The notes under the pieces: model-generated
Database searches by the model: none
The model's input: only the letters and a program-made list of their open reading frames with translations
What the model was told of the DNA's origin: nothing
Made by a program: the position numbers and the translations under genes
Shown here: positions 1 to 64,000 of the stretch, piece by piece
Position numbering within the stretch: the stretch's first letter is position 1
Layout: the number at the start of each line of letters is the position of its first letter
NCBI GenBank assembly: GCA_965216685.1
Contig: OZ244195.1
Span: 209,610-273,609 of the forward strand
Source: Acidimicrobiales bacterium
Lineage (GTDB): Bacteria > Actinomycetota > Acidimicrobiia > Acidimicrobiales > SZUA-35
Length of the DNA stretch: 64,000 bases
Direction of reading: 5' to 3'

Positions 1-1
1 G

Positions 2-430
2 CTACAGGTCGATCAAATTGCCGACCATGCACTGGTGGCTGAAGTCGATCGGCTGGTCGAAGAGGCCGAGCCCGACGTCGTCTTGAGCCACTGGGTCGGC
101 GACAGCCACAGTGACCACCGCAGGGTGGCCCAGGCCGTCATCTCGTCCAGCCGGAGGTGGGACGCCTCGATCTACGCCTTCCGGCCGGGCGAACTTCGAG
201 CCGTCAGCCAGCTCGGCTTCAGCCCGACGATGCTGGTCGACACCACCCCGTTCCAGGAAACCAAGTTGGCCGCCATCAGCCAGTATCACTACCAGGATCA
301 ACGATTCCAGGCTCTCGACGGCGGCGACGTCAGCACCACCGATCGGTACTACGGCTCGCTTCGGCGGACATCGTTCGCCGAGCCGTTCATCGTGGTTCGA
401 CAGTTCGAGTCGGCCACGCTGCTGGCCTGA
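2..430 (+). CDS. LmbE/PIG-L family deacetylase, 5' end cut by window edge
   Basis: The frame is open from base 2, with no stop before the GTG at 35. PDVVLSHWVGDSHSDHRRVAQAV resembles the D-x-H-x-D-H region of PIG-L/LmbE deacetylases. The N-terminal HPDD-type motif is absent, so the gene probably starts left of the window. Confidence 0.6.
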   Translation, partial: LQVDQIADHALVAEVDRLVEEAEPDVVLSHWVGDSHSDHRRVAQAVISSSRRWDASIYAFRPGELRAVSQLGFSPTMLVDTTPFQETKLAAISQYHYQDQRFQALDGGDVSTTDRYYGSLRRTSFAEPFIVVRQFESATLLA

Positions 431-466
431 GGCCGGACCCGGCCGCGGCCCTTGGTGGTAAAAGCC

Positions 467-1558
467 CTACAGCTTTTCGATCCCCCGGGTGACCAGGGCC
501 GCCCAATCCCGTACCGGTGGTTCATAGTCCCCGACCGGGCTGAGCCAGCAGCCGATCCGCCGCAGTCGATCCCGAACCCGTTCACTCGTATCGGTCACCG
601 GACCGGAAATCGTCGAGGCCCCGAGGTCGATCACCGTCAGCGACCGATGGGGCAGTTGCCGGGGGTCGGTGTTCCCGTCGACGATGACCACATCGTTTGG
701 TCGACAGTCGTGGACGGCATCGGCGGAGCCGACGACGTGCACGGCCGGCGTCGCTCCCGGCTCGGACGGGCGGAGCGGTCCCACCGCTTCCTGTAGCCGA
801 CGGCGACGTTCGTCGGGCGAGACGGCCACAGCGGCCGGACTCACCGGGCGGGCGGGATTGCCGGCGGCCAGCACGCCCGGCCCGATGTCGGTGGCCACCA
901 CGGATCCGGCCGACACGATACTCCCGGGCCCGATGGTGACACCGGGCAGAATAACGGAACGGCTCATGCACACTGTGTGAGAGCCGATGGTGACACCGGC
1001 TTCCGACCAGGGGTACCCGTCGAGGGTCGACTGGCAGTGACCTCCACCATGGGTCAACAGCATGGCCTCGATCGAAAGGGCACCCAGGCCTGCCAGCTCG
1101 ACCGGGGCACCTACGTTCAGGCTGACGCCGGCCCCGAGGACCTGGGCCGGTCCCACGGTCAGTGAGGCCGCAGCGTTCTCCCAACCGCCACCCCCGATGT
1201 CGATGTTCTCGTTGGCCCACAGCTCCGGCCCCAGCACACAGCGCCGGGCTCGCAGGCGGAAGTTGGTTGACAGTTTGGCCCGACCACCGATCGACAGTCC
1301 TTCCAGACAGCGGAGGTCGCCGTCCGAATAGATGATGACGTTGTCGGCCACGTCGAGCTCGGCGGCCGACACGACCACGTCGCGACCGAAGTAGCAGTGG
1401 TCGCCGATGACGCCAACCTCAGCCGTAACCTCGGCCCCCAGGGCAAAGCGGGTGTGGTCCCCGACGGTGAAGCCTTGGTCCTCCAGGTGATGATGGTACT
1501 CCTGTGAGTAGGCCTCGTCGGCCTCTGACCACAGGCAGTCGGTCGCCGTCACCACCAA
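467..1558 (-). CDS. hexapeptide-repeat (left-handed beta-helix) acyl/acetyltransferase with an extra C-terminal domain
   Basis: Repeated [LIV]-G-x-x-x-x hexapeptides (GSHTVCMSRSVILPGVTIGPGSIVSAGSVVATDIGPGVLAAGNPARPV). It lies 9 nt downstream of the acyl-AMP ligase on the same strand. Confidence 0.7.
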   Translation of the reverse strand: MVVTATDCLWSEADEAYSQEYHHHLEDQGFTVGDHTRFALGAEVTAEVGVIGDHCYFGRDVVVSAAELDVADNVIIYSDGDLRCLEGLSIGGRAKLSTNFRLRARRCVLGPELWANENIDIGGGGWENAAASLTVGPAQVLGAGVSLNVGAPVELAGLGALSIEAMLLTHGGGHCQSTLDGYPWSEAGVTIGSHTVCMSRSVILPGVTIGPGSIVSAGSVVATDIGPGVLAAGNPARPVSPAAVAVSPDERRRRLQEAVGPLRPSEPGATPAVHVVGSADAVHDCRPNDVVIVDGNTDPRQLPHRSLTVIDLGASTISGPVTDTSERVRDRLRRIGCWLSPVGDYEPPVRDWAALVTRGIEKL

Positions 1559-1567
1559 ACCGCCCGC

Positions 1568-3265
1568 TCAGAGCTCGCTGACGACGAGTTCGTTGAGATC
1601 ATGCTCGAGAAAGCTTCTCCACAGCGTGGTCCGTCGCAGCTTGCCGCTGCTGGTGCGGGGAATCGAGCTGTCTCCGTGGTCGATGACGGTGACCGGCAGC
1701 TGACCGCCGACCGCTTCCCGACAGATTGTCATCATTCGCTCGACCACGTCGGCGTCGGGGACCCGCTCGAGGACGAGTAGCACGGCCTGCGAACCGTCCA
1801 GATGGGAGCCCATCACCACACAGCCCCGGAACTTCAGCGACGGTCGGGCCGTCCGCAACCGGTACTCGACGTCGTCGCTGCTGACCATTCGACCGTGGAC
1901 CTTGCAGGCCTCGCCGATACGTCCGGTGATGAACACCTCACCGTGGTACACGAAGCCGTAATCCCCGGTGCGGAGCACACCGTCGTCGTCGACCAGTGGA
2001 GTGAGCCGGTCGCCTTCCAGCCTCACCGCGGCCGATGGCGTACGGACCACAACCTCTCCCCCGACATCGTCCCATTGCTCAACCCCCACGGTGATTCCGT
2101 TGAGGGCCGGACCGTTTGACATGACCCAGTTCCCTTGGGACAACAGCTTTTCGGTGGCGTCGAAATCGTCGGCCGACAATTCGACCACACCGGGGTGACC
2201 GTTGGAGGAGGCTATTGCACCGTCGATCGACGACAAGCGGTCGAGATCGATCATCATCGGTGAGCGATTCACGTCGGATCCGGCGATACAGACCGTCGAC
2301 TCCGCCATTCCGTAGGCCGGCATGATCGACTGGGTGCGAAATCCCCGCTCGTGGAGTCGCCGGCAGAACCGGACCACTGCCAGCGGGTCGATCCGCTCTC
2401 CGCCCAGGCACAGTATTCGCCATGGCGTGAAATCCCACTTCGGCAGCGGGTCGGGCAGGCTGCGTAGACTGAATCGCAGGGCGAACGACGGGGAAGCCGT
2501 CATCGTGAACTGATCGGTGCCGAACGAGTCGAGCCAGGCTCGGGGCCGGGTGATGAACTGTTCCGGTGTCATATAGCGGGACTCGAGCTGGGAGGCGGTG
2601 GTATTCAGCATGCTGCCGACGAGACCAAGATCGTGGTACCACGGCAGCCAGGTGACGGCCTTGTCGTAGTGGCGGGTGTCGAGCCACTGACGGATGGCCT
2701 CCAGGTTGGCATCGAGGGCGTCGGGGCTGACACCGAGGATGGAACCGGCTCCCGTCGTACCCGATGTCATCTGCAGATAGGCCAGCTCCGATTGCCGTCG
2801 AGCGGCCCAATCGTCGCCCCGGCATGCCTCGATGTCGATGACGTCCACCTCGGCCTCGGCCACTGCCGAGCGCACGGTGCCGCCGGAAGACGAATCCACC
2901 AGAATCGCCCGACAGTCGGCCCGGGCCACGGTGTTCAACAACCGTTCACGAAACTGCTCATCCGACTCAAAGCCCCGGGATGCCACCACCAGCGGTGGAA
3001 GACCGGCCCACGTGGCGGCATACCAGGCAATGAACAGCTGCACGCTCACAGGGACGACCAACAGTAGATGGGAACCAGGCGGAAATCTGGCCTGTAGAGC
3101 AGCCGATGTGGAGCAAATGGTTGGAGCAAGGTCGGTGAATGAGTACCGCTGCCACTCTCCCGATTCCTCCAGAAACGAGATACCCGTCGACTCGTGCGGA
3201 CCGTCAAGCCAACCAAGAAAATCCATGGGGCGACATGCTAGCATTGGCAGCATGATCGATTCCAT
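1568..3265 (-). CDS. fatty-acyl-AMP ligase / AMP-dependent synthetase family
   Basis: Adenylation motifs are present: LQMTSGTTGAGS, YGMAEST, TGDYGF, SSGKLRR. The ORF track extends to 3388, but the first ~40 codons overlap the divergent oxygenase region. Candidate starts are 3265, 3253, 3244 and 3226, and the true start is uncertain. Confidence 0.75.
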   Translation of the reverse strand: MESIMLPMLACRPMDFLGWLDGPHESTGISFLEESGEWQRYSFTDLAPTICSTSAALQARFPPGSHLLLVVPVSVQLFIAWYAATWAGLPPLVVASRGFESDEQFRERLLNTVARADCRAILVDSSSGGTVRSAVAEAEVDVIDIEACRGDDWAARRQSELAYLQMTSGTTGAGSILGVSPDALDANLEAIRQWLDTRHYDKAVTWLPWYHDLGLVGSMLNTTASQLESRYMTPEQFITRPRAWLDSFGTDQFTMTASPSFALRFSLRSLPDPLPKWDFTPWRILCLGGERIDPLAVVRFCRRLHERGFRTQSIMPAYGMAESTVCIAGSDVNRSPMMIDLDRLSSIDGAIASSNGHPGVVELSADDFDATEKLLSQGNWVMSNGPALNGITVGVEQWDDVGGEVVVRTPSAAVRLEGDRLTPLVDDDGVLRTGDYGFVYHGEVFITGRIGEACKVHGRMVSSDDVEYRLRTARPSLKFRGCVVMGSHLDGSQAVLLVLERVPDADVVERMMTICREAVGGQLPVTVIDHGDSSIPRTSSGKLRRTTLWRSFLEHDLNELVVSEL

Positions 3266-3290
3266 CAGCGGGGAAAGAGACTCCCGGCAG

Positions 3291-4181
3291 GTGATCCGCC
3301 TGAACGATCTGTCAGCCCGAAAGTTCTGCTCGGCCGACGAGCTCCTGGCCGGAAAATTGGTCAAGGAGCCGTTGATCGCCAGGGACATTTCCAGCGTCGC
3401 CGGCCTCGACGTGGAGCTCAGCGACGAAGACTACGCCACGCTGGCCGCCGAGGAGGTGGCGTCGCTGCTTCAGGTCGGCCTGATCTTCGAGGCCTGTCTC
3501 GGTGTCGGATTCTGCTATGAACTGGTCCGCACGTCAGGCCCCGGCTTCGCCAGCCCCGACACCGAATACCAACTTCACCAGATCGGGGAGGAAACCCGGC
3601 ATTCCCGCTTGTTCGTGGAGTTGCTGCGGCAGATCAAACCGGAGGCCGGGAATGACTTCGACAGCCGGCCGGCCCGCTGGCTACGGGGCCGGTTCGCCCT
3701 GTGGGCGGCCCGCCGGCCGATGTTCTTTCAGACCCTGGTGCTAGGGGGCGAGCAGATTCCCGACATCATCCAGAAGCAGGTCGCCCAGCACCCCGACAGC
3801 GACCCGCATCTGGCCGAAGTCTGTGCGTATCATCGAGCGGAGGAGGCCCGCCATATGGTGTTCGCCCGGCTGTCGTTCGGTCCATTGTGGAATTCGACAA
3901 CCCGGTTCGATCGCCTGCTGGTCCGCTATCTCACACCGCTGGTCCTGTGGTCGCTATGGGATGCCTTGGTCCATCCCGGCATGTACCGCGCCGTTGGGCT
4001 ACCCGGATGGTCCACATGGAACGCTGTTAGGCAGGAAAGCGGACGGGTTCGGCTCCGCCAAACAGCAACTCGGGCCACGCTGCGGGCGCTCAAAAAGGAG
4101 GGGGTATTCGAAGGAAAGTCGGTGCCGCGGCCATGGCGGTCGCTGTGCGGAGTCGACCGGCGAGGCCGTCCGATTGACTAG
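3291..4181 (+). CDS. ferritin-like diiron oxygenase (AurF/diiron-oxygenase-like)
   Basis: Two E-E-x-R-H motifs (GEETRHSRLF and AEEARHMVF), each preceded by an upstream Glu (IFEA, GGEQ), fit a four-helix-bundle diiron site. The ORF track starts at 2832, but 2832-3290 is antisense to the ligase. A GTG at 3291 follows a purine-rich stretch, and an ATG at 3252 is an alternative start. Confidence 0.55.
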   Translation: MIRLNDLSARKFCSADELLAGKLVKEPLIARDISSVAGLDVELSDEDYATLAAEEVASLLQVGLIFEACLGVGFCYELVRTSGPGFASPDTEYQLHQIGEETRHSRLFVELLRQIKPEAGNDFDSRPARWLRGRFALWAARRPMFFQTLVLGGEQIPDIIQKQVAQHPDSDPHLAEVCAYHRAEEARHMVFARLSFGPLWNSTTRFDRLLVRYLTPLVLWSLWDALVHPGMYRAVGLPGWSTWNAVRQESGRVRLRQTATRATLRALKKEGVFEGKSVPRPWRSLCGVDRRGRPID

Positions 4182-4320
4182 TTGAACCCGCTCCGTGATG
4201 GTTGACCGAGAGAGTGGCATGAGATTTCATCGACCTCTATGATCATGCATGCAAGAGGGCTCTCATCATCGAGCGGGGCTTTCTCCCAACTGCCACCACA
4301 TCTGTGTTCAGGAGGCCATC

Positions 4321-4746
4321 GTGCGAATCGAGGATGTGTCCAACCGAGCCGAACTTGAACGCGCCATTGCCGATCTTTCCGACGACGAGATCGCCGAGAA
4401 GGTGCAGGAACTCGGCGCCGATCTGGTTCTGAAGAAGCTGTTCACGGTGTGCGCCGATGTCTACGATCCAACCAAAGGACCCCGCTCGGAGACGGTTGTC
4501 CACTGGCAGGTGTCCGACAATGGAGACACCCACGACTGGTACATGATCGCCGATCGGTCCCGGATGATCTGCACCCAGAGCCATAGCGGCAGCCCTACCG
4601 TCACCGCCAGGCTCGAAGTGCCGTTGCTCATGCGGATCATGGCCAGGGTCAGCAATGGTGTCGTCGAGGTGGCCAAGGGGCGGATACGGCTCTCCGGCAA
4701 TGCCATGGCGGTCATGGACATGGATTCATGGTTCCCGGCGGACTAA
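4321..4746 (+). CDS. SCP2 sterol/lipid-carrier domain protein
   Basis: The GTG at 4321 lies 5 nt after a GGAGG site. The C-terminal GRIRLSGNAMAVMDMDSWF resembles the SCP2/alkyl-sulfatase C-terminal fold signature. Confidence 0.55.
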   Translation: MRIEDVSNRAELERAIADLSDDEIAEKVQELGADLVLKKLFTVCADVYDPTKGPRSETVVHWQVSDNGDTHDWYMIADRSRMICTQSHSGSPTVTARLEVPLLMRIMARVSNGVVEVAKGRIRLSGNAMAVMDMDSWFPAD

Positions 4747-4758
4747 CAGACGCCGACA

Positions 4759-5691
4759 ATGCTGCTGGTTGAAGGAGTATCCAAATCCTATGGTGACGTT
4801 GTTGCCCTGCGTGACGTGTCATTCGACATCGAACCGGGAGCCATCGTCGGACTTGTCGGCCCCAACGGCGCCGGCAAGACGACACTGCTCAGCATCATCG
4901 TCGGCATCCTGACCGCTGACCGGGGAACCGTGACGATCGCCGGATACGACGTCGCCAGCCAGCGACGTCACGCCGTCAAGAACGTCGGCTTCGCCGCCCA
5001 GGAGACCGGGCTCTACCCCCGGCTGACAGTGGGTCGGAATCTCCAGCACTTTGCTCGGCTGGTCGGTGTCCCCTGGCACAGTGCCCGGCAAGAGGTAGGT
5101 CAGGTTGCGTCCCGACTCCAACTGGACGACCTTCTGGACCGACGGGTGAGCGACCTCTCCGGTGGAGAACGCCGCAGGGTGCACGTGGCCGCCGCTCTCT
5201 TTGGCCAACCCCGCCTCCTACTGTTCGACGAAGCCACGGCCAACGTCGACGTCGACGCCCGGTCCGACTTCCTCGCAGTAGTGCGGATGATGGCCGAACG
5301 GGGTGCCGCCATCTTGTTCAGCTCGCACTATCTCGTCGAGGTCGAGCAACTCGGTGCCGAGGTCCTGATGCTCTTCGACGGCACGGTCCGAGCCCGAGGA
5401 TCGATCGACGACCTGGTGCGGGGCCACGGCAGTGCCCAGTTGGAAGTCCGGTTCGATGAGCCACCCGCTGTCCTACCCGAGCTGCCCGGCCTCCGGGTTG
5501 AACGGCGGAAGGACGGCCTGTGCATCAGCACCGAATCGGGGGCAATCGACGTTCCCGCCGTGCTGGCCTCGCTCAACGATCGGGGCCTGCCGGTCACCGG
5601 CATGGACTTTCGACCGCCGAATCTTGAGTCCGTCTACGTCAACTTGAGGTCGGAACACTCCGACATCCTGGCCGGATCAGCCGGACCATGA
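4759..5691 (+). CDS. ABC transporter ATP-binding protein (DrrA-like exporter type)
   Basis: Walker A GPNGAGKTT, signature LSGGERRR and Walker B LLLFDEA are present. The stop overlaps the start of the permease gene. Confidence 0.9.
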   Translation: MLLVEGVSKSYGDVVALRDVSFDIEPGAIVGLVGPNGAGKTTLLSIIVGILTADRGTVTIAGYDVASQRRHAVKNVGFAAQETGLYPRLTVGRNLQHFARLVGVPWHSARQEVGQVASRLQLDDLLDRRVSDLSGGERRRVHVAAALFGQPRLLLFDEATANVDVDARSDFLAVVRMMAERGAAILFSSHYLVEVEQLGAEVLMLFDGTVRARGSIDDLVRGHGSAQLEVRFDEPPAVLPELPGLRVERRKDGLCISTESGAIDVPAVLASLNDRGLPVTGMDFRPPNLESVYVNLRSEHSDILAGSAGP

Positions 5692-6446
5692 ACCGATTCC
5701 AGCGGACGGTGGCTGTCAACGACATGGCCATCATTGCCCGCGATCCGACGGTCATCGTCATGTTCATCCTCCTACCTCTGGCCGCCATGAGCATCTTGGC
5801 GCCGCTGACGTCACTGGCCCTGCAGGACTCGGGCTTCGTCGACGCCAACGGTTCGGAGCAGGTCGTTCCCGGCATGGCCACCATGTTCGCCTACTTCGCC
5901 GTCACCTTCCTCGGCATGTCGATGCTGGACGAGCGTAACAACAACACGTGGATCCGCCTTCGAGCCTCACCGGCCACCCTTCTCGATCTCTACGTCGGAA
6001 AGGGCTTCACCCCCTTTGCCCTGGCCGTGGCCCAGCAAACCGTACTGTTCATCCTCGGTGCGCTGTTTCTCGGTCTTCGGTTCCAGGGTTCGATCCTAGG
6101 TGCGGTCCTGGTCGGCATCAGTTTCTGCCTCAGCCTGGTGTCCCTGGGGATGGTCGTCGTTTCCGTAACGAGCTCGCCGCAGCAGGTCTCCGTGCTGGCA
6201 AACCTGTCGTTGCTCATATTCGGAGGATTCGGTGGAGCATTGGCCCCCATCGAGGTGATGCCGTCGTGGGCCCAACAGATCGCCCCGTTGACCCCGGGCT
6301 ACTGGGCCATAACCGGATACCGACGGTTCGTCCTCACTGACGCCGGAGTGGGCCAGTCGGCGGTGCCGATTCTGGTGTTGTTGTCGATGTCGGCCGCTCT
6401 GGGCGCTCTCGCCATCCGTCGACTACAAGGCGAGGGGTCGAGATAG
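5688..6446 (+). CDS. ABC-2 type transporter permease
   Basis: About six hydrophobic segments. The gene is translationally coupled to the ATPase (ATGA overlap at 5688-5691). Confidence 0.8.
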   Translation: MNRFQRTVAVNDMAIIARDPTVIVMFILLPLAAMSILAPLTSLALQDSGFVDANGSEQVVPGMATMFAYFAVTFLGMSMLDERNNNTWIRLRASPATLLDLYVGKGFTPFALAVAQQTVLFILGALFLGLRFQGSILGAVLVGISFCLSLVSLGMVVVSVTSSPQQVSVLANLSLLIFGGFGGALAPIEVMPSWAQQIAPLTPGYWAITGYRRFVLTDAGVGQSAVPILVLLSMSAALGALAIRRLQGEGSR

Positions 6447-7732
6447 TGGACGCCGTCATCCCCGGCCGCGATCGATCGGCGGCGACCGATCGGCGGACGG
6501 TCCGCGAGCTTTCACGCCGTCACCTCAACCGAGGTCTGTCGACCCTGCACGATCTCCTCAACCTTCCCATGGAGGTCCATGGCGAGGGAGCGGTGATCAA
6601 GGCCGATGACGGTATCGAGTATCTCGACTGCAGCGGCTATGGAGTGTTCTTTCTCGGCCACCGTCACCCCCGGCTGGTGGCTGCGGTGTCCGAGCAGTTG
6701 CAGTCGATGGCTCTCAGCTCACGCCTGTTGCCGAACAAGGCGCTGGTCGAAGCGGCCGCCGCCTTGGCCGACGTGGCACCAGCGCCGCTTACCAAGGTGA
6801 CGTTCACCAACTCCGGGGCCGAGGCCGTCGAGCTGGCCATCAAGTTGGGGCGTCTCGGCGGTTGCCGCCGCCTCGTGGCCATGCGGGGAGGATTCCACGG
6901 CAAGACGATGGGTGCGCTCTCGGCCACCGGCCGAGCCCGGTATCGGGATCCGTTCCTGCCTCTGCTCGACGACGTGCTCCATGTGCCCTTCGGCGAGGTC
7001 GAGGCGCTCGAATCCGTCCTGGTCGGACGACCGCCGGCCGTCGTTCTCATCGAACCGGTGCAGGGTGAGGGCGGTGTGGTCGAAGCACCGGCCGGCTATC
7101 TCGGAGCGGCAACCCGATTGTGTCGGGAGACGGGATCGATTCTGGTGTTCGACGAGATCCAGTGCGGTCTGGGGCGAACCGGACGGTGGTGGGCCTGTCA
7201 ACGAGATCCCCGGGCCAACCCGGACATCCTGCTCAGTGGGAAGTCGTTGGGCGGCGGCATTCTGCCTTGCGCTGCGGTAGTGGCCACCACGTCGGTGTAC
7301 GAACCACTCGACCACGAACCTCTGATGCACTCCTCGACCTTTGCCGGCAACCCGCTGGTGGCCCGGGCCGTGACAGCCACCATCGAGGTCATAGAGAGCG
7401 AAGATCTGGTGGCCAGGGCCGATGCCTTGGGCCGCAGGCTGGCCGGCCATCTGCAACCGTTGGCAGAGCAGTTCGACTCACTGGCCGAGGTCCGGTGCGC
7501 CGGCCTGCTCATCGGTTTGGAGTTCCACGATCCGACGAAGGCCTTGATGTTCCTGGAGAACCTGCTCGACCAGGGAGTGCTGGCCTGCTGGTCGCTGAAC
7601 GCCGACACCACTGTTCGGTTGACACCACCGGCGATCCTGAGCGAAGACCAGGCCGACCGGGTGGCCGGCGCCGTGGCCTCGGCCGTGGGCTCTCTTCGAT
7701 CGTCACCTCTATCAGGGAAGAAGATGAAATAG
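6446..7732 (+). CDS. class III pyridoxal-phosphate aminotransferase
   Basis: SGAEAVELAIKL, FDEIQCGLGRTG and the PLP-lysine context LLSGKSLGGG are present. The GTG start overlaps the permease stop by 1 nt. Confidence 0.85.
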   Translation: MDAVIPGRDRSAATDRRTVRELSRRHLNRGLSTLHDLLNLPMEVHGEGAVIKADDGIEYLDCSGYGVFFLGHRHPRLVAAVSEQLQSMALSSRLLPNKALVEAAAALADVAPAPLTKVTFTNSGAEAVELAIKLGRLGGCRRLVAMRGGFHGKTMGALSATGRARYRDPFLPLLDDVLHVPFGEVEALESVLVGRPPAVVLIEPVQGEGGVVEAPAGYLGAATRLCRETGSILVFDEIQCGLGRTGRWWACQRDPRANPDILLSGKSLGGGILPCAAVVATTSVYEPLDHEPLMHSSTFAGNPLVARAVTATIEVIESEDLVARADALGRRLAGHLQPLAEQFDSLAEVRCAGLLIGLEFHDPTKALMFLENLLDQGVLACWSLNADTTVRLTPPAILSEDQADRVAGAVASAVGSLRSSPLSGKKMK

Positions 7733-8206
7733 ATGGGTTCCTTCAAAATCAGAAGCTACGTGCACGATGCGCCAACGGCCGACGCGTACAAGCTGGTCTC
7801 CGCCTTCGAGGAGTACCCCCGGTTGTGCGATGCCGTCGTTTCGGTGGATGTCGTCGAAAGCGGCGACGGGTTCCTGGTCAGCGCCTGGGAGGTCCACTTC
7901 CGGCGCGGCATTCTCCGCTGGACGGAACGGGCCCAGTTCGACCCGGCGGCCCAGCGGATCACCTTCTCCGCCGTCGAGGGAGACGTCGACGAATTCACCG
8001 GCCATTGGCTGATCGAGGAACAGGACGGCGGCTCGATCGTGGAGTTCTTGGTCGACTTCGACATCGGCATTCCCACCCTGGAACACATCCTTGACCCGAT
8101 CGCCGAGGAAGCATTGTTCGACAACATGCAATCCATTCTTCGGAGCCTCTTCGACAACGCCCAACTCGTCTCGGCGGAAGGAAGCACGGCGGAATGGAGT
8201 TCCTAG
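7733..8206 (+). CDS. SRPBCC (polyketide cyclase/dehydrase, START-like) family protein
   Basis: Size and pattern (FEEYPRL...W...F..G...W.....FD......I.F....GD.DEF.G.W) are typical of the cyclase/dehydrase lipid-binding fold. Confidence 0.6.
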   Translation: MGSFKIRSYVHDAPTADAYKLVSAFEEYPRLCDAVVSVDVVESGDGFLVSAWEVHFRRGILRWTERAQFDPAAQRITFSAVEGDVDEFTGHWLIEEQDGGSIVEFLVDFDIGIPTLEHILDPIAEEALFDNMQSILRSLFDNAQLVSAEGSTAEWSS

Positions 8207-9306
8207 AGCGGGCCAGACAGGTTCTGGTCGACGCCCTCCCGGAGCTTCACGACAAACTGGCGGCCCAGGAATCGAGCCAGTGGAATCATGGTGACCACGG
8301 AACGGAGGCCATTGAATGGTTCCGGCTGTCGGGCGGCCCGGGTTTGTTGATCCCCGAGGATCTGGGAGGTGCCGGACTGACCGCGGTCGAAGCGGTCCGG
8401 CTGCAACGAGGTCTGGGGTCCATTGACCCGGCCCTGGCTGTGGCCACGACAATGCATCACTTCAGCGTGGCCACCCTGTTGGAGATAGTCGACTCGGGAT
8501 TGGAGTCCATCCTGCTTGAAGGGATTGCCCGGGAGAACCTGATCGTGGCCTCCGGCTTCGCCGAGGGATCGCCCCGATCCGGGCTCCTGTCACCGACGAC
8601 GACCGGTGTCGAGGCAAACGGGACCATCACCCTCAACGGTCGCAAGAGACCGTGCAGCCTCAGCCGCTCGATGGATCTGCTGGCCGCCAGCGCCGACATT
8701 GGCGGGCGGATGGCGGTCGTCATGATTCCGGCCGGGCTGGCGGGAATCGAGATCGTCGACTGCTGGCGGTCACCGGTGCTGGCGGCCACGCAGAGCTTCG
8801 AGGTCCGCCTCCACGATGTACAGATACCGGCCAAGATGGTGTCGTATGCCGACGACACCGAGCTGTTGGACCGGGCACAGATCGGTGGCTTCACCTGGTT
8901 CATCGCCCTTATGACGGCGTCGTACGTCGGCGCGGCATCGATCCTCCTTAACCAGGCTGTGGCCCGCAATGACGAGTCGATAGCGGAAGAGTTGGCCCTC
9001 CTGACCTCCCAGCTGGAAACGGTCATGGCGGCGGTGGAATCGGTGGCCCGACTTCTCGAGGAGCCCGAACGGGATGAGCCTCTGCTGGCTCGAGCCATGA
9101 TGGTGAAGACAACAGCCGATCGGGTGATCGGCGATGTCGGTCTGGATGCCTTCCGTCTGCTCGGTGGTGGCGCATTCATGACCCGTGAGCTGCTGCCCCT
9201 CCAGCTGGCAACAACCCAGGCGGCCGGGTTCCACCCTCCCAACCGGGCCGCCGCGGCCAGGGCCATCGCCGACTGGATGGCCGGCCAACCGCTCATGCTG
9301 GACTGA
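8194..9306 (+). CDS. acyl-CoA dehydrogenase-like protein
   Basis: The length and three-domain layout are ACAD-like, with a C-terminal helical domain (FRLLGGGAFMTRELLPLQ). Catalytic residues were not verified. Confidence 0.55.
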   Translation: MEFLERARQVLVDALPELHDKLAAQESSQWNHGDHGTEAIEWFRLSGGPGLLIPEDLGGAGLTAVEAVRLQRGLGSIDPALAVATTMHHFSVATLLEIVDSGLESILLEGIARENLIVASGFAEGSPRSGLLSPTTTGVEANGTITLNGRKRPCSLSRSMDLLAASADIGGRMAVVMIPAGLAGIEIVDCWRSPVLAATQSFEVRLHDVQIPAKMVSYADDTELLDRAQIGGFTWFIALMTASYVGAASILLNQAVARNDESIAEELALLTSQLETVMAAVESVARLLEEPERDEPLLARAMMVKTTADRVIGDVGLDAFRLLGGGAFMTRELLPLQLATTQAAGFHPPNRAAAARAIADWMAGQPLMLD

Positions 9307-9339
9307 GACGGGCGGCGAGCTGTGATCCCGAGCAGGGAC

Positions 9340-9885
9340 CTACTGCTGCACGAAGGCCGCCGGACTCACCGACAGTTGCATGCTGAGCAATAGCCAGTCC
9401 CGGGCGATGGCCAGCGCCGGAAAGGTTCCTTCCGGGTCTCGGATGCTGGGCAGGCCCTCGCCGACCGAGTCCATATGGCGATCGACGGCGGTCAGGAGTC
9501 GAGTCGTCCACCGCCGGTAGCCGTCGACGGTTTCCTCGTCGGGGGCCGTCGACAGGCCAAGCAGCTCGGAGATCGTTTCGGGATCGACCGACGAGAAGAC
9601 CTCCTGGTATCCGGCCGTCGGAACCTGGGTGTAGCCAATTGGTCCCCCAGCCCTGGCACTCAGCACCGACAGCACCGACAGCACGAGGCGGCGCCCCATG
9701 ATCGGCAGACAATGAAGGTACTGGGGATGGCTGCCGGCCGTCTCGATGACCCCCTCGATGTCCTCTATTCGAGCCTGCACATCGAGAAAGGTGCGGAACA
9801 CCATCGACGCCTGCCCGGCGGCGTGAACCCGGATGTCGTCGAACTTGTCGACGATGCTCACCGGCTGATCGTGGTCTGCGCTCAT
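9340..9885 (-). CDS. hypothetical protein, coupled to the upstream nucleotidyltransferase gene
   Basis: It shares a 4-nt start/stop overlap with 9882..10880. I recognise no family. It contains a VLSVLSVLS repeat. Confidence 0.4.
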   Translation of the reverse strand: MSADHDQPVSIVDKFDDIRVHAAGQASMVFRTFLDVQARIEDIEGVIETAGSHPQYLHCLPIMGRRLVLSVLSVLSARAGGPIGYTQVPTAGYQEVFSSVDPETISELLGLSTAPDEETVDGYRRWTTRLLTAVDRHMDSVGEGLPSIRDPEGTFPALAIARDWLLLSMQLSVSPAAFVQQ

Positions 9886-10880
9886 ACTCCCACCACCTCG
9901 ATCTGCACCAGTCCCCGCTGCAGCAGCTCGCTGACCGAGGGATCGGGCCGCTCACCCAGTGGTCCGGTCCAGATGAACTCGTCGATCGAACCGAGCCGAC
10001 CGTTCACGATGCATCCCTGTCGATCCCATAGCGAAACAACCGTCTGACCGCCAAGGGGTCGGAGTTCGACCCCCGGTGACCAGGTAATACCGATCTCGGC
10101 ATCGGGAGGATGCTCGATCTCGCCGACGGCCCACCGCCGAGCCCGGTCAACCCAGTCCGGTCGTCCGGCGAGATCGTCCAGCGACCCGGCCCGCCGAATG
10201 CGTTCGTGTCGCTCAGCGAAGTCGGATCGGTCGGCGTCCAACACCTCCAGACCCAGAAACTTCGTGTTCACATAGAGGTAGCCCAGCTCCGTCAGGTCGG
10301 CCTTGAGGGCGGCTACCGCGGCGTCGACCGCGCTTTCGACGGCCGCCGGGGACCCAGGAGGCAGAAGATCGAGGGCTACCAGCCGGCGCCACTGCCGTTC
10401 ACGCCAGTAGACGACGCACGAGTTGATCAGGGCTGATCCGCCCAGATCGACCAGCGTGGCGGCGATCTGCTCATCGACGATCACCGGGGCCCCAATGACC
10501 AAGCGGGCCAACTGATTGTGGGTGGTCCGCCGTTCCAGCAGGACCGACATCGGGTCGACACTGAGAGTCCGCTGTCGCCACTCGTCAATCAGGCTGACTC
10601 GGCGGTCCAGCTGCTTGCGGGTCATCGTGTTGATGTCAACCAGGGTGGCCAGCTCGTGGGCGATGCTCTGCCCGAACGGCACCTCATCATCGGTGACCAC
10701 CAGGAGATCGATGTCGCTCCGTTCGTTGCCGTAACCGGCGGCCACCGAGCCGGTGGCCACCACATGACGGGGAGCGTACACCTCGGTACCGGCGATCTCG
10801 GTCAAGCGGTCGATAGTCACTCCGGCTCGACGAAGGAAGGCCGCCACGTTGTCCCTCGGGTCGCCGATGGTCCGGATCAT
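9882..10880 (-). CDS. nucleotidyltransferase-domain protein
   Basis: The Pol-beta-type NTase motif GSVAAGYGNERSDIDLLVVTDD (G-S...D-x-D) is present. The gene is translationally coupled to both the ACP gene and the downstream ORF. Confidence 0.6.
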   Translation of the reverse strand: MIRTIGDPRDNVAAFLRRAGVTIDRLTEIAGTEVYAPRHVVATGSVAAGYGNERSDIDLLVVTDDEVPFGQSIAHELATLVDINTMTRKQLDRRVSLIDEWRQRTLSVDPMSVLLERRTTHNQLARLVIGAPVIVDEQIAATLVDLGGSALINSCVVYWRERQWRRLVALDLLPPGSPAAVESAVDAAVAALKADLTELGYLYVNTKFLGLEVLDADRSDFAERHERIRRAGSLDDLAGRPDWVDRARRWAVGEIEHPPDAEIGITWSPGVELRPLGGQTVVSLWDRQGCIVNGRLGSIDEFIWTGPLGERPDPSVSELLQRGLVQIEVVGV

Positions 10881-11155
10881 GATTCGCCTCCCGGGGTTGG
10901 CAGTAGGTCGGCCACCACGGTCGCCAGATCACCGACCGCCATGTCGGTCCGGAACCGGGAATCAGCGGCAACCCGGTTGGCGAACTCCTTGGGCATGCCC
11001 CGGCCGATGGCCAGCTCGAGGTGGACCACCGACTCGACCAGCGACAGCGAATCGATTCCGGCGTCGACCAGGGAGGTCGACTCGTCAACCGGGCCGTCGG
11101 CACCGGCCACCAGCTTGAGCACGTCGAGCACCGCGGCCCGGTGTTCCCCGCTCAC
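10877..11155 (-). CDS. acyl carrier protein (stand-alone)
   Basis: 92 aa with the phosphopantetheine attachment motif LVDAGIDSLSLVE. Confidence 0.8.
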   Translation of the reverse strand: MSGEHRAAVLDVLKLVAGADGPVDESTSLVDAGIDSLSLVESVVHLELAIGRGMPKEFANRVAADSRFRTDMAVGDLATVVADLLPTPGGES

Positions 11156-12117
11156 CGGCGGGCCCAGATCTGTTCGCCCCGGCCGGTGTTGATGCCTTCC
11201 GTCTCAGCCCAGAACACCACCGTCGACCGCCAGGTGTCGAGAACGGTGGCCGAATCCATGGTGATGGCCGAGTCGAAGGCGTAGTCCTGCTCGAAGTAGG
11301 GAAGATAGACCTCGATCATTTCCAATAGTGCCATCTGGGCTCCTGACAACTCCGGTTCGATCAGCGGCCGGAAGAGCCGGTGATACACATCCTGGGAGAC
11401 GAACTTGGGCTTCGGACGATCAGGCGGGAGTATGTCGAACAGAACATCGACCATCTGCTCCAGGGTCGGTGCCGCCACTCCGGAGCTGGCATGCACGACG
11501 TCATCGCCGCTCGGTTGGCCGATCTCGGAGGCGATGACGTCGATGACGGCGTCGACCGGGACCACGTCGAGCTGCGCACCGCCTTTGCCGGGGATGGCGG
11601 GGACGAGCCCACACGAGAGCATCCGGATGAACTGGAAGATACCGGAGAAGCGGAGTATGTGCCCGCTGCCACGGCTGCCGATGACCAATGACGGCCTGAC
11701 GATCGTCGGTTCGACGCCACTGGCACGGACCGCCTGTTCGGCCGACCACTTCGACCGTTCGTAGGAGTTGTTGTGCCGACCCGACCGCGGCGGAGCATAA
11801 GCCGACGACACGAACAGAAAGCGGGGTGGCGGGCTGCAGCCGGCGACCGAAGCGGCCAAGGCGGCCGAGGCCGCCACATTTGTCGGCTCCAGCTCATCCC
11901 ATGCCCCGCCGAGGCGAATATCGGCAGCGGCGTGAATCACAAGATCGACCTGACGAACGGCCTCATGCAACTGATCAGGAATGGGATCGTGGAGATCCCA
12001 GAGTATGTCGCCCTGCCGACCGACCGTGACAACGGTGCACATGTCGTCGATCAACCGTTTGTGCAACAACGAGCCGATGGCACCGGTTGACCCGGTCAGG
12101 AGAACGGAGTGGGTCAT
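11152..12117 (-). CDS. thioester-reductase-like SDR (NAD-binding, fatty acyl reductase type)
   Basis: N-terminal Rossmann motif VLLTGSTGAIGS and SSAY...Y..SK-like catalytic context (SSAYAPP...YERSKWSAE). It has 4-nt overlaps with the ACP and LLM genes. Confidence 0.65.
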   Translation of the reverse strand: MTHSVLLTGSTGAIGSLLHKRLIDDMCTVVTVGRQGDILWDLHDPIPDQLHEAVRQVDLVIHAAADIRLGGAWDELEPTNVAASAALAASVAGCSPPPRFLFVSSAYAPPRSGRHNNSYERSKWSAEQAVRASGVEPTIVRPSLVIGSRGSGHILRFSGIFQFIRMLSCGLVPAIPGKGGAQLDVVPVDAVIDVIASEIGQPSGDDVVHASSGVAAPTLEQMVDVLFDILPPDRPKPKFVSQDVYHRLFRPLIEPELSGAQMALLEMIEVYLPYFEQDYAFDSAITMDSATVLDTWRSTVVFWAETEGINTGRGEQIWARR

Positions 12118-13235
12118 TTCGAATCGTTGTTCCCTTCAGCCAGTAGGTCTCGAAGCCGGGCAACTCGTTCCACCGAGCCAGGCATTAGTGCCATATTGGT
12201 GAGCGGAGCGGTGTCCAGAGGGGCGAAATACTGCAGGCCGGCATCCTGGTACTGCCTGATCTTGGCTGCCACCTCTTCCACGGTGCCATGGATGAAATAG
12301 TCGTGAGCGATGAGGGGATCGGGCAAGCTGTCCATCGCCGCCCTCAGCTCGGCCTCGGTCAGGGCCTCGGGTATGTACTCGAGGACCGTCGTTCCCAGCC
12401 CCAGCGGATGCTTCAACCCCAGGGCCGACCAGAACTCCTCGGGAAGCACCAGTAGAAACTGCTTGGCCGCCGACGTGGCCATCATGGCGTGGGCCTCCTC
12501 GTGGGTGTCGGCCAGGCAGATCGGGGTGTTGAGCCCGGCGACGATGGACATGGGGTCGCGGCCGGCCCGCTCAGCTGACGATCGAACGACAGCCAGGCGT
12601 TGGGCGTATTCGTCGGGATCGAACGGCATGAACGGCAACCAGCCGTCTCCCAGGCGTCCGGTTATCTCCAGCATCCGAGGTCCGTGAGCACCAATCCAGA
12701 TCTCGGGATACGCGTCGTGGAAGGGAGCGATGTCGAGCACGGCGTGATCGATCGACCAGTGACGCCCGTCGAAGTGGGGGTCATCCTGTTCCCACATCGA
12801 CCTGATGACCTGGAGCGCCTCGTCGAACCGCGAAACCAGTCGATTCGAATCGAGGCCGTACGGCGTGAGGTTGGCCGCTTCCCCGCAACCCAATCCCAGG
12901 ACAAACCGTCCCTGGGTCAGCAAACTCATGGTCAGCGCCTTGACCGCCAGCTGGGCCGGTGCCACCCGAACAGGATCGCTGACGGCAGTAACGAATCGAA
13001 TGTTGTCGGTGTGTTGAGCCCAGGCCGCCATGGTGGTGAACGGGTCGAGGAAGGCGTGGGGACTGGGCAGCATGGACGCCACGTTGCCGACTTCGGGCCA
13101 GAGCGCCTTGGGAAACCACGACATGATGCGGTCCGGCACGAACACAGCATCCAACTCCGCCTGTTCGGCTTCGAACACCATCTGATCGGCGATGGCCAGT
13201 GGAGGCACAGCCATGACACCAAGTCCGACCTTCAT
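12114..13235 (-). CDS. LLM-class (luciferase-like) flavin/F420-dependent oxidoreductase
   Basis: The TIM-barrel LLM pattern is present (FVLGLGCGEA...., IWIGAHGPRMLEITGRLGDGWLP). Confidence 0.7.
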   Translation of the reverse strand: MKVGLGVMAVPPLAIADQMVFEAEQAELDAVFVPDRIMSWFPKALWPEVGNVASMLPSPHAFLDPFTTMAAWAQHTDNIRFVTAVSDPVRVAPAQLAVKALTMSLLTQGRFVLGLGCGEAANLTPYGLDSNRLVSRFDEALQVIRSMWEQDDPHFDGRHWSIDHAVLDIAPFHDAYPEIWIGAHGPRMLEITGRLGDGWLPFMPFDPDEYAQRLAVVRSSAERAGRDPMSIVAGLNTPICLADTHEEAHAMMATSAAKQFLLVLPEEFWSALGLKHPLGLGTTVLEYIPEALTEAELRAAMDSLPDPLIAHDYFIHGTVEEVAAKIRQYQDAGLQYFAPLDTAPLTNMALMPGSVERVARLRDLLAEGNNDSK

Positions 13236-13237
13236 CC

Positions 13238-13738
13238 CTACGAGACTCGTTCTTCCCGGCCCAGGATCCGAGCGACGTCGGCCAGCAATCCGGTCAGCAC
13301 CGTCTGGATGTTGCCGTCGATGACATCACCGATCAAAGGCAGACCGAAGGTGCCGGCCAACTGGACCGACAGCCGCGTGGCTCCACCGTCGGCATCTGCG
13401 AGCGACCACTCTCCTTGCAGGGAGGCCAGATCACCGGCCAGGTGCTCCACAGTGGCCCGATGGTTGTCGGGATCGAAGTTCTCCCGGGTCGTACCGTGCA
13501 GTACTGACCCATTGACCAGCAGCTCCCATTTGGTGACCCGAGCGGTCGGCGTCTGCTCCTTGACAGCCAGCGATCGCACACTTGGATGGGCCGGAACAGG
13601 GGGCTCGGAGGTCAGTGACGCCCAAACGTGCTCAACCGGCTCAGCGGTGATCCAGGTGGTGGCGACGTCGAACACGCAAGAGAATCTAGCACAGGCATCC
13701 TGCATATACCTGCGCCAGGATGTCGGTCGAATCAACAC
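13238..13738 (-). CDS. SRPBCC family protein (second copy in the cluster)
   Basis: The Polyketide_cyc2-like pattern is present (W..L........P.V.S...........W.L..NG). An alternative start lies at 13705. Confidence 0.5.
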   Translation of the reverse strand: MLIRPTSWRRYMQDACARFSCVFDVATTWITAEPVEHVWASLTSEPPVPAHPSVRSLAVKEQTPTARVTKWELLVNGSVLHGTTRENFDPDNHRATVEHLAGDLASLQGEWSLADADGGATRLSVQLAGTFGLPLIGDVIDGNIQTVLTGLLADVARILGREERVS

Positions 13739-13842
13739 CTTCCATTAACAATGTTATCGACGAGACCATATCGGTGATGTCAGCGGTCAATCCCGGTGTC
13801 GATTGTCTGCGTCCTGCCCTCTTCGGACGTCTCGAATTCCCG

Positions 13843-15447
13843 TTAGGAGACTGTCTGAACCCTGATGTCGTCGATCAGGTTTCCAACGCTGCCTCGGGTC
13901 ACGGCGGAGATGGCGAACTGAATTCGATTGACTCCCGGCGGCACCCGATACTCGCCCGACCGTCGCTGCCACCGGTCGCCGGACGCCGTGAACTGGACAG
14001 CAGGAGCTCCGGCCGGACCGAACTGGACGGCCACCGTTTCCCCTTCGCCGGTTCGGCTTCGATGTTGAAAACTCCAAACCAGGGTTGCGCCGGGAGTGAC
14101 GTCGAGCTGCTGGGTGATGGTGGTGGGAGCCGTTCCGTTGAGTTCGAGGAAGTGCGAGCCGCTGGCCGCTGTCACCCCCTCGAATCCGCTGGCCCAGATC
14201 TCGAAGGTGCCATTGGAGCTGGCCCATCCGGCGATGCTGTCGTTGCCGTAGAAACGGACGGTGTCGACGCCGCCGACGCCCTGCTCGAAGTCGCCGTTGG
14301 CAACGGCGATCGCCGGCCTCTCCACGGGGGCGGCGTCTTCGCCGTCGTCATCGTCATCGTCGCCGCCGCCATTGTCACCGCCGCCGTCCTGGCCGCCGCC
14401 GACGTAGAAGTGGAGTGGTGGGCTCTCCTCGGTGACCTGGCGGGAACGGGTGCGGCCGGTAACCGTCCAGCGCACCGTCCGGTCGTCGTAGCGGCGAACG
14501 TCGACCGTCCATGAGTCGGAGCGCCACCGACTGCGGCCGACCTGCCGCCAACGGTCGTCGTCCCACACGTACACCGTGAAGCGGTAACGCAGCTGCTCAT
14601 CGCTCCCCTCGGCCTGCAAGGTCACCCGGCTGGAGGAGACGGCCTGGGGGTTCTGAGGGTCGGACCCGCCGGGACCGACGGGTCGGGCCCACGGACCCTC
14701 CGGCTCGGCAGCCGTGGTGGTCGTGGGCTCGGTGGATGGGGTGGTGGAGGACGCAACCGTCGTCGACGAGGAGGCGGTCGATGCGGTGGTGGACGGCGGC
14801 CGGGTCGTGGTGGTGGACACCCAGTCGCCGTCGGGGCCGGTCAACGCGTCGTCGGGTTCGATGATCTGTCCGGGCACGAACCCGGAGCCCGACGACGATC
14901 CCAAGGTCCCGGTGGAGCGGCCTGGCGTCTGGCCGCCTGGCGTCTGGCCGCCGCCGGCCGACTGGCTGGAAACGGCCAAAGCTTGAGCGTCAACATCGAC
15001 CGAACCAGATTCGGAGGCACTCGAGACCTCCGACTCCCCGTCGGTGTCGGCCGCCCCGGCTGTGGCCGCCGCGGAGTCGACCTCTGCCGCCGAGTCGGTC
15101 TCGGGGGCATCGCCATTGCCGCCCAACGACTGCCCGTTACGGGAGATGAACAGTGCGAAGATGGCGATGAGTACGGCGGTAGCACCAAGGGCCAGTAGGG
15201 GCCACTTGCCGGCCTCGACCAGCGACCGCCGCCAATCGCCACCGGCCGACTCGACGGCAACGGCCCGGCGATCAGGTTGCTGGAAGGGCAGCTCGTCGGT
15301 ATCGAGACGAACCGACACGCCGGTCGACGGGCGGCTGGTGACCGCTGATGAGTCGTCGGCCAGAACCCAACCCCGAGGGCCATCGCCGGCGCCTCGGCTG
15401 ACGCCTTCGTCGACAAGCTGGTCGGAGCCCACGTTGTCCACCTCCAC
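13843..15447 (-). CDS. membrane-anchored surface protein with a C-terminal DUF642/galactose-binding-like domain
   Basis: One TM segment (WPLLALGATAVLIAIFALFI), a Ser/Thr/Pro-rich linker, a Gly/Asp low-complexity run (GGGDNGGGDDDDDDGED) and a C-terminal domain (FEQG....SIAGW.....FEIW......ASGSHFLELN). Confidence 0.55.
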   Translation of the reverse strand: MEVDNVGSDQLVDEGVSRGAGDGPRGWVLADDSSAVTSRPSTGVSVRLDTDELPFQQPDRRAVAVESAGGDWRRSLVEAGKWPLLALGATAVLIAIFALFISRNGQSLGGNGDAPETDSAAEVDSAAATAGAADTDGESEVSSASESGSVDVDAQALAVSSQSAGGGQTPGGQTPGRSTGTLGSSSGSGFVPGQIIEPDDALTGPDGDWVSTTTTRPPSTTASTASSSTTVASSTTPSTEPTTTTAAEPEGPWARPVGPGGSDPQNPQAVSSSRVTLQAEGSDEQLRYRFTVYVWDDDRWRQVGRSRWRSDSWTVDVRRYDDRTVRWTVTGRTRSRQVTEESPPLHFYVGGGQDGGGDNGGGDDDDDDGEDAAPVERPAIAVANGDFEQGVGGVDTVRFYGNDSIAGWASSNGTFEIWASGFEGVTAASGSHFLELNGTAPTTITQQLDVTPGATLVWSFQHRSRTGEGETVAVQFGPAGAPAVQFTASGDRWQRRSGEYRVPPGVNRIQFAISAVTRGSVGNLIDDIRVQTVS

Positions 15448-15505
15448 AGCCGATCATTCTACCGGCGACACCATGGATGATCATGCTGAGGCCTGGCAGA
15501 TGACC

Positions 15506-16300
15506 TCAGGGCGACTGGAGGTCGGGGCCCAGCTGCACGGTCAATGGAGCATGATCCGACGAGCCCGGTCGTCCCCGCAGATCCCGATCGACGGTAACGG
15601 CCTCGACCCGATCGGCGGTTTTGGGATCGGCCAGCGCGTGGTCGAGCCGCCATCCCCGGTCCGTCTCGTAGAAGTCACCCCGACGGTTCCACCAGGTGAA
15701 CACCGGATTCTCCCGGTGGGCGGTCCGCACCAGATCAACTAGTCCGGCCCCCAGCAGATCTCCAAAAACCGCCCGTTCCGCCGGGCTGGTGAGATTTCGC
15801 TTCCGGTACCGGTCGGCATCCCAGACATCGATGTCGGACGGGGCCACGTTGAGGTCTCCGATGACCATGGTGGGAGCACCCTCGGCCAGACCATCCACCC
15901 CTATCCAGGCCGTGAAAAGTCGCAGCCAGGCCAGCTTGATCTCGTGGTGGCGGGTACCCACCTTCCGGCCGTTTGGCCCGTAGACCGTATGGAGACGGAT
16001 GCCGTTGACCGTGGCCGAAATCGACCGCTGCTCGTGCAACGGCCGCCGGGCCCCGGGTATGCCGACCACGGCGTCGTCCAGACCAACCCGGCTGGCCAGC
16101 GCCACCCCACCCTGTCCCCCACGCTCGTCGGTGCACACAAGCTCGAATCCCCGGCGGTCAAACAGCTGGCGGGGAAAGACCCGGGCCGAAGCCTTGGTCT
16201 CCTGGAGACAGACGACCGACGGTTGGTCTCGGTCGAGCCACTCGGCCACCAGATCCCGACGAGCTCGAACAGAGTCGACGTTCCAGCTGGCGATGCGCAC
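15506..16300 (-). CDS. xthA: exodeoxyribonuclease III
   Basis: MRIASWNVDSVRAR start, QETK, GDLNVAPSDIDVWD and a C-terminal SDHAPL motif. Confidence 0.9.
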   Translation of the reverse strand: MRIASWNVDSVRARRDLVAEWLDRDQPSVVCLQETKASARVFPRQLFDRRGFELVCTDERGGQGGVALASRVGLDDAVVGIPGARRPLHEQRSISATVNGIRLHTVYGPNGRKVGTRHHEIKLAWLRLFTAWIGVDGLAEGAPTMVIGDLNVAPSDIDVWDADRYRKRNLTSPAERAVFGDLLGAGLVDLVRTAHRENPVFTWWNRRGDFYETDRGWRLDHALADPKTADRVEAVTVDRDLRGRPGSSDHAPLTVQLGPDLQSP

Positions 16301-16320
16301 GGTTATCGGACTCCCCGACG

Positions 16321-17991
16321 TCAGGTGAACCGGGCGAACCGGGCTCGGCGATGCTCGTGACGCAGCCAGTCTTCGGCCGCCCGGCTGCGGCGGTTGAGCT
16401 GGATGATGGTGGCTTCCGACACCTTGCCGATGCCGGCCCGGCGGTTCAGCTCGGCGTTGACCTGGGCATGGGGCCGACCGGTGAGATCGACCAGCTCCTT
16501 GGTCAGGTCGCTGTTCATCCGCCTCAGTCGATCACGCTCGTTGCGATCAAATTCTCGACCGAATGCCGACAAGGTCGTCGCCCCGGCTGAGGCCGCCGCC
16601 ACCGCCGGAGGAGGCAGTTGCCCCAAGTCGACGGTGAGAGCATCCAGGCCGTGCTGACCGTCGGGCTCCAGCTCGTCATCGGCCGCCAGCGGCTCGTCGT
16701 GATGGTTGAAGACATCGTGCTCGCCTTCGGTGGCAGTGGCCGACAGGACCGAGAACAGCGACATCTGATCGTCCTGGTTGCCTTCCCGCTCATCGCCCGG
16801 TTGGCGAGAGTCCTTGTTGAGGTTGTGGCGCCGGGAATCGGCGATGGTGAAACCGTAGTGGCGAAGCCTGACATCGTCGGGAATGAACATGTAGGCCCGC
16901 TGACGACCCCCGCCGGCCACGTGACGCACGATCCGGCCGACAGCCTGCCGGAAGAACAGTTCGGTGGTCGTTGTGGTGGCGTACACGGCAACCCGGAGAC
17001 GGGGGATGTCGACTCCCTCCGACACCATGCGAACGGCCACGATCCATGGATCGGTGGCATCGGCGAACCGGGAGATACGGGCCGAGGCGTCAGGATCTTC
17101 GCTGGTGGCCACCACGGCCTTCTGCCCGAACCGGTGCCGCAACAACTCGGCGATCCCCCGGGCATGGTCCTGGTCGCCGGCGATGACCAGGCCACCGGCA
17201 TCGGTGTGGCTGGAGCGGATCTTCATCAGCTGCTGGTTGGCATGGCCGATCACCGAGGGCAGCCACTCGCCGTCCAGGCTCAGCGCCGCCCGTAACCGCT
17301 GGTTGGCCTGAGTGCGGGCCAACGAGTCGTCGAAGGAGGCGGCCAGCAGCGCCCCGTCGGGGGCGGTCCACTCCATGAATCCCCCGAAGCGGGGAAAGTA
17401 GACGGGGCGGACCACTCGACCATCGGCCAGCGCGTCGCCGTAGCCGTACTCGACGTCGGGAACGACGACGTCGTTGTCGTAGCGCACGAAGGGGATGGTG
17501 TTGGTGTCGGATCGAAAGGGAGTACCGGAGAGGCTGAGTCGGCGGGCCGCGCCGTCGAATCCGACTCTGACGCCATCGCCCCAGGTTCGCTCCTCGCCGG
17601 CGTGGTGAATCTCGTCGAGAACCACAAATCCGCCCTGGGAAAGGGCGAAGAACGGCTCGGGGCTGCTTCCCACCTGCTGGTAGGTCGTGACCACGCCGTG
17701 GGAGTCGGCCGGGATCAGATCACCGGGCTGCCAGTCGGTCACAAGGTGCAGACCAAAACGTTGGGCGGCATCGGCCCACTGCTCCTTGAGATGACGGGTG
17801 GGGGCGACCACTACCAGCCGGCCGGGCAGATTGGCCATCGTCATCCGGGCTGCGGTCAGGGCGAACGTGGTTTTGCCCGCTCCCGGGGTGGCCACGGCCA
17901 GAAAGTCCGGTTTTTTGTCGGCCAGGAACGTGTCCAGGGCCCGGCGTTGCCAGACCCGCAATCGCAACGTTGATGCCGTTCGGGAACCCAT
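16321..17991 (-). CDS. superfamily-2 DEAD/DEAH-box helicase
   Basis: Walker A ATPGAGKTT, DEIHH box, SGTPFRSD motif and helicase C-terminal domain (VRMVSEGVDIPRL...QAVGRIVR). Confidence 0.8.
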   Translation of the reverse strand: MGSRTASTLRLRVWQRRALDTFLADKKPDFLAVATPGAGKTTFALTAARMTMANLPGRLVVVAPTRHLKEQWADAAQRFGLHLVTDWQPGDLIPADSHGVVTTYQQVGSSPEPFFALSQGGFVVLDEIHHAGEERTWGDGVRVGFDGAARRLSLSGTPFRSDTNTIPFVRYDNDVVVPDVEYGYGDALADGRVVRPVYFPRFGGFMEWTAPDGALLAASFDDSLARTQANQRLRAALSLDGEWLPSVIGHANQQLMKIRSSHTDAGGLVIAGDQDHARGIAELLRHRFGQKAVVATSEDPDASARISRFADATDPWIVAVRMVSEGVDIPRLRVAVYATTTTTELFFRQAVGRIVRHVAGGGRQRAYMFIPDDVRLRHYGFTIADSRRHNLNKDSRQPGDEREGNQDDQMSLFSVLSATATEGEHDVFNHHDEPLAADDELEPDGQHGLDALTVDLGQLPPPAVAAASAGATTLSAFGREFDRNERDRLRRMNSDLTKELVDLTGRPHAQVNAELNRRAGIGKVSEATIIQLNRRSRAAEDWLRHEHRRARFARFT

Positions 17992-18054
17992 CGACCCGAC
18001 AGTGTGCCAGCGTCGCTCTTCGATGCCACCCCGCCGTCGGGGCCTGGTGTCGGC

Positions 18055-19566
18055 TCAGCCGTCGCGGGGCGGACCGTCGGGGTCGAAGGGGGCCGGGAAG
18101 CACTCTTCGGGTATGGCCAGCTCGAACTGCTCACAGTAGGCGGTGGCCTCGGCGGCGTCGGCAAACCCGGCAACGTAGAGATTCCAGAATCCGGGCAGCA
18201 GGCTGGGGTACGGATCCGACGGCGACAGCAGCAGATTTTCGTGACCGGCCGCCCGGAATTCGTCGAACTGCTTCATGGCCTCAGCCCAACCTTGTTCGGC
18301 GATGTTCACCGATGAGAGGTTGGCCCGATAGGTGGCCGTCAGCTCCGGAGCCAACACATAGACATCGACGGCATTGGTGTCGGCCGTCTGAGCCCCCGAG
18401 GTGACGGTCACCGAGATCGTATGCCTACCCTCGGGCAGGATCAGTACCGGCAGATAATCAAGGGCCGGCTCTTGGGGAATGTCATCGACCACGACCAGAT
18501 ACTGCGATCCGGCCGGCACACCGTCGATTGTCATCTCATACTTCGTCTCAACCTCCAGCGGTCCGTCGGCTGCGCCCTGCAGAGTAAGAACCGGGGAGTC
18601 GGACAGTGCCGCCGGCGCAGCCGGATCGGCCGTGCTGGAATCGGTCGTATCGTCGGCCGGGTCGGCCGGGTCGGCCTCGAGGTCGTCTTCGACCAGATCG
18701 GCGGCCAGGTCGTCGGATTCGGCGGCAAAGGTGGCGGAGTCGTCATCACCCTGAACGAAGAGGAAGTAGCCGGCGGCCAGGGCCAAGATGCCGAGTAGCG
18801 CCGCCACCGGAATCATCCAGCGAGGGCGATCCTGTTGTACCGCCATGGCCGGCGCCAGTTCCAGCGACGGCCGGCCCATCTCCCTGGGATCAGGACCAAC
18901 GGGTCCGCCGGGAGCGGAACCTCCGGGTACTCCCATGGGCGGGGCCTGGCGACGGTCCGGGCCGGGGCCGGGGCCGAAGTTACCGCGGGCGTCGTAGACG
19001 GCGGTGAAGTCGCCCACCTCGGCCGTCGGCGGCGGTCCGGCCAGGCCCGGTGCGGCCAAGCCGGCCGGGGGCCGGGGAGCCGGGCCGTTGCCAACGACGT
19101 CGGTCGCCCTGGTTGCCGTCAGGGGATGGGGCGGCGCGCCCTGTTTGGGAGCGCCGGGCCCGCCCGAGAACTGGGCCGGAGGCGGCTGATCCCCCTGTAC
19201 CGGGTGCAAAGACGGGCGGTCAGCAGCGGCCGAGGAACTGACCGTCAGATTCTCGTCGTCAGGGACCGAGGCGAACACCGACGGCTCGTCGGGTCGACCA
19301 GCCGGGCTTGGCCCATCGGTCTGCATCAACGGTGGCAGGTCGAGGCGGCGCACCGGCCGCGACGACGTGTCGACCGCGTCCTCCCCAAGGTCCAGACTGG
19401 AGAAGTCATCGGTCGCCCACTCAGCGTCGGTTGGAGCAAACGGTGGTGGACCGACATCAGCCCCTCGATTCTGGCCGTGCTTCGGCCCTCCGCGTTCGTT
19501 ACCCGTCTCGGCCACAGCCGAATCTCCTATCTCGCCACTACCGTCGACGCCGCCGGCACCGACCAT
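18055..19566 (-). CDS. proline-rich single-pass membrane protein with a possible SPOR-like C-terminal domain
   Basis: A long Pro/Gly/Ala-rich N-terminus, a TM segment (WMIPVAALLGILALAAGYFLFV), an acidic linker, and a C-terminal NIAEQGW..A......F..AG.....L.......L.PGFWNLYVAGF pattern. Confidence 0.45.
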   Translation of the reverse strand: MVGAGGVDGSGEIGDSAVAETGNERGGPKHGQNRGADVGPPPFAPTDAEWATDDFSSLDLGEDAVDTSSRPVRRLDLPPLMQTDGPSPAGRPDEPSVFASVPDDENLTVSSSAAADRPSLHPVQGDQPPPAQFSGGPGAPKQGAPPHPLTATRATDVVGNGPAPRPPAGLAAPGLAGPPPTAEVGDFTAVYDARGNFGPGPGPDRRQAPPMGVPGGSAPGGPVGPDPREMGRPSLELAPAMAVQQDRPRWMIPVAALLGILALAAGYFLFVQGDDDSATFAAESDDLAADLVEDDLEADPADPADDTTDSSTADPAAPAALSDSPVLTLQGAADGPLEVETKYEMTIDGVPAGSQYLVVVDDIPQEPALDYLPVLILPEGRHTISVTVTSGAQTADTNAVDVYVLAPELTATYRANLSSVNIAEQGWAEAMKQFDEFRAAGHENLLLSPSDPYPSLLPGFWNLYVAGFADAAEATAYCEQFELAIPEECFPAPFDPDGPPRDG

Positions 19567-19875
19567 CCAACATCACGCAACCCCGCCGCCGGCATCGGAA
19601 ACGCCGCCACTCCGGAACACAGTCATGATTGTGGCCCAAGGAGTAGCTGTAGCACCAACTCGCCGGCCGGCACACGGGCCCGCCAGACTAGTTTGTGTGG
19701 GCGATTGTCTCATTGTTGCCGACTTCATACGCAGGCCGCCTTTCACGTCCTTGCAGCCGCAACCACCAATACTACCGACCATGGACCGGTCGCGCCTCCG
19801 CTACCGGCACTCAAACCCATCAGCGTCGACGCGGCGTTTGGGCCGGCCGCCACGGTCTGTTCTACCCTCAACCCC

Positions 19876-20727
19876 ATGACGGCCCGTAATTACCCCACCG
19901 ACGACGGTGTCACCGGGCCCGACGGCACGGTCGACCCGGCCTTTCGGGTGGCAGTGAGCTACATCGACCGATCCCGTCGTTACTACCGGGCCAAGGGCTA
20001 CGAGATTCCCTACCGGTGGGCCAGCCATCACGTGGCGCCGTTCAGGCCGCTGGCCAAGCCACTCCCCCGGTCCCGCCTGGCCGTCGTCACCACGGCCTTT
20101 CCGCTCGGCCATCAAGGCGAACCCAAGGAGGCCAGGTCGGTTCGGGCCGTGCCCGCCGACCCCCCACCGGAATCGATGTTCACCGCTGATCTGTTCTGGC
20201 ACAAGAAGGCCACCAACACCGACGACGTCGAGTCGTTCCTCCCCCTGCGTGCCCTGGCCCGCTTCACGGCCGAAGGTCGGATCGGGTCTCTCAACCACCG
20301 CTTCTTCTCCGTGCCCACCCTGTACAGCCAGCGTCGTACCGTGGCCAACGCCGAGACCGTTTCCCAGTGGTGTAGGGCCGACGAGGTGGATGTCGTGCTG
20401 CTGATCCCGCTGTGACCGGTTTGCCACCAAACCGTGAGTTTGGTCGCCCGCCACCTGGAGGAGACCGGCTTCTCCACCGTCATCATCGGTTCGGCCCGTG
20501 ACATCGTCGAGCAGTGCGCCGTCCCCCGATTCCTGTTCACCGACCTGCCCCTGGGGAATCCGTGCGGTCGACCATTCGACCAGGCGATGCAGGCCACGGT
20601 TGTGGCCGGCGCCCTCGACCTTCTGGAGTCGGCCACGGCCCCTCTGACCACGGTCAAGGCTCCGGTCAGCTGGGGCGAGGAATCGTGGCGGTCCACCTAT
20701 ATGACCATCAATGCCGATTCGAGCTGA
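19876..20727 (+). CDS. GrdB/PrdB-family (reductase selenoprotein B-like) protein with in-frame TGA at 20413-20415, candidate selenocysteine
   Basis: The family-like sequence continues in one frame across the TGA: ...ADEVDVVLLIPL[TGA]PVCHQTVSLVARHLEETGFSTVIIGSARDIVEQCAVPRFLFTDLPLGNPCGRPFD. The ORF track shows the two halves as 18835..20415 and 20434..20727, which are in the same frame. Only the part from ATG 19876 lies outside the antisense overlap with 18055..19566. Confidence 0.6.
20426..20444 (+). promoter_or_regulatory. candidate bacterial SECIS hairpin (ACCAAAC-CGUGA-GUUUGGU)
   Basis: A 7-bp perfect stem starts 11 nt after the TGA. Its 5-nt apical loop contains GU about 19-20 nt after the TGA. 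Competing hairpins exist at 20417-20434 and 20457-20478. Confidence 0.35.
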
Positions 20728-20925
20728 CTACTCGTTGGGGATCAACAACCAGAGACCGATGTAGACGATCTCACCAGCGCCGATCAGCCCGAACAGGACA
20801 AAGCCCAGCCGAACCATATTCACACTCAGGCCAAAACGGTCGGCCAGGGCGGCGCACACCCCACCGATGATCCGCCGTCGTCCCCTCGGTCGTACCAGGA
20901 TCTGATCTGACGTCACGATGATCAA
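20728..20925 (-). CDS. PspC-domain membrane protein
   Basis: RRIIGGVCAALADRFGLSVNMVRLGFVLFGLIGAGEIVYIGLWLLIP is a typical PspC domain. Confidence 0.75.
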   Translation of the reverse strand: MIIVTSDQILVRPRGRRRIIGGVCAALADRFGLSVNMVRLGFVLFGLIGAGEIVYIGLWLLIPNE

Positions 20926-20989
20926 CGCTCCTCTCGAGCCCGCTCTGGAACAGACCCTACCACCGCTACCAATTCACCAACCCTCACGA

Positions 20990-22294
20990 TCAACGCAGAA
21001 ACAGGCTGATGGTCTCAACGTGCGACGTGTGGCCGAACAGGTCGAGCACGACCACCCGATCCAGTGTGTATCCACGCTCGGTCAAGAGCAGGCTGTCGCG
21101 AGCCAGCGAGGCCGGGTCGCAGCTGATCAAAGCCAGTGCGGTGGCACCGGTGGCGGCCAGGACATCGCAGGCCTTGGCTTTGAGACCGACCCGGGCCGGA
21201 TCGGCCACGACGACGCCGACCGGTTCCGGCTTCCAGCGCTCGACGGTCGACTCGACAACCCGGCCGTGAGGCCGCAGGTTCCAGCGGGCATCGGCGGCGG
21301 CCGAAGGATTCGACTCCACCCCGATGACCGGACGACCCACGGCGGCCAGGGCGGCGAAGAGGCCGACACCGCAATAGGCGTCGAGCATCGGTCCGGCGAA
21401 GGGGGCCAGCATGTCGCCCATGATCTGGGTCATGGCCAGCGCCCCGTCGGGTCGGCACTGGAAGAAGGAGTCGGCTGAAATCTGCAGCCGTCGGCCTCCC
21501 ACAACTTCATGAATGTGAGGTCGTGAGCCGGCGGCCAACTCGTCTCGGCCCACCACCACCACGCCCTCGGGCACGGCCACCTGGTCGGCCACCGGGTCCA
21601 CCACCACCATGCGTTCGCCGGTGTTGGCCCCCACCCTGATCATGACCTCGGTGGTCGACGGCCCGAATCGGCCCTCCACCAGCAGCTCCTCGACGAGAGG
21701 ATGGGCGATGATGCACTCATCGACGACAACCGGGTCGTTGGATCGGCGCCGCCGGTAGCCGGCCCGACCACCGGTCACCACCGCTCGCACCGTGGTCCGG
21801 TACCCGTCGGCCGGCAGCGGAGGTCCCGAGATGACCGGGGGGAGCTCCTCCAGCCGGGCCAGCCGGGACAGGCAGTCCTTGACGATTTCCACCCGAAGCG
21901 AGCGCTGACGGTCGGCCCCGATGAATTGCCAGTCGCACCCGCCACAGGCCTGGTGCCAGCTGCTGGCGGCGTGCCGGCAGGGCGGCTCGACCCGATCGGC
22001 CGAGGGATCGACGACGTCGATGCACTGCCCGTCAACCCGGCTGCGATGCACGGCAGTGGCGGTGGCACTGACCTTCTCGCCCGGTATGGCGCCGCTCACG
22101 AAGACGACTCGACCGTCAGGCCCGGGACCGAGGGCGGCTCCTCCGGTCGCCACCCGGTCGACCGAGACCGCGAACGGCCGGTCGTAGGGCGGGGCCAACG
22201 GTTCGGGCTCGCTCCACTCCGAACTTTGTGACTGGGACGACCCTCCAGTGGGTCGTAGCGGTCCCAAGGTTTCAGTCGTTGCCGGCCAGCTCAC
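20990..22294 (-). CDS. class I SAM-dependent RNA (uracil-5) methyltransferase, TrmA/RumA family
   Basis: A Cys cluster (C....C..C..CGGCDWQ), the SAM-binding DAYCGVGLF motif, and a C-terminal SCDPASLARD...VVVLDLFGHTSHVE. The start is uncertain because it overlaps the clpP stop by 23 nt. Confidence 0.75.
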   Translation of the reverse strand: MSWPATTETLGPLRPTGGSSQSQSSEWSEPEPLAPPYDRPFAVSVDRVATGGAALGPGPDGRVVFVSGAIPGEKVSATATAVHRSRVDGQCIDVVDPSADRVEPPCRHAASSWHQACGGCDWQFIGADRQRSLRVEIVKDCLSRLARLEELPPVISGPPLPADGYRTTVRAVVTGGRAGYRRRRSNDPVVVDECIIAHPLVEELLVEGRFGPSTTEVMIRVGANTGERMVVVDPVADQVAVPEGVVVVGRDELAAGSRPHIHEVVGGRRLQISADSFFQCRPDGALAMTQIMGDMLAPFAGPMLDAYCGVGLFAALAAVGRPVIGVESNPSAAADARWNLRPHGRVVESTVERWKPEPVGVVVADPARVGLKAKACDVLAATGATALALISCDPASLARDSLLLTERGYTLDRVVVLDLFGHTSHVETISLFLR

Positions 22295-22877
22295 CCGAGC
22301 GGGTGATCACGTGATCGAGTAGGCCGTAGTCCCTGGCCTCCTCGGCGGTGAACCACTTGTCGCGGTCGGAGTCCTCGATGATTTGATCGACGTCCTGACC
22401 GGAGTGGTCGGCGATCAGCTGGGCCATCTCCCGCTTGATGTTGATCAGGTTCTCGGCCTGAATGGCGATGTCGGCCGCCTGGCCCTGAACCCCGGCACTG
22501 GGCTGGTGCATCAGGATACGGGCATGGGGCAGGGCGTAGCGCTTGCCCGAAGCTCCCGCCGTGAGGAGGAACTGGCCCATCGAGGCTCCGAGGCCGAGAC
22601 AAACCGTGGCCACATCGGGTTTGACGAATTGCATGGTGTCGTAGATGGCCATACCGGCGGTGACCGAACCGCCCGGGGAGTTGATGTAGAGCCAGATGTC
22701 CTTGTCGTCGTCCTGGCCGGCCAGGTAGAGGATCTGGGCGGCCAGGGCGTTGGCGATGTTGTCATCGACCTGCTGGCCAAGGAAGACGATACGTTGCTTG
22801 AGCAGCTGCTGGAAGATGTCAAAACCGAAGTTCGAGTTCGGCGTCTCGGCGGTGGGCAGCACTACAGGACTTGTCAT
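22272..22877 (-). CDS. clpP: ATP-dependent Clp protease proteolytic subunit
   Basis: IVFLGQQVDDNIANALAAQILYLAGQDDDKDIWLYINSPGGSVTAGMAIYDTMQF and ASMGQFLL (active-site Ser context). I chose the ATG at 22877 because the track start at 22931 would abut the tRNA. Confidence 0.9.
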   Translation of the reverse strand: MTSPVVLPTAETPNSNFGFDIFQQLLKQRIVFLGQQVDDNIANALAAQILYLAGQDDDKDIWLYINSPGGSVTAGMAIYDTMQFVKPDVATVCLGLGASMGQFLLTAGASGKRYALPHARILMHQPSAGVQGQAADIAIQAENLINIKREMAQLIADHSGQDVDQIIEDSDRDKWFTAEEARDYGLLDHVITRSGELAGND

Positions 22878-22938
22878 AACGGTCAGGCTACCGCCGATGG
22901 ATCGGCTACCGTGGCACCGACATGCCTTCACACGTTTT

Positions 22939-23022
22939 GCGGACGTGGCGGAACTGGCAGACGCACCAGGTTTAGGTCCTGGCGCCCTAACGGGCTTGGG
23001 GGTTCGACTCCCCCCGTCCGCA
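22939..23022 (+). tRNA. tRNA-Leu (anticodon UAG)
   Basis: Acceptor stem GCGGACG/CGTCCGC, anticodon stem CCAGG/CCTGG with loop TTTAGGT, long variable arm, and T-arm GGGGG-TTCGACT-CCCCC. Confidence 0.85.
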
Positions 23023-23040
23023 CGCCCACAATCATCCTTG

Positions 23041-23080
23041 TGTGCGCTCAGCGCCCCGTATTCGGGGTGTGGAGCGCACA
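23041..23080. terminator. GC-rich palindromic hairpin of the TGTGCGC...GCGCACA family, probable bidirectional terminator
   Basis: TGTGCGCTCAGCGCCCCG-TATT-CGGGGTGTGGAGCGCACA sits between the convergent tRNA-Leu and the 23091..24509 gene. Confidence 0.55.
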
Positions 23081-23090
23081 GTAGCAGGGG

Positions 23091-24509
23091 TTACCAGCTG
23101 AAGGGACGATCGATGCCGGCCAGCTTGACCCCGGTGAAAGCCGAGGCCTCCAACGACAGCGCCCGCAGATCCTCCATCTCCAGATTGTGGACCGACGACT
23201 TGCCGCAGGCCTTGGCCAGCAGGGTGATCTCCATGGTCATGGCCGTCAGATAGCGGGCCACCCGCTCGGCCCCGGCGGCCACGTCCATCCGCTTCTCCAG
23301 CTCCGGATCCTGCGTGGTGATTCCCACCGGGCAGAGTCCGGTGTGGCAGTGGTGGCACTGCCCGGGGCTGGTTCCGAGAGCGGCGTAGTCGTCGAGATAG
23401 CGGGGACTGTTGCAGCCCAGCGACACCAGACCGGCGGTGCCGATCATCACACAGTCGGCCCCCAGAGCCAGGGCCTTGGCCGCATCGACCCCACTGCGGA
23501 TACCACCGGCGGCCACCAGCTTGACCTCATCGGCCATACCGGCGTCCTCCAGCGCTTCCCGGGCGGCCCGGATGGCCGACAGCGTTGGTATGCCGGTGTG
23601 ATCGAGGAGCAGTTCGGGCGATGCCCCCGTACCACCCTCGGCTCCGTCGACCACGATCACGTCAGCCCCGGCCTTGGCGGCGATGGCAACGTCGAATCGG
23701 GGCCGGGTGGCTCCCATCTTCACGAAGATCGGAACCTGGTAGCCGGTGGCTTCCCGCAGCTCCTCGATCTTGACCTGCATGTCGTCGGCCCCCAGGAAGT
23801 CGGGGTGGCGAACGGTGCTGCGCTGATCGACCCCCAGCGGCAGCGAACGCATCCCGGCCACCCGCTCCGAAACCTTCATGCCCAGCAACAGGCCGCCGGT
23901 GCCGGGCTTGGCTCCCTGGCCCACAACCAGCTCGATGGCGTCGACCTGACGGAGGTGGCTGAGGTCGAGCATGTAGCGGGACGGCGTCATCTGGTAGACC
24001 AGCAGGTCGGAGGCCTCCCGCTCGTCTTCCAGCATGCCGCCCTCGCCGGTGCAGGTCATCGAGCCCACCTTGGACGCCCCGTAGCCCAGGGCGGCCTTGG
24101 CCGAGGCCGAAAGCGCACCGAACGACATCGAGGCGATGTAGATCGGGATCTTCAGCTCCAGTGGCCGTTCCACCAGCCCGGGACGATCGCCCAGCACGGT
24201 GGTTGTGTCGCAGCTCTCCCGGTAGCCCTCCAAAGGCAGGCGGGTCATCGACGCCGGCACGAACGTCAGGTCGTCGAAGGTGGGGAAGCGGGAGTTGAAG
24301 GTGGTGAATCCCCGGATCTGGTAGCGACCCAGCCGGGACAGGGCGTGGACCTCGGAAATGGACTCCGGTGTCCAACGGATCGATTTGCCCCGGTCATAGG
24401 ACGACGGGACACCAGCCGGTCGGCCGTCCACCGCCCCGTCGCTGTAGGCCACCTCCTCCTCGGAGGGCATTGTGAACGGATACTCGTAACGCCCTAGATC
24501 ATCAGCCAT
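23091..24509 (-). CDS. FMN-binding glutamate-synthase-domain protein (GltB domain 2 / MgsC-like)
   Basis: MSFGALSASAKAALGYGA, GEGG, QGAKPGTGGLL, VVDGAEGGTGASP and a CHHCHTGLCPVGITTQ Cys cluster. The ATG at 24509 overlaps the upstream stop by 16 nt. Confidence 0.8.
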   Translation of the reverse strand: MADDLGRYEYPFTMPSEEEVAYSDGAVDGRPAGVPSSYDRGKSIRWTPESISEVHALSRLGRYQIRGFTTFNSRFPTFDDLTFVPASMTRLPLEGYRESCDTTTVLGDRPGLVERPLELKIPIYIASMSFGALSASAKAALGYGASKVGSMTCTGEGGMLEDEREASDLLVYQMTPSRYMLDLSHLRQVDAIELVVGQGAKPGTGGLLLGMKVSERVAGMRSLPLGVDQRSTVRHPDFLGADDMQVKIEELREATGYQVPIFVKMGATRPRFDVAIAAKAGADVIVVDGAEGGTGASPELLLDHTGIPTLSAIRAAREALEDAGMADEVKLVAAGGIRSGVDAAKALALGADCVMIGTAGLVSLGCNSPRYLDDYAALGTSPGQCHHCHTGLCPVGITTQDPELEKRMDVAAGAERVARYLTAMTMEITLLAKACGKSSVHNLEMEDLRALSLEASAFTGVKLAGIDRPFSW

Positions 24510-25192
24510 GCGCTTGCGTCCCTGCTCTCGAAGTGCCACAGCTTCTGGCCGGACACGATCTTCTTCCAGTCGCGGTCGCCAGGCCCGACCTCCAGCCCGG
24601 CCAGCAACTCATCGACCGAGGCCACTTCGGCCGCCTCCGGCTCGACCACCTTGGTGTCGACCCCCAGGCTCTTGATCGAGCCGGCCACCCAGACCTCCCC
24701 GCCCCACAGCGAGTCGCCGGTGGCCTCGCCGGCGTCGCCCAGGGCGATGATCCGCCCGTCGTGGGCCATGAATCCGGAGAGAAAACCGAGGTCGCCCTCG
24801 ATGACGATGTCGCCCCCTTTCATGGCCACACCGCAGCGGGGCCCGGCGTCGCCCTTGACGTGGACCAGGCCGCCCCGCATGGAGGCCCCAACGCTCATCC
24901 CGGAATAGCCGGCCACCGTGACCCGACCGGAGGCCATGGCTTCACCGGTCCCCCAGCCTGCGTTGCGGGTGACGGCGATCTCGGCCCCGTCGTTCAAGCC
25001 ACCGCAGTAGTAGCCGACCGAACCCTCGAATCGGACGTTGGCCCCCTCGGGCAGTGCCACCCCCAGGTTGTGACGGGATCGGGTGTCGGTGACCACGATG
25101 GTCCGCCCGGCGGCGGCCAAGGCCCGGATCTCGGCGTTGATCTCCCGGATCGGACGCTCGCCGACCTCCACAGTGGTCTCGGTCACGGTCAT
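24494..25192 (-). CDS. GXGXG-motif protein (glutamate synthase alpha-subunit C-terminal domain / MgsB-like)
   Basis: This is the last 232 codons of the 566-aa track ORF. It carries repeated G-x-G-x-G beta-helix motifs (GSVGYYCGGLNDGAEI, GWGTGEAMASGRVTV, GMSVGASMRGGLVHVKGDAG). ATG 25192 overlaps the upstream TGA (ATGA). Confidence 0.75.
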   Translation of the reverse strand: MTVTETTVEVGERPIREINAEIRALAAAGRTIVVTDTRSRHNLGVALPEGANVRFEGSVGYYCGGLNDGAEIAVTRNAGWGTGEAMASGRVTVAGYSGMSVGASMRGGLVHVKGDAGPRCGVAMKGGDIVIEGDLGFLSGFMAHDGRIIALGDAGEATGDSLWGGEVWVAGSIKSLGVDTKVVEPEAAEVASVDELLAGLEVGPGDRDWKKIVSGQKLWHFESRDASAWLMI

Positions 25193-26157
25193 CGGGCCGA
25201 CCCCGCCCCGGCCGATCCGGCGCCGGCCATCGAGCGAACCGACCAGACCTTGGTCAGGCTGGGCCCGTCGTAGTTGGCCATCTCGACGTCGTCGAGGTAG
25301 ATCTTGCGGACCGCCTGCTCCTCGGTGGCCACCGCCAGGGTGCCGCTCTCCTCCTCCACCGCCACCAGGGGTTTGATGGCGAAGGGATCCTTGGCGAAGG
25401 CCATCGAGTCGATGGTGGCCAGGATGTAGGTGAAGCAGCCGTCGAGTTTGATCACCGAGTCCTCCAGCGATTCCTCGATCTTGTGGCCCTTGGCCATCTG
25501 GTCCGACAGCCAGATGGCGATCAGCTCGGAATCGTTGTCGGTCTTGAAGTCGTAGCCGGCCCTGATCAGCCGGCCTTTGAGCAGCTGATAGTTGGTGAGC
25601 TGTCCGTTGTGGACGATGGCGATGTCGGGATACGGCCGGGCCCAGAACGGATGGGAGGCGGTGGGCGAGACGAACGACTCGGTGGCCATACGGGCATTGG
25701 TCAGACCGTGGGACCCCACGAAGTCCCTGACCCCGTGTTTGTCGGCCACCGTGTACCCGTCTCCCAGGTCCTTGATGATCTCCAACGATCGACCGACCGA
25801 TTGGATCTCGAAGCCATCGATGTGATCGGCATCGGCCAGCCACTGTTCGAAGGTGGAGGTGGGGTCGGTTATCTCCAGGCGGACTGAAACATGGTCGGTG
25901 GTGTCGTCGTCCCAGGTCGGCTGGCCGATGAAGTCGGAGCCGTGGCTCCGTGCTATGGCCAGGAAGGTTTCGAGGTGGTCGGACAACGACGCTCTGTCGG
26001 CCACCACCCGCACGACGTAGGAGTCGGTGCGGGGTTCGCCGTACATGCCGAAGCCGGTGGAGTCGGCCCCCCGGTGCCGTTGGGCCTGAATCAACTCGAC
26101 CAGGTCGGCCCCGATAGACCCGTGGGGGCAGAGTATCCGGCCTGCTATGCCGCACAT
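25189..26157 (-). CDS. class II (Ntn) glutamine amidotransferase-domain protein (GltB domain 1 / MgsA-like)
   Basis: ATG 26157 gives the MCGIAG N-terminus (nucleophile Cys2) and lies 6 nt after an AAGGAG site. The track start at 26163 is a TTG two codons upstream. Confidence 0.75.
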   Translation of the reverse strand: MCGIAGRILCPHGSIGADLVELIQAQRHRGADSTGFGMYGEPRTDSYVVRVVADRASLSDHLETFLAIARSHGSDFIGQPTWDDDTTDHVSVRLEITDPTSTFEQWLADADHIDGFEIQSVGRSLEIIKDLGDGYTVADKHGVRDFVGSHGLTNARMATESFVSPTASHPFWARPYPDIAIVHNGQLTNYQLLKGRLIRAGYDFKTDNDSELIAIWLSDQMAKGHKIEESLEDSVIKLDGCFTYILATIDSMAFAKDPFAIKPLVAVEEESGTLAVATEEQAVRKIYLDDVEMANYDGPSLTKVWSVRSMAGAGSAGAGSAR

Positions 26158-26213
26158 CGGCAACTCCTTCCGCTCGGCGGATCCTCGGGATCATCGAGGA
26201 TCCAGACGAGTAC

Positions 26214-26228
26214 TGAATACAGTATACG
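26214..26228. promoter_or_regulatory. operator-like palindrome, copy a (TGAATACAGTATACG)
   Basis: It lies 57 nt upstream of the MgsA-like start. It is one of four related 15-mers in this window. Confidence 0.55.
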
Positions 26229-26270
26229 ATCAGCTCTCAGCCTAGTGCCCGGGCCGACACGGAGGCAAAC

Positions 26271-26891
26271 TCAGCCCAACCCCTCGCACCGGTCGAGCAG
26301 ATGCTCGAGCAGATCGACGTGATCCCGCACCTCGCCCTCCTTGAAGGGCACGGTGTAGGGCGGTAGTGGGGGGAAGTAGACGGCGGTGATGGTTCCCGCC
26401 AGCGGAACCAGTTCGATGTGTACACCGCCCGGATCATGCACCACCGACATCGACTTCAGTTCGGACCGACCGGCCAGCTGCCGGGTTTCCTCATCGGCCA
26501 AGGCCTCGGCCACGTCCCGGGCGGAATCCAGGGCCTTGGTGGCGAAGGCGCGGCGGTCGAAGCGGTAGTTGTAGCGGGCCGCCCGCTCCCCCGGCTCGCC
26601 CTTGCGGGCGATCCACTGGGTGTCGATCAGCGCCCCGAACAGCCGGAAGTTTCCCTTGAATCCCACTTCGATGGTCGCACCGTCGGGCCGCACGGTCCGT
26701 GCCGACCGGTAGTCGACCTCGTCAAAAACCACGTGGTCGGCACCGTAACGGCGAACCAGCTCGCCGTGGGGAAGCTCGATGAGGGAGCGGCGCCGGGCCC
26801 GATAGAGCGTCCGGACACGACCACCGAGGCCGAGAAAGGTGGACCCGGTGTCAAAACCGGATCCACCCTCGGTTCGAGTCCTGCCGGTCAT
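26271..26891 (-). CDS. DUF3156-like hypothetical protein
   Basis: This is the last 206 codons of the 339-aa track ORF. ATG 26891 overlaps the permease TGA (ATGA). The family assignment is from memory only. Confidence 0.45.
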   Translation of the reverse strand: MTGRTRTEGGSGFDTGSTFLGLGGRVRTLYRARRRSLIELPHGELVRRYGADHVVFDEVDYRSARTVRPDGATIEVGFKGNFRLFGALIDTQWIARKGEPGERAARYNYRFDRRAFATKALDSARDVAEALADEETRQLAGRSELKSMSVVHDPGGVHIELVPLAGTITAVYFPPLPPYTVPFKEGEVRDHVDLLEHLLDRCEGLG

Positions 26892-28312
26892 ACAGTCTGA
26901 TGAAGTTCCTCTTCGAGATGATCGGCCTGGCCCGACGAGCCCCGCATGGCATAGGAGATGACGGCCACGACGGCCGAACCCAGGATCATCCACAGAGCCC
27001 GCGGCCCGTAGAAATCGTGGCCGCCTCCGGTGAAGGTCTGATACCACACATACACGGTGAGCAGAAAGCCGATCACCGGCACCACCAGTGGCAACTTGAA
27101 AGGCCGGTTGACGTCTGGGTTGACGTAGCGGCTGCCCGCCACCAGCACGTGGTAGGTGATGTAGAGCAGCATCCAGACGTAGGCGGCGGTGAAGATCAGG
27201 TCGCCGACCCCGGCCCCTCCGTCGGCCACGATCCCCCAGTAGATGGTGACGAAGGTGTAGAGCACGGCGGTGAACAGGATGGCCACCCACGGCGTCCGGT
27301 AGCGGGCGTGCACACTGCCGAACGGCTTCGACAACGGACCGAGGAAATGGCCGTTGCGGGACATGCCGTAGAGGATGCGGGGCATCGAGGCGTAGACCAC
27401 GGTCAACGAGGCGAAGGAGGCCACGGTGGCGGCCAGCGCCATCAGGAAGCGGCCGCTACCGCCGAACATGGCCTCACCGACCTCGAGCTGGGGGGCGTCC
27501 TCGGAGACGATACCGGCCCACTCGGAGTTGATGCCACTGACACCCAGTCCCATGAACATCGAGGTGGCCAGAATGGCTATCAACCCCCAGACGATACCCC
27601 GGGGGATGTTGCGGGCCGGATCCCTGGTCTCCTCGGCCAGGGGGGCCACGAACTCGATGCCGACGAAACTCCAGAAGGCCCAGGCCCCGGCGATGGCCAT
27701 CAGGCCGCTCAAGCCGCTGAACTCGGCCGGTGTCGACGGTATGTTGCCCCACGACCAGCCACCGAGGTCGCTGAACCCAAGGAATCCGGCCAGCCCGAAG
27801 AACCAGCGGATGGCCAGCATGACGATGATCAGGCCCAGCTCCAGCTTGGCCAGCACCTCGATGCCGAACAGATTGGGAATCACGGCGAACACCGTCAGGA
27901 TCAACACCCACATGGTGACGCTTCCGCCGTCGAACAACCCGACCATGCCCGAGGCTCCGGCCAAGGTCTCACCGGCGCCGGCGAACATGAACATCACATA
28001 GAACAGCAGACCGAGGAAGATGCCGACCACGGTCTTGGCCGCATGCCCCCCGGGGGTGGCGGCGGCGCCGTAGTCGTACAGTGCTCCGGCCTTGGGATAG
28101 GTGGTCGACAGCTCGGCCGCCGACAGACCCAGCAGCAGGTTCACCACGAACATGGCCAACAAGCCCACGGCAAAGCCCCGGCCGGCGGTGAACCATCCCT
28201 GGAAGTCCGATACCAGCGTGGAGGCCGCCACCACCAAGCCGACGCCGGCGGCGAATATGTCCTTCGTGCCGAGAGCCTTTTTCAGGCCCTCCCCCTCAAC
28301 GACAGCAGTCAT
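26888..28312 (-). CDS. APC-family amino acid/amine permease
   Basis: About 12 hydrophobic segments and 474 aa, with an AAGGAG site 7 nt upstream of the ATG. Confidence 0.8.
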   Translation of the reverse strand: MTAVVEGEGLKKALGTKDIFAAGVGLVVAASTLVSDFQGWFTAGRGFAVGLLAMFVVNLLLGLSAAELSTTYPKAGALYDYGAAATPGGHAAKTVVGIFLGLLFYVMFMFAGAGETLAGASGMVGLFDGGSVTMWVLILTVFAVIPNLFGIEVLAKLELGLIIVMLAIRWFFGLAGFLGFSDLGGWSWGNIPSTPAEFSGLSGLMAIAGAWAFWSFVGIEFVAPLAEETRDPARNIPRGIVWGLIAILATSMFMGLGVSGINSEWAGIVSEDAPQLEVGEAMFGGSGRFLMALAATVASFASLTVVYASMPRILYGMSRNGHFLGPLSKPFGSVHARYRTPWVAILFTAVLYTFVTIYWGIVADGGAGVGDLIFTAAYVWMLLYITYHVLVAGSRYVNPDVNRPFKLPLVVPVIGFLLTVYVWYQTFTGGGHDFYGPRALWMILGSAVVAVISYAMRGSSGQADHLEEELHQTV

Positions 28313-28362
28313 TGCCTAGCTCCTTCGTGTGAGCGTCTGGTCAAGCCTGTCCCCACAGGGCT

Positions 28363-28377
28363 TGAATTCTGTATACG
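28363..28377. promoter_or_regulatory. operator-like palindrome, copy b (TGAATTCTGTATACG)
   Basis: It lies 51 nt upstream of the permease start. Confidence 0.5.
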
Positions 28378-28429
28378 GTGTTCACGATCGTAGCCCACGA
28401 TGCAGAGGACGCGCCACAACCAGCAACAA

Positions 28430-29047
28430 TCAGACGTCGAACGCCGACCAGCAGATCTCGTTGCGTAGGCGTTGATCGTCGAGAACAAGTGAGCGAATCG
28501 CATCGGGAAGCTGTTCACGCTGCCAGCGACACTCGGCCCGCCCGGCGGCCACCTGGTCGTCAGTCAGGGTTCCGGCCGGTACACCGGCCGGGGCTCCGGC
28601 CACGGACTCGGCCACGGCATCGGCCCATACCGCCTTGATGGCGTAGGCCGCGGCGCCGAGCTCATGGGCGGCAACATGGGCCACAGCCGCGGCGTGGCCG
28701 GCGGCGTAGGCGGCGTGGCGGGACGCTCCGCTCAGGGGTTGGGCTGCTCGCATGGCCCGGGTTCCCGCCGAACGGCACTCCATCATCTTCATCTGGCCGC
28801 CGGCCCAGGACCGGATGGCCGCGATCGCCTCCCGAGGCCTCCGGTCAGCCGGTTGCTCGGACTCGAAGAAGTGAAGCACGTGGGCCGCACAATCCGCCGC
28901 CCACTCAGCCAGCAGTCGATGATTGGCGTCGCTGAGGCTACCGCCCCGCCGGATCGTGACGAAACGAGGGTCTCGCTTCTCCGGGAGGATCACGGCCTCG
29001 TACCGATGGTCAGGCTCGTCACCCCAGCTCGGCGGCCACGACGGCAT
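28430..29047 (-). CDS. conserved helical hypothetical protein (resembles the putative-immunity / Imm-5-like family)
   Basis: The pattern LLAEWAADCAAHVLHFFE...DRRPREAIAAIRSWAGG...HAAAVAHVAAHELGAAAYAIKA is recalled from a widespread uncharacterised family. Confidence 0.35.
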   Translation of the reverse strand: MPSWPPSWGDEPDHRYEAVILPEKRDPRFVTIRRGGSLSDANHRLLAEWAADCAAHVLHFFESEQPADRRPREAIAAIRSWAGGQMKMMECRSAGTRAMRAAQPLSGASRHAAYAAGHAAAVAHVAAHELGAAAYAIKAVWADAVAESVAGAPAGVPAGTLTDDQVAAGRAECRWQREQLPDAIRSLVLDDQRLRNEICWSAFDV

Positions 29048-29417
29048 CGACCTCGATTTCCACCATCATGCCCGGCGTGGTCAGGCCCGCCTCGAAGCCG
29101 GTCATCACCGGCTCGATACCGGCAAAGACCTCGCCGTGGGCCCGCACCGCGTCGCCCGCCCCGGCCATGTCGGAGAAGATCAGCCTGGTCCGGACCACAT
29201 CGCCCAGCTCTGCCCCCACGTCGTTGAGAGCCTGCTCGATCCGCTTCGGGGCATAGCGCGTTTGGGCGTAGGCGTCGCCCGGAGCGTGTAGCCGCCCGCT
29301 GGGTTCGATGGCCGTGGTTCCGGCCACGAACACGAACGGCCCCACCCGCTTGGCCCGGCAATACGAGCCGGCCTTCTCGAACCGGCCACCTCCATAGGCC
29401 TTCCGGATCTCAACCAC
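29019..29417 (-). CDS. RidA/YjgF-family reactive-intermediate (enamine/imine) deaminase
   Basis: 132 aa, with FVFVAGT...G......Q......N........G....DVVRTRLIF and a C-terminal MVEIEVDAV. Confidence 0.75.
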   Translation of the reverse strand: MVEIRKAYGGGRFEKAGSYCRAKRVGPFVFVAGTTAIEPSGRLHAPGDAYAQTRYAPKRIEQALNDVGAELGDVVRTRLIFSDMAGAGDAVRAHGEVFAGIEPVMTGFEAGLTTPGMMVEIEVDAVVAAELG

Positions 29418-29436
29418 CTACTCATCCTTTCCCACG

Positions 29437-29466
29437 GCGGCTAGTCTGAATGCGGCTAGTCTGAAT
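29437..29466. repeat. perfect 15-bp tandem direct repeat (GCGGCTAGTCTGAAT x2)
   Basis: Read directly from the sequence. The second copy supplies the left half of operator copy c. Confidence 0.8.
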
Positions 29467-29476
29467 ACAGTACTCA
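29462..29476. promoter_or_regulatory. operator-like palindrome, copy c (TGAATACAGTACTCA)
   Basis: It sits in the divergent region between the ridA-like gene (start 29417) and the GntR gene (start 29510). Confidence 0.55.
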
Positions 29477-29509
29477 ATCAACGACGGTACGCATTCACCG
29501 AAAGTCACC

Positions 29510-30178
29510 ATGATGTTTCAGAGCCTGAAACGCTCGCCCGTCCGGCTGGCCGACCTGGTCTACGAACAGATCTTCCGAGCCATCGTCAACGGCGACCTTG
29601 CTCCGGGCGAGCGCCTGGTGCAGGAGACCATCGGTGAGCAGATGCAAGTATCCCGGACTCCGGTCCGCGATGCCCTGCTCCGGCTGGAGTCGGAGGGCAT
29701 TCTGGAGTCGTCGGGCCGGGGCGGCTACCTGGTTCGATCGTTCGATCGGCAGGAAGCCATCGACATCTACGGCCTGCGGGCCGCCGTCGAGGGTTACGCC
29801 GCCGGGGTGGCAGCCGACCGGGGCGACCAGGCCGACCTGGAGCTGATCGAGAAGGCCATCGCCGAGGCCGACGGCAACAACATCTCGCTCGACGAGGGAT
29901 TCGAGATCAATCGTCGCATTCACCGGGGTGTGGTGCTGGCCGCCCGCAACGCCATGCTGCTCGACGCCTTCGACACCGTGTGGGGTCGCAGCCAGTCGTT
30001 CCGGATGTTCGCCCGCCTTCATTCCCCCGAGCTGCGATACCTCAACGCCGAGCCCAGCCACGACCAGGTGCTGGCCGCCATCCGCACCGGCGATGCCGAT
30101 CATGCCCGGCGAACCATGGAACAGCACATCATGGTCGGCATGGCCCAACAACTCGAGGCCCTCCCCGACGACATCTGA
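29510..30178 (+). CDS. GntR-family transcriptional regulator (FadR/FCD subfamily)
   Basis: An N-terminal winged HTH (LADLVYEQIFRAIVNGDLAPGERLVQETIGEQMQVSRTPVRDALLRLESEGIL) and an all-helical C-terminal domain. Confidence 0.85.
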   Translation: MMFQSLKRSPVRLADLVYEQIFRAIVNGDLAPGERLVQETIGEQMQVSRTPVRDALLRLESEGILESSGRGGYLVRSFDRQEAIDIYGLRAAVEGYAAGVAADRGDQADLELIEKAIAEADGNNISLDEGFEINRRIHRGVVLAARNAMLLDAFDTVWGRSQSFRMFARLHSPELRYLNAEPSHDQVLAAIRTGDADHARRTMEQHIMVGMAQQLEALPDDI

Positions 30179-30187
30179 GCCGGCGTC

Positions 30188-31390
30188 TCATTGGTGCCAA
30201 CCATCGAGACGTCGACGCACGGCGGCGGCCGCTGCCTCCAGGGCCTGGCGCTCCCCCTCGACCAGTGGCAGTTCCACCACCTCCAACACGCCGCCCCGCC
30301 CCAACAGGGCGGGCACGCCGACCACGACGTCACGAATACCGTAGGCCCCATCCAGCACCACCGAAACCGGGATATGACCCGGCCGCGCCCCCCGCAGGGC
30401 GTTGAGCACCTCCACGGTGGCGTAGGCCGGAGCAATGGTGGCCGAACCGGTCCGCCGCAGCGCCACCACGTCTCCCCCGCCGGAAACGGCCTGGTCGACA
30501 CAACGCTGGATCTGCTCCTCGGTCAACATCGCCGACAGGGGCCGGCCCTGAATCGTCGACTGCGAAACCACGGGCACCATCTCGGCCCCGTGGCTTCCCA
30601 GGGTCAGGGCCTCGACGTCGGCCACATCCACCTCGGCGGCGGCGGCCAAGGCCCGCCGGAAACGGGCGGAATCAAGGGTGCCGGCCATCCCGATCACCTT
30701 CTCCCGGGCAAAGCCGCTCTCGGTGTACATCGTCATGGTCATCTCATCGAGGGGATTGGTGATGACGATCACCACCGCCTCGGGAGCATGGGCCACCACG
30801 GCCTCGGCCACCGACCGGACCACCCGGCCGTTGAGCTCCACCAGATCGGACCGGGACATACCCGGCGAGCGGGGCCGACCGGCACTCACCACCACGACGT
30901 CGGCCCCGGCCACCAACGACAGATCGGTACCGCCTGACACCTCGGTCGTCGACCGGGTCACCCCCGAAGCGTGATTCAGGTCGAGGGCCACCGAGGCGGC
31001 CCAGCCGGGCACGATGTCGATGAGTACGATCTCGGCCGACAGCGAGTCGGCGGCGGCCAGCAGAGCGGTGTTGGCCCCCACTCCCCCGGCGCCGACGAAG
31101 GCCACCTTGTCGAACACGATGGGGTTGAGCCCGACCGGAGCGGCCGGTGACATCCAGCCGGGATTGCGTCGGTAGAGGGCACGGCGCATGGCCGTGGCCC
31201 CGCCGACCTGGGGAACGGCCGGCTGTTCGGCCGGCCCCCGAACGAAGCTGATACCCAGCCGCTCGGCGCTGTCGCGGGCTTGACCGGTGATCAGGTCGCC
31301 GTCGCTAAACGAGATTCTCGTCTCCCCCCGCCGGCGGGCGGCCTGAACGTCTTCGTCGCCGATGACCCGGCCCCGGCCGCCGTCGCTCAC
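30188..31390 (-). CDS. LDH-like malate dehydrogenase with a ~95-aa N-terminal extension
   Basis: The core KVAFVGAGGVGANTA, GRPRSPGMSRSDL (Arg-type, malate specificity), ITNPLDEMT and GSHGAEMVP begins about residue 95. The GTG start overlaps the BMC-T stop (GTGA). Confidence 0.75.
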   Translation of the reverse strand: MSDGGRGRVIGDEDVQAARRRGETRISFSDGDLITGQARDSAERLGISFVRGPAEQPAVPQVGGATAMRRALYRRNPGWMSPAAPVGLNPIVFDKVAFVGAGGVGANTALLAAADSLSAEIVLIDIVPGWAASVALDLNHASGVTRSTTEVSGGTDLSLVAGADVVVVSAGRPRSPGMSRSDLVELNGRVVRSVAEAVVAHAPEAVVIVITNPLDEMTMTMYTESGFAREKVIGMAGTLDSARFRRALAAAAEVDVADVEALTLGSHGAEMVPVVSQSTIQGRPLSAMLTEEQIQRCVDQAVSGGGDVVALRRTGSATIAPAYATVEVLNALRGARPGHIPVSVVLDGAYGIRDVVVGVPALLGRGGVLEVVELPLVEGERQALEAAAAAVRRRLDGWHQ

Positions 31391-32031
31391 TCCTGTCGAC
31401 CCTCGATCGATTCGATCGTGGTGACGGCGGCCTCCATGGCCGTCTCCACCGCCGATTCGGTGCCGGAGAAGAAGGCCCGACCGAAGCGGCCCACGGCCCG
31501 CACCTCGACCAGGTCGATGTCGGCCGATTTCTCGGCTTCATTGACGGCGGCCCCCACGTAGGCCGCCGGACTGCATTCCACGATGCCCAGGGTCTGTCCC
31601 GGCACCAGGAGGGAACCCGACCGCCACTTGTTCAACAACTGAGCCTGGTAGGGCTCAACCGAGGTGATGACCTGAGTCGACTCCAACCGCGGTTTCACCC
31701 GATCATTGATCGACAGTCCCAGCATGTCGAGCACGGCGTCCCGGGCGGCCGAGATCTCGGCGTTGACCGGCGACCGGAGGATGAAGAAGCCGAACTCCCG
31801 CTCGACGATCTGGGTGGTGGCCTCGATGGTGGCCGCCTTGAGCGCGGTGTCGATGACCCGGAACACGGTGTTGCCGGGAGCGAACTCGCCCATCAGGATG
31901 GTGTCGCCGGCCAGTGGGATCGAACCCTGGACGGTGGCCCCGTTGTAGGCGGCGAACTTGGGTTGCAGCCGGTTGATCTGCAGCAGGGCCCGCATGGTCA
32001 ACGGGCTGGTCACCCCAGCGTTCCGGCTCAC
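31387..32031 (-). CDS. BMC-T shell protein (tandem BMC domains)
   Basis: Two BMC-like halves: GDTILMGEFAPGNTVFRVIDTALKAATIE...FILRSP and LGIVECSPAAYVGAAVNEAEKSADIDLVEVRAVGRFGRAFFSGTESAVETAMEAA. GTG 32031 overlaps the AldDH TGA. An ATG at 31995 is an alternative start. Confidence 0.7.
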   Translation of the reverse strand: MSRNAGVTSPLTMRALLQINRLQPKFAAYNGATVQGSIPLAGDTILMGEFAPGNTVFRVIDTALKAATIEATTQIVEREFGFFILRSPVNAEISAARDAVLDMLGLSINDRVKPRLESTQVITSVEPYQAQLLNKWRSGSLLVPGQTLGIVECSPAAYVGAAVNEAEKSADIDLVEVRAVGRFGRAFFSGTESAVETAMEAAVTTIESIEGRQE

Positions 32032-33416
32032 GTTTGATCCTCCCCGTAGACGTCGAAGATGGTGCGCCACGGCCGCGACTCGTAGACCACCCGTTTGATG
32101 TTGATCAGATGGAGAGCGTTGACGTTGTCGGACACGATCGAACCCGACCCGGTTCCGGTGCCCAGCATGAAGCTCGGTTCGAGGTCGGAGGAGTAGCCCA
32201 TGGCGGCCATGAGCGCCGGCTGATTGACCACCACCCGGCCGCTGGGGAGCCGGGCAAAGCGGGACACCACCGAGGCGTCGTGGCTGTGGATCACCGCGGT
32301 GTGACCGACCCCGCCCCAATCCAGGATCCGGCCGGCCAGATCCAGCCCGTGGTCGACGGTGGCCGCCTCGTACCAGGCCAGCACCGGGTTGAGTTTCTCC
32401 AGGCTCAACGGCCGGTGGCGGCCGACCTCGGTCTCGGCGGCCAGCAGCACCGTGGTGCCGGGCGGGATGTCGAACCCGGCCCGTTGGGCCAGGGTTTGGG
32501 CCGACTGGCCTACGCCGCCCGGTCGGATGTGCTGGGACTCGTCGAAGATCACATCGGCCAGTCGCTCGGCTTCAGCCGGACTGCAGAAATAGCCTCCCCC
32601 CTGCCTGATCTCGGCCCGGAGGGCGGCGGCGATGGACCGGTCGACGATGACGGCCTGCTCCCCGGCACAGGCCGTGCCGTAGTCGAAGGCTTTGGAGATG
32701 AGGATCTGCTCGGCCACGTCGGCCACCTCGTCGACCATCGACTGGTGGACGTAGCACGGCACGTTGCCCGGACCGACGGCCAGTGTCGGTTTACCCGACT
32801 GGTGGGCGGCCCGGACCATGGCCGATCCGCCGGTGGCCATGATGATGGCCGTCTTCCGGTGCCGCATCAGAGCATCGGTGCCCTCCAGCGTGACCTCGTC
32901 GAGGCACTGGATCAGGCCGTCGGGTGCGCCGTGGTTGCGGGCGGCCTCGGCCATGACCCGGGCCGTCTCCCGACCGCAGTTCACTCCCCGGGGATGAGGA
33001 GCGCAGACAATGGCATTGCCCGACTTGATGGCCGACAGAACCTTGAAGATGATCGTCGAGGTCGGGTTGGTCACCGGGATGATGGCGGCCACCACCCCCA
33101 TCGGTTCGCCCACCGCCATTGTCCTGGTGTTGGCGTCGTGCCACAGCACCCCGAGGGTGGTGATGTTGCGCAGCCAGTCGGCCACCCCCCGGGCGTTGAA
33201 CAGGTTCTTGATCCGCTTGTCGGGGGCGTTGCCGTAGCCGGTTTCCTCGGCCGCCATGACGCCCAGCCGGGCGGCCTCGGTTTCGATGGCCTGGGCCATG
33301 GCCTCGACGATGCGGTCGATATGCTCCGGTGGCGTGCCCCGGAACTTCTCGAAGGCGACGTGGGCCGACTCCACCGCCTGGCGTGCTTGGGCGATGCTTC
33401 GCAAATCGGCATCCAT
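32028..33416 (-). CDS. CoA-acylating aldehyde dehydrogenase (PduP/EutE-like)
   Basis: This is the last 462 codons of the 914-aa track ORF, starting MDADLRSIAQARQAVESAHVAFEKF. It has IIPVTNPTST, a catalytic Cys context (DYGTACAGEQ), VGPGNVP, and lacks the long oligomerisation tail of non-acylating ALDHs. Confidence 0.8.
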   Translation of the reverse strand: MDADLRSIAQARQAVESAHVAFEKFRGTPPEHIDRIVEAMAQAIETEAARLGVMAAEETGYGNAPDKRIKNLFNARGVADWLRNITTLGVLWHDANTRTMAVGEPMGVVAAIIPVTNPTSTIIFKVLSAIKSGNAIVCAPHPRGVNCGRETARVMAEAARNHGAPDGLIQCLDEVTLEGTDALMRHRKTAIIMATGGSAMVRAAHQSGKPTLAVGPGNVPCYVHQSMVDEVADVAEQILISKAFDYGTACAGEQAVIVDRSIAAALRAEIRQGGGYFCSPAEAERLADVIFDESQHIRPGGVGQSAQTLAQRAGFDIPPGTTVLLAAETEVGRHRPLSLEKLNPVLAWYEAATVDHGLDLAGRILDWGGVGHTAVIHSHDASVVSRFARLPSGRVVVNQPALMAAMGYSSDLEPSFMLGTGTGSGSIVSDNVNALHLINIKRVVYESRPWRTIFDVYGEDQT

Positions 33417-34591
33417 CACGACCACCCGATTCCCAGGCTGTCGATGGTTCTCCGGACCGTGCCCATGGAGTCGGCCCGGATACCGATGCGATCGAGACGG
33501 CGACCGGCCGAGTCCAGGTCGCCGCCGAGGACGGCCTTGGCCATGTCGATCATCGAGCGGGTGGCGGGAACGTCGATACCGGCCGGCTCGGCCGCCGACG
33601 CCAGCGGCACCAGCGATCCCAACACGGCACAACGCAGCCGGGACCGGGCCTCGACGGCAGTAGGAATCGTTCGGCCTCCCTCCTCGCTCCCGTCGCCCAC
33701 CACGGCGGCGATGGTGGCCGCCGGATCGGGGAGATCCCGGACACCCCACCGTTCGGCCACCCGGCGGCGCTCGTCGACCAACCGCTCGACCAGCTCGACC
33801 TGACCGGGTTGGAACCGGGACGCCATGCTGGCCCCGGCCAGGGCCACCGCCCCCGGAGGCAGGTCGGGAGACTCGTCGAACACCGGACCCCCGACCAGCA
33901 GGGCCACGGCCTCCACCGCCCCCGAGTGGTCGGCGAAGCTGGAGTGGATGACGGTCGGAGCCGAGACGATGGAGGGAAAGAACCGTTGCAGGCCGGTCAC
34001 CACGGCGTCGAGTGAACTGGGCAGGGTGGCCACCATCGGGTCGACACCGGGATGGAAGTGCAGTACGTGATCGCGGCGCTCCAGCCCGAAGGGCAGGGCC
34101 GACATCTCGGCCACCGTCACCCGGTTGGAGGCACCTCCCACCCGCAACCACCAGGTGGTCTCCAGTGCTCCGAAGGTCCGCCCGGGGGCCACCAGGAGAA
34201 TCTGATCCTCGGCCAGCCGGTCGGCCAGGACCAGGCCGTAGGTCCGTTGCTTCAGGACGGTGCCGGTGACGACGATCAGATCGGCCCCGGCGACGGCCTC
34301 CTCCAGGATCGAGGTCACGGCGATGTGGGGTCCGTCGCCTTGGGTCTGGTAGGTGCCGATTGGACCGGCACCGCGCACGGTGACACCCCGGGCCAGCCGG
34401 GCCAGGTCGTCCTGGTAGACCGAGAACAACGAGACCCCACCGGCCCCGTTGGCCAGGAACCAGGCGGCCAGGGCTTGGCCCTCGATCCCGCCGCCCAGGA
34501 CGGCGACCCGGTCGATGACCGGTTGGGGTTCGGGGGGACGCTGGTCGTCGGTGAACGACTCCAGCACGGCTTGAAAGTCGGCCGAGGTCAT
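33416..34591 (-). CDS. opine (octopine/nopaline)-dehydrogenase-family NAD(P) oxidoreductase with a short N-terminal helix plus Pro-rich linker
   Basis: Rossmann motif VAVLGGGIEGQALAAW, then LIVVTGT..., then LVAPGRTFGALET...VTVAEMSALPFGLERR...VATLPS. This parallels the PG.TGGALE...ET.S.LF..R...A.LP pattern of opine dehydrogenases. Confidence 0.6.
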   Translation of the reverse strand: MTSADFQAVLESFTDDQRPPEPQPVIDRVAVLGGGIEGQALAAWFLANGAGGVSLFSVYQDDLARLARGVTVRGAGPIGTYQTQGDGPHIAVTSILEEAVAGADLIVVTGTVLKQRTYGLVLADRLAEDQILLVAPGRTFGALETTWWLRVGGASNRVTVAEMSALPFGLERRDHVLHFHPGVDPMVATLPSSLDAVVTGLQRFFPSIVSAPTVIHSSFADHSGAVEAVALLVGGPVFDESPDLPPGAVALAGASMASRFQPGQVELVERLVDERRRVAERWGVRDLPDPAATIAAVVGDGSEEGGRTIPTAVEARSRLRCAVLGSLVPLASAAEPAGIDVPATRSMIDMAKAVLGGDLDSAGRRLDRIGIRADSMGTVRRTIDSLGIGWS

Positions 34592-34608
34592 CGACTGTCG
34601 GGCCGGGC

Positions 34609-34893
34609 TCAGTCAGCCTGAGGCAGGATCGACTCCACCTCGGCCGACGGGCGGGGGATGACGTGGACCGAGACGACGTCGCCCACCTTGTTGGCGGCCA
34701 CCGCCCCGGCGTCGGTGGCGGCCTTGACCGCGCCGACTTCACCTCGGACGAACACCGCCACCAGGCCGCCACCCACCTTCTCGCTGCCCACCAGCGTCAC
34801 GTTGGCCGCCTTGATCATGGCGTCGGCGGCTTCCACCGCTGCCACCACACCTCGGGTTTCGACCATTCCAAGCGCAACTTGCTCCATTGTCAC
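34609..34893 (-). CDS. BMC-H shell protein (PduA/CcmK-type hexamer)
   Basis: [57 protein letters not shown] is a canonical BMC domain. Confidence 0.9.
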
Positions 34894-35201
34894 TTTCTCC
34901 TCTTCGGTTTCTCCGAACTCCGGTAGACCGACGTTCCGGCGTGTACCACTTCATCGAGAATCATCACCACGGCGGCATCGACCGCCCGGCCCCGGCTGGC
35001 CGCCGGCTGCCGAGCCGCCGATCCGGTGGTCACCAGGACCCAGTCACCGACACCGGCCCCCAGATCGTCGACCGCCACCTCGCCCGGTTGCTGCACCTTG
35101 CCGGCGCCGTCGACCAGGTCGACGACCAGGAGCTTGCGGCCGGCCAGGCCTTCGGCCTTGATCGTGCCGGTCACGGTGCCGACGATGCGGCCGATCCTCA
35201 C
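34890..35201 (-). CDS. BMC-P vertex protein (EutN/CcmL-type pentamer)
   Basis: [27 protein letters not shown]....G......[23 protein letters not shown]....DAAVVMILD is a canonical EutN/CcmL pattern. Confidence 0.85.
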
Positions 35202-35204
35202 CGG

Positions 35205-36491
35205 TCAGAACCTCCGCAGGTAACGCGCCGTTTCCACCGGCGTCACCTGCTGGGCCATGAACTCGATCTCCCGCTCGGCCTGCCCGATCCAGATGCCGAG
35301 GAGATCTTCCCCCAGCAGATCGGCCACGAACTCCGATTCCCGAGCTGCGGCCACGGCGGCCTCGATGGTCACGGGAATGGGTTGGGCCTCGCCGTTCTCG
35401 TAGGCGTTGCCCAGGTCGGGATCGCCGGGATCGAGATCCTCCTCGATTCCCCGTAGACCGGCGGCGATCTGGGAGGCCAGTAGGTAATAAGGGTTGGTAT
35501 CAGCCGAGCCGTCGCGCTGTTCGATGCGGACCGCGCTGTCGTGGCCCTCGATGACCCGGAGGCCGACGGTGCGGTTGTCGTATCCCCAGGCGTTGTTGGT
35601 GGGGCAGAAGGTGTAGGGCTGACGGCGACGGTAGGCGTTGGGGGTGGACGCCGACAGCAACGCCGTTTCCGCCATGTGTCGTCTCATGCCGGCCAGATAC
35701 TGGCGGCCGATGGCCGACAGCTTGCCGCCATCGGCGAAGATGTTCTTGCCGTCGCGCCAGGCCGAGTGATGGACGTGGAATCCCGAGCCGGACTCCTCGA
35801 AGAACGGCTTCGACATGAAGGTGGCGACGTAGCCGTTGGCCACCGCCAGTTGTTTGATCATGCCCCGGAAGGCCACCACGTTGTCGGCGGTGGCCATGGC
35901 TTCGCCGTAACGGATGTTGACCTCGACCTGACCGGCGGCGTACTCCGGGTTCGACTGTTCGATGGGGATGCCGGCGGCGGTGAGGTCGTTGCGGATCGGA
36001 CCGAGGATCGATTCCAGCTCCATGGCCCGTTCCAGGCCGTAGACCTCGATGCCCGAGTCGCGGGGCCGCAGGGTCTCGGGGTCGAGCAGATAGAACTCGA
36101 GTTCGGCTCCGATGGAGATCTCCAGCCCCATGTCGGCCGCTTTGTCGGCCACCTTGAGCATCACGTTGCGGGGGTCGATGGGGCAGGGTGCGCCGTCCTC
36201 GGTCTGAACCTTTCCGGGACAGAAGGCGGCGCCGGGATCCCAGGCCATGGGCCGCACCTCGTCCGAGTCGGGGAGCACGAAGATGTCGGGGTAGCCGGTC
36301 TCGAAGTTGGTGTAGGGCGTGTCCCAGATGTCGCATGTCATGTCGAGAGCGAAGATGGCGTTGGACATGGCCATGCCGTGCTCGGCCACAGTGGGCCAGT
36401 GACTGGCCGGGATGCGTTTGCCCCGGAGGATGCCGTTGGTGTCCCCCACGCCCAGGACAACGGTGTGAATTCCCTCGGGCAGCTGGCTCAT
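35205..36491 (-). CDS. glutamine-synthetase-family gamma-glutamyl-amine ligase (GmaS/PuuA/GlnA3-like)
   Basis: GS catalytic-domain motifs are present (GAELEFYLLD, NPEYAAGQVEVNIRY, KPFFEESGSGFHVHHS, NAYRRR). It is the first gene of the BMC operon. Confidence 0.75.
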   Translation of the reverse strand: MSQLPEGIHTVVLGVGDTNGILRGKRIPASHWPTVAEHGMAMSNAIFALDMTCDIWDTPYTNFETGYPDIFVLPDSDEVRPMAWDPGAAFCPGKVQTEDGAPCPIDPRNVMLKVADKAADMGLEISIGAELEFYLLDPETLRPRDSGIEVYGLERAMELESILGPIRNDLTAAGIPIEQSNPEYAAGQVEVNIRYGEAMATADNVVAFRGMIKQLAVANGYVATFMSKPFFEESGSGFHVHHSAWRDGKNIFADGGKLSAIGRQYLAGMRRHMAETALLSASTPNAYRRRQPYTFCPTNNAWGYDNRTVGLRVIEGHDSAVRIEQRDGSADTNPYYLLASQIAAGLRGIEEDLDPGDPDLGNAYENGEAQPIPVTIEAAVAAARESEFVADLLGEDLLGIWIGQAEREIEFMAQQVTPVETARYLRRF

Positions 36492-36594
36492 TTGTTCTCC
36501 TCGTGCATGGTTCCCCCAATGCCGTAGTCGTTGGTCCCCGGTTCGTCTCCCACCGGAGCGGCTCTGATCGCGGCTTGCCCTACCCTACATCGAC

Positions 36595-36609
36595 TGAATA
36601 CAGTATTCA
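36595..36609. promoter_or_regulatory. operator-like perfect palindrome, copy d (TGAATAC-A-GTATTCA)
   Basis: It lies between the divergent GS-like/BMC operon (start 36491) and the FAD oxidoreductase gene, ending 2 nt before that gene's ATG at 36612. Confidence 0.6.
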
Positions 36610-36611
36610 AT

Positions 36612-37754
36612 ATGCCTGAAGCCGACGTTGTCATCGCCGGAGCCGGCATCGTCGGACTGTGCACCGCCCGCGAGCTTCAGGCCGCCGGGGCCGACGTCAT
36701 GCTGGTCGACCCATGGGAGCCAGGCCACGCCCGCCAGGCGTCAGCCGGCATCCACCGGGTCATCCGCTCGACCCACGGCAGCGATGAGCTGTACACCCGT
36801 TGGGCCCGGGAATCACGGCTGCGGTGGCTGGAGATGCAGGCCACCACCGACACCCCCATCTACCACGAATGCGGGGCCGTGGTCCTCGCCGCCGAAGGCC
36901 ACGACGAATGGGAGATGGCAACCATCCCGACCTTCGACCGGCTCGGCATCCCCTACCTGCGCCTGTCACCCGATGAGCTGGTGGTTCGCTTCCCCACCTT
37001 CGACCCCCGGCAGGTGGCCTTTGCCCTCTACGAACCGGAGGCCGGCTTTCTCTGGTCCCGCAACATCGTGCGCAAACTCTACGCCGACTTCCTGACCGCC
37101 GGCGGGCGGTTCCGGCGAACCCGGTTGACCGTGTCCGACGACGAGCGGCCGCTGCTGGAGGGCCGACCGGTGGAGGCCGAACACACCGTCATCGCCAACG
37201 GGGCGTGGATGGGATATCTACTGCGCTCCTCCCTGGGTCGCCTGCTGCGGGTGGTCCGCCAAGACATCATCTACACCAGCGTTCCCGAAAACGACGACCG
37301 CTGGCACGCCGACCGCCATCCGGTCTGGATCGACCACGGCTACGGGGCCTACGGCATCCCCGACGCCGGAGGCTACGGCTTCAAGGCCGCCATTGCCTGG
37401 CATGAGTCCGACATCAGGCTCGACGACGACGACCGGGTGGTCGATCGGGCCTCCATGGCCCGGTCCCAGCAGTATTTGGGTTACCGCTTCCCCGACATCG
37501 CCGGGCAGGCCATCGTCGACCAGAAGGTATGCCAGATCGTCATGACCCCCGACACCCACTTCCTGCTCGACACCCACCCTGAGCATTCCGATGTGATTCT
37601 GGCCGGTGGCGGATCGGGGTCGATCTTCAAACACGGCCCGGTGGTCGGCGCCTACGTGGCCGGCATGGTTCAGGGCCGCTGGCGGCCCGACGACCGTTTC
37701 ACCCTGGCCAACCGGCGAAGCCTGTCGATGGCCGAATCCCCCTCCGGCCGCTAG
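36612..37754 (+). CDS. FAD-dependent amine/sarcosine-oxidase-like oxidoreductase (DAO family)
   Basis: ATG 36612 gives MPEADVVIAGAGIVGLCTARELQAAGADVMLVD (a dinucleotide fold at the N-terminus). The track start at 36531 (TTG) would put the palindrome inside the coding sequence. Confidence 0.75.
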   Translation: MPEADVVIAGAGIVGLCTARELQAAGADVMLVDPWEPGHARQASAGIHRVIRSTHGSDELYTRWARESRLRWLEMQATTDTPIYHECGAVVLAAEGHDEWEMATIPTFDRLGIPYLRLSPDELVVRFPTFDPRQVAFALYEPEAGFLWSRNIVRKLYADFLTAGGRFRRTRLTVSDDERPLLEGRPVEAEHTVIANGAWMGYLLRSSLGRLLRVVRQDIIYTSVPENDDRWHADRHPVWIDHGYGAYGIPDAGGYGFKAAIAWHESDIRLDDDDRVVDRASMARSQQYLGYRFPDIAGQAIVDQKVCQIVMTPDTHFLLDTHPEHSDVILAGGGSGSIFKHGPVVGAYVAGMVQGRWRPDDRFTLANRRSLSMAESPSGR

Positions 37755-37771
37755 CGTGCAGCCGGACACCC

Positions 37772-37786
37772 CAGCGCACAAACCTC
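37772..37786. repeat. solo right arm of the hairpin family (CAGCGCACAAACCTC)
   Basis: It is a 15-nt exact match to 58102-58116 and lies between convergent genes ending at 37754 and 37803. Confidence 0.5.
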
Positions 37787-37802
37787 GTGGGTGAGGCCGG
37801 GC

Positions 37803-38480
37803 TCAGTCGGGTTCGGTTGTCGGTCCGAACCTCAGCCCGAGGATGCAGCCCAGGTCGGCCAGGGCCCGACCGCGATGGCTGATGGCCCCCTTCTCCGCCC
37901 GCGACATCTCGGCAAACGTGCGGCCGTCGCCCTCATCGGGCACAAAGATCGGGTCATAGCCGAACCCCCCTGAGCCTCGCGGCTCGGTGGTGATGGTGCC
38001 GTCGACCCGACCCCAGGCCAACACCCACACTCCCCGGCGAATCGGCTCGGGCAGCGTCGGCCAATCGGGAATGGAACGACCGAACCCCAACGCGATGATG
38101 GTCTCGAAGTAGGCCCGACGGTCGCTCGCCTCCTCCATCTCGGTCAACAGCTTGGCCTGGTTGGCCTCGCCGTCGGCCTCGGGACCGGCATATCGTGCGC
38201 TGTACACGCCGGGTCGCCAGTTGAGGGCGGGCACGAACAACCCCGTGTCGTCGGCCAGAGCCGCCTGGCCGGTATGGCTCCTGACCTCGTCCGCCTTCTT
38301 GTGGGCGTTGCCGGCCAGCGAATCCTGATCCTCGACGGTCTCGGCCAAGTCGGTCGGCCGGGGCTCGACGGCGAAGTGTTCACCGAGGAGGTCGACCAGT
38401 TCGGCCACCTTGCCCGGGTTCTCGGTGGCCAGGATCAGTCGGGGCCGCTCCCTCGCCGTTCCGACCAGGGTCCGGGTCAA
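37803..38480 (-). CDS. rdgB: RdgB/HAM1-family non-canonical purine NTP pyrophosphatase
   Basis: [47 protein letters not shown] and the ISHRGRAL motif. Confidence 0.85.
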
Positions 38481-39196
38481 CGAGGATCGGGCGGGGTCGC
38501 CGTCACCGCATTCTGATGCTCGACGATCTGGGCGATGCCGGCCGATGCCAGGTCGATCATCGTGGTCAGCTGATCCCGGTCGAACACCTCACCTTCGGCT
38601 GTGCCCTGGACCTCGATGAAGCCACCGGAGCCACTCATCACCACGTTCATGTCGACAGCGGCCGCCGCATCCTCGATGTAGGGCAGATCGAGTCGACATT
38701 CGCCGTCGACCACGCCGACGCTCACCGCGGCACAGTTGTCGGTGAGCGGGTGGGCGGCCAGCTCACCGGCGACCACCAGGCGGGCCAGGGCGTCGTGCAG
38801 GGCCACATAGCCGCCACAGATCGAAGCCGTTCGGGTACCGCCGTCGGCCTGCAACACATCGCAGTCGACGGTGATCGACCGCTCCCCCAGTGCCTTGAGG
38901 TCGCAGACCGCCCGCAGACTGCGACCGATCAGCCGTTGGATCTCCTGATCCCGTCCCGACGTTCGGCGTCGGATCCGTTCGGAGCTCGAACCCGGCAACA
39001 TGCTGTACTCGGCGGTGACCCAGCCCTTGCCGCTGTCCCGCAGCCAGCGGGGAACATCGGACTCAATCGAGGCCGTGCACAGCACCCGGGTCCGCCCGAA
39101 GGAGACCAGTACCGAACCATCGGCCATATCGGTGAAGTCGCGCTGGAACGACACCGGTCGCAGTTCGTCGTTGGCTCGGCCGTCAGGTCGTTGCAT
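38477..39196 (-). CDS. rph: ribonuclease PH
   Basis: [43 protein letters not shown] and [16 protein letters not shown] chose the ATG at 39196 over the track start at 39232. Confidence 0.9.
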
Positions 39197-39262
39197 TGCA
39201 GGGTCTCCCGTGATCGCTTGTCGCCCGAGCATAGGCCGCGTCGGACCCTAATCGCGGACCTC

Positions 39263-40108
39263 TCAGGCTCGGCCCGGTTGCCAGAGGCTGGCTCCAACCA
39301 GTTCGGGTCCCAGCAAACGGCTACCCAACCGGGTGAAGGACCGCACGTCGCCGGAGGAGATGAACTCCCGGGTTCCCGTTCGGGCCTTGTCAGGATGGCT
39401 CAGGCCGGTGTGCTGTAACAGATCGGCCAGAGCGAAAGCCGTCTCGTCGGCCGATGACACCAGAACCACCTGTCGGCCGATCACATCGGCGATCACCCGG
39501 GCCAGGTAGGGATAGTGGGTGCAGCCCAGCAACAGGGCGTCGATGTCCGACTGCAGCAACGGGGCCAGCAGACGGCGGGCCAGCAACTCCACCTCCGGTC
39601 CGCTGGTCACGCCTCGCTCGACGAACTCCACGAAACCGGGACAGGCCAACGACACCAGATCGGCGCTCGGATCGACGTGGGCCATGGCTTTGTCGTAGGC
39701 CCCGGACGAGACGGTGCCCACCGTGCCGATCACGGCCATGCGCCCGGACCCGCTGGCCTGGACGAGCGCTCGGACGCCGGGGTCTATCACCCCGACCACG
39801 GGGATCGGCAGAATGTCGGCCAACAGGTCGAGGGCGGCCGCCGTGGCGGTGTTGCAGGCCACCACCAGCAGCTTGATGTCGTAGGCCGTGACCAGGTGTT
39901 CGGCAATCTCGGTGGCATAGGCCCGCACCTCGTCGAGCGACCGGGAACCATAGGGATAGCGGGCGGTGTCACCCAGGTAGACGAGATCCTCGTTGGGCAG
40001 CAGGTCGATGGTGGCCCGGGCCACGGTCAGGCCACCAAAGCCACTGTCGAACATGCCAATGGGTCGAACACCGTCGATTGGGGCAGAGACGGAATCGTGG
40101 TTGGTCAT
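39263..40108 (-). CDS. murI: glutamate racemase
   Basis: IGMFDSGFGGLTVA, VVACNTA and LGCTHYP motifs. Confidence 0.9.
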   Translation of the reverse strand: MTNHDSVSAPIDGVRPIGMFDSGFGGLTVARATIDLLPNEDLVYLGDTARYPYGSRSLDEVRAYATEIAEHLVTAYDIKLLVVACNTATAAALDLLADILPIPVVGVIDPGVRALVQASGSGRMAVIGTVGTVSSGAYDKAMAHVDPSADLVSLACPGFVEFVERGVTSGPEVELLARRLLAPLLQSDIDALLLGCTHYPYLARVIADVIGRQVVLVSSADETAFALADLLQHTGLSHPDKARTGTREFISSGDVRSFTRLGSRLLGPELVGASLWQPGRA

Positions 40109-40225
40109 TGATCTGATGCGCTTAGGTTAGGCGGCTCATCGGGTTGAGCAGTCGATCCCGATTGCTGGATTCGGCGGTGAAACGCCGCGTAGTCTGGCCT
40201 TCGGATCTGGGTGGTGACCACGAAG

Positions 40226-40255
40226 AGCGGCCGGGCATCGAGCCCGGCCGCTTTT
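40226..40255. terminator. 11-bp GC hairpin with a T-tract (AGCGGCCGGGC-ATCGA-GCCCGGCCGCT-TTT)
   Basis: It lies 14 nt beyond the cfa stop. The T-tract is on the plus strand, so the orientation is ambiguous (see findings). Confidence 0.5.
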
Positions 40256-40266
40256 CCTTATGGTGA

Positions 40267-41613
40267 CTAGCGGGCGACGGTGGGGACGTCGGTCAGTTGA
40301 GGGCGCCAGTTCCGCCCCACCAGACTCATGTGGTTGACGGTGCAGTGCCGTTCTAGAAATCCGGCCTCGCAATAGCACAGGTAGAAGCGCCAGAGCCGAT
40401 GGAAGCGATCGTCCAATCCCAGATTCGCCAGTTCCGCCCGGCCCTGCTCGAACCGCTCTCGCCACCGCCTCAGCGTTTCGGCGTAGTGGGCCGAGAAGTC
40501 ATTGAGCCCGACCAGCTGCATTCCGGTCCCGGTCGAAACAGCCTCGACCACCGCACCGATCGACGGCAGGTAACCGCCGGGGAAAACGAAGCGACGAATG
40601 AAGTCCTCGGTGTTCTTCGTTCTCTGGTAACGGCGGTCGGGAACACAGATGGCTTGAAGAACGGCCATGCCGTCGGGCTTGAGACACTCTTCGATGGTGC
40701 GGAAGAAACGGCGGTAGTGGCGCCAGTCGACGGCCTCGATCATCTCCAGCGACACCACTCGATCGTATGAGCCCTCCAGGTCCCGCCAATCGCGATCGAT
40801 CACCCTGACCCGGTCCTCCAGGTCGGCGGCGGCGATCCGTTGCCGGGCCAGCTTGAGCTGCTCGGTCGAGATGGTGGTGGTGGTGACCCGGCAGCCGGTT
40901 CGCTGGGCCGCCCGGATGGCCATGCCGCCCCAACCGGTACCGATCTCGAGGAGGTGATGGTCGGCGGTCAAGCCGAGGGCATCGATGACCATGTCGTACT
41001 TGTGGGTGCTGGCTTCGGCCAGCGACGCCTCGGGCCGGGGAAACACAGCCGACGAGTAGGTCATGGTCTCGTCCAGGAACAGGTCGAAGAAGTGGTTGCC
41101 CAGGTCGTAGTGGGCCGCAATCTCCTCTTTGTTGGCCCGGCGACCGGAGCGGGGCAGGGAACGCCGCACCCGGTCCGAGACCGGTGCCACCGCGACGCTG
41201 AGCCGGTTACGAATCTCGTCGATCGGCCGGATGTTGGCGATGACGAGCCGGATCACCGCCACCGGATCGGGGCTGCTCCACCACCGTTCTATGTAGCCCC
41301 GTCCGAAGCCGATCGAACCCTCGGCCAGGACGGCCGACCATGCCCTTTGGTCGTGGATCTCCACTGTCGCCTGGTGGCCCCCAACGGAGCCGGTCGGCCC
41401 GACGCCCGGTTCCGGGTAGCTCGTGGTGACCCCGGTCGTGTGGTCGACCACCGTCAGCCGCCCGTCGGTCAGCCGCTTCAACAGCCGCTCGAAGACGTGC
41501 CGGGCCATCCCGGTCCGTACGGCGGCCAGCGACCACGACGTCCGATCCGATCGCTCCAGCAGAGCCTGAACCCGGACCTGATCGGGTGGAGTGTCAACGT
41601 TGAGCAGATCCAT
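40267..41613 (-). CDS. cfa: cyclopropane-fatty-acyl-phospholipid synthase family SAM methyltransferase
   Basis: LLEIGTGWGGMAIRAA SAM motif and a C-terminal FHRLWRFYLCYCEAGF. ATG 41613 has an AGGAG site 8 nt upstream. Confidence 0.85.
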   Translation of the reverse strand: MDLLNVDTPPDQVRVQALLERSDRTSWSLAAVRTGMARHVFERLLKRLTDGRLTVVDHTTGVTTSYPEPGVGPTGSVGGHQATVEIHDQRAWSAVLAEGSIGFGRGYIERWWSSPDPVAVIRLVIANIRPIDEIRNRLSVAVAPVSDRVRRSLPRSGRRANKEEIAAHYDLGNHFFDLFLDETMTYSSAVFPRPEASLAEASTHKYDMVIDALGLTADHHLLEIGTGWGGMAIRAAQRTGCRVTTTTISTEQLKLARQRIAAADLEDRVRVIDRDWRDLEGSYDRVVSLEMIEAVDWRHYRRFFRTIEECLKPDGMAVLQAICVPDRRYQRTKNTEDFIRRFVFPGGYLPSIGAVVEAVSTGTGMQLVGLNDFSAHYAETLRRWRERFEQGRAELANLGLDDRFHRLWRFYLCYCEAGFLERHCTVNHMSLVGRNWRPQLTDVPTVAR

Positions 41614-42452
41614 GAGCTGTTCTCCTTTTCGGGTGGGGGACGAAGGGAACGCCTTTGGCCAGTAGCCGAGCCGCTTGACGGTGGATGCCGACACTGATCC
41701 GGTGGGTGGGCAGGCCGTCGCGTCGCAGGGTCCGACCCAACGTCGCTGCGGTTACCGGTTGCCGTTCCAGAGACATGCCGGCCTGCAACACCAGACGACC
41801 GTCGCCGTCGGACACGTCGATGCTGATATCGAGCGGCGGTACCGGCCCGGCGGGGGGAAACCGCCCGGGCCGCCCGGGCCGCTCGAGCTGCTCGAGCTGC
41901 TCGGAGACCTGCAGGTGATAGACCAGATCCGGGCCGAGGAAGGGCGAGACGTGCAACTCCTTGTCGAAGGTGGCCTGAAACCCACCTGATCCATCGGGCG
42001 TGAGGGCCAGTGGGTAGTGGTGGCACTCCTTCCATGGCGTGTTGGTGACTTCGAGAACCGCGCCGACGGGGCCGGCGTCGGGCCGATCAGCCGGTGGAGG
42101 CCGATCGGGCCACACGAGGTAGACCGAGATGGGGTTGAACAGCCAACCCCAACGACGGGGTTGGGTCAGCAGTCTGATGTCACCGGGCACGGCCGCCGGG
42201 TCGACGGTGGAAATCAGCTTGGCGGACCATGGCGGCCGGCGGCGTTGCGTCGTCGGGTCCATAGTCGGATGGGCGAATCTGTCCTGGCCGGAAGGGGCCG
42301 GTCGACCAGGCCCAGTGGAGGTCGGTGACCGCCTCGGGACGGTCAGGGTCGAACCACAGATAGGTGACGGGATAGGAGAACTCATGAAATCGGGGATGGT
42401 GCCGACGGTGCCACACCGTTCCCCGACACAACGACGCCGGGCCGGATCTCAT
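41594..42452 (-). pseudogene. DUF1365-family gene interrupted by a frameshift
   Basis: The N-terminal family motif (LCRGTVWHRRHHPRFHEFSYPVTYLWFDPD) is in the frame of ORF 42180..42485. The rest (IRLLTQPRRWGWLFNPISVY...LEVTNTPWKECHHY) is in the frame of ORF 41594..42385. ATG 42452 overlaps the upstream oxidoreductase stop (ATGA). Confidence 0.6.
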
Positions 42453-43741
42453 GACCGTCGCCAGTCGATTCCCAGGTCCCGGCACACCTCAACGGCGGAC
42501 CGCATGCCGTCTTCGTGGAAGCCATAGCCCGTCCAGGCACCACAGAACCAGATACCGCCGGAGCCGTTGCGACCCAATACTCGCTGCTGGGCCCCGATGG
42601 CGGCATGATCAAAGACGGGGTGGGAGTAGTCGAAATGCTGAATTGTCTTGTCCGGATCAATCTGGTCTTCGCTATTCAGCGTAACCAGGTATCGGGTTTC
42701 TGTAGGTAGTCGCATCAAGCGAGTAAGGTCATAGGTCACGGTCGGGGCGGCGTTGGCGGTGGGTGAGCGAGGATGCAGGCGATAATTCCAGGCCGCCCAA
42801 GCCCGGGTTTGGGGCGGTAGAAGCCCGATGTCGGTATGGAGCGTCGCCCGGTTCGGCTGGTAGCGAATGGCGGCCAGGTCGGCGGCCGTTTCAGCCGAGT
42901 CGGACACGCCGGCCGACCTGATCAGTTCTGCGCTCTGATCGCTGTGGCAGGCAAGGATCACCTGATCGAACCGCTCCTTTGTATCGTCGGTCACCACCGT
43001 GACTCCGTCGGTCGATCCAACGATCCGGCGTACCGGACACTGTCGGTGGACCGTGCCGGCAAAGCGCTGTTCGATGGCGGCCACGTAGTTGCGGCTGCCA
43101 CCGGACACCGTTTTCCACTGTGGACGATCACCGATACTCAACAGCCCGTGATTGGCCAGGAACCTCAGCAAGCTGACGGCGGGAAAGTCGGCGAATCGGG
43201 TTGGCGGGGTCGACCAGACGGCCGCACCCATCGGGATCAGATGCCGGTCGATGAATGCTGCGCTGTACCGCCCGTCGATCAAGAGTTGACCGATGGTGAG
43301 GTGGAGCAGCTCATCCTCACCGTCGTCGGCCCGCTGGAGCAGCCGCCGACCCGAGCGGTGGAATCGCACCACGTCGATCAGCAGCCTCCACATGGTGGGA
43401 TCGACGATCCGTCGTCGCTGGGCGAAGATCGTGTTGAGGTTGGTGGCCCGGTAGTAGAAATCGGCGCCGGGATCGTGCACGGCGAAACTCATCTCACTGT
43501 CGACCACGGCAATGCCCAGCTCCTCGAACAGCTGGACCAGATCGGGGTAGTTGCGATCGTTGTGCACGATGAACCCCGTGTCGATGGCCAGTGGCCCGAC
43601 TTCGGGATCGTTGACAGTCACGGTGTTGGCATGGCCGCCGAGCCGACTCTGCGCCTCGTAGAGCACCACCTGGTGATGAGGGCCCAGAATGTGGCAGCAG
43701 GCCAAGCCGGCAATACCGGAGCCGACGACGGCTAGACGCAC
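42449..43741 (-). CDS. NAD(P)/FAD-dependent amine-oxidase-like oxidoreductase (cfa-cluster type)
   Basis: MRLAVVGSGIAGLACCHIL dinucleotide fold. The order oxidoreductase, DUF1365, cfa is a conserved arrangement. Confidence 0.75.
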   Translation of the reverse strand: MRLAVVGSGIAGLACCHILGPHHQVVLYEAQSRLGGHANTVTVNDPEVGPLAIDTGFIVHNDRNYPDLVQLFEELGIAVVDSEMSFAVHDPGADFYYRATNLNTIFAQRRRIVDPTMWRLLIDVVRFHRSGRRLLQRADDGEDELLHLTIGQLLIDGRYSAAFIDRHLIPMGAAVWSTPPTRFADFPAVSLLRFLANHGLLSIGDRPQWKTVSGGSRNYVAAIEQRFAGTVHRQCPVRRIVGSTDGVTVVTDDTKERFDQVILACHSDQSAELIRSAGVSDSAETAADLAAIRYQPNRATLHTDIGLLPPQTRAWAAWNYRLHPRSPTANAAPTVTYDLTRLMRLPTETRYLVTLNSEDQIDPDKTIQHFDYSHPVFDHAAIGAQQRVLGRNGSGGIWFCGAWTGYGFHEDGMRSAVEVCRDLGIDWRRS

Positions 43742-44089
43742 TGTTCCGCCGGCCGGAACCAGCAGCCGGAGCAGCCGACCGTCATCCGGTCGGCGTTGTC
43801 GGGGGTCGTGGGTTCGATCATGACGATAGTGAGTTTCGTCGGCTTGTGGACCCTAGATGCAGAGCAGCCTGGGGGTTCGAGCCACAACGGTGTCTATTCA
43901 TCAATATACCTCCAGCAATTGCCCTAATAGTCTGCGCAGTAGCTCCAACCATTCGCAGCCCCATGATCGTTGACCATTGGACATGTATAGCTGCACTTGA
44001 ACGGGACAATCGTGTCTTATTACGTTTTATAGAGGGTTCTTGGATGGACGAGATTGACGATCTACTATCGCGCCGTGGCTAGAGGCGAG

Positions 44090-45076
44090 ATGCTCCCAAT
44101 TCAACATGGTGCTCGCGCTCTCGGGGTGACGGATCATGAGCTGCGCCGCTTGGCGGAGCAGGGAGCCGTACCGGGGGCGGTCGAACGAGACGGTCAGTGG
44201 CTGATTCCGACCACGGCTCTGGTTCCCGTGGCCAAACAACAGGGTTGGACGCTCGATCTGGCGCTGCTGCAACAACAGCTCGATGAGCAAGGGGTGGGCC
44301 GCTACACCGGCGACATGATGGCGGCTCAGGCCGCCGTTCTCCTGGCCAAGACCCAGGCCACCGCGGCGCGAGTTGAGAGCCGGGACCTGCTGCGCCGCTT
44401 ACGGGAGGAAACGGCCAGGGCGGAGGCCGATAGAGCGGCCCGCCTGGAGGCGGCCGAGGCCCTGGCCGACTCCGAACAGGAAATGCAACGAGTGCGCCGT
44501 CACCATGCGGTGGCCGAGGCCAGACTGGCCGAACTTCGCCGACAGCTGGCCGGTGAAGACCAGCAGATCCAGTTCATGATCGATCGGATCAACAGTCTCG
44601 AACAGGAGCGGTTCCGGCTCAGTCAAAGTCTGGGCTGGCTGGGGCGACTCAGATACCGCCGGATGATTAGCCGCCAACTCTCCCGCCCGACGCCGGCTGC
44701 ACCGAGCGCCGAGCGATCGTCTGGTATTGCCGGAGCGGATCAACGACCGGCCCCTCCCCCGCCGTGGTCTCTCGAGGCCGAAGGCACCCAGTCGCCACCA
44801 ACGGCTGCACCGCCACCTCCAGTGGACGATTATCGGGGCCCGGCTATCAAACCGACCGAGCTTCCGCCGGTGTCCATTCAGTCAGCATCGACGGTGACGT
44901 ACCCGGTTGATGACTCGGTCGTGGCCGATGTCGCTGAGCCTTCGGCGAGCCGTGCCACTGAGCCTTCGGCGAACCGTGCCGCCGGCCCAGCCACCGTGCC
45001 CCGATCGGGCGACGGCCGCTTCGATCAATCGGCGCTGGCCACCATGCGGTCGAATACTCCACTGGCGGCACCCTGA
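44090..45076 (+). CDS. HTH (excisionase/MerR-like) plus coiled-coil protein with a Pro/Ala-rich tail
   Basis: N-terminal GARALGVTDHELRRLAEQGAVPG..RDGQWLIP, then heptad-rich Ala/Arg/Glu/Leu segments. The track start at 44054 is a TTG, so the start is uncertain. Confidence 0.45.
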   Translation: MLPIQHGARALGVTDHELRRLAEQGAVPGAVERDGQWLIPTTALVPVAKQQGWTLDLALLQQQLDEQGVGRYTGDMMAAQAAVLLAKTQATAARVESRDLLRRLREETARAEADRAARLEAAEALADSEQEMQRVRRHHAVAEARLAELRRQLAGEDQQIQFMIDRINSLEQERFRLSQSLGWLGRLRYRRMISRQLSRPTPAAPSAERSSGIAGADQRPAPPPPWSLEAEGTQSPPTAAPPPPVDDYRGPAIKPTELPPVSIQSASTVTYPVDDSVVADVAEPSASRATEPSANRAAGPATVPRSGDGRFDQSALATMRSNTPLAAP

Positions 45077-45115
45077 GCAGCAGCCGGACAGGGTCCGACC
45101 CAGTAGCCTTGGGTC

Positions 45116-45580
45116 ATGGCCGTAAAGATGATTACGACCAACAAGCAGGCCCACCGCAACTATGACATCACCGAGACCTTCGAGGCCGGGATCGCCCTTC
45201 GGGGTAGTGAGGTCAAGTCGCTGCGGGAGTCGAAGGTCCAGATCAGCGATGCCTACGCTCGTTTCGAGGACGGTGAGCTGTGGCTCGTCGGGCTGCACAT
45301 CGCCCCCTACACCCGGGCCAGCACCCATCAACGATACGATCCGACCCGCAAGCGAAAGCTGCTTCTGCACCGGGCGGAACTCGATCGGCTGTTCTCCAAG
45401 TCGGAGCAGGATCACCTGGCGTTGGTTCCCATGGCCCTCTACTTCAAGAACAACCGGGCCAAGCTCGAGGTGGGCCTCGGTCGGGGCCGAAAGACCGTTG
45501 ACAAGCGACAGTTGATCGCCAAGCGGGATGCCGACCGGGAAGCTCGCCGGGAGCTGGCGGAACGCACCCGCCGCCGCTGA
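45116..45580 (+). CDS. smpB: SsrA-binding protein
   Basis: NKQAHRNYDITETFEAGIALRGSEVKSLR and the LHIAPY motif. Confidence 0.9.
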   Translation: MAVKMITTNKQAHRNYDITETFEAGIALRGSEVKSLRESKVQISDAYARFEDGELWLVGLHIAPYTRASTHQRYDPTRKRKLLLHRAELDRLFSKSEQDHLALVPMALYFKNNRAKLEVGLGRGRKTVDKRQLIAKRDADREARRELAERTRRR

Positions 45581-45705
45581 ATCGACCGGTATGATGGATG
45601 GTTCCCCAACCGGGGCCGGTTCGGCCACAGGCTGGACCACGCTACTTGAAACGAAACGAGCCACATGGCGGCCCCCGGGCCGTCCGACCGGCTTGTTTCA
45701 ACCTC

Positions 45706-46090
45706 GGGGCTGATCGGTTTCGACGTTGAGACGAGAAGTCGTGTGTGCGACCCGAGTTGCTCAGACTCGTTAAACGGGGCTTAACAGAAGCGCCAACAAG
45801 GCTGACTTCGCTCTCGCCGCCTGATAATCAGGTAGCTAGAGGAACATCGCGAGCCGCGAGGCCACGCGGGGCCTGATCATTGCAGCCCGGCAACAGAAGC
45901 AGTGGTGGACGATGGGAGAGACCATTGACGGCAGGCAAAGACCGCTGACTCCTGGGAAAGCCCAGGCGGAATGCCGCAAGGCAACGTTGACCCGGCAACC
46001 AGGCAACCGTAGAGCCGAATCACGGGAATGGTCGTAGCGTGTGCGATGACTCCTCAGCGGACGGGGGTTCGATTCCCCCCAGCTCCACCA
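45706..46090 (+). ncRNA. ssrA: tmRNA (transfer-messenger RNA)
   Basis: The 5' end GGGGCTGATCGGTTTCGAC pairs with the 3' tRNA-like end GACGGGGGTTCGATTCCCCCCAGCTCCACCA. The tag reading frame is GCC AAC AAG GCT GAC TTC GCT CTC GCC GCC TGA TAA (tag ...ADFALAA). It lies immediately downstream of smpB. Confidence 0.85.
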
Positions 46091-46094
46091 TTTT

Positions 46095-46106
46095 GGTTGT
46101 GCGCTC
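46095..46106. repeat. solo left arm of the hairpin family (GGTTGTGCGCTC)
   Basis: It starts 5 nt after the tmRNA CCA end. It resembles the left arms at 48433 and 58070, but no matching right arm is seen. Confidence 0.35.
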
Positions 46107-46148
46107 GGACACTGGCCGTCTGCCATATACCTGACTAAAGTCAGATAC

Positions 46149-47048
46149 ATGACGGATACGGCTGAGGCCTTACGCACATTCAATCGCCGCTACACCCAGC
46201 GCATCGGCGTTCTCGACGACCGATTCCTCGGCCTCGACCGTCCCCTGGCCGCCTCCCGGCTGCTGTGGGAGATCGGGGAAGCTGGACGGGCCGTGGCCGA
46301 CCTTCGCCAGATCCTGGGAGTCGACTCGGCCTATCTGAGCCGGCTTCTGCGCCGGCTGGAAGCCGACGGCTTGGCCACCACCACCGGCGATCCGCTCGAC
46401 GGCCGTAGGCGACGGGCCGTTCTGACCACCGCCGGCCGGAACGAATGGCACAGAATCGAGACCCGGTCGCAGATGCTGGCCGAAGACATCATCGAGCCGT
46501 TGAGCCAACGGCAACGTCGATCGCTGACCGAAGCACTGGAAACCGCAGACCGGCTGCTGACGGCGGCCGCAGTCGTCGTCTCCCCCGTTGATCCGGCCGA
46601 TGTCGAGGCGGTGGCCGCCCTCGGTCGCTATTTCGACGAGCTCAACCACCGCTTCGACGGTGGTTTCGATCCCGGCGACGCCATCATTGCCGACGCCGAC
46701 AGCTTCCGACAGCCCAACGGTGCCTTTCTCCTGGCTCGAGACAGCACCAGTCGGCCCGACGGTGTCAGCGATCCGGTGGGCTGCGGCGCCGTGCACCGGC
46801 TCGATCACGACGTCGCCGAGATCAAGAGGATGTGGATCAATCCGGTATGGCGGGGATTGGGTCTGGGTCGGCGCCTGCTGGCTCAACTCGAACAAACGGC
46901 CCGGAACCTCGGCTGCTCCACCGTGCGGCTGGACACCAACAGCGTGCTGACCGAGGCCATCGCCATGTACCGGTCAAACGGCTACGAGCCAATCGACCGC
47001 TACAACGACAACCCGTTCGCCAGATGCTGGTTCGAGAAGCCACTTTGA
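46149..47048 (+). CDS. MarR-type HTH fused to a GNAT N-acetyltransferase
   Basis: N-terminal winged HTH (LGVDSAYLSRLLRRLEADGL) and a C-terminal GNAT motif (IKRMWINPVWRGLGLGRRLLAQLE). Confidence 0.75.
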   Translation: MTDTAEALRTFNRRYTQRIGVLDDRFLGLDRPLAASRLLWEIGEAGRAVADLRQILGVDSAYLSRLLRRLEADGLATTTGDPLDGRRRRAVLTTAGRNEWHRIETRSQMLAEDIIEPLSQRQRRSLTEALETADRLLTAAAVVVSPVDPADVEAVAALGRYFDELNHRFDGGFDPGDAIIADADSFRQPNGAFLLARDSTSRPDGVSDPVGCGAVHRLDHDVAEIKRMWINPVWRGLGLGRRLLAQLEQTARNLGCSTVRLDTNSVLTEAIAMYRSNGYEPIDRYNDNPFARCWFEKPL

Positions 47049-47151
47049 CATCAGACGGCCGCCCGTCGCCAGGGGAATGGCCGCCGATCGGAGGCCGGCA
47101 GACTTCGCCTACAAAGTTGTTGCCGCCCCATATTTCTTGCAAGATTGTCGC

Positions 47152-48420
47152 ATGTCCCCAGCGGCTGCCGCTCCGCGTCCGTCGACGGATCACCGTCGAG
47201 CGTATGGTGCCGGTATCGTCGCGGGAGTTCTCACCCTGGCTCTGTCCTGGGTCCTACTGACTCAGCTGGGCTGGATCGGGGTGGCCGATGCGTCATCCGG
47301 GTTCGCCCTGGACGCCGGTGATTGCCTGGACTTGACGACCGGCGACGCCGTCGACGTTCAGGAGGTCGACTGCAGCTCACCCCACGACGGTGAAGTTGCC
47401 GGCTTGGCCACCCATCCGGACAACGGACGGCCGTTCCCCGGGGAGGACGTGACCAGGGTGTGGTTCGAGCGGGAATGCCGGGAGGTCATGACCGACTACC
47501 TGGGGGCCGACTACCTGACCACCACGCTGAACGCCGCGATCATCGTCCCCAGTGAGAGCGAATGGGAGGACGGCGTTCATCATGCCGTCTGTTATCTGAC
47601 GGCGACCGACGGGGAGGGTCAGCTGACGGAGTCGATCAGGGGTCGGGCCGATGACTTCGCCCGGAGCGATGTAGTCACCATCGACCGGTTGCTGCCCGGC
47701 GACTGTTTCGTACCGGCCGGCTCCAACGAGCCGTTCGGCCTGCGGAGCAGCGACACCGTCGAGCTGGTCGACTGCGATGGGGCGTTTGCCGGACTCTTCT
47801 TCGGACGGGGGAACCTCCCATTCCCCGATGATGTGGCACTGCCCGACAACGACGAACTGACCGACTCCAGCACGACAGCCTGCTCGGCCGAGTTCGAATC
47901 GTTCTTCGGTGTCGAATCGGCCGTCGGCTACACGTTCAGATTCTGGCGACCGTCGAAATCAAACTGGAACGACGGTGACCGGGAGGTGCTGTGCGCCGTC
48001 CTGAGTAACGATCCGATCGACGGTCCGTTCACTCCCGTCGACTATCCCGAGCTCCACAAACTCGGTACCGGGCAATGCTTCGGGCTGCTCCCCGAACAGA
48101 CGGCGGAGACCCTTTCCCTTGACGACCACGTGCGCCCCGTCCGCTGCAGCCAGCCCCATGTCGGCCAGATGATCGGAGGCGGCGAGTTCAACCCCGGTCT
48201 GCGCTTCCCCGGCGACAACCAGGCCAAGGCCATGACCGAGCGGGAGTGCCGAGGCCTGTTCGAGACCTTCATCGGTATCGAACCGGCCGACTCGGAGTAC
48301 GGTCGATTCCCCTACTGGTACCCGGACGAGGAGGCCTGGGCCGCCGACGACACCCGCTACGCCTGCGCCATCCTCGACGAGGATGTGCTCACCGACTCGC
48401 TGCAGGGAAGTCGGCGCTGA
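47152..48420 (+). CDS. membrane-anchored protein with repeated septum-formation-like Cys-containing domains
   Basis: A TM segment (GIVAGVLTLALSWVLL), then repeats of the pattern GDC...V.C...H.GEV / ...R.Y.C. ATG 47152 was chosen over the track start at 47077. Confidence 0.5.
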   Translation: MSPAAAAPRPSTDHRRAYGAGIVAGVLTLALSWVLLTQLGWIGVADASSGFALDAGDCLDLTTGDAVDVQEVDCSSPHDGEVAGLATHPDNGRPFPGEDVTRVWFERECREVMTDYLGADYLTTTLNAAIIVPSESEWEDGVHHAVCYLTATDGEGQLTESIRGRADDFARSDVVTIDRLLPGDCFVPAGSNEPFGLRSSDTVELVDCDGAFAGLFFGRGNLPFPDDVALPDNDELTDSSTTACSAEFESFFGVESAVGYTFRFWRPSKSNWNDGDREVLCAVLSNDPIDGPFTPVDYPELHKLGTGQCFGLLPEQTAETLSLDDHVRPVRCSQPHVGQMIGGGEFNPGLRFPGDNQAKAMTERECRGLFETFIGIEPADSEYGRFPYWYPDEEAWAADDTRYACAILDEDVLTDSLQGSRR

Positions 48421-48432
48421 AATCCTCCCATA

Positions 48433-48472
48433 TGTGCGCTCTGGACCCCGGCTCCGGGGTCCAGAGCGCACA
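48433..48472. terminator. perfect 19-bp palindromic hairpin of the TGTGCGC...GCGCACA family
   Basis: TGTGCGCTCTGGACCCCGG-CT-CCGGGGTCCAGAGCGCACA sits between convergent genes ending at 48420 and 48500. Confidence 0.6.
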
Positions 48473-48499
48473 GTTCGGACGGTTGATGACGGCGGGCGA

Positions 48500-49375
48500 T
48501 CACCGGAATGGGGGCGGTACCCAATCGGGAAAGACGTCGGGTAGATCCTCCGATGGCTTGAGCGACCATTGCGGCAGCCGTTTCTCCAGAAAACTGGTCA
48601 CCCCTTCCCGAGCATCGGCCAGCTTGCCCAACTCCTGGATGGCTCGGGAGTCGGCCCGGTGGGCTTCCATGGGATGGGCAAAGGTCAGCCCCCGCCACAA
48701 CAGTTGTCGGGTCAGCGCCACCGATACCGGAGCCGACTGGGCGAACTCAGTGGCCAGCTCGTGGGCCCGATCCATCAGATCGTCGGCAGCCACCAACTCA
48801 CCCAGACCGCCTTGGGCTGCTTCGGTCGCCGGGAACACTCGACCGGAGTAGCACCAGCGGGCGGCCTGTGAAATGCCGACCAGACGGGGAAGGAACCACG
48901 AAGAGCAGGCCTCGGGCGTGATACCCCGTCGGGCGAAGACAAACCCGATCTTGGCTCCGTCGGCCAGGAGGCGTACGTCCATGGGCAGCGTCATGGTGAT
49001 GCCGATTCCCACCGCCGGGCCGTTGATGGCGGCAATCAGCGGTTTGGTCAGCTCATAGAACCGCAGCGTGACAATCCCCCCTCCGTCCCGCCGCACGCCG
49101 TTGGCCCAACGATCCGGACCATCACCGTCGGACTTCGCCCGGGCCTGGGCATCGAAGGTGGCATCGCCTCGTCCCAGATCGGCACCGGCACAGAAGGCGC
49201 GGCCCTCACCGGTGACGATGACCGCCCGCACGGCATCGTCGCCGTCGATCTCGTCGCAGGCCATGAGCAGCTCCCGTACCATGGTGTCATTGAAGGCGTT
49301 GAGCCTCTCCGGTCGGCTGAGGGTCAACCTGGCCACCGGGCCTTGACGGTCGAGACGAATCGTTTCGTAGGACAT
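48500..49375 (-). CDS. enoyl-CoA hydratase/isomerase (crotonase) family protein
   Basis: Starts MSYETIRLDRQGPVARLTLSRPERLNAF, then VIVTGEGRAFCAGADL. The track ORF extends to 49567 through the end of the upstream gene. Confidence 0.8.
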   Translation of the reverse strand: MSYETIRLDRQGPVARLTLSRPERLNAFNDTMVRELLMACDEIDGDDAVRAVIVTGEGRAFCAGADLGRGDATFDAQARAKSDGDGPDRWANGVRRDGGGIVTLRFYELTKPLIAAINGPAVGIGITMTLPMDVRLLADGAKIGFVFARRGITPEACSSWFLPRLVGISQAARWCYSGRVFPATEAAQGGLGELVAADDLMDRAHELATEFAQSAPVSVALTRQLLWRGLTFAHPMEAHRADSRAIQELGKLADAREGVTSFLEKRLPQWSLKPSEDLPDVFPDWVPPPFR

Positions 49376-49382
49376 AGAACAG

Positions 49383-50918
49383 TCAGCCTCGTCCGATGAC
49401 GGCCGGATACATGGCCGCCACCAGCTCGTCGGATCGGCGACTGATCGGCTCCCACCACGTCTTGTCGTAGCGGTAGTGGTCCCACAACGAGACCGACTCA
49501 TCACCCTCCAGAAGCAGGTCAATGGCCTGACCGCCCACGAATGCGGGATGGGCGTGACCGCAGGCATGGGCCAGCATCAGGAGCTCGTGGCGGAGACTGA
49601 GCACATAGTTGGCGGCCCGAACCGATTTGTCGGTCGGATCGAGCCCCCGGGTGAGCCACTTACTGTGGGTGGCCACCCCGGTGGGGCAGTGTCCGGTATG
49701 GCAACGCTGGGCCTGGATACAACCAACAGCCAGCATCGCCTCCCGGGCCACGTAGATCATGTCGGCCCCCAGGGCCATGGCCAGCAGACTCTCCCCGGGG
49801 AAGCCCAGACGCCCGGCCCCCATCCAGACCACCTTGTCGTGCATGCCCTGACCGGCAAACGTGCGGAAGACTTCGGCCATGCCCATCCGGTACGGCAACG
49901 AGACGTGATCGGAGAAGGCCAGCGGTGCCGCTCCGGTGCCGCCCTCACCACCATCGATGGCGATGAAGTCAGGTCCCCGCCCGGTGACCGCCATGGTGTG
50001 AGCCAGCTCGCTCCAGAAATGGCGGTCGCCGACCGCCGACTTGATACCGACCGGGAGACCGGTGGCCTCAGCCACCGTCTCGATGAAGTCGATCATGGAC
50101 GGCACCGAGTCGAAGGCCGAGTGATTGGCCGGGCTGGCCACGGTGATCCCGACGGGTACGCCCCGGGCTTCAGCTATCTCCTCGGTCACCTTCGACCCGG
50201 GCAGGCGACCGCCGAGCCCGGGCTTTGCTCCTTGGCTGAGCTTGATCTCAATGCACTTGATGGTGGGCACCGAATCCACCAGCTCCACCGCCTTGTCGAG
50301 GTTGAACGTACCATCGGGGTTTCGGGCGCCGAAGTAGCCGGTACCGAACTGCAGGATCAGATCGCCGCCATGTCGATGGTGTCGGCTGACGCCACCTTCA
50401 CCGGTGTTGTGCATACAGCCGGCGATCTTGGCCCCTCGGTTCAACGCCTCGATGGCCACGCCTGACAGCGAGCCGAAGCTCATGGCCGAGATGTTGACCA
50501 CCGACTCCGGCCGGAAGGCTTTGGGCCGGTTGCGCCACTCCCCCATGATCTTGGCGCAGGGCAGGTGGCTCTCCTCACTGGGATCGATGCCGTCGGGCAC
50601 CCGGAAAGGGAAGGCCGAGTGGCGGATGATCGGATACTGGGGCGAATCCATCTTGGAGTCGGTACCGAACCCGAAGTACTGGTTCTCCCGCTTGGACGAG
50701 GCGTACACCCAGCGTCGTTGGTCGCGGCTGAAGGGTCGTTCCTCGTCGTTGTCGGTAACTATGTACTGACGGAGCTCCGGCCCTATCTTCTCCAGGAGGT
50801 AGCGGAGCCGCCCGATCAGTGGATAGTTGCGGCGCACGGCGTGGCGTGTCTGAAACAGATCGACGACGACCAGCCACAGTACGAGGCCGACGAGGAGCAA
50901 CCCGATGATCCAAACCAT
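49383..50918 (-). CDS. membrane-anchored FMN-binding glutamate-synthase-domain protein (second paralogue)
   Basis: An N-terminal TM segment (VWIIGLLLVGLVLWLVVV), then ISAMSFGSLS, GEGG, QGAKPGLGG, IDGGEGGTGAAP and CHTGHCPTGVATH. Confidence 0.75.
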   Translation of the reverse strand: MVWIIGLLLVGLVLWLVVVDLFQTRHAVRRNYPLIGRLRYLLEKIGPELRQYIVTDNDEERPFSRDQRRWVYASSKRENQYFGFGTDSKMDSPQYPIIRHSAFPFRVPDGIDPSEESHLPCAKIMGEWRNRPKAFRPESVVNISAMSFGSLSGVAIEALNRGAKIAGCMHNTGEGGVSRHHRHGGDLILQFGTGYFGARNPDGTFNLDKAVELVDSVPTIKCIEIKLSQGAKPGLGGRLPGSKVTEEIAEARGVPVGITVASPANHSAFDSVPSMIDFIETVAEATGLPVGIKSAVGDRHFWSELAHTMAVTGRGPDFIAIDGGEGGTGAAPLAFSDHVSLPYRMGMAEVFRTFAGQGMHDKVVWMGAGRLGFPGESLLAMALGADMIYVAREAMLAVGCIQAQRCHTGHCPTGVATHSKWLTRGLDPTDKSVRAANYVLSLRHELLMLAHACGHAHPAFVGGQAIDLLLEGDESVSLWDHYRYDKTWWEPISRRSDELVAAMYPAVIGRG

Positions 50919-50990
50919 GGATCAACGATAGCCAACGACCGGGCGAGCAGGCCGCCTGGGCCGGCCGATTGCCAAGGTGGATCGCCGGGA

Positions 50991-51884
50991 TCAGGCGTCG
51001 AGGTATCGGGTAACCGCCACCCCGGCTCCGACGGCGCCGATCAGGGCTCCGACCAGCAACAGCGCGCCACCGATGGTCAGGACCTGGTCGGCGGGAACGG
51101 CGAAATCGCGGAAGATGTAGTTCTGAAGGTCCTGGAAGAAGTCACCGATCAGTTTGTTGACGGCGAACACCGTGAAGATGCTGAGGACCGCTCCCAGCAG
51201 GCCCTGCAGGAGTCCTTCCAGCATGAAGGGGATGCGGATGAACCACTTGGTGGCACCGACCAGGCGCATGACCTCGATCTCCCGCCGGCGGGCGAAGACT
51301 GCGGTTCGGATCGAGTTGTACATCAGCAGGGCCGAAGCCCCGGCCGCCGCCCCGGCCGCCGCCAGCATCACCGTTGAGCTGCCCTCGGAGAATGTGCTGA
51401 TGGCCCGGATATTGTCGCTGGCGAAGTCCACGTCGGTCACGCCGGGAATATTCTCGATCTCGTTTCCGATCGAGCGGATGAGGTCGACATCGGTGTCACT
51501 CGGCTGTACCTGGAACGACATGGGCAGCTCGTCCGGACCGACCAGGGCCAGCAGCTCTGGCTCGTCGGCGAAGAAGTTCTGGAACTCGGCGTAGGTTGCT
51601 TCCCGGTCGATGAAGTACTGGTTGTCGACGTAGGGATTGGAGGCCAGGAAATCCTGGATGCTCTCGATCTGGGTCGGCTGTACGTTGACGTCCAGCCAGA
51701 CGATGAACTCGACCTCGTCCTTGAACGACGTGTTGATCCGGCCAACGCCCTGCTGAACCAGCAGGGCAACCCCCATCAACGACAGGGATACGGCCACGGT
51801 GAGAATAGTGGCCAGGCTCAGCGACGGGTTGCGGATGAGGTTCTGGCCGGTTTCTTTGAGGAGGTAATCAGCGCGAATTGCCAT
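50991..51884 (-). CDS. ftsX: cell-division ABC transporter permease FtsX
   Basis: The FtsX topology is present (N-terminal TM, periplasmic domain, three C-terminal TMs). The gene is downstream of ftsE. Confidence 0.85.
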   Translation of the reverse strand: MAIRADYLLKETGQNLIRNPSLSLATILTVAVSLSLMGVALLVQQGVGRINTSFKDEVEFIVWLDVNVQPTQIESIQDFLASNPYVDNQYFIDREATYAEFQNFFADEPELLALVGPDELPMSFQVQPSDTDVDLIRSIGNEIENIPGVTDVDFASDNIRAISTFSEGSSTVMLAAAGAAAGASALLMYNSIRTAVFARRREIEVMRLVGATKWFIRIPFMLEGLLQGLLGAVLSIFTVFAVNKLIGDFFQDLQNYIFRDFAVPADQVLTIGGALLLVGALIGAVGAGVAVTRYLDA

Positions 51885-51955
51885 AAGGGATTTCTGGTCC
51901 TTGTCGTCGCGTGTCAGTATCGCCCATGGAGGGCGGCTGGGAATGGATGGGGCGG

Positions 51956-52636
51956 CTATTCGTAGACGCCGCGGGCCTGATCGCGCACGATCGACCCTTC
52001 CGATAGTTCGATGACCCGCTTTCGCATGGTGTCGACGATGCCCCGATCATGGCTGGCCATGACAACGGTGGTACCGGTCTTGTTGATCCGGTCCAACAGC
52101 CGCATGATGCCGATCGAGGTCTGTGGATCAAGGTTCCCCGTCGGCTCGTCGGCCAACAGGATAAGGGGACGGTTCACGAAGGCGCGGGCGATCGAAACCC
52201 GCTGCTGCTCACCGCCCGACAGTTGGTTGGGATACTTGGCCATCTTGTCGCCCAGGCCCACCAACTCACAGATGGCCGGTACCTGGGTACGGATCACACT
52301 TCGGGGCCTACCGATGACCTCGAGACTGAAGGCCACGTTCTCCGCCACGGTCTTGGTGGGGAGGAGTTTGAAATCCTGGAAGATGCTGCCGATGTTGCGG
52401 CGCAACATCGGCACCTTCCAGCTCGACATCTGTCCGATGTCCTTGCCGGCCACGAAGATCCGGCCGACATCAGGCTCCTCCTCCTTGTTGAGGAGACGGA
52501 GAAAGGTCGACTTACCGGAGCCCGACGGTCCGACGAGGAACACGAACTCGCCTTTGGCGATGTCGGCATAGGCGTCGCGCAGGGCCGGTTCGTTCTGTTC
52601 CGGATAAGACTTGGAAACACCTTCGAGCTTGATCAT
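51956..52636 (-). CDS. ftsE: cell-division ATP-binding protein FtsE
   Basis: [23 protein letters not shown] and [12 protein letters not shown]. Confidence 0.9.
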
Positions 52637-52699
52637 TGATATCCGTTTCCCTGGTCAGGGTTGAGGTCGGAGCCTGGCCACCAGGCACCTCGGGTAATT

Positions 52700-53812
52700 C
52701 TAGTTGCTGGCTTGACCGGCCCGGCGCCACCTCAGCCAAGCCTCCATAAATGGTCCGACTTCCCCATTGAGAACCCCGTCCGGATTACCCGAGGTCTCAC
52801 CGCTTCGTTCGTCTTTCACCTGCTGATAGGGCTGCAGCACATAACTCCGGATCTGGCTTCCCCACTCGACCTTCTTGGATTCACCGGCCTCCGAAGCCAG
52901 CTTCTCCTCCCGCTTCTGCCGCTCGAGGTCGACCAGCTTCATGGCCAGCATCTGCATGCAGCGGTCCTTGTTCTGATGCTGGGATCGCTCGTTCTGACAA
53001 GACACTACGATGCCGGTGGGCAGGTGGGTGATGCGAACGGCTGAATCGGTGGTGTTGACGTGCTGACCACCAGCTCCCGATGAGCGATAGACGTCTACCC
53101 GCAGGTCCTTGTCGTCGATGCTGACCTGGTCGGTGGCGTCTTCGATGTAGGGAACAACGGCGAACGAGGCGAACGCCGTATGACGGCGGGCCTGAGAGTC
53201 GAAGGGTGAGATGCGAACCAGGCGGTGCACTCCCCGCTCAGCCTGCAGCCACCCGTAGGCGTGGCGGCCACTGATCACGAACTCGGCCGAGGTGATTCCC
53301 GCTTCCTGCCCCTGCTGGACATCGGTCACCTCGAAGCCGAAGCCGTTGTTCTGGGCCCACTTGCGGTACATGGTCAGCAGCATCTCGGCCCAGTCCTGGG
53401 AATCGGTGCCGCCCGCTCCGGAGTGGATCTCGCAGACGGCGTCGCCTTCGTCGTACTGACCGGTGAACAGGGCCCGCAGCTCCAATTCGTTGAACCGGGC
53501 CTGCAACTGCTCGATCAATTCGACCGCCTCGGCCTCCAGCTCGGTGTCGCCCTCCTCCCGCGACAACTCGAACAAGGTCTCGGCATCATCGACCAGCCCC
53601 GACAGTTCGTCGAACAGGGTCAGGTCGTCTTTGACCGCGGTGAACTCGGTCTGTACCACCCGAGCCCGATCGGCGTCATCCCACAGATCGGGTCGGGCCA
53701 TCTCGGTCTCCAGCTGAGGCAGTCGAGCCCGCAGCTGGGCAACTCGTAGATACTCCTCCGCTTCATCGAGCTCAATCCGGAGGGCTTTGAGGTCTTCGGT
53801 CAGATCGGCCAT
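52700..53812 (-). CDS. prfB: peptide chain release factor 2
   Basis: The SPF tripeptide (RISPFDSQARRHT) and GGQ motif (SGAGGQHVNTT) are present. The frame is continuous from ATG 53812, with no internal in-frame stop. Confidence 0.9.
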   Translation of the reverse strand: MADLTEDLKALRIELDEAEEYLRVAQLRARLPQLETEMARPDLWDDADRARVVQTEFTAVKDDLTLFDELSGLVDDAETLFELSREEGDTELEAEAVELIEQLQARFNELELRALFTGQYDEGDAVCEIHSGAGGTDSQDWAEMLLTMYRKWAQNNGFGFEVTDVQQGQEAGITSAEFVISGRHAYGWLQAERGVHRLVRISPFDSQARRHTAFASFAVVPYIEDATDQVSIDDKDLRVDVYRSSGAGGQHVNTTDSAVRITHLPTGIVVSCQNERSQHQNKDRCMQMLAMKLVDLERQKREEKLASEAGESKKVEWGSQIRSYVLQPYQQVKDERSGETSGNPDGVLNGEVGPFMEAWLRWRRAGQASN

Positions 53813-53899
53813 GGCGATGGATCTCCAGGTACGCGACCTACAACGGGGAGTTTCGGGTTGAGCCGAAACTCCAGGCAAGGTGCTCCGCACCGCAGCACG

Positions 53900-56695
<2,796 letters not shown>

Positions 56696-56758
56696 CTCAC
56701 TAGAAGTCTACTGGCGCCGGGCGCGGTCTCTGACGCGCCGCTCGGCTGGGAGAAGGCT

Positions 56759-57319
56759 CTACTCGACCTCGATCAACCCGACGTCGCCGTCGTCCCGCCG
56801 ATACACGACCGCGGCCCGATCGGTTTCGGCGTTGGTGAACAGGTAGAAGTCGTGGTTGAGCAGGTCCATCTGGAGGGCGGCGCCCTGTGGGTCGAGTGAG
56901 TTGATCTCGAAGAGCTTCGACTTCACGATGTTGTACATCGGTTCGGCTGTACTCTCATCGGAGACCAGCCGGCTGGGAACAAGATCGGGGGGAATTTCGG
57001 GCCGTTCCCGGCTGCGGTATCGCTTGTTGACCTTGGTCTTCAGCTTGCGCATCTGACGTTCGAGTTTGTCGACCGCCAGATCGATGGCGGTGAAGCCGTC
57101 GGGGGCCGAGACCTTGCACCGGATGTGGTGACCGTGGCCCTCCATGGTGACTTCGCAGAACTCGGTGTCCTTGCTTCGGGAGTTCTTCTCCTCCCAGAAG
57201 TGGACCTCGGCCCGCTCCATGCCGTCGAGATACTTGTCCAGGCGGCCGATCTTCTCGGTGGCCTGACGCTTCAAGGACTCCGAGACAGTGGTTTTCCGAC
57301 CGCTGACCGTAACCTCCAT
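56759..57319 (-). CDS. hpf: ribosome hibernation-promoting factor (long HPF)
   Basis: MEVTVSGRKTTVSESLKRQATEKIGRLDKYL plus a C-terminal dimerisation domain (FYLFTNAETDRAAVVYRRDDGDVGLIE). Confidence 0.85.
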   Translation of the reverse strand: MEVTVSGRKTTVSESLKRQATEKIGRLDKYLDGMERAEVHFWEEKNSRSKDTEFCEVTMEGHGHHIRCKVSAPDGFTAIDLAVDKLERQMRKLKTKVNKRYRSRERPEIPPDLVPSRLVSDESTAEPMYNIVKSKLFEINSLDPQGAALQMDLLNHDFYLFTNAETDRAAVVYRRDDGDVGLIEVE

Positions 57320-57416
57320 ACACAACCTCCGTTGTTCACGATCGCAGGAGAGTGCAGATCGTTACCCCGTCACCTTAGGCCGAGGAGGTCGGTTGGGGCC
57401 AGCCTTTCGACCGGGC

Positions 57417-58025
57417 CTAACCGGCTGAAGCCACGGCAACAGCAATGATGGTGGATGAACCTGCTTGCCGCAGAGTCTCGGCCGCCACCGCCAGTGACGA
57501 TCCGGTGGTGATCACGTCGTCGATCAAGACGACATCGGCCGGGGCTCGAATGATCCGGCACCGAAGCCCGGGTCCCCGCAACCGCTCGACCCGGCTGCGT
57601 CCCTCCTGACCCTCCGCCCCGACCCGGCCGAGGATGGGACGAACCGGCAGGCCCAGGGAGTGGCCGACGGCCCGGGCCAGTAGTCGGCCCTGGTCATAAC
57701 CGCGGCGACGCCGGCGCTCGGTACTGGCCGGTATCCAAACCACCGTGGGGGGTCTGTCGAGCCACCCGGCGGGTACGGATGGGCTGGTCGTCAACAGGTC
57801 GGCCAGTTGGCGGCCGAAATGGATCAGGATGTCTCTCCGCCCACCGTTCTTGGCCGCCAGCAGGAACCGCTGGGTGGGTCCCTCGTAGCGGTGCAGGGCG
57901 TGGGCGGCATCAACACCGGCGATGGGGCGGGTCAACGGAATTGGCGGAGCCGAAGGAAGGCAGCCGCATCGTTGTCGCCACCGTTCGGTTCGGCGACACC
58001 ATGGACAGACCCGGGCCAACACCAT
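57417..58025 (-). CDS. ComF-family phosphoribosyltransferase-domain protein
   Basis: An N-terminal Cys pairs motif (CPWC...C) and a C-terminal PRTase motif (VVLIDDVITTGSSL). Confidence 0.7.
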   Translation of the reverse strand: MVLARVCPWCRRTERWRQRCGCLPSAPPIPLTRPIAGVDAAHALHRYEGPTQRFLLAAKNGGRRDILIHFGRQLADLLTTSPSVPAGWLDRPPTVVWIPASTERRRRRGYDQGRLLARAVGHSLGLPVRPILGRVGAEGQEGRSRVERLRGPGLRCRIIRAPADVVLIDDVITTGSSLAVAAETLRQAGSSTIIAVAVASAG

Positions 58026-58069
58026 GCCACACCATACTCACGGCCGGTGACATCGAAAGCCGGACCGAA

Positions 58070-58114
58070 GGTTTGTGCGCTGTGGTGTCACTATGACACC
58101 ACAGCGCACAAACC
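58070..58114. terminator. perfect 21-bp palindromic hairpin of the TGTGCGC...GCGCACA family
   Basis: GGTTTGTGCGCTGTGGTGTCA-CTA-TGACACCACAGCGCACAAACC lies 15 nt downstream of the ahcY stop. Confidence 0.65.
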
Positions 58115-58128
58115 TCCAGGGGATTGCT

Positions 58129-59601
<1,473 letters not shown>

Positions 59602-59634
59602 GTGTCTTGCTCCTGATGGGGAAGGGATTGAAGG

Positions 59635-59871
59635 TTAAGGTTCGAAGGTGGGCTGGATGCCTCGCTCGGAGGCCAGCGCCGTCAACCGATCATGCTCGGC
59701 GTCGTCGACGGTTTCCGCCTCGTCGATCAACATGACGGGGATGTTGTCCTCTATTCGGTACCGGCGCCGCAGGCGCGGATTGTAGAGCCAAGCCTCCTGC
59801 TCGAAGTAGAGCAGCGGGCCTTTGTCCTCGGGACAGGCCAGGATGTCGAGCAGCTGCTGGGCCAACGCCAC
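59635..59871 (-). CDS. Trm112-family small protein
   Basis: LLDILACPEDKGPL...NPRLRRRYRIEDNIPVMLIDEA. GTG 59871 lies 7 nt after a GGAGG site. The longer track ORF (to 60156) overlaps manA. Confidence 0.7.
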   Translation of the reverse strand: MALAQQLLDILACPEDKGPLLYFEQEAWLYNPRLRRRYRIEDNIPVMLIDEAETVDDAEHDRLTALASERGIQPTFEP

Positions 59872-59932
59872 AACACAACCTCCGGTCGGAAGGCCCTGAT
59901 TCTCGGGAACCAGAGCGAGTACCGCTCCAAGA

Positions 59933-61177
59933 CTATCGGCCGACGGTGGCCCGCCAGACGGTGCTGTCGACCGGGCCGAGTTCCAGGCGATAACCGCCGG
60001 TGGCGGCGGGAACGGCCACCGCTTCCCCCTGGTCGATGGCCAACGGTGCGGTCTGGTTGGAACCGGTGACTCCGGATCTGGCCACATGAGCGGATCCGGC
60101 GCTGACGAACAGGATCTCCGGTCCCTCGACCTTACATACGATCGGTTGCCCGGCACCGGCCGACCGGTAGCCGGTCAAGGCGAACTCCGACACCGGAACG
60201 TCGAAGCGTTTGACGGGCCCGGTCATCGTCTGGACCGGCGGGGACCGGGGAGCAAAGGAGGCATTGGCCAGCAACTCCTCAACGTCGACGAACTTGGTCG
60301 TCAGCCCGCCCCGAATGACGTTGTCGCTGTTGGCCATCAGTTCAACCGCCGTCCCGGCGAGGTAGACGTGCAGCTCGCCCGAAGGCAGGAACAGGGCCTG
60401 GCCCGGTTGTAGCGTCAGGTGATTGAGCAGAAGGGCCAACACGATCCCGATGTCGCCCCGATGGAATCGGTTCAGCCGGACGGTCCACCCGAGTTCGGAC
60501 CGGAACGAACGGGCGGCGGCCGGGCCGTCGGGCCCCAACAACCGTTCACATTCAGCCACCACCGACCCGACCAGGGTGGCGGCGGCGTCCCTGTCGAGAT
60601 TGAGGAGCCACGACGCCACGTCGGCCAGGACGTCGGCCGACGAGCATTGGCCGGCGGTGGCCAGGCGATCCTGGAGCGGGGCCACGGTCGGATCACGGAA
60701 GAGGGCGAGCAGCCGTTGGGACTCGGCCAACGGACGAAATCCGCAGCGGGCCTCGAACAGCGTCAGAGCACAGATGAGTTCGGGTTTGTGGCGGGGATCC
60801 CGGTAGCTGCGGTTGAAGGCATCAGGGGCGATGCCGGCCGTCTCCTCCCGGTCGAAGCCGGCCCGAGCCTGTTCGGAGCTGGGATGAGCCTGGATCGACA
60901 GGGGCTCGGCGGCAGCCAGGACCTTGAACAGGAACGGCAACTCCCCGAAGCGCTGCTGTACGGTCGAACCGAGCCAACGGTCGGGATCAGCGGCGATGAC
61001 GGCGTCGAAGGCGATCTTCTCGCCCTGACCGTCGTCCATCAGGCTCGGCCCTTTCGGGTGTGCCCCCAGCCAGTACTCCGCCTCCGGGCGGCCCGACGGA
61101 GCCACGCCCCGCAGCTCGGCAATGGCCGAGACGTGACCCCACGGGTAGTTCTGAAGCACTCCGGTGATCTTGTGCAC
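59933..61177 (-). CDS. manA: class I mannose-6-phosphate isomerase
   Basis: N-terminal LQNYPWGH, then LSIQAHP and the ELMANSDNVIRGGLT motif. Confidence 0.9.
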   Translation of the reverse strand: MHKITGVLQNYPWGHVSAIAELRGVAPSGRPEAEYWLGAHPKGPSLMDDGQGEKIAFDAVIAADPDRWLGSTVQQRFGELPFLFKVLAAAEPLSIQAHPSSEQARAGFDREETAGIAPDAFNRSYRDPRHKPELICALTLFEARCGFRPLAESQRLLALFRDPTVAPLQDRLATAGQCSSADVLADVASWLLNLDRDAAATLVGSVVAECERLLGPDGPAAARSFRSELGWTVRLNRFHRGDIGIVLALLLNHLTLQPGQALFLPSGELHVYLAGTAVELMANSDNVIRGGLTTKFVDVEELLANASFAPRSPPVQTMTGPVKRFDVPVSEFALTGYRSAGAGQPIVCKVEGPEILFVSAGSAHVARSGVTGSNQTAPLAIDQGEAVAVPAATGGYRLELGPVDSTVWRATVGR

Positions 61178-61179
61178 CG

Positions 61180-62598
61180 CTATTCAGCGTCCGCCATGAC
61201 CGCTCGAACCTCGGCCACCCGCCGGTCGACCTCGGCCGAAGAGGCCGCTTCGAGATTCAGCCGTAGAAGCGGTTCGGTGTTGGAGGGTCGAAGGTTGAAC
61301 CACCAGTGGCCGAAGTCCACGGTCAGGCCGTCGAGCCGATCGCAGCGGGCCTGCCGGTAGTGGTCGGCCACATGATCGATCACCGCCGAGGCATCGGCCA
61401 CCCGGGTGTTCAGTTCACCCGATGACTCGTAGCGTTGGAGCGGAGCCAGTAGGTCCGACAGCGGACCGTCGTGGCGGGACAGTTGCTCGAGAACCATCAC
61501 TGATGCGATCACCCCGGAATCGGCCCGCCAGTTGTCACGGAAGTAGTAGTGGGCCGAATGCTCACCGCCGAACACGGCCCCGGATTCGGCCATCAACTGC
61601 TTGATGAACGAATGGCCGACCCTGGACCGCACGGCCTTTCCCCCGCTCTCGGCTATCACCTCCGGAACCGCCTTCGAGCAGATCAGGTTGTGAATGATCT
61701 TGGCTCCCGGGTTGGCGGCCAGAACGGCCCGGGCCAGCAGCGCCGTTGTGGCCGAGCCGGAGACCGGCTGAGCCTGTTCGTCGACCAGGAAGACCCGATC
61801 GGCGTCACCGTCGAAGGCCAAGCCGATGTCGGCCCCGGTCTCCAGCACCCGGGTCTGCAGGTCAACCAGGTTCTTGGCCTCCAGTGGATTGGCCTCGTGA
61901 TTGGGGAAGGTGCCGTCCAACTCGGGATACATGATCTCCAGCTCGAACGGCAGCTTGGCGAAGATCTCGGGAACGACCAGACCGCCCATGCCGTTGGCCG
62001 TGTCGGCCACCACCTTCAGTGGCCGGAGGGCCGACATGTCGATGAACGACCGCACGTGGTCGGCGAAACTGGCCAGCAGATCCCGCTCCGTGCGTCGTCC
62101 CCGGTCGACCGCCGGGACCGGTGGGGCTCCTTCCACCGCCACCCGTTTGATGTCGGCCAAACCCGACTCCTGGCCGATGGGGGTGGCCCCCCGCCGGCAC
62201 AGCTTCATCCCGTTGTAGCCGGCCGGATTGTGGGATGCGGTGAACATGACGCCGGGGAGATCGAGGCTGCCCGAGGCGAAGTACAACAGATCCGTCGAGG
62301 CCAGTCCGATGTCGACCACGTCGAGTCCCTGATCCATCACACCGTCGGCGAAGGCTTCGACCAGCCGGGGACCCGACGGACGCATGTCGCGGCCGATGAT
62401 CACGGCGCCACCGGACGGCTCGATCTCCCGAACGAACACGGCGAAGCCGGTTCCCAGGGCCCGACAAACATCTGGATTCATCTGGTCGGGAACGGTGCCG
62501 CGCACGTCGTAAGCCTTGACGACTTGGTCGAGAACGGAAAGATCGGTCACTAAGGCACCTATCGGTAGGTAAGACGGTTCGATTACGACCGGCGGCAA
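61180..62598 (-). CDS. phosphomannomutase/phosphoglucomutase
   Basis: KAYDVRG, active-site TASHNPAGYNG and FDGDADR. The start codon is uncertain. Confidence 0.9.
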   Translation of the reverse strand: MPPVVIEPSYLPIGALVTDLSVLDQVVKAYDVRGTVPDQMNPDVCRALGTGFAVFVREIEPSGGAVIIGRDMRPSGPRLVEAFADGVMDQGLDVVDIGLASTDLLYFASGSLDLPGVMFTASHNPAGYNGMKLCRRGATPIGQESGLADIKRVAVEGAPPVPAVDRGRRTERDLLASFADHVRSFIDMSALRPLKVVADTANGMGGLVVPEIFAKLPFELEIMYPELDGTFPNHEANPLEAKNLVDLQTRVLETGADIGLAFDGDADRVFLVDEQAQPVSGSATTALLARAVLAANPGAKIIHNLICSKAVPEVIAESGGKAVRSRVGHSFIKQLMAESGAVFGGEHSAHYYFRDNWRADSGVIASVMVLEQLSRHDGPLSDLLAPLQRYESSGELNTRVADASAVIDHVADHYRQARCDRLDGLTVDFGHWWFNLRPSNTEPLLRLNLEAASSAEVDRRVAEVRAVMADAE

Positions 62599-62789
62599 TA
62601 GACGTCAAGAATGGCCGCCGCCCGGTGTATTGGCGCCGGCCACTGTGGCCACCTGGGCCCCAGGTTAGATCCTTGCGGGCGTGAACCGTGATTTTGTGTC
62701 AAGTCTCACCGGTTTCGGCCAAGGCCGAAATTGAGCCGCTTGCGGTCCGCGAGGGCGCTCCGCGCCGAAGCCACAATGGTCGGACGTTC

Positions 62790-63956
62790 TCAGGCCCGGC
62801 TGTCGAGAACAGCGAGCTGGCGGGAATCGGGCTGATAGACCCCTTCGCCCACCCAGCGCCGAATCCGGAACAGGTCCATGATCAAGCCGGCGAAGTCGGC
62901 CACCACCCGGACCGAGGAATCGGGCCGATTCTCCACCGAAACCGGGATCTCACGCAGCGACAGCTGATCCTGCTCGGCGATCAGGAACAGTTCGACGTCG
63001 AAGGCGAAGCCGTTGATGCGGGTTCGCTCGAACATGGTGGTGGCGATGTCGGCCTGAAACCCCTTGAGCCCACACTGGGTGTCGCGAAAGTGTCCGAGCA
63101 GAACCAGATGGGTGAGGCGGTTCACCATACGACCGCCCAGCTCCCGAAGCTTGCGGGCCCGGACCAGAACGTTGGTGTGCTCATGACGGCGGCTGCCGAC
63201 CACCATGTCCCAGCCCTGCTCGACCTCGTCCAGCACGGTCAACAGCAACTCGGGGCGATAGGCCAGATCGGCGTCGGTGAACACCACGGTCCGGCCATGG
63301 GCCTGCAACACCCCCTGGCGAACCGCCGCCCCCTTTCCCAGATTGACGGTTGAACGCACCACCCGGGCGCCGGCCGCCGCCGCGCTGGTGGCGGTTTCGT
63401 CGGTCGAACCGTCGTCGACCACCACGATCTCGGCGTCGCCGGCCGCCAACCTCGAATCCAATGTCTGTCGGACCGTCTCCACCGTGGTCGAGATTCGCTC
63501 CTGTTCGTTGTAGGCCGGCAGGACGACCGAGAGCCGGAGTGGTCGATCCGGCCGTGGTCGGTCAACCCGCCGGGCCAGATCCCTCCGCACCTGAGTGAAC
63601 AGGATCCAGCGGTACATGAACCAGCGCACGCACGCCCCGAAACCGATGGCCAGGGCTTTGACGGCCGGAAGAGCCATGACGGGATTGACCAGTACCAGCA
63701 CCAGCATGTCGACAGAGCCGGCCACGAGTGCCGTACCGGCGAACAAGCCGGGATTGCTGACCCAACGGGCCGACGGATCCCCCTTGAAGGTCAGACGGCG
63801 GTTCATGCCGTAGGCCACCACGGCGGCCGCGACCAGAGCCACTGCGTTCGCCCACACGACCGACGGCCAGCGTCCGGCCAGCAGAATCAGCAGGCCGAAA
63901 TCGACGGCCGTGGCGATTGCCCCGACCAGGGCGAACAGTCGGAGCCGGCTCCTCAC
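62790..63956 (-). CDS. GtrA-like membrane domain fused to a family-2 glycosyltransferase (polyprenol-phosphate sugar synthase-like)
   Basis: An N-terminal four-TM GtrA-like region (FALVGAIATAVDFGLLILL), then LSVVLPAYNEQERI and VVVDDGSTDET. Confidence 0.75.
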   Translation of the reverse strand: MRSRLRLFALVGAIATAVDFGLLILLAGRWPSVVWANAVALVAAAVVAYGMNRRLTFKGDPSARWVSNPGLFAGTALVAGSVDMLVLVLVNPVMALPAVKALAIGFGACVRWFMYRWILFTQVRRDLARRVDRPRPDRPLRLSVVLPAYNEQERISTTVETVRQTLDSRLAAGDAEIVVVDDGSTDETATSAAAAGARVVRSTVNLGKGAAVRQGVLQAHGRTVVFTDADLAYRPELLLTVLDEVEQGWDMVVGSRRHEHTNVLVRARKLRELGGRMVNRLTHLVLLGHFRDTQCGLKGFQADIATTMFERTRINGFAFDVELFLIAEQDQLSLREIPVSVENRPDSSVRVVADFAGLIMDLFRIRRWVGEGVYQPDSRQLAVLDSRA

Positions 63957-64000
63957 GGCCGGGACACGGCCGACTGTTCGCTCGGATCGGTTTGGGGGCC

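Follow-up and report, generated by a model that had tools for sequence, protein, structure and literature searches.

Background

To our knowledge, aliphatic lipids with an N-oxygenated or azoxy group are rare, bioactive compounds that have so far been tied to Streptomyces clusters always carrying VlmA, VlmO and VlmB. The clusters meant here are those for azodyrecin (ady/azd, MIBiG BGC0002805), KA57-A, elaiomycin and valanimycin (vlm). The pairing of a VlmA-like with a VlmH-like gene is the definition of the aliphatic azoxy clusters (PMC9379638), and the Streptomyces clusters share a fatty-amine and N-hydroxylation module (PMC9379638; bioRxiv 10.1101/2023.10.13.562208). The formation of amines through adenylation, an acyl carrier protein (ACP), a thioester reductase (TR) and a transaminase has experimental precedents (PMC9594044; bioRxiv 10.1101/2025.08.11.669332).

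The window analysed here is a stretch of 64,000 nucleotides from an Acidimicrobiales genome. Its left end holds the right half of a strain-specific 26.8-kb island which, on balance, we read as an orphan biosynthetic cluster whose product would be an N-oxygenated, exported amino-lipid.

Extent and setting of the island

A comparison with two congeners (tblastx of the G018 and G003 regions against the genome) identified one insertion of 26.8 kb, spanning about -12,930 to 13,830 in window coordinates, with the cluster running 12.9 kb leftward beyond the window edge. The junctions of the insertion are sharp and are common to both congeners. The right-hand junction is at 13739..13830, and to the right of it congener synteny picks up again at a DUF642 gene. 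The gene block is more than a chance grouping, since against both congeners it stands out as one separate insertion. GC content across the island is uniform and slightly low, and neither mobility genes nor signs of internal junctions were seen in it.

The left half of the island, beyond the window, contains genes for an NDP-sugar dehydrogenase::AMP-binding (adenylase) fusion, two dTMP-kinase-like proteins, a B12-radical SAM protein, a methyltransferase, a TauD and a ComB-like protein, as well as a second ABC-2 pump, for an island total of two ABC-2 exporters.

Co-conservation of the genes had been set beforehand as a test by an earlier, sequence-only reading of this DNA. The complete gene set is absent from every other genome and contig searched. 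Neither the whole cluster nor a homologue of its diiron protein was found in 24 genomes of the same genus, and no cluster neighbours were found at 80 loci with 41-50% identical diiron homologues or at 80 loci with relatives of the fatty acyl-AMP ligase (FAAL). The aminotransferase (AT), SRPBCC, ACAD-like and TR genes do recur together, as homologues in Streptomyces.

Genes and operons of the right half

All 16 genes previously listed are present at or near the positions given for them, with the families and tight packing that had been described borne out by Pfam and NCBIfam matches (the 181-aa ORF apart) and by the measured gaps. The FAAL, the ACP and TR, and the AT and ACAD-like genes are in three separate operons. 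The gaps are -4, -4, -4, -4 and +2 nt in the minus-strand operon and -4, -1, 0 and -13 nt in the plus-strand operon. Two details have changed. The junction between the luciferase-like (LLM) and SRPBCC genes, described as a 4-nt overlap, is the 2-nt gap, and the start of the diiron gene is more likely at 3252 than at 3291, the upstream residues being conserved in homologues and the database calling a 309-aa product.

At the window edge is the C-terminal 142 aa of a putative LmbE/PIG-L-type deacetylase (2..430, plus strand; PF02585, 58.7 bits on the full ORF), with weak similarity to BshB1. It had been called truncated; it is cut by the window edge but complete in the genome, where the gene (213 aa) begins 212 nt left of the window. 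Converging on it is an operon of the FAAL gene (1568..3265, minus strand) and a co-transcribed gene, 9 nt away, for a 363-aa hexapeptide-repeat (LbH) acyltransferase (467..1558, minus strand; PF00132), for which the top NCBIfam match, far under its cutoff, is a WcaF-type acetyltransferase. By sequence, the product of 1568..3265 appears closer to FAALs than to acyl-CoA ligases. FAAL models rank first in NCBIfam (212 bits, below cutoff), and every one of the 15 PDB matches at E<=1e-20 is a FAAL or a FAAL domain (7r7e, 3pbk, FadD32/23/28), while the nearest metagenome relatives are just 24-32% identical.

The minus-strand operon begins with an SRPBCC protein gene (13238..13738; PF10604 and PF03364), whose product is a paralogue, at 27% identity (tblastn), of the SRPBCC protein encoded at 7733..8206. 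It is followed by the LLM oxidoreductase (12114..13235; PF00296, 191.7 bits), which is closest to F420-dependent subfamilies (TIGR03619, 127.5 bits, below cutoff); CofD is encoded in the genome. The TR-type SDR (11152..12117; PF07993, NAD_binding_4, 81 bits) has TGSTGAIG and Y119-E-R-S-K-W motifs, which correspond to TGxxGxxG and the Y-x-x-x-K catalytic pair (Y119ERSK123). It is a short (321 aa) and divergent protein, reaching 52.9 bits against the curated TR-domain model TIGR01746, where the cutoff is 213. The stand-alone ACP (10877..11155; PF00550, 25.7 bits against a cutoff of 20.8) carries a GIDSL motif with Ser36, and there are four PPTase-family genes elsewhere in the genome.

The last two genes of this operon encode a Pol-beta-type, DUF6001-like nucleotidyltransferase (9882..10880; PF01909, 27 bits; weak PF19464) and a 181-aa protein (9340..9885) that is single copy in the genome and has no Pfam or NCBIfam match. 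The nucleotidyltransferase is rare: a search of 5.8e9 proteins gave just three homologues (26-32%), and one of 400 genomes of the order gave none that is genuine, the nine other matches there being marginal (E 5e-5 to 1e-3); its look-alikes in the Atlas are NTP_transf_2/DUF6001 clusters. The LLM oxidoreductase may tailor the product.

On the plus strand, the diiron gene (3252..4181) is followed by a gene for an SCP2-like, putatively lipid-binding protein (4249..4746; PF02036, a weak match at 18.8 bits, under the 21.3 cutoff) and by a DrrA/DrrB-like ABC-2 type exporter (4759..6446; PF00005, PF01061, PF12698), made up of an ATPase (4759-5691) and a six-TM permease (5688-6446). The class III omega-aminotransferase (6446..7732; PF00202, 298 bits), with putrescine AT YgjG and PigE as its top PDB matches, the polyketide-cyclase-like SRPBCC ligand-binding protein (7733..8206; PF03364, 63.8 bits) and the ACAD-fold flavin-dependent monooxygenase (8194..9306), a VlmH/Ady3/AzdH-like candidate alkylamine N-hydroxylase, complete the operon.

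A module shared with Streptomyces azoxy clusters

On sequence comparison, the AT, SRPBCC, ACAD-like and TR set is homologous to the fatty-amine and N-hydroxylation module of the ady/azd-type clusters, where the AT would have the role of Ady4/AzdQ. Each of the 21 Streptomyces loci encodes a homologue of the ACAD-like protein, 31-42% identical, and at 11 of them a VlmA-like gene lies in the same 20-kb stretch. An AT homologue (38-49%) adjoins the VlmH-like gene in 17 of the 21, an SRPBCC homologue (32-44%) is beside the AT in 15, and a TR homologue (26-29%) is inside the module in nine. In all five Streptomyces genomes tested, the island AT has the module AT as its best match genome-wide, and in genome G447 the module copies are likewise the best matches to the island TR and ACAD-like proteins. 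The SRPBCC gene is a conserved yet undiscussed member of the azoxy-cluster module.

The ACAD-like family is small, with 138 representatives at E<=1e-30 among 1.84e9, and one of its clusters includes a member from the azodyrecin producer strain RM72. The AF2 model of the island protein (pLDDT 93) has DnmZ, TdsC, KijD3 and DszC as its top folds. DnmZ and KijD3 are nitrososynthases, and the fold is nearest to those of flavin N- and S-monooxygenases.

The Streptomyces modules are flanked by VlmA-like (PF09924), VlmO-like and flavin reductase genes. There is no match to the VlmA type in the whole genome of the island strain, either with PF09924 or by tblastn with a Streptomyces VlmA-like query, and tblastn with a VlmO-like query from locus L180 found none, although a remote homologue of this short, divergent membrane protein could escape such a search. 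The island has no flavin reductase; the genome has such reductases in trans. The cluster had not been recognised as a described pathway. This needs amending for its front half, which matches the azoxy pathway, and stands for the whole, in that the island, for want of VlmA and VlmO, does not belong to the vlm/ady/azd pathway.

The diiron oxygenase

The sequence-only reading had assigned N-oxygenation to the AurF-type protein. The family and fold hold; however, the best-supported candidate for the N-oxygenase is the protein that this reading had named no further than ACAD-like, and a substrate other than nitrogen is possible for the AurF-type protein. From its sequence, the latter is assigned to PF11583 (108.5 bits against a cutoff of 29.6), in a divergent actinobacterial clade, with amine N-oxygenation as a candidate activity. 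Across 24 homologues, residues E80, E113/E114, H117, E167, H194, E197/E198 and H201 do not vary, and E114-x-x-H117 and H194-x3-E198-x2-H201 provide two E-x-x-H motifs on confidently modelled helices.

It is possible, if unlikely, that the amine and N-hydroxylamine steps stand as proposed but that this protein hydroxylates, desaturates or halogenates the ACP-bound acyl chain, in the manner of acyl-ACP desaturases or of the CylC/ColD-type dimetal halogenases with their FAAL and ACP partners. ColD-type acyl halogenases have been described as distant relatives of AurF working with a FAAL and ACP (PMC5333925), and the diiron gene is head-to-head with the FAAL gene. The clade is usually found alone beside a TetR gene, its 41-55% homologues having thiolase-like, KAS III, ACAD and LLM genes as sporadic lipid-metabolism neighbours and no amine-forming genes, and HMMER finds no match for the island protein among PDB sequences, AurF and CmlI included. 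On amine N-oxygenation itself, this TetR and lipid-gene context weighs neither for nor against. Against this, the diiron gene comes first in an operon with the transaminase and the candidate N-hydroxylase, and the AF2 model (pLDDT 92.6) has AurF and CmlI as its best folds at a TM of about 0.66, in contrast to 0.33-0.36 for acyl-ACP desaturase, the alternative that the earlier reading had itself raised. The extra histidine of H194-x3-E198-x2-H201 is also kept, and this we take to be typical of AurF and CmlI, assuming that the residues correspond to those of AurF.

The sugar-nucleotide genes

A second alternative, distinctly unlikely, is that the island makes a lipo-aminosugar or a derivative of a nucleotide sugar by a tunicamycin/lipid-A-like logic, in which LmbE would deacetylate an N-acetyl sugar, the hexapeptide transferase would re-acylate it from the FAAL and ACP, and the ACAD-fold enzyme, like KijD3 and DnmZ, would N-oxygenate an NDP-amino sugar. 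The convergence of the FAAL operon on LmbE, the genes of the left half from the dehydrogenase fusion to the second pump, and the TDP-sugar nitrososynthases among the top folds of the ACAD-like protein are consistent with this. However, in sequence this protein resembles the VlmH-like family of alkylamine type (31-50%) far more than it does KijD3 and DnmZ (about 20%), the AT is of class III (putrescine-AT/PigE-like) rather than a DegT-type sugar aminotransferase, the best matches of the hexapeptide protein use acetyl-CoA, and no glycosyltransferase was found in the island. Sugar decoration of a lipid amine is possible, and would depend on the genes left of the window.

That the island is a mosaic of at least two unrelated gene sets, one for a lipid amine and one for sugar-nucleotide or envelope functions, with no single product, is very improbable given the single insertion with shared sharp junctions, uniform GC and lack of mobility genes or internal junction signs, even though no other locus joins the two halves and the Streptomyces module exists without FAAL, ACP, AurF-like or sugar genes.

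Proposed route and its meaning

We somewhat favour a route from fatty acid to long-chain amine, N-oxidation and export, reusing the front half of the azoxy pathway. The FAAL would adenylate a fatty acid and load the stand-alone ACP; the TR-type SDR would reduce the acyl-S-ACP, releasing an aldehyde; and the class III transaminase would turn this into a primary alkylamine, of a presumably long chain. The ACAD-fold monooxygenase may then N-hydroxylate the amine, with reduced flavin from a reductase encoded elsewhere, and the AurF-family oxygenase may take the nitrogen to nitroso or nitro, or oxidise the intermediate otherwise. Hydrophobic intermediates could be bound by the SRPBCC and SCP2-like proteins, and the product could leave the cell through the ABC-2 pumps. 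The homology to the azoxy module, the ACAD fold and the presence of FAAL and ACP together support the route to an N-hydroxylamine. The same scheme, from FAAL loading of the ACP through reductive release and transamination to an N-oxygenated long-chain amine that lipid-binding proteins handle and that is exported, had been put forward previously, and the Streptomyces homologies and the FAAL, ACP and AT assignments lend it support.

Several observations weigh against this route. No other locus has the whole set, and its genes are split over the three operons. The identity of the TR to the Streptomyces reductase is low, with TIGR01746 far under cutoff. The TetR and lipid context of the diiron clade and the want of a flavin reductase in the island also count here. 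The upstream half, including the fusion, B12-radical SAM, kinases, TauD and ComB-like protein, is left unexplained.

More speculatively, and with little probability, the island may encode a third, undescribed route in which the VlmH-type and AurF-family enzymes act jointly on an ACP-derived fatty amine, with no VlmA, VlmO or VlmB involved. The lipid formed would be of the nitro, nitroso-derived azoxy or hydroxamate kind, and the unique dehydrogenase::adenylase fusion would join it to a nucleotide-sugar-derived uronic acid. If so, the product would be a glyco-amino-lipid of a new class, exported by marine actinobacteria. In the island, the module for fatty-amine N-hydroxylation is retained, the genes for N-N bond formation are gone and an AurF-family oxygenase has been brought in. 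The cluster thus offers a concrete test of what becomes of a VlmH-type hydroxylamine when no N-N bond is formed, and also of the function of a large uncharacterised actinobacterial PF11583 clade. The separate FAAL, ACP, TR and transaminase parts for converting a fatty acid to a fatty amine are of biocatalytic interest.

Comparison with known systems

The pvf and ham clusters share with the island an AurF-type oxygenase (PvfB/HamC), adenylation, carrier, reductase, SRPBCC (PvfD/HamE) and transaminase (HamG) functions (PMC11659414). The island differs in having a FAAL in place of the amino-acid adenylation domain of an A-T-R NRPS, in that all of its parts are discrete proteins, in having no HamA, HamB or HamF equivalents that could be seen, and in its extra VlmH-like monooxygenase. 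With the arylamine N-oxygenases AurF, CmlI and AzoC, the diiron protein has in common PF11583, the four-helix diiron fold, the His and Glu positions, the two E-x-x-H motifs and H194. It is only 12-16% identical to them in structural alignment, has no HMMER match to their PDB sequences, and falls in a clade apart from theirs that is common in Acidimicrobiia and Mycobacterium; the substrate of the island protein is likely aliphatic.

The tambjamine and prodigiosin cascades (PtTamA/PtTamH, TabQ/TabE/TabA, PigE) likewise proceed through adenylation, a carrier, thioester reduction and an omega-transaminase to a fatty amine, and the island AT resembles PigE and putrescine AT. In the island, however, each domain is a protein of its own, with the genes spread over different operons, genes for pyrrole formation are absent, and the amine would go on to be N-oxygenated instead of undergoing condensation with a bipyrrole.

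With the Streptomyces azoxy clusters, the island shares a module of reductase (Ady2/AzdP), omega-transaminase (Ady4/AzdQ), VlmH-type N-hydroxylase (Ady3/AzdH) and SRPBCC, as well as an ABC exporter and a ferritin-like diiron oxygenase. Unlike these, it has no flavin reductase in the cluster, and neither VlmA/Ady7/AzdA (PF09924) nor a VlmO-like gene was detected anywhere in its genome. Its diiron protein is of the AurF family and is not detectably homologous to the 326-aa product of the gene 3' of VlmO-like at locus L198, presumed to be VlmB-like by position (hhalign probability 4.5%), the two having only E-x-R-H motifs in common. The island has in addition a FAAL and an ACP of its own, the LLM oxidoreductase, the nucleotidyltransferase and the sugar-nucleotide half, and its host is not Streptomyces.

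Extent of the island

The window spans G000:C1:209610-273609, and the cluster runs on into the upstream DNA (L087) to its left. In two congeners, G018 and G003, orthologues of the gene ending at C1:196674 in the source contig and of the DUF642 gene starting at about C1:223447 directly abut, so the sequence from C1:~196,680 to 223,440 is one insertion. It corresponds to window positions of about -12,930 to 13,830, is 26.8 kb long, and coincides with the cluster. The diiron oxygenase gene was not found in the 24 same-genus genomes searched. The GC content of the island is 63.6%, against 65.6% for the genome (6th percentile). A search for signs of mobility found neither a tRNA nor flanking repeats of at least 11 nt, and Pfam scans of the island genes showed no integrase or transposase family. 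At the left end, a 288-aa ORF with no Pfam match (C1:196871-197737) lies in a stretch of 52-61% GC; this ORF could encode a regulator, or could be what is left of the element by which the island arrived. To the right, window 13843-16300 includes a DUF642 envelope protein that is kept in the congeners (the L179 and L178 regions of G018 and G003). The xth gene beside it is present in G003 and has no match at the corresponding G018 site.

Read from the left, the left half of the island encodes an unknown low-GC ORF, a methyltransferase, a ComB-like phosphatase, a TauD-family dioxygenase, two dTMP-kinase-like proteins, a 976-aa NDP-sugar dehydrogenase::AMP-binding fusion, a B12-radical SAM enzyme, a second ABC-2 pump, a xylose-isomerase-like TIM-barrel protein, and LmbE. 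For the C-terminal half of the 454-aa kinase-like protein, an Atlas search returned no match.

Genes and operons in the window

Every gene named in the sequence-only reading was recovered by ORF listing with Pfam and NCBIfam scans. The first unit (13738-9340, minus strand) encodes an SRPBCC protein, a luciferase-like oxidoreductase, a NAD_binding_4 SDR reductase (TR), an ACP, a Pol-beta-type nucleotidyltransferase, and a 181-aa protein of no family. Its gene junctions are -4, -4, -4, -4, and +2; the 4-nt overlaps previously described for the whole unit therefore hold at four junctions and not at the fifth. The ACP has its serine in a GIDSL motif and the SDR carries the motifs TGSTGAIG and YERSKW. 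The second unit (plus strand, from 3252 to 9306) begins with the PF11583 (AurF) diiron protein, a weakly SCP2-like protein, an ABC ATPase, and an ABC-2 permease, and ends with a class III aminotransferase (AT), an SRPBCC protein, and an ACAD-like protein, its core junctions being -4, -1, 0, and -13. The diiron gene was noted at the outset with a start at 3291; 3252 is the most likely start. The third unit (3265-467, minus strand) encodes a fatty acyl-AMP ligase (FAAL) and a hexapeptide transferase.

At window 3227-3265 the diiron gene and the FAAL gene meet head-to-head. Their annotated 5' ends share 14 nt; with a FAAL start at Met14, 24 nt would lie between them. This spacing leaves almost no space for two conventional promoters. 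Elsewhere in the genome, available in trans, are three flavin reductases, four PPTases, and CofD for F420.

A predicted amine-forming and N-hydroxylating module

An exhaustive HMMER search of 1.84 billion representatives shows the ACAD-like family to be small, with 138 of them at E<=1e-30. Strain RM72, an azodyrecin producer (PMC9379638), belongs to one of the member clusters, which is from Streptomyces and has 43% identity. The protein is present in 21 of the 81 genomes of the genus that was taken, from that protein, to be Streptomyces. Among the 21 loci fetched, homologues of the island AT (38-49% identity) occur in 17, of the SRPBCC protein (32-44%) in 15, and of the TR (26-29%) in nine, and the genes usually adjoin directly in the order ACAD-TR-AT-SRPBCC. 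Alongside them are a PF09924 protein (VlmA/Ady7/AzdA-like), a small VlmO-like membrane protein, and a flavin reductase. This architecture defines aliphatic azoxy clusters (PMC9379638). In the azoxy pathway, Ady2/AzdP generates the aldehyde and Ady4/AzdQ the fatty amine, which is N-hydroxylated by the VlmH-like Ady3/AzdH with a reductase (bioRxiv 10.1101/2023.10.13.562208; PMC11705231).

For the island AT, the module copy is the best genome-wide match in five of five genomes, and the same is true of the TR and the ACAD-like protein in G447, a genome with an azoxy-type module. Modelled with AF2 (pLDDT 93), the ACAD-like protein (8194-9306) is nearest to DszC/TdsC and to two nitrososynthases, DnmZ and KijD3. 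The nearest solved relatives of the AT are putrescine AT and PigE. The original observation is confirmed and extended, and its fatty-amine N-oxygenation logic is supported by homology to the Streptomyces azoxy module.

In 15 of the 21 azoxy-type loci (L180-L200) the polyketide-cyclase-like SRPBCC gene is directly 3' of the transaminase gene (e.g. L180:8007-8471). It is undiscussed in two azodyrecin papers, and its product may carry the fatty amine or the hydroxylamine.

The diiron oxygenase

The diiron protein is a bona fide member of PF11583 (108 bits), with the invariant residues E80, E113/E114, H117, E167, H194, E197/E198, and H201. Its model (pLDDT 92.6) has CmlI and AurF as top folds, with a TM of about 0.66 and only 12-16% identity; HMMER searches of PDB sequences with the protein or its profile gave no usable match. 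An acyl-ACP desaturase of primary metabolism, the identity that would have told against the sequence-only reading, is rejected, as fold and Pfam point to AurF/CmlI. The acyl chain that the FAAL would load onto the ACP could still be the substrate of the diiron enzyme; this is unlikely. The assignment as an N-oxygenase agrees with the AurF family and fold, but the ACAD-like gene is supported as the stronger candidate for that role.

PF11583 proteins of about 300 aa annotated as diiron oxygenases form a large clade, seen in 80 species-representative loci (L007-L086) and common in Acidimicrobiia, Mycobacterium, Actinomadura, and Spirillospora. No characterised member of this clade was found. At these loci a TetR gene is the commonest neighbour, adjoining in 34 of 75.

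An independent cluster is found in soil metagenome contig Ga0137415_10007172 (L134, 1-9757). There, a FAAL and a PPTase are paired with an operon for an ICMT-like methyltransferase, a KAS III-like protein, a PF11583 protein (26% identity to that of the window), a short class II aaRS-like protein, a stand-alone NAD_binding_4 reductase, and a rubrerythrin-like protein.

In one of the Streptomyces-type loci (L198:13793-14773), the VlmO-like gene is followed by a gene for a 326-aa, presumably VlmB-like, protein with a sub-threshold PF11583 match (20 bits) and two D/E-E-x-R-H motifs. This match and these motifs hint that VlmB-type oxygenases are remote ferritin-like relatives of AurF; one review calls VlmB heme-oxygenase-like. 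Only E-x-R-H motifs are common to this protein and the island diiron protein.

Sugar-related genes

The fusion protein (G000:C1:202391-205321, minus strand; L087:12392-15322) joins a complete NDP-sugar dehydrogenase, with three UDPG_MGDP_dh domains, to an AMP-binding adenylase. Among the 120 homologues listed from 5.8e9 proteins, this architecture does not recur. In one JGI protein, P0174, an adenylase is fused to an NDP-sugar epimerase/dehydratase instead. That the amine is coupled to an adenylated uronic acid is speculation. The LmbE gene at the window edge, previously taken to be truncated, is complete in the genome. Together with the hexapeptide transferase it could reflect a lipo-aminosugar logic, with N-oxygenation of the sugar; this is improbable.

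Conservation of the gene set

Co-conservation in other genomes, the lack of which the sequence-only reading had named as grounds for refuting it, was not seen, the whole set being present in no genome or contig searched. The 80 species-representative loci, mostly from Acidimicrobiia and Mycobacterium, have diiron homologues of 41-50% identity and none of the other cluster genes. FAAL relatives in JGI metagenomes (24-32% identity) share no neighbours, bar two loose pairings of a FAAL with an AurF-like protein. For the nucleotidyltransferase, 5.8e9 proteins yielded three homologues, all weak, and 400 genomes of the order yielded none that is genuine, the nine other matches there being marginal (E 5e-5 to 1e-3). 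The TR has only partial matches (29-41% identity) across 400 genomes of the phylum, one of which (G447) proved to be part of an azoxy-type module. The closest diiron homologues have 53-55% identity and the closest ACAD-like homologue 50%. For P0004 (diiron, 53%) and P0246 (ACAD-like, 50%) the source is in each case a 26,849-nt Logan contig, which suggests that they belong to one sister cluster. That the island, a single insertion coinciding with the cluster, is a mosaic without a single product is very doubtful.

A proposed pathway

Formation of a fatty amine and its N-hydroxylamine from a fatty acid, followed by diiron oxidation and export, is as a whole scheme somewhat favoured. The FAAL would load a fatty acid onto the ACP, the TR would release it as an aldehyde, and the AT would convert this to a primary alkylamine. 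The route from adenylation through ACP, TR, and TA to fatty amines is experimentally established for PtTamA/PtTamH and TabQ/TabE/TabA (PMC9594044; bioRxiv 10.1101/2025.08.11.669332). The VlmH-like enzyme would then form the N-hydroxylamine, which the diiron enzyme may oxidize further, or it may act in parallel. The SRPBCC and SCP2-like proteins would serve as carriers, and the product would be exported by the ABC-2 pumps. With neither VlmA nor VlmO, the outcome could be a nitroalkane, oxime, or hydroxamate. Alternatively, an azoxy dimer could arise through spontaneous nitroso/hydroxylamine coupling, by analogy with that described for AzoC (PMC11705231).

Comparison with known azoxy clusters

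The genome encodes no PF09924 protein and has no tblastn match to VlmA-like or VlmO-like proteins; therefore, the known N-N-forming route is missing. Conversely, the 21 Streptomyces loci have, at the level of BLAST, no FAAL, no homologous stand-alone ACP, and no PF11583 homologue. A vlm-type azoxy cluster is accordingly rejected: the two defining genes, for VlmA and VlmO, were tested and are absent, which places the cluster outside the vlm/ady/azd family. The sequence-only reading recognised no described pathway; one is matched in part. What the cluster has in common with the vlm/ady/azd family is the predicted amine-forming and N-hydroxylating module.

Follow-up and report, generated by a model that had tools for sequence, protein, structure and literature searches.

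The window, by which we mean the whole 64,000-nucleotide stretch of DNA analysed here, carries a gene whose in-frame TGA at 20413-15 is, on comparison with homologous genes, almost certainly a real selenocysteine (Sec) codon with its own RNA insertion hairpin. Judged by alignment, this gene belongs to the selenoproteins that the marine metagenome surveys listed as "proline reductase PrdB". That family has been catalogued since 2005, hence the window gene is mainly a missed annotation and not a discovery. A genuine selenoprotein gene, in which the UGA would be decoded via a SECIS element to give a stand-alone PrdB-like product, is a highly probable reading of the locus. The features on which the argument turns are:

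18055-19566, reverse strand: ORF of 503 residues with no Pfam match, divergent from the selenoprotein gene (GC3 0.76)
19876-20727, forward strand: complete gene for a candidate PrdB-like stand-alone selenoprotein (translation, homologues, GC3)
20413-20415, forward strand: UGA almost certainly read as Sec180, which would open a U-P-V-C-H-Q redox motif (Cys column, at least 120 loci with TGA, Sec position of PrdB)
20422-20424, forward strand: codon of Cys183, the presumed resolving cysteine of U-x-x-C (invariant in 120 aligned sequences)
20423-20447, forward strand: putative SECIS hairpin (RNAfold, pairing, covariation, covariance model)
20728-20925, convergent: PspC-domain gene adjoining the stop codon of the selenoprotein gene

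The interrupted frame and its homologues

Translation of the forward strand gives a single 283-codon frame from ATG 19876 to TGA 20725-20727, and its sole interruption is the TGA at 20413-20415. A sequence-only reading of the window had proposed this interrupted frame, together with the read-through peptide ...VDVVLLIPL-U-PVCHQTVSLVARHLE..., and both are reproduced by translation, as is its claim that a listed ORF at 20434-20727 (97 codons, opening at GTG) shares the frame of ATG 19876 and begins seven codons past the TGA. ATG 19876 is the first ATG of the frame after the upstream gene and a 309-nt intergenic region, and the N-terminus it gives matches the homologues in length. GC3 is 0.84 before the TGA and 0.83 after it. 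In public protein collections the gene is present only as a 179-residue N-terminal fragment (P0001, 19876-20415), which stops at the Sec codon, hence the selenoprotein appears to be mis-annotated there. The Sec-bearing tryptic peptide is predicted to contain ...LLIPL-U-PVCHQTVSLVAR.

TGA is an ordinary stop codon elsewhere in the window, where it closes 29 of 46 ORFs, and a genome-wide reassignment of UGA was rejected on this count. A scan of the 64-kb window for other genes with an in-frame TGA returned gene ends and off-frame artefacts only.

A search of protein collections retrieved 3660 homologues, nearly all of ~290–300 residues, and the full-length ones are 47–57% identical to the window protein across the TGA. 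When 21 full-length homologues were aligned, the TGA fell on a column where every one of them has Cys. This Cys opens a C-P-V-C-H-Q motif that is itself invariant, and conservation runs on past it to the C-terminus. The earlier reading had named the alignment of Cys with the TGA as a check on its proposal, and all 21 homologues bear it out. In a larger set of 120 aligned sequences Cys occupies this column in at least 90%, and the window protein keeps every one of the 20 downstream residues that are invariant in that set.

We also back-translated the motif with TGA at the Cys position and scanned one genome per bacterial or archaeal species. TGA was found at exactly the same column in at least 120 loci from many phyla, with the frame open on both sides in all those listed. 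The 120 listed loci are all homologous to the window protein, and in 113 of them the BLASTP alignment spans the TGA site. Since the same TGA column lies in an open frame in at least 120 loci, neither a sequencing error nor a private nonsense mutation explains it. These Sec-type loci, as listed, come from Alpha-, Beta-, Gamma- and Deltaproteobacteria, Myxococcota, Acidimicrobiales and other Actinomycetota, Chloroflexota (Dehalococcoidia, Anaerolinea), Rokubacteria/Methylomirabilota, Binatia and Spirochaetales, and include one in a cultured strain, Enhydrobacter aerosaccus ATCC 27094. Two Sec-type paralogues were seen on separate contigs of one MAG or strain in several cases (L021/L030, L005/L065, L027/L091 and L087/L113).

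The window protein ends ~25 residues before most homologues and is without their C-terminal helix (L..G.ERR..Q). Its closest listed Sec-type relatives (Binatia, L026 and L083) and the homologue P0013 are similarly short, hence the early C-terminus looks like natural variation and not truncation.

The hairpin downstream of the TGA

Bacteria that insert Sec through SelB are known to use a hairpin just 3' of the UGA with G-U in its loop, as in Escherichia coli fdhF, where the loop bases are G23 and U24 counted from the UGA. The sequence-only reading had pointed to such a hairpin at 20426-20444, and RNAfold predicts the same one: ACCAAAC (20426-20432) pairs with GUUUGGU (20438-20444) in a 7-bp stem, closed by the loop CGUGA (20433-20437). 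The stem opens at the 11th nucleotide after the TGA, and the loop G and U are nucleotides 22 and 23 when the U of UGA is 1. Beyond a C.C mismatch (20425/20445), RNAfold also pairs 20423-24 with 20446-47, which lengthens the hairpin by two outer base pairs. The element thus resembles the fdhF type in lying within the ORF, in starting at the 11th nucleotide after the UGA and in its apical-loop G-U, but differs in having a family-specific stem sequence and an internal C.C mismatch instead of a bulged U.

Folding energy alone is unremarkable (z = -0.72; 56 of 200 shuffled sequences fold equally well), hence the hairpin was judged by comparison with other genomes. As a control we used 119 Cys-type genes from metagenomes, which show the same pattern but with TGY in place of the TGA. 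Past the TGA, Sec-type genes read CAY CAG ACC GTG AGT CTG RTC, with synonymous positions conserved too. The loop codon GTG is present in 86% of Sec-type and 12% of Cys-type genes, the Ser codon AGT in 79% and 7%, and the Leu codon YTG in 100% and 78%, respectively. Pair 18-26 forms in 92% of Sec-type but only 10% of Cys-type genes, and all seven inner pairs are standard in 81 of the 120 listed Sec-type genes against two of the 119 Cys-type genes. The loop G-U is invariant in the listed Sec-type genes (120/120).

Covariation follows the same division. Across the 120 listed Sec-type sequences 95.3% of cells are paired, falling to 22–32% when the 3' arm is slid, and 48 cells show compensatory (double-sided) change against a shuffled mean of 16.1, a count reached by none of 500 shuffles. 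Examples include CAG...CTG versus CAA...TTG, CAC...GTC (Val) versus CAT...ATC (Ile), and ACC...AGT versus TCC...GGA. The resulting family consensus is UGA N10 A-Y-C-A-R-A-C / C-G-U-G-A / G-U-Y-U-G-R-U.

The window gene itself carries this signature. Given the peptide HQTVSLV and the codon usage of this genome, the probability of forming all seven pairs is 0.03, and three of its codons here are rare choices among their synonyms in this window of 65% G+C (CAA 18%, AGT 5.7%, TTG 12%; joint probability 0.0013). With the TGA excluded, its 42 downstream nucleotides score +6.05 bits as Sec-type, a value matched by one of the 119 Cys-type genes. A covariance model trained on the 119 other Sec-type genes, with the window left out, found its sole match in the 64 kb at 20413-20457 (67.7 bits, E ~6e-12; next best 10 bits), whereas 100 Cys-type controls scored 24–58 bits, all below the window. 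The Rfam SECIS families gave no match to the window at gathering or permissive thresholds. Covariation, and the absence of the hairpin from Cys-type genes, thus support the proposal that the hairpin at 20423-20447 functions as a SECIS element.

Two variants of the element were seen among the related loci. Five loci from Gammaproteobacteria/Pseudomonadales (L006, L012, L029, L082 and L101) read CAG TCG GTC AGT TTG, so that pair 18-26 becomes a U.U mismatch and the loop contains GUC, and this subgroup may use a slightly different folding register. Furthermore, a few Cys-type loci keep a near-intact SECIS-like sequence, such as L170 at 11441-11485, to which the covariance model gives 57.7 bits; these loci may have switched from Sec to Cys recently.

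A dead or mis-sequenced gene is a very unlikely explanation of these observations. The TGA would then be a TGC that was misread or mutated, or the mark of a Sec-type gene stranded after loss of its machinery, with the 179-residue fragment as the only product. That fragment is indeed all that public databases hold, and the Sec machinery is absent from the 64-kb window, in which we found no tRNA-Sec, selA, selB or selD; a search of 40 related loci for tRNA-Sec was also negative. However, the Sec-type signature is independent of the TGA (CAA, AGT, TTG, the GTG loop and the seven pairs), and a point error in a Cys-type gene would have had to strike one of the very few such genes with the seven pairs (2/119) or with the log-odds score of the window (1/119). 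Decay, which the earlier reading had listed as a way in which its proposal could fail, is opposed by an undamaged downstream half, with no second lesion, all of the downstream invariant residues kept and a GC3 of 0.83. A SECIS element kept intact against codon bias, together with this undamaged half, makes a recently stranded gene unlikely.

A distant PrdB homologue outside prd and grd operons

Entries named "Proline reductase PrdB" in the supplement of the Sargasso Sea survey (Zhang, Fomenko & Gladyshev 2005, PMC1088965) include AACY01093821, which reads ...LLVPLuPVCHQTVGLVARHLESNGIPTVIAGSARDIIEQCGVPRFLFTDFPLGNP... and whose U-P-V-C-H-Q is identical to that of the window protein. Over 168 residues this entry and the window protein share 53% identity (E = 3e-68), and their Sec positions coincide. 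In the supplement of the GOS survey (Zhang & Gladyshev 2008, PMC2398784) PVCHQ occurs 86 times and UPVC 106 times, with examples under "#Proline reductase". With 42 Sec genes and one Cys homologue, the family took third place in the Sargasso Sea (PMC1088965), and in GOS it counted 235 Sec and 110 Cys members (PMC2398784); a UxxC motif was reported in both surveys (PMC1088965, PMC2398784). The marine entries are metagenome fragments, whereas the window holds a complete gene in a 65% G+C genome that is probably actinobacterial. Furthermore, the surveys file the family under D-proline reductase, a function that the tests made here do not support. No experimental evidence of the family's activity was found in the literature searched.

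Sequence profiles place the window protein as a distant, full-length homologue of PrdB that lies below every curated family threshold. The PrdB profile TIGR04483 matched at 72.1 bits (E = 5e-20, profile positions 20–223 of 238) against a cut-off of 300, the GrdB-type profile TIGR01918 at 26.2 bits against 65.45, TIGR01917 at 21.7 bits against 602 and the Pfam GRDB family PF07355 at 13.5 bits against 22. By comparison, TIGR04483 gives 434 bits over the full model to a Clostridioides difficile PrdB sequence, a score that validates it as a reference. When this reference was aligned with the family profile by hhalign, 215 columns matched at 22% identity with a probability of 99.2%, and AG-U-GTCH of PrdB was placed on PL-U-PVCH with the Sec columns coinciding.

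The likeness to the D-proline reductase subunit PrdB of Clostridium sticklandii and C. difficile therefore covers nearly the whole PrdB length and includes U-x-x-C-H and a similar segment after Sec (…RAIEESGIPTIII… vs …RHLEETGFSTVII…). Unlike PrdB, the family of the window protein has an extra conserved N-terminal region of ~50 residues, identity is only 22%, and no prdA proprotein or prd operon lies nearby in the window or in related loci. Selenoprotein B of the GrdB/GrdF/GrdH type belongs to the same superfamily and shares the Sec-x-x-Cys centre, but the match is limited to the C-terminal third of GrdB (profile ~277–422 of 431), and the window protein is without the GrdB N-terminal half and the third Cys of UxxCxxC. 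Hence the sequence-only reading was right to relate the protein to GrdB/PrdB with a U-x-x-C motif, whereas its description as GrdB-like gives way to one as PrdB-like.

Structure was modelled with AlphaFold2 on P0002, a 56%-identical homologue standing in for the window protein (pLDDT 91, pTM 0.91). In this model C170 and C173 lie between a strand (163–167) and the N-terminus of a helix (171–186), which is the usual geometry of redox C-x-x-C centres. A sequence search of the PDB found no solved relative, and Foldseek with the P0002 model returned nothing at E <= 1e-3, only a generic likeness to Rossmann/B12-domain folds (TM ~0.27).

The selenoprotein gene stands alone. Upstream, a helicase gene lies beyond the divergent 503-residue ORF; downstream and convergent with the selenoprotein gene are the PspC-domain gene, an RNA methyltransferase gene, clpP and a tRNA-Leu gene. 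None of prdA, prdC, grdA, grdE, grdC or grdD was detected among 40 scanned ORFs of the window, and when ORFs within 5 kb were clustered across 238 related loci no conserved neighbour occurred in more than ~26 of them. The earlier remark that no grd partner is nearby thus extends to prd genes and to the related loci. Operons are the usual setting of prd and grd genes (PMC13188914), hence the absence of such neighbours places the selenoprotein gene outside any prd/grd operon.

Elsewhere in the window, a set of genes at 23091-50918 resembles amine utilisation of the N-methylglutamate/methylamine type (23091-26194, 26888-28312, 32028-34772, 35205-36491 and 49383-50918 on the reverse strand, 36531-37754 on the forward strand). 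It includes glutamate-synthase FMN-domain, GXGXG-domain, amino-acid permease and type-III GlnA/gamma-glutamyl-amine synthetase-like proteins, an MTOX/sarcosine-oxidase-like flavoprotein, a 914-residue aldehyde-dehydrogenase fusion and a second Glu_synthase-domain gene. No link between this set and the PrdB-like gene was found. The regions 45116-46090 and 50991-56695 hold, in order, secA, prfB (RF2), ftsE/ftsX, smpB and tmRNA (tag ANKADFALAA), and the window also encodes a Septum_form-domain protein, an F420-dependent LLM oxidoreductase and a CMAS-type methyltransferase, a combination that suggests an actinobacterial origin of the DNA.

It is highly improbable that the gene encodes a true PrdB of D-proline reductase, or a B subunit of glycine, betaine or sarcosine reductase, whose PrdA/GrdE partner and remaining subunits would be encoded at other loci of the genome. 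Full-length homology to PrdB and the coincident U-x-x-C-H are what such a subunit would show, and both databases and literature call its relatives "D-proline reductase PrdB" or "glycine reductase". Against this, the profile scores are far short of their thresholds (72 vs 300, 26 vs 65 and 13.5 vs 22 bits), identity to PrdB is low and the ~50-residue N-terminal extension is specific to the family. Many of the carriers (Reyranella, Enhydrobacter aerosaccus, Pseudomonadales) come from groups that are not known to carry out Stickland-type fermentation, which also speaks against a true PrdB. Gene context agrees: the 40 scanned ORFs of the window include no prd or grd gene and the 238 loci show no conserved neighbour, although such genes as a rule lie in operons (PMC13188914). 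What is added here to the known family is that its "PrdB" label is unsupported by curated criteria or gene context.

Proposed mechanism and significance

A split gene, in which the UGA is a true stop and a C-terminal part starting at GTG 20434 assembles with the N-terminal part as a second polypeptide, is barely credible: the GTG does open a 97-codon ORF seven codons past the TGA, but it is the SECIS loop codon and, being conserved in Sec-type and rare in Cys-type genes (86% vs 12%), tracks the TGA and not a start site, a restart there would remove the invariant P-V-C-H-Q, and it is not plausible that in at least 120 loci the break should fall on precisely the catalytic Cys column, with that residue lost.

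Under the selenoprotein reading, a ribosome arriving at the UGA at 20413-15 would meet the in-CDS hairpin at 20423-20447, whose loop G-U would recruit SelB-GTP-Sec-tRNA(Sec); Sec would be inserted as residue 180 and translation would run on until the stop codon that begins at 20725. The resulting protein of 283 residues would be a stand-alone member of the PrdB-like branch within the GrdB/PrdB superfamily, the one listed in the marine surveys. If PrdB and GrdB are a guide, Sec180 could act as the nucleophile of a U-x-x-C centre at a helix N-terminus and attack the substrate, after which Cys183 would resolve the adduct to a selenenylsulfide that a thiol system re-reduces. The Sec180/Cys183 couple may thus carry out a reductive cleavage analogous to that of PrdB or GrdB, with a thiol reductant. 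That this organism inserts Sec here is inferred, as are the catalytic cycle and the nature of the reductant, and the substrate is probably not D-proline. With no conserved neighbour and no solved structural relative, the catalytic part of this scheme is without an anchor.

For annotation, a full selenoprotein would replace the 179-residue public fragment, and the gene suggests that UGA is decoded as Sec by this organism. From the comparative set comes a clean SECIS consensus specific to this family, for which the Cys-type genes serve as matched control. More broadly, we lean towards the view that the "PrdB" selenoproteins, which are widespread in oceans and soils and also occur in this actinobacterium, are orphan, partner-less selenoenzymes with their own N-terminal module and no solved fold relative, and are not proline reductases. 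If this is true, one of the most abundant environmental selenoprotein families would have been misnamed for two decades, with its chemistry still to be found. The status of these proteins as selenoproteins has itself been known since 2005, and the family is a good target for biochemistry.

Follow-up and report, generated by a model that had tools for sequence, protein, structure and literature searches.

An MgsABC-like gene trio shares a conserved regulon with a MIC2 microcompartment in marine bacteria

Organisation of the locus

The 64-kb window (the whole stretch of DNA analysed) carries three translationally coupled genes on the minus strand that encode, in order, a class-II (Ntn) amidotransferase, a GXGXG protein and an FMN glutamate-synthase-domain protein. 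The first gene (25189..26157), for an MgsA-like glutamine/gamma-glutamylamide amidotransferase of 322 aa (Pfam GATase_7 8e-16, GATase_6 2.4e-14), starts at the ATG 26157-26155, 7 nt 3' of an AAGGAG. Its product begins M-C-G-I-A-G, so that the Cys encoded as residue 2 becomes residue 1 once Met is removed; this Ntn Cys1 is intact, as are the glutamine-site motifs RMATES, HNGQLTN and TDNDSE visible in the sequence. An ATGA overlap (25192-25189) joins the amidotransferase stop to the second gene (24494..25192; stop TAG 24496-24494), which encodes an MgsB-like GXGXG beta-helix subunit of 232 aa (Pfam GXGXG 9.3e-14). The third gene (23091..24509, 3' end at 23091) encodes the MgsC-like FMN subunit of 472 aa (Pfam Glu_synthase 1e-93). 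Its start is most likely the ATG at 24509, giving a 16-nt overlap with the GXGXG gene, rather than the alternative in-frame GTG at 24539, because the N-terminus MADDL..YEYPF is kept in relatives.

Long ORFs run over the trio in other frames as well, for example 24494-26194 (a single ORF of 566 aa) and 23187-24497 (plus strand), as a product of the 66% G+C sequence. In a frame scan, a GC3 of 0.82-0.87 supports coding in two of the three trio frames; the scan leaves the GXGXG frame undecided, and that call rests on the Pfam match. The coupling of the three genes, the AAGGAG site and the ATGA overlap had all been described in an earlier note, and every one of its sequence statements holds.

An operon for RidA and a permease lies next to the trio on the same strand. 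It comprises RidA, of the enamine/imine deaminase family (29019..29417; Pfam Ribonuc_L-PSP 9e-19), an Imm5-like protein (28430..29047; Pfam Imm5_like 6e-32), an APC-family amino acid/amine permease (26888..28312; Pfam AA_permease_2 7e-24) and, coupled to the permease gene by an ATGA overlap (26891-26888), a 206-aa protein (26271..26891). The latter had no match in Pfam and NCBIfam searches, and copies 40-55% identical to it occur at the same position only in Acidimicrobiia loci. A GntR/FCD-family regulator (29510..30178, plus strand; Pfam GntR and FCD) is encoded divergently from RidA.

The shell operon, on the minus strand, opens with a glutamine-synthetase-like ligase (35205..36491; Pfam Gln-synt_C 4e-84). 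It continues with a BMC-P shell pentamer protein of the EutN/CcmL type (34890..35201; Pfam EutN_CcmL 1.6e-24), a BMC-H shell hexamer protein (34609..34893; Pfam BMC 4e-27), a 391-aa enzyme with an opine-dehydrogenase fold (33416..34591) and a CoA-acylating aldehyde dehydrogenase of the EutE/PduP type (32028..33419; Pfam Aldedh), which scores 468 bits against the NCBIfam acetylating acetaldehyde dehydrogenase model, below the cut-off of 620. The aldehyde dehydrogenase stop overlaps, as GTGA, a gene for a tandem-domain, CsoS1D-like BMC-T shell protein (31387..32031; Pfam BMC) whose orthologues match CsoS1D_N and BMC. A second GTGA overlap links BMC-T to a malate-dehydrogenase-type enzyme (30188..31390; NCBIfam NF004863 MDH, 324 bits vs a cut-off of 283), which has an N-terminal extension of ~94 aa and, at the position that tells MDH from LDH, an Arg (PRSPGMSR). 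Divergently from the ligase, a monomeric-sarcosine-oxidase-family FAD enzyme of 380 aa is encoded on the plus strand (36612..37754; Pfam DAO 8e-42).

A shared operator and conserved synteny

The 12-mer CTGAATACAGTA has exactly three matches in the window, where 0.02 are expected, and all of them fall in relevant promoter regions: upstream of the trio (26213..26224), in the divergent RidA/GntR region (29461..29472) and in the divergent ligase/flavoenzyme region (36594..36605), 6 nt before the flavoenzyme ATG. Between the first copy and the trio ribosome-binding site, a 9-bp inverted repeat, GGATCCTCG-N7-CGAGGATCC, can be read at 26179..26203. The same operator motif stands just upstream of the amidotransferase gene in dozens of related loci, and the position of the third copy is also used there. 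Across loci of Alpha- and Gammaproteobacteria and Acidimicrobiia, the motif CTG[A/T]ATACAGTA is found again ahead of the trio, between flavoenzyme and ligase, and ahead of the transporter. The earlier claim that the trio is co-regulated with the ligase and the flavoenzyme is thereby supported at the sequence level, as the operator is common to the trio, ligase, flavoenzyme and shell operon and is conserved across phyla. The GntR/FCD regulator, whose gene is found in 41 of 53 related loci with full flanks, is the candidate binder, and we infer that it recognises this operator.

The comparison drew on 80 related loci for mgdABCD, on 53 trio-anchored loci with full flanks and on seven shell-anchored loci. 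Among the 53, the ligase is present in 42, RidA in 37, shell genes in 34, and the flavoenzyme, the opine-dehydrogenase-like gene and the aldehyde dehydrogenase in 30 each; mgdC occurs in none. Proteobacterial loci have a HAAT-type ABC transporter in place of the APC permease. The trio shares a conserved regulon with the MIC2 microcompartment across marine bacteria. In 19 of the 53 trio-anchored loci, however, shell genes are absent from the surrounding 10 kb, and the trio lies at most 10 kb away in five of the seven shell-anchored loci and not within 10 kb in the other two, so that trio and shell are separable modules.

The shell genes correspond to the MIC2 locus catalogued by Sutter et al. 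2021 (PMC8217296, Supplementary Data 2), in which the aldehyde dehydrogenase likewise lacks an encapsulation peptide, an Ldh/Mdh-family enzyme carries an N-terminal extension (a MIC2 hallmark), a pfam00120 ligase is present, phosphotransacylase is absent and a '6-phosphogluconate-dehydrogenase-like' protein bears a short N-terminal helix. One of the genomes catalogued as MIC2 ('Rhodobacter lobularis') yielded an orthologue. Relative to the catalogue, we can resolve the '6PGDH-like' protein as an opine-dehydrogenase fold and the Ldh/Mdh-family enzyme as a malate dehydrogenase. The accessible text and supplements of the catalogue (PMC8217296) assign no function to MIC2 and are silent on the trio, RidA, the transporter, the GntR operator and the sarcosine-oxidase-like enzyme.

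Family placement of the trio and its partner enzymes

The trio has its genes in the same order and with the same Pfam domains (GATase_6/7, GXGXG, Glu_synthase) as the MgsABC of glnT- and mgdABCD-linked clusters, in line with the MgsA-MgsB-MgsC arrangement proposed earlier. The reference clusters, on plasmids p2 of Aminobacter niigataensis and of Thioclava sp., likewise have three separate subunits and a GS-family ligase adjoining them. Mgs is also the closest family by sequence: identities to Aminobacter MgsA, MgsB and MgsC are 31, 37 and 55% (55% also to Thioclava MgsC), against ~30% to GltB, and the FMN subunit and MgsC have in common a 16-residue insertion that GltB lacks. Therefore, clustering with assimilatory glutamate synthases, which the earlier note had named as a possible refutation, is not what we find.

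On the other hand, the trio forms a clade of its own, with 79-96% conservation among Acidimicrobiia, Alpha- and Gammaproteobacteria, and it is a sister clade of the canonical MgsABC of mgd-linked clusters rather than a member of it. The proposed relationship to MgsABC accordingly stands as to the closest family and falls as to membership. The FMN subunit has a clade-specific conserved N-terminal extension of ~40 residues, and its 4-Cys motif (GCNSPRY...CHHCHTGLCPVG) is invariant among ~70 clade members, whereas MgsC of Aminobacter, Thioclava and Acinetobacter has no Cys there. Three of the four cysteines align with conserved GltB 3Fe-4S ligands. The motif suggests an external electron transfer that the NMG-synthase mechanism does not need, although one glnT-linked Paraburkholderia MgsC retains it too. 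Both the separate clade and this motif count against the pathway proposed below. With GltB and ferredoxin-GOGAT the trio also has in common the FMN, GXGXG and Ntn amidotransferase domains, but these are split into three genes in another order, with another amidotransferase subfamily and without the central domain or GltD. Unlike MgsABC, the trio has a partner ligase that is not GlnT/GmaS, lacks mgdABCD, and is linked instead to a microcompartment and to a sarcosine-oxidase-like enzyme of the monomeric type.

The ligase is probably a gamma-glutamyl-amine ligase. It falls under every NCBIfam cut-off (GlnA model, 204 bits vs 429), shares 36-38% identity with annotated IpuC and 56% with the ligase from a P450-containing, Ipu-like cluster of Mesorhizobium loti, and has as its best PDB match 5dm3, which we take to be the C. 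salexigens ethanolamine ligase. GmaS/GlnT orthology was rejected: the equivalog model fails (220 bits vs a cut-off of 470), identity to GmaS is 28%, other GS-like proteins outrank the ligase against the GmaS structures 7cql and 9qur, and IpuC-type alkylamine ligases are nearer.

Over its whole length the flavoenzyme can be aligned with its best PDB match, MSOX 1el5, including the Cys used for flavinylation and the Arg residues that bind the substrate carboxylate, yet its best NCBIfam scores (N-methyltryptophan oxidase, 180 bits; soxA_mon, 131 bits) are below the curated cut-offs. For the cleaving step, the earlier note had expected an enzyme related to sarcosine oxidase, and this co-regulated flavoenzyme is of that kind.

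The 391-aa enzyme is related over its full length to CENDH 1bg6 (phmmer, 2e-11). Its AlphaFold model (pLDDT 93.5) has a helix at residues 3-14 followed by a linker, and Foldseek retrieves 1bg6 (E 9e-21, TM 0.75/0.83), then octopine (3c7d) and yersinopine dehydrogenases; JGI names its homologues 'opine dehydrogenase'. It differs from these enzymes in scoring below curated cut-offs and in its N-terminal helix, which resembles an encapsulation peptide and is typical of microcompartment cargo. For the catalytic His of CENDH, the alignment shows no clear counterpart. We regard this enzyme as the candidate signature enzyme.

A candidate amine pathway and its alternatives

We see an even chance that the trio is a split MgsABC-type amide-nitrogen transferase within a GntR-controlled regulon that turns a small primary amine or amino alcohol into an aldehyde handled in MIC2. 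The genes with their families and coupling, the common operator and the conserved gene neighbourhoods are shown by the sequences; the chemical steps, the encapsulated proteins and the substrate are what we infer here. The route would lead from a small primary amine through a gamma-glutamylamide, an N-substituted glutamate and an aldehyde to an acyl-CoA, and we are equally divided for and against this particular sequence of steps.

The amine would enter by the APC permease, or the HAAT-type ABC transporter in Proteobacteria, and the GS-like ligase would convert it with ATP into a gamma-glutamyl-amide. The Ntn amidotransferase subunit would hydrolyse this amide and hand the amine to the FMN subunit, which would condense it with enzyme-bound 2-oxoglutarate and reduce the product to an N-substituted glutamate, putatively an N-alkylglutamate; the GXGXG subunit would have a structural role. 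For GltB, the accepted mechanism is an amide transfer of the tunnel type. Oxidative cleavage to glutamate and the aldehyde could be performed by the sarcosine-oxidase-like flavoenzyme, by the opine-dehydrogenase-fold enzyme with its encapsulation-peptide-like helix, or by both, and RidA may accelerate imine hydrolysis. Inside the shell, the CoA-acylating aldehyde dehydrogenase would form the acyl-CoA and the malate dehydrogenase would re-oxidise NADH. C2-C4 amines or amino alcohols are the favoured substrates, given that IpuC-type enzymes come closest to the ligase.

In favour of the route, the regulon conserves one enzyme each of the MSOX and opine dehydrogenase families, both of which make or break C-N bonds in N-substituted amino acids. 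Against the route count the poorly aligned catalytic His and the fact that opine dehydrogenases normally oxidise a carboxylate-bearing carbon, which a simple N-alkyl group does not have. In shell-less relatives, the same operator lies between the genes of a flavin amine oxidase and of an aldehyde dehydrogenase of the conventional kind, which replaces the acylating one, and so the pathway appears to be aldehyde-producing in either form. This accords with the suggestion in the earlier note that the release of an aldehyde could explain the encapsulation, since an aldehyde dehydrogenase belongs to the regulon with or without a shell.

We consider it unlikely that the gamma-glutamyl group serves only to shield the amine, as in a Puu/Ipu/Eto-type pathway. 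In that case the flavoenzyme would oxidise the far end of a diamine, amino alcohol or hydroxylated alkylamine to an aldehyde, on which the aldehyde dehydrogenase would then act, and the trio would come in late to remove or transfer the amide nitrogen instead of, or beside, a PuuD/IpuF-type hydrolase. The Ipu (isopropylamine), Puu (putrescine) and ethanolamine (PMC10132767) pathways also begin with a GS-like ATP-dependent ligase, followed by a flavin oxidase or dehydrogenase and an aldehyde dehydrogenase, and ethanolamine use by gamma-glutamylation is known in Phaeobacter, C. salexigens and A. tumefaciens (PMC10132767). Besides the ligase identities and the 5dm3 match, this scheme draws on the Mesorhizobium loti cluster, which has a P450, a ferredoxin reductase, a Zn-ADH, an APC permease and a PuuD-family hydrolase, and on a related P450 (40-43%) adjoining the locus in several Acidimicrobiia relatives. 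Many related loci (Arenicellales, Thioglobus and 15 Roseobacter-type loci) hold PuuD-like or class-I amidotransferase genes, which are compatible with a purely protective gamma-glutamyl group, and shell-less loci have an aminobutyraldehyde-dehydrogenase-like Aldedh. However, the window has no PuuD/IpuF-type hydrolase, P450 or alcohol dehydrogenase; the known pathways have neither the trio nor a shell, and their aldehyde dehydrogenase is not CoA-acylating. The scheme would also leave the universally conserved trio without a necessary role, and the flavoenzyme and opine-dehydrogenase-fold families act on secondary amines, whereas PuuB acts on primary amines.

A dedicated GS/GOGAT pair, in which a split ferredoxin-type glutamate synthase and the GS-like ligase re-assimilate amine-derived ammonia, seems to us improbable. 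It would account for the three GltB-type domains, for the invariance in the clade of the FMN-site motifs and 3Fe-4S-aligned cysteines, and for the GS-family gene adjoining the trio in 42 of 53 loci. Yet the amidotransferase is of the GATase_6/7 type, the Pfam search reported neither a GltB-type GATase_2 nor the GltB central domain, the NCBIfam GltB equivalog gives 132 bits vs a cut-off of 1047, and identity is far higher to MgsC than to GltB. Furthermore, neither GltD nor a ferredoxin partner is encoded in the locus, the ligase does not pass the GlnA model and has amine ligases as its closest kin, and two conserved secondary-amine enzymes would be left unexplained.

Very improbable, finally, is a canonical N-methylglutamate route in which methylamine is the substrate and the encapsulated aldehyde is formaldehyde: the mgsABC gene order, the co-regulated sarcosine-oxidase-family enzyme and a JGI/KEGG-based annotation of some clade members as 'methylamine-glutamate N-methyltransferase subunit C' speak for it, but the trio clade is separate from mgdABCD-linked MgsC (one of these from a marine member of the Rhodobacterales), the heterotetrameric dehydrogenase mgdABCD is absent from the window and from all 80 related loci, the ligase is not of the GmaS type, the C1-transfer genes (purU, folD etc.) of the Thioclava cluster are missing from the locus, and the partner dehydrogenase is of the acetylating aldehyde dehydrogenase type.

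Whichever amine enters the proposed MgsABC-type route, the conserved regulon gives the uncharacterised MIC2 organelle its first testable pathway.

Gene content and regulation of the island

We found that the trio belongs to a 14.7-kb island. Pfam, NCBIfam and PDB searches show it flanked by housekeeping genes, with ClpP and an RNA methyltransferase on one side and RdgB, RNase PH and MurI on the other. At one end, a sarcosine-oxidase-family FAD enzyme (the flavoenzyme; 36612-37754, plus strand) is followed by a minus-strand operon encoding a GS-like ligase (35205-36491), BMC-P (34890-35201), BMC-H (34609-34893), a 391-aa enzyme (33416-34591), a CoA-acylating aldehyde dehydrogenase (32028-33419), BMC-T (31387-32031) and a malate dehydrogenase whose N-terminus is extended by 94 aa (30188-31390). 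Beyond a GntR/FCD regulator (29510-30178, plus strand), the minus strand continues with RidA (29019-29417), an Imm5-like protein (28430-29047; Pfam 6e-32) between RidA and an APC permease (26888-28312), a 206-aa protein (26271-26891) directly before the trio, and the trio itself (23091-26157). The genes inside each operon are chained by GTGA and ATGA overlaps. The Imm5-like "immunity protein" domain is an odd family for a catabolic operon. The 206-aa protein, which matches no Pfam or NCBIfam family and whose gene shares an ATGA overlap with the permease gene, has copies (40-55% identity) only in Acidimicrobiia loci, where its position is constant.

The G+C content of the window is about 65%, which produces spurious long ORFs in every frame; most coding frames were assigned by third-position G+C. 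The coupled trio described in the earlier note was verified in its coordinates, start signals and domains. The minus-strand amidotransferase gene (26157-25189; Pfam GATase_6/7) begins with an ATG 7 nt after AAGGAG, has the N-terminus MCGIAG and retains the Ntn cysteine and the glutamine-site motifs (RMATES, HNGQLTN, TDNDSE). The GXGXG gene (25192-24494, minus strand; Pfam GXGXG) starts within the ATGA overlap at 25192-25189. The FMN gene (Pfam Glu_synthase, 1e-93) ends at 23091 on the same strand and most likely starts at ATG 24509, overlapping the GXGXG gene by 16 nt, since the resulting N-terminus MADDL..YEYPF is kept in relatives.

The 12-mer CTGAATACAGTA occurs exactly three times in the 64 kb, against 0.02 matches expected: upstream of the trio (26213-26224), between RidA and GntR (29461-29472) and between the ligase and the flavoenzyme (36594-36605). 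The third copy sits inside a perfect palindrome, TGAATAC-N-GTATTCA, of which the first two show imperfect versions. Moreover, the motif CTG[A/T]ATACAGTA is also present in dozens of related alphaproteobacterial, gammaproteobacterial and Acidimicrobiia loci. There it closely precedes the amidotransferase gene, lies in the spacer between flavoenzyme and ligase, and stands after RidA and in front of an ABC transporter. The location of all three window copies at the relevant promoters gives a sequence basis to the co-regulation of the trio with the ligase and the FAD enzyme that had been proposed earlier, and we infer that the GntR/FCD protein is a candidate binder of the TACTGTATTCAGTA-type operator sites.

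Two further repeats were observed nearby. A 9-bp perfect inverted repeat, GGATCCTCG-N7-CGAGGATCC (26179-26203), separates the first operator copy from the trio's ribosome-binding site; it has no T-run and could be a second regulatory element. In the RidA/GntR intergenic region (29440-29472), a short direct repeat, GGCTAGTCTGAATGC / GGCTAGTCTGAATAC, forms a partial extra operator half-site beside the full site. An amine-oxidase gene at 42449-43852 was considered as a regulon member and rejected, as it belongs to a minus-strand cluster without operator (40267-43852: flavin amine oxidoreductase PF01593, DUF1365 and a cyclopropane-fatty-acid-synthase-like (CMAS) methyltransferase) that is unrelated to the regulon; its oxidoreductase is not the co-regulated "FAD amine oxidase" of the earlier note.

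The microcompartment type and its related loci

The window microcompartment is of the MIC2 type of Sutter et al. 2021 (PMC8217296). It has one BMC-H, one BMC-P, one BMC-T dp and an aldehyde dehydrogenase, with no PTAC, and it shares the N-extended Ldh/Mdh, a 6PGDH-superfamily protein with an N-terminal helix, and the pfam00120 ligase. In the parts of the catalogue available to us, MIC2 is listed with an aldehyde dehydrogenase, an N-extended Ldh/Mdh, a pfam00120 ligase and a "6-phosphogluconate-dehydrogenase-like" protein carrying a short N-terminal helix, and its function is left open (PMC8217296). An orthologue was also retrieved from a genome catalogued as MIC2. The available portions of the catalogue text and supplements (PMC8217296), like the later papers searched, contain no mention of the trio, the flavoenzyme or RidA in a MIC2 context. 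Likewise, literature searches on MIC2 function, on microcompartments in Roseobacters, SUP05 or Acidimicrobiia, and on N-alkylglutamate, opine dehydrogenase and microcompartments together returned nothing characterising the window system.

A genome scan with 10 kb of context on each side, limited to the best 80 of 190 matching stretches (79-89% identity, mostly MAG contigs) and scored by tblastn with window and reference proteins, placed the locus in cultured Ruegeria, Lentibacter, Falsiruegeria, Tropicibacter, Aliishimia and Microbaculum, and Acidimicrobiia MAGs showed synteny identical to the window at 88-89% identity, which makes the source of the window probably an actinobacterium of that class. 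Among the 53 of these best 80 loci with full flanks, the ligase was found in 42, GntR in 41, RidA in 37 and shell genes in 34, while the flavoenzyme, the 391-aa enzyme and the aldehyde dehydrogenase were each found in 30. The proteobacterial order is strikingly constant: a leftward GntR, then rightward GATase-GXGXG-FMN (with a class-I GATase in some cases), a leftward flavoenzyme, and rightward ligase-BMC-P-BMC-H-391aa-AldDh-BMC-T-MDH-RidA, followed by a HAAT-type ABC transporter. The binding protein of this transporter gave only weak matches of the Leu/Ile/Val type against PDB and NCBIfam and thus offers no clue to the ligand. When loci were anchored on the 391-aa enzyme instead, the trio lay within 10 kb in five of seven; the other two are "Ca. 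Rhodobacter oscarellae" and a locus in which an insertion sequence adjoins the flavoenzyme.

Shell-less forms also occur, as GntR-trio-ligase with a PuuD-like hydrolase in Arenicellales and as RidA-ABC-trio-ligase in Rhodospirillaceae-type MAGs. A few kb away in the latter (the alphaproteobacterial loci L031, L033 and L034, two labelled Rhodospirillaceae and one Sneathiellales; e.g. L033:16444-19337), the operator stands between a 483-aa flavin amine oxidase, whose nearest model is L-pipecolate oxidase, and an aminobutyraldehyde-dehydrogenase-like gene. This pair is a non-encapsulated counterpart of the flavoenzyme and shell operon, so that the pairing of a flavin amine oxidase with an aldehyde dehydrogenase recurs in shell-bearing and in these shell-less forms.

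Individual loci show additional genes. In the MIC2 locus L090 (19545-21191), two genes with an amidase signature (PF01425) come after the ABC transporter, and the flavoenzyme gene has an insertion sequence next to it; the amidases could hint at an imported amide in some lineages. In the alphaproteobacterial-type genome L001, a DMSP-lyase-family cupin gene (11549-12151) comes directly after the trio, which is separated from the shell operon, 8 kb apart, by several unrelated genes.

The most economical reading, which we hold at about an even balance of belief and doubt, is that an amine would be gamma-glutamylated, moved by the trio, released as an aldehyde and oxidised to an acyl-CoA in the shell. 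A small primary amine or amino alcohol would be gamma-glutamylated first, and the trio would then transfer it onto 2-oxoglutarate/glutamate. A secondary-amine oxidase or dehydrogenase would then free the aldehyde, which would be converted to acyl-CoA inside the shell, with the malate dehydrogenase recycling NAD+.

Partner enzymes and the identity of the trio

NCBIfam equivalog models were run on ten key proteins and the malate dehydrogenase alone, which carries Arg at the MDH/LDH discriminating position, scored above its cut-off; consequently, no function can be transferred by a curated model. The flavoenzyme aligned end to end with monomeric sarcosine oxidase (1el5), the Cys of its ...QKVCQIV... 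matching MSOX ...GAVCMYT... and its HRVIRS matching TRIIRH; we take the aligned MSOX positions to be Cys315 (flavinylation) and Arg49/Arg52 (binding of the substrate carboxylate). Its best curated models, N-methyltryptophan oxidase and soxA_mon, remained under cut-off.

The 391-aa enzyme matched CENDH by sequence over its full length (2e-11) and scored 20.4 bits against PF02317 (gathering score 30), a family recorded for many of its orthologues. A confident model built from a 55-homologue alignment (pLDDT 93.5) shows a two-domain opine-dehydrogenase fold: the top Foldseek match was 1bg6 (E 9e-21, TM 0.75/0.83) and further top matches were 3c7d, 3iqd and 6c4l, all opine dehydrogenases, including octopine, yersinopine and pseudopaline dehydrogenases. 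In the same model, an N-terminal helix (residues 3-14) leads into a linker, an arrangement like that of encapsulation peptides. The His region of CENDH aligns, at 22% identity, with ...GAVEAVA... of the 391-aa enzyme, which has a His four residues upstream. The flavoenzyme and the 391-aa enzyme both belong to families acting on N-substituted amino acids, the kind of compound that an Mgs-type enzyme yields.

The earlier note had named a GmaS-like ligase as co-regulated with the trio; the ligase is, judged by sequence, not a GmaS orthologue. It scored 219.8 bits against the GlnT/GmaS equivalog TIGR03105 (cut-off 469.6), is 28% identical to Aminobacter GmaS, and in the PDB search ranked the GmaS structures 7cql and 9qur below 5dm3 and others. 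Its copies in the best 80 related loci are 53-71% identical to it and 26-35% to GmaS. The best PDB match was 5dm3, presumably the ethanolamine gamma-glutamylase of C. salexigens. The ethanolamine gamma-glutamylation pathway of that organism has been summarised (PMC10132767).

A Puu/Ipu-type protecting-group pathway could account for the nearest annotated relatives of the ligase, IpuC (36-38% identity) and a ligase from an Ipu-like cluster of Mesorhizobium loti (56%), despite a PuuA equivalog score of 208 bits against a cut-off of 650. However, the gamma-glutamyl-amide hydrolase of the PuuD/IpuF type (Peptidase_C26), present in some related loci, was not found in the window, and we consider this pathway rather unlikely. 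The M. loti cluster (strain NZP2037, plasmid pML2037, 7990-17455) encodes a Zn-ADH, a hydrolase, a P450, a 2Fe-2S reductase, an APC permease, the GS-like ligase and a PuuD-family hydrolase. The P450 of this cluster shares 40-43% identity with those encoded next to the locus in four Acidimicrobiia relatives (L006, L008, L021 and L069), and no related P450 was found in the window.

The trio could, alternatively, be a split GOGAT. Three of the cysteines in the motif GC-N-[S/T/A]-PRY...CHHCHTGxCPVG of the FMN subunit, invariant in about 70 clade members examined, align with the 3Fe-4S ligands of GltB (B. subtilis GltA, 7mfm); all three are conserved, and the motif has a fourth Cys. On the other hand, the amidotransferase is of the GATase_6/7 type, Pfam searches of the locus found neither PF00310 nor the GltB central domain, GltD or a fused ferredoxin domain, and the curated GltB model NF008730 gave 132 bits (cut-off 1047), which makes this alternative improbable. 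Elsewhere in the window, a stand-alone FMN glutamate-synthase-domain gene (49383-50921, minus strand; Pfam Glu_synthase 2e-77, 32% identity to MgsC) has no amidotransferase partner, GXGXG partner or operator copy.

Canonical MgsABC forms N-methylglutamate from gamma-glutamylmethylamide or from methylamine and glutamate. The window trio has the same A-B-C order of separate GATase-II, GXGXG and FMN subunits and the same Pfam architecture as the Aminobacter references, to which it is 31, 37 and 55% identical (MgsA, MgsB and MgsC, respectively). Against plasmids, the best matches of the FMN subunit (52-56%) were FMN subunits of trios, several confirmed to adjoin glnT, whereas gltB and other family members reached 28-34% only. 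A 16-residue insertion is likewise common to MgsC and the window FMN subunit and lacking in GltB. The 120 best database homologues of the FMN subunit (81-96% identity) came from Acidimicrobiia, Arenicellales, Alphaproteobacteria and marine metagenomes, and some of them carry the KEGG-derived label "methylamine-glutamate N-methyltransferase subunit C".

Unlike the window clade, MgsC of Aminobacter, Thioclava and Acinetobacter has no cysteine at the motif site; a glnT-linked Paraburkholderia MgsC keeps CHHCHTGxCPVG, so we rejected these cysteines as a clean marker against MgsC. The clade also differs from MgsC at the N-terminus of the FMN subunit, which carries about 40 additional, conserved residues; this extension is found in shell-less genomes too and is therefore not evidence for targeting of the trio; we dropped it as a targeting signal. 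In a rough, distance-based FMN tree (neighbour-joining, 60 sequences), the window clade, with shell and shell-less contexts together, stood apart from an Aminobacter/Thioclava/Acinetobacter/Paraburkholderia group, and both were far from short-motif GltB-like families. A representative search at 50%-identity clusters (best match 63% identical) served only as a sequence source for this tree, as such clusters seem too coarse to give the clade its own representative.

Clustering with assimilatory glutamate synthases, which the earlier note had named as refuting its reading, was thus not observed, but in this rough tree the clade also falls outside canonical MgsC. The heterotetrameric, sarcosine-oxidase-like N-methylglutamate dehydrogenase of the canonical route was not found either: Aminobacter MgdA-D had no tblastn match in the window, and mgdB, mgdC and mgdD were absent from all of the best 80 of 190 loci, with one weak MgdA match (23%). 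The reference clusters of Aminobacter niigataensis (L004) and Thioclava sp. (L086) both read mgsA-mgsB-mgsC-glnT(gmaS)-mgdABCD. The canonical methylamine/NMG pathway, although suggested by the subunit order, the domains and the FMN identity to glnT-linked MgsC, is disfavoured as very improbable by the separate clade, the ligase score and the missing MgdB/C/D. The amine scheme of the earlier note therefore stands in its general form, as a proposal, and not in its methylamine form.

A proposed function for MIC2 and its significance

None of the models explains the invariant Fe-S-type cysteines or the joint presence of the flavoenzyme and the opine-dehydrogenase-like enzyme. We tentatively put forward, as a possibility we would still bet against, that MIC2 is an aerobic metabolosome of a new kind, independent of B12 and serving small amines. 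Its substrate would be captured in the cytosol by ATP-dependent gamma-glutamylation and moved onto glutamate by an Fe-S-containing MgsABC-like enzyme. An opine-dehydrogenase-fold "N-substituted glutamate dehydrogenase" would then be the signature enzyme, making the aldehyde inside the shell. Finally, the encapsulated malate dehydrogenase would regenerate NAD+ via an oxaloacetate/malate shuttle across the shell, standing in for the usual alcohol dehydrogenase.

MIC2 has been a catalogued orphan type without a known substrate or signature enzyme, and it is tied here to a testable pathway. Conserved synteny and the operator link it to an upstream ligase, an MgsABC-like trio and a sarcosine-oxidase-like enzyme, and its putative cargo enzyme, which bears a helix like a targeting peptide, is recognised here as an opine-dehydrogenase fold. 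The label "methylamine-glutamate N-methyltransferase subunit C" is probably over-specific for the window clade, and so, probably, are inferences of methylamine use drawn from it in metagenomes. Since the FMN subunit is 79-96% conserved across the carriers of the module, which include abundant marine lineages (Roseobacters, SUP05/Thioglobus, Arenicellales and Acidimicrobiia) as well as several cultured strains, this system may be a way of turning over dissolved organic nitrogen that has so far been overlooked.

Follow-up and report, generated by a model that had tools for sequence, protein, structure and literature searches.

Atu1419 from Agrobacterium fabrum is an FCD-type regulator of the VanR group of the GntR superfamily, available as PDB entries 6Z74 and 6ZA0-6ZAB, whose zinc ligands are Asn137, His141, His192 and His214 and whose contacts with DNA, from helices alpha2 and alpha3, are made by Arg31, Glu34, Ser44, Arg45, Thr46 and Arg49 (PMC7797058). 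It is a repressor with palindromes overlapping -10 boxes, and in a single dimer on ATGTATACAT, Arg45 reads G3 and Thr46 reads A5 (PMC7797058). Another GntR/FCD repressor, E. coli NanR, binds as three dimers to a (GGTATA)3 repeat operator (PMC8012715). The N-methylglutamate pathway of methylamine use relies on gmaS, mgsABC and mgdABCD (PMC6237917). Finally, bacterial microcompartments of the MIC2 type are recognised by an aldehyde dehydrogenase (AldDh) without encapsulation peptide, an Ldh/Mdh protein extended N-terminally by about 70 aa, a 6PGDH-like protein and a GS (PMC8217296). In this report, we analysed 64,000 nucleotides from an Acidimicrobiales bacterium (the window), and we focused on a short motif that recurs between genes resembling parts of these systems.

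Results

Gene content of the locus

The genes discussed below are as follows, with the evidence for each assignment in brackets.

23091..26157, minus strand: split glutamate-synthase-like enzyme, three adjacent genes (Pfam)
23091-24539, minus: MgsC-like FMN domain (Pfam)
24494-25192, minus: MgsB-like GXGXG protein (Pfam)
25189-26157, minus: MgsA-like class II amidotransferase (MCGIAG start, Cys2 nucleophile)
26271-26891, minus: DUF3156-like protein (Pfam, NCBIfam, orthologues)
26888-28312, minus: APC-family amino acid/amine permease (Pfam, NCBIfam, orthologues)
28430-29047, minus: Imm5-like gene after ridA, found in this genome only (Pfam)
29019-29417, minus: ridA-like gene (Pfam)
29510..30178, plus: GntR-family regulator with FCD effector domain, VanR/FadR-type, proposed repressor (Pfam GntR and FCD)
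30188..36491, minus: MIC2-type microcompartment operon (Pfam; CsoS1D_N on orthologues; CENDH homology; MIC2 description)
30188-31390, minus: Ldh/Mdh-like protein (pfam02866) with N-terminal extension (Ldh_1_N from residue 95 of 400)
31387-31995, minus: BMC-Tdp, 202 aa (BMC domain; orthologues carry CsoS1D_N)
32028-33416, minus: aldehyde dehydrogenase (Aldedh domain, pfam00171)
33416-34591, minus: opine-dehydrogenase-like protein, 391 aa (weak Octopine_DH match; full-length homology to 1BG6)
34609-34893, minus: BMC-H (BMC domain)
34890-35201, minus: BMC-P (EutN_CcmL domain)
35205-36491, minus: GS-like ligase, first gene of the operon (Gln-synt_C, pfam00120, E 3.9e-84)
36612..37754, plus: FAD oxidoreductase (DAO), monomeric sarcosine oxidase (MSOX)/N-methyltryptophan oxidase family (Pfam DAO)

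Judged by its gene content, the microcompartment is of the already catalogued MIC2 type; opine dehydrogenases belong to the 6PGDH-like superfamily. The FAD oxidoreductase matches MSOX structures (E 3e-32) with an NCBIfam score below cut-off, and its divergent arrangement with the GS-like gene is conserved in related loci. The GS-like ligase, also below NCBIfam cut-offs, has 65% identity to the GS-like genes located behind mgsABC-like genes in Alphaproteobacteria; none of the locus proteins reaches an NCBIfam equivalog cut-off. By domain assignment, the three split genes have the amidotransferase, GXGXG and FMN-domain architecture of the three-subunit N-methylglutamate (NMG) synthase, and MgsC orthologues are 76-92% identical in every related locus, proteobacterial ones included. 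Within the motif-bounded gene set, Pfam revealed no genes for the four-subunit NMG dehydrogenase MgdABCD, in place of which there are the MSOX-like flavoenzyme and the opine-dehydrogenase-like protein. RidA adjoins the GntR gene or sits in the microcompartment (BMC) operon across phyla.

A tandem hexamer motif in four intergenic regions

A sequence-only reading had described four copies of a 15-bp motif, and all four were found where it had placed them: TGAATWCWGTAYWCR matches exactly four 15-mers in the window, at 26214, 28363, 29462 and 36595, all of them intergenic. The degenerate pattern gives four sites (five strand-matches) vs 0 matches in 100 dinucleotide-preserving shuffles, and a perfect palindrome with at most three mismatches gives 9 strand-matches against 0.19 expected. 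While single GWATWC hexamers are at chance level (22 seen, 24 expected), three pairs are seen at exactly 7-nt spacing vs none in 200 shuffles; motif specificity thus resides in the tandem arrangement of the hexamers. Rather than one 7-1-7 inverted repeat, as described earlier, tandem GWATWC hexamers are the better reading of the element; of the four sites, the one at 36595 is a perfect palindrome and the only true one. Comparison of the sites gives a conserved core of two or three G-W-A-T-W-C hexamers with 7-bp spacing, in which the invariant columns are the G, A, T and C of G-x-A-T-x-C. The four candidate operators are listed here.

26207..26228, operator a: GAGTAC-T-GAATAC-A-GTATAC, 15-mers at 26207 and 26214, 5' of the MgsA-like gene
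28363..28384, operator b: GAATTC-T-GTATAC-G-GTGTTC, 15-mers at 28363 and 28370, 5' of the permease gene
29462..29476, operator c: divergent ridA/GntR promoter region
36595..36609, operator d: perfect palindrome TGAATACAGTATTCA, divergent GS-like/BMC operon and DAO promoter region

Two of these operators, a and b, are composite. The first has an extra copy at 26207, CGAGTACTGAATACA, and the second one at 28370, TGTATACGGTGTTCA, each offset by 7 nt and overlapping the copy already known (26214 and 28363, respectively), which corrects the view that the 64 kb held no further copy. That view stands outside the four intergenic regions, where a matrix built from 26 sites in related Acidimicrobiia-like contigs, leaving out the window, has no match of at least 10 bits anywhere in the 64 kb; at this threshold it recovers the six 15-mers in the four operators and nothing else. 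The same matrix gives 0.26-1.2 matches per 64 kb on unrelated high-GC GntR loci. This confinement refers to 64 kb and the related loci, the full genome being 5.39 Mb.

Site a lies between the DUF3156-like and MgsA-like genes (Pfam), 57 nt upstream of the MgsA-like ATG at 26157 as first proposed, and a -10-like TATACT sits within it on the transcribed strand. Site b begins, again as proposed, 51 nt 5' of the permease start (28312), and 7 of 8 loci keep a conserved TANNNT (here TACGAT on the minus strand, 28387-28392) at 7-9 nt upstream of it. Site c, flanked by the ridA start at 29417 (minus) and the GntR start at 29510, is 33 nt 5' of the GntR ATG and shares bases with a plus-strand -10-like TAGTCT, making the suggested autoregulation plausible. 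A 15-nt tandem duplication (29437-29466), specific to this window, precedes operator c. Site d lies between the GS-like start at 36491 (minus) and the FAD oxidase ATG at 36612, which begins 2 nt past the operator; a -10-like TAGGGT is found 7 nt downstream of it, towards the GS-like gene.

Conservation of the motif in related loci

Comparison of the promoters of orthologous loci, which the sequence-only reading had recommended, showed the motif at the same four intergenic positions. These positions keep it in at least nine related loci in which the flanks have diverged and the regulators are 41-78% identical, which makes it a phylogenetic footprint. Sites of classes a, b and c are found again at orthologous positions between genes (L001, L002, L033, L081-L086, L091, L095 and L097). 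Operator a is kept in at least nine loci, its third hexamer GNGTAC included, operator b in at least eight, with its third hexamer kept in close relatives only, and operator c upstream of the GntR gene in nine. In a metagenome scan, the exact class-a 18-mer in high-GC contigs was always at the DUF3156-like/MgsA-like junction. The class d site recurs in L081, L082, L086, L106, L107 and L108-110; it is the only matrix match in the 11-13 kb loci of L106, L107 and L108-110, and it is retained where more than 10 kb separate the BMC operon and the GntR gene, as in the contig pairs L085/L106 and L084/L107. In every genome examined, the GntR gene and the motif-bearing promoters are on one contig. The compared parts of the proteobacterial MIC2 loci L004, L005 and L087, whose GntR proteins are 37-40% identical, have no clear motif.

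The local GntR/FCD protein as probable regulator

The protein encoded at 29510-30178 combines a winged-helix GntR domain (PF00392, residues 15-75, Pfam E 7.7e-16) with an all-helical FCD domain (PF07729, residues 85-207, Pfam E 2.5e-22). Its best sequence match in the PDB, and closest solved relative, is Atu1419 (E 1e-14). N134, H138, H184 and H206 do not vary among 26 orthologues and match a metal site of Asn/Asp plus three His: N134/H138 align with Asn137/His141 of Atu1419 and H184/H206 with His of 7XP0 and 3SXY, the four residues corresponding to the Atu1419 zinc ligands Asn137/His141/His192/His214. R35, S48, R49, T50 and R53, also invariant, align with DNA-contact residues of Atu1419, R49 being the equivalent of Arg45, while an invariant Q38 takes the position of Glu34. 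The recognition helices are one residue apart (SRTPVRDAL vs SRTPVREAL). The bases read by Atu1419 are exactly the motif columns that are invariant here.

We consider it probable that the four sites are operators of this regulator. That the local protein is the binder is very probable because related bacteria keep the motif in the corresponding places, and the persistence of its positions in loci with diverged flanks supports the earlier proposal that GntR controls all four units.

Repression and alternative explanations

The position of the sites, on or directly beside -10-like hexamers, suggests that GntR acts by repression. Each operator contains a -10-like TANNNT hexamer or has one 7-9 nt away, and for b, c and d these hexamers are kept across loci; some of this overlap is automatic, because the operator core TACWGT itself fits TANNNT, and a scan for E. 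coli-type promoters found none at the four sites. Protein binding, a repressing instead of an activating role, the stoichiometry and the effector are inferred as follows. By analogy with Atu1419, each hexamer would be the core of one dimer-binding site, sites c and d being two-hexamer tandems, site a a three-hexamer one and site b weakly so. At five promoters (those of the GS-like/MIC2 operon, the sarcosine-oxidase-like gene, GntR with the divergent ridA, the permease operon and the MgsABC-like operon), the operators would lie across or next to the -10 hexamers and transcription start regions, so that bound GntR would block RNA polymerase. A pathway metabolite occupying the FCD zinc site would release the protein from DNA, and the release would thereby switch on all 16 genes together.

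It is unlikely that the same protein binds as an activator or dual regulator, or that a single dimer covers all of the 15-mer. The GS-like/BMC promoter has its operator just upstream of the conserved TAGGGT, a position that fits activation as well as -35/spacer occlusion, and 7-bp spacing is tight for two dimers. However, at promoters a, b, c and DAO the -10 or the start site lies under the operator, the characterised FCD relatives Atu1419 and NanR are repressors, and NanR puts several dimers on closely spaced hexamer repeats (PMC8012715). We regard as very unlikely a real regulatory site bound by a transcription factor from another locus, such as a global nitrogen/carbon regulator, with the adjacent GntR controlling something else. 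The distant BMC operons preceded by the motif would fit such a factor, and the link to the local GntR is drawn from sequence, but the GntR/FCD gene is the sole regulator gene accompanying the motif in every related locus, a site is always directly upstream of it, which is typical of autoregulation, and the invariant bases match those read by the same recognition-helix residues in Atu1419. To our knowledge, the motif is also unlike actinobacterial GlnR, AmtR, CRP/GlxR or Rex boxes. Non-regulatory copies (chance palindromes, REP-like repeats or hairpin-forming elements) have a negligible probability: the sequences are AT-rich and their single hexamers no more frequent than chance, but tandem pairs are absent from shuffles, a 7-nt stem with a 1-nt loop forms no stable hairpin, the operator regions have no Rfam match, the rest of the window is free of copies, and the conservation of positions across diverged genomes effectively refutes this explanation.

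Discussion

Repression by the local GntR protein would define a regulon of an ordinary kind, with useful functional implications. The proposal that the motif links the microcompartment to the other units is supported: the regulon and cross-phylum synteny tie MIC2 to the GS-like ligase, the MgsABC-like synthase, RidA, the transporter and the sarcosine-oxidase-like flavoenzyme. Together they point to amine catabolism through N-substituted glutamate. On a tentative reading, a small primary amine would be imported and gamma-glutamylated by the GS-like ligase, and the MgsABC-like enzyme would turn the product into N-substituted glutamate. The opine-dehydrogenase-like protein and/or the sarcosine-oxidase-like flavoenzyme would cleave this to glutamate and a reactive aldehyde, which the shell would confine for the aldehyde dehydrogenase, while RidA would quench imine by-products. 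Our most tentative suggestion is that the motif-defined regulon is the missing front end of the MIC2 pathway, a route of the N-methylglutamate type with an opine-dehydrogenase-like signature enzyme under GntR repressor control. If true, it would be the first case of a microcompartment supplied by such a route, the opine-dehydrogenase-like protein would be an unrecognised signature enzyme of MIC2, and the whole route would be under a GntR repressor using tandem 7-bp-spaced mini-palindromes.

The enzyme set of the locus (AldDh, Ldh/Mdh, 6PGDH-like protein and pfam00120 GS) is that of MIC2 in Supplementary Data 2 of Sutter et al. 2021 (PMC8217296). The catalogue text gives MIC2 no function and makes no mention of a regulator, an MgsABC-like enzyme, RidA, a transporter or an MSOX-like oxidase, and it places the type mainly in Proteobacteria, with two Actinobacteria only (PMC8217296), whereas the relatives here are mostly Acidimicrobiia MAGs. 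With the N-methylglutamate pathway the locus shares a GS-like ligase and a three-subunit amidotransferase/GXGXG/FMN enzyme, and a marine alphaproteobacterial RidA-MgsABC-GS-like cluster encodes proteins 55-79% identical to those of the window; unlike that pathway, the locus includes a microcompartment.

NanR is a weak sequence match to the regulator (NCBIfam 40 bits). It is likewise FCD-type and binds two or three close hexamer repeats with a GTATA-like core, but as direct GGTATA units where the hexamers in our locus are self-palindromic GWATWC. Spacing of the NanR repeats is reportedly 8-9 bp, against 7 bp here. For Atu1419, each operator is a single 10-bp palindrome, and a tetramer bridges operators 109-190 bp apart via DNA looping, in contrast to the two or three directly adjacent hexamers described here; at a spacing of 7 bp, two dimers of the Atu1419 type might hinder each other sterically. 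Overall identity between the two proteins is low, the HMMER alignment spanning residues 22-141 only, and Atu1419 serves hydroxycinnamate degradation rather than a BMC/amine locus. Nevertheless, Atu1419 uses a GTATAC core at several promoters, its own included, and represses catabolic genes, and the regulator described here keeps its recognition helix bar one residue, its Ser/Arg/Thr/Arg contacts and its zinc ligands.

Results

The first finding of this analysis is that copies of a single palindromic element stand in front of the transcription units of a bacterial microcompartment (BMC) gene cluster, which is bounded by a tRNA gene and by housekeeping genes (ClpP, Ham1 and RNase PH). Gene order was obtained by GC3-guided ORF calling combined with Pfam.

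Features of the cluster, with proteins named from Pfam (window coordinates)
22939-23022, plus strand, tRNA, directly downstream of the MgsC-like gene, at the cluster edge
23091-24539, minus strand, MgsC-like FMN glutamate-synthase domain
24494-25192, minus strand, MgsB-like GXGXG protein
25189-26157, minus strand, MgsA-like class II amidotransferase, MCGIAG start
26207-26228, operator a
26271-26891, minus strand, DUF3156-like protein
26888-28312, minus strand, APC permease
28363-28384, operator b
28430-29047, minus strand, Imm5-like protein (E 6e-32), putative immunity gene
29019-29417, minus strand, RidA
29462-29476, operator c
29510-30178, plus strand, GntR/FCD regulator
30188-31390, minus strand, Ldh/Mdh-like protein
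31387-31995, minus strand, BMC-T shell protein
32028-33416, minus strand, aldehyde dehydrogenase (AldDh)
33416-34591, minus strand, 391-aa protein
34609-34893, minus strand, BMC-H shell protein
34890-35201, minus strand, BMC-P shell protein
35205-36491, minus strand, glutamine-synthetase-like (GS-like) ligase
36595-36609, operator d
36612-37754, plus strand, DAO-family flavoenzyme

The Imm5-like gene, which lies between ridA and operator b and overlaps the 3' end of ridA by 29 nt, has no counterpart in any related locus. A tmRNA gene is found at 45706-46090 (plus strand, 103 bits).

The sequence-only reading had described four copies of a 15-bp palindrome, and these are present where it placed them: in the window, TGAATWCWGTAYWCR occurs only at 26214, 28363, 29462 and 36595. 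It has no match in 100 dinucleotide-preserving shuffles, and a search of the window for the perfect palindrome with up to three mismatches gave 9 strand-matches versus 0.19 expected. All four operators are intergenic, each upstream of transcription units, and an Rfam scan of these four regions returned no RNA element. Symmetrized counts show that G2, A4, T5, C7, G9, A11, T12 and C14 are invariant or nearly so, and the operator consists of two GWATWC hexamers, each a small palindrome, with centers 7 bp apart. The palindrome first described is therefore a real element, but one better viewed as tandem GWATWC sites. Lone GWATWC hexamers occur in the window at chance frequency (22 versus 24 expected), whereas three pairs are spaced by exactly 7 nt, versus none in 200 shuffles, which argues that specificity resides in the tandem. 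A third hexamer, GNGTAC in operator a, is kept in 8/9 loci, and that of operator b is kept only among close relatives. The flank of operator c contains a perfect 15-nt tandem duplication (two copies of GCGGCTAGTCTGAAT at 29437-29466) that repeats both the -10-like TAGTCT and the TGAAT at the left of the operator; its absence from the two closest related loci, L081 and L082, points to a recent duplication within the GntR/ridA promoter.

Conservation of the operators was assessed in related loci from other genomes and metagenome contigs, obtained via a genome scan and exact-protein look-ups, on which the window proteins were placed by tblastn. Among the matches listed, the protein-pattern scan of genome contigs gave mostly unrelated GntR loci, which were reused as a background set, the useful ones being L001, L002, L033, L004 and L005. 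Relatives of the regulator, 41-78% identical, are in metagenome-assembled contigs, assigned to Acidimicrobiia where annotated by name. A forward matrix built from the four window sites gave strong matches in the related loci, again at four kinds of intergenic position: the DUF3156-like/MgsA-like spacer (class a, 9 loci), upstream of the permease (class b, 8 loci), upstream of the GntR gene (class c, 9 loci) and the GS-like/DAO spacer (class d, all loci whose retrieved DNA includes that spacer). The motif is constant while the 25 nt on each side vary freely between loci. Conversely, a reverse matrix built from 26 sites in other loci, with the window excluded (consensus TGWATACWGTATWCA), identified exactly six window 15-mers at 15.7-28.1 bits. 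The earlier statement that there is no further copy was thus too strict, in that two overlapping copies, which the mismatch search with the palindrome also brought out, exist at 26207 and 28370, but otherwise holds, nothing else scoring at least 10 bits in the 64 kb. On the unrelated high-GC GntR loci (739 kb in total), the same matrix gave 0.26-1.2 matches per 64 kb, depending on the threshold. Positional conservation and the shuffle statistics led us to reject a REP-like, hairpin or chance origin of the motif.

The link between the motif and the BMC operon was probed by collecting homologs of the GS-like gene together with their contigs. In L106, L107 and L108-110, the sole match of at least 10 bits in 11-13 kb is in the DAO/GS-like spacer. 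L106 shares a contig with L085, and L107 shares one with L084; in these genomes the regulator gene is over 10 kb away from the BMC operon, which nonetheless keeps the site. When metagenome contigs were searched for exact copies of the class-a 18-mer GTACTGAATACAGTATAC, 18 matches were obtained, of which the three in high-GC contigs are all at the DUF3156-like/MgsA-like junction, followed by sites b and c wherever the contig reaches them. The other 15, in low-GC contigs (0.34-0.52), are not accompanied by locus genes, a number of matches that chance can account for when the word is AT-rich. L085 carries an extra strong copy, TGTATTCAGTACACA (16464-16478, 19.9 bits), which is intergenic, lies about 6 kb from the GntR gene and precedes a MerR-family gene, and which may point to one more member of the regulon there. 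Cytochrome P450 genes adjoin the GntR or DAO gene in L083 (10713-13174), L084 (10697-11920) and L107 (286-1545), which may be a sign that the pathway has been extended in particular lineages.

The GntR/FCD gene is the sole regulator gene found with the motif in all related loci, and our literature search found no paper on this regulator. Its best match among solved structures (E 1e-14) is Atu1419 from Agrobacterium fabrum, a repressor of the FCD/VanR group, one dimer of which binds a 10-bp palindrome, ATGTATACAT, via contacts of Arg45 to G3 and of Thr46 to A5 of the opposite strand, with a G3-to-A change abolishing binding (PMC7797058). In the HMMER alignment, SRTPVRDAL in the window regulator corresponds to SRTPVREAL in Atu1419, with S48, R49, T50 and R53 aligned to Ser44, Arg45, Thr46 and Arg49, and N134 and H138 aligned to Asn137 and His141, which together with His192 and His214 are the Zn ligands of Atu1419 (PMC7797058). 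Across 26 orthologs, these six window residues do not vary, and nor do H184 and H206. The bases read by Atu1419 (G and A, with their symmetry mates T and C, in GTATAC) are exactly the invariant columns of our motif, and the positions it does not contact are the variable W columns. From this we infer one dimer site of the Atu1419 type per hexamer, a prediction made by structural analogy. NanR (PMC8012715) provides a precedent for closely spaced hexamer repeats that are occupied by several FCD dimers.

The position of the operators relative to promoter-like hexamers fits repression by promoter occlusion. These -10-like hexamers are putative, being identified by sequence pattern, and the operator core itself fits TANNNT. 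Operator a has TATACT inside it on the transcribed strand in 7/9 loci, operator b has a TANNNT hexamer 7-9 nt upstream in 7/8 loci, and operator c has TAGTCT on its left edge for the GntR gene. At operator d, TAGGGT lies 7 nt downstream on the GS-like side in the window, L081, L082, L106 and L107, and TACAGT is internal to the operator on the DAO side. The predicted repressor would occlude promoters by binding operators that cover or abut such hexamers; palindromes likewise overlap the -10 boxes of Atu1419's own and target promoters (PMC7797058). In the window, the DAO ATG (36612) is only 2 nt past operator d and 7 nt past the internal TACAGT, which suggests that the DAO mRNA is leaderless in this genome; the equivalent gap between operator d and the DAO start in L081 is about 60 nt. 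A scan for promoters and terminators of the E. coli type gave nothing at the operators, but such a scan says nothing useful about an actinobacterial-type genome of 65% GC.

Discussion

The regulon proposed from sequence alone, in which the GntR protein controls these units, gains support from phylogenetic footprinting and from structural analogy, and it matters for what it suggests about the microcompartment. The BMC operon of the window is of the MIC2 type, which has been catalogued (22 loci, no function given; PMC8217296 supplement) without an assigned substrate or aldehyde-generating signature enzyme, and our literature search found no paper on its function and no functional work after the catalog. 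The Ldh/Mdh-like protein of the window (30188-31390, minus strand) has an N-terminal extension of ~94 residues ahead of its Ldh_1_N domain, matching the BMC-specific extension recorded for MIC2 (PMC8217296 supplement). The operator is common to the shell operon and to five groups of genes (GS-like, MgsABC-like, RidA, transporter and secondary-amine oxidase), which points to genes acting together. The N-methylglutamate pathway (PMC6237917) opens with two steps that the GS-like ligase and the three-part MgsABC-like enzyme resemble. The 391-aa protein, a full-length homolog of N-(1-D-carboxyethyl)-L-norvaline (opine) dehydrogenase CENDH (1BG6, E 2e-11), is a candidate signature enzyme for MIC2, one that would release an aldehyde or a keto acid. 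The DAO protein is a member of the monomeric sarcosine oxidase/N-methyltryptophan oxidase family, and the opine dehydrogenase and sarcosine oxidase-type families both cleave secondary amines. We infer that amines are catabolized via gamma-glutamyl and N-substituted glutamate intermediates: an imported primary amine would be gamma-glutamylated and converted to an N-substituted glutamate, whose cleavage would yield glutamate and an aldehyde that the shell would confine for AldDh. No locus protein reached an NCBIfam equivalog cut-off, and exact enzyme names or activities are therefore not claimed.

The enzyme module occurs both with and without a microcompartment, since marine alphaproteobacterial contigs harbor a RidA-MgsABC-GS-like cluster, 55-79% identical to the window proteins, in which there are no shell genes. 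Such genes are seen, in the order RidA-MgsA-MgsB-MgsC-GS-like, in widespread alphaproteobacterial contigs (L111-L114, 6208-11296), where no shell gene, GntR gene or motif was found. The MIC2-enzyme link also holds across phyla, independently of the motif, as judged from the synteny of two gammaproteobacterial MAG loci (L004 and L005) and a similarly organized unclassified contig (L087, 1-13800). These present, in one direction, BMC-H, opine-dehydrogenase-like, AldDh, BMC-T, Ldh-like, RidA, a five-gene ABC transporter, a GntR gene (37-40% identical to that of the window) and MgsABC-like genes. No TGWATACWGTATWCA site was seen in the fetched parts of these three loci, nor a convincing motif or shared palindrome in their RidA-to-transporter spacer, the main promoter lying outside the fetched DNA.

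This regulon turns a MIC2 of "unknown function" into a testable amine-catabolism pathway. Ligand-release assays on the regulator-operator pair could reveal the inducer, or the pair could serve as an inducible switch, and the abutting hexamers offer a simple system for studying the packing of FCD-type dimers on DNA. Although its regulatory logic is routine, the regulon offers a concrete way into an uncharacterized microcompartment type. It is very common for a local GntR/FCD repressor to have palindromic operators both at its own promoter and at those of its targets; what is new relative to the sources compared is the operator itself, its architecture of tandem hexamers spaced by 7 bp, and the regulatory and syntenic tie of MIC2 shells to an N-methylglutamate-like enzyme set.
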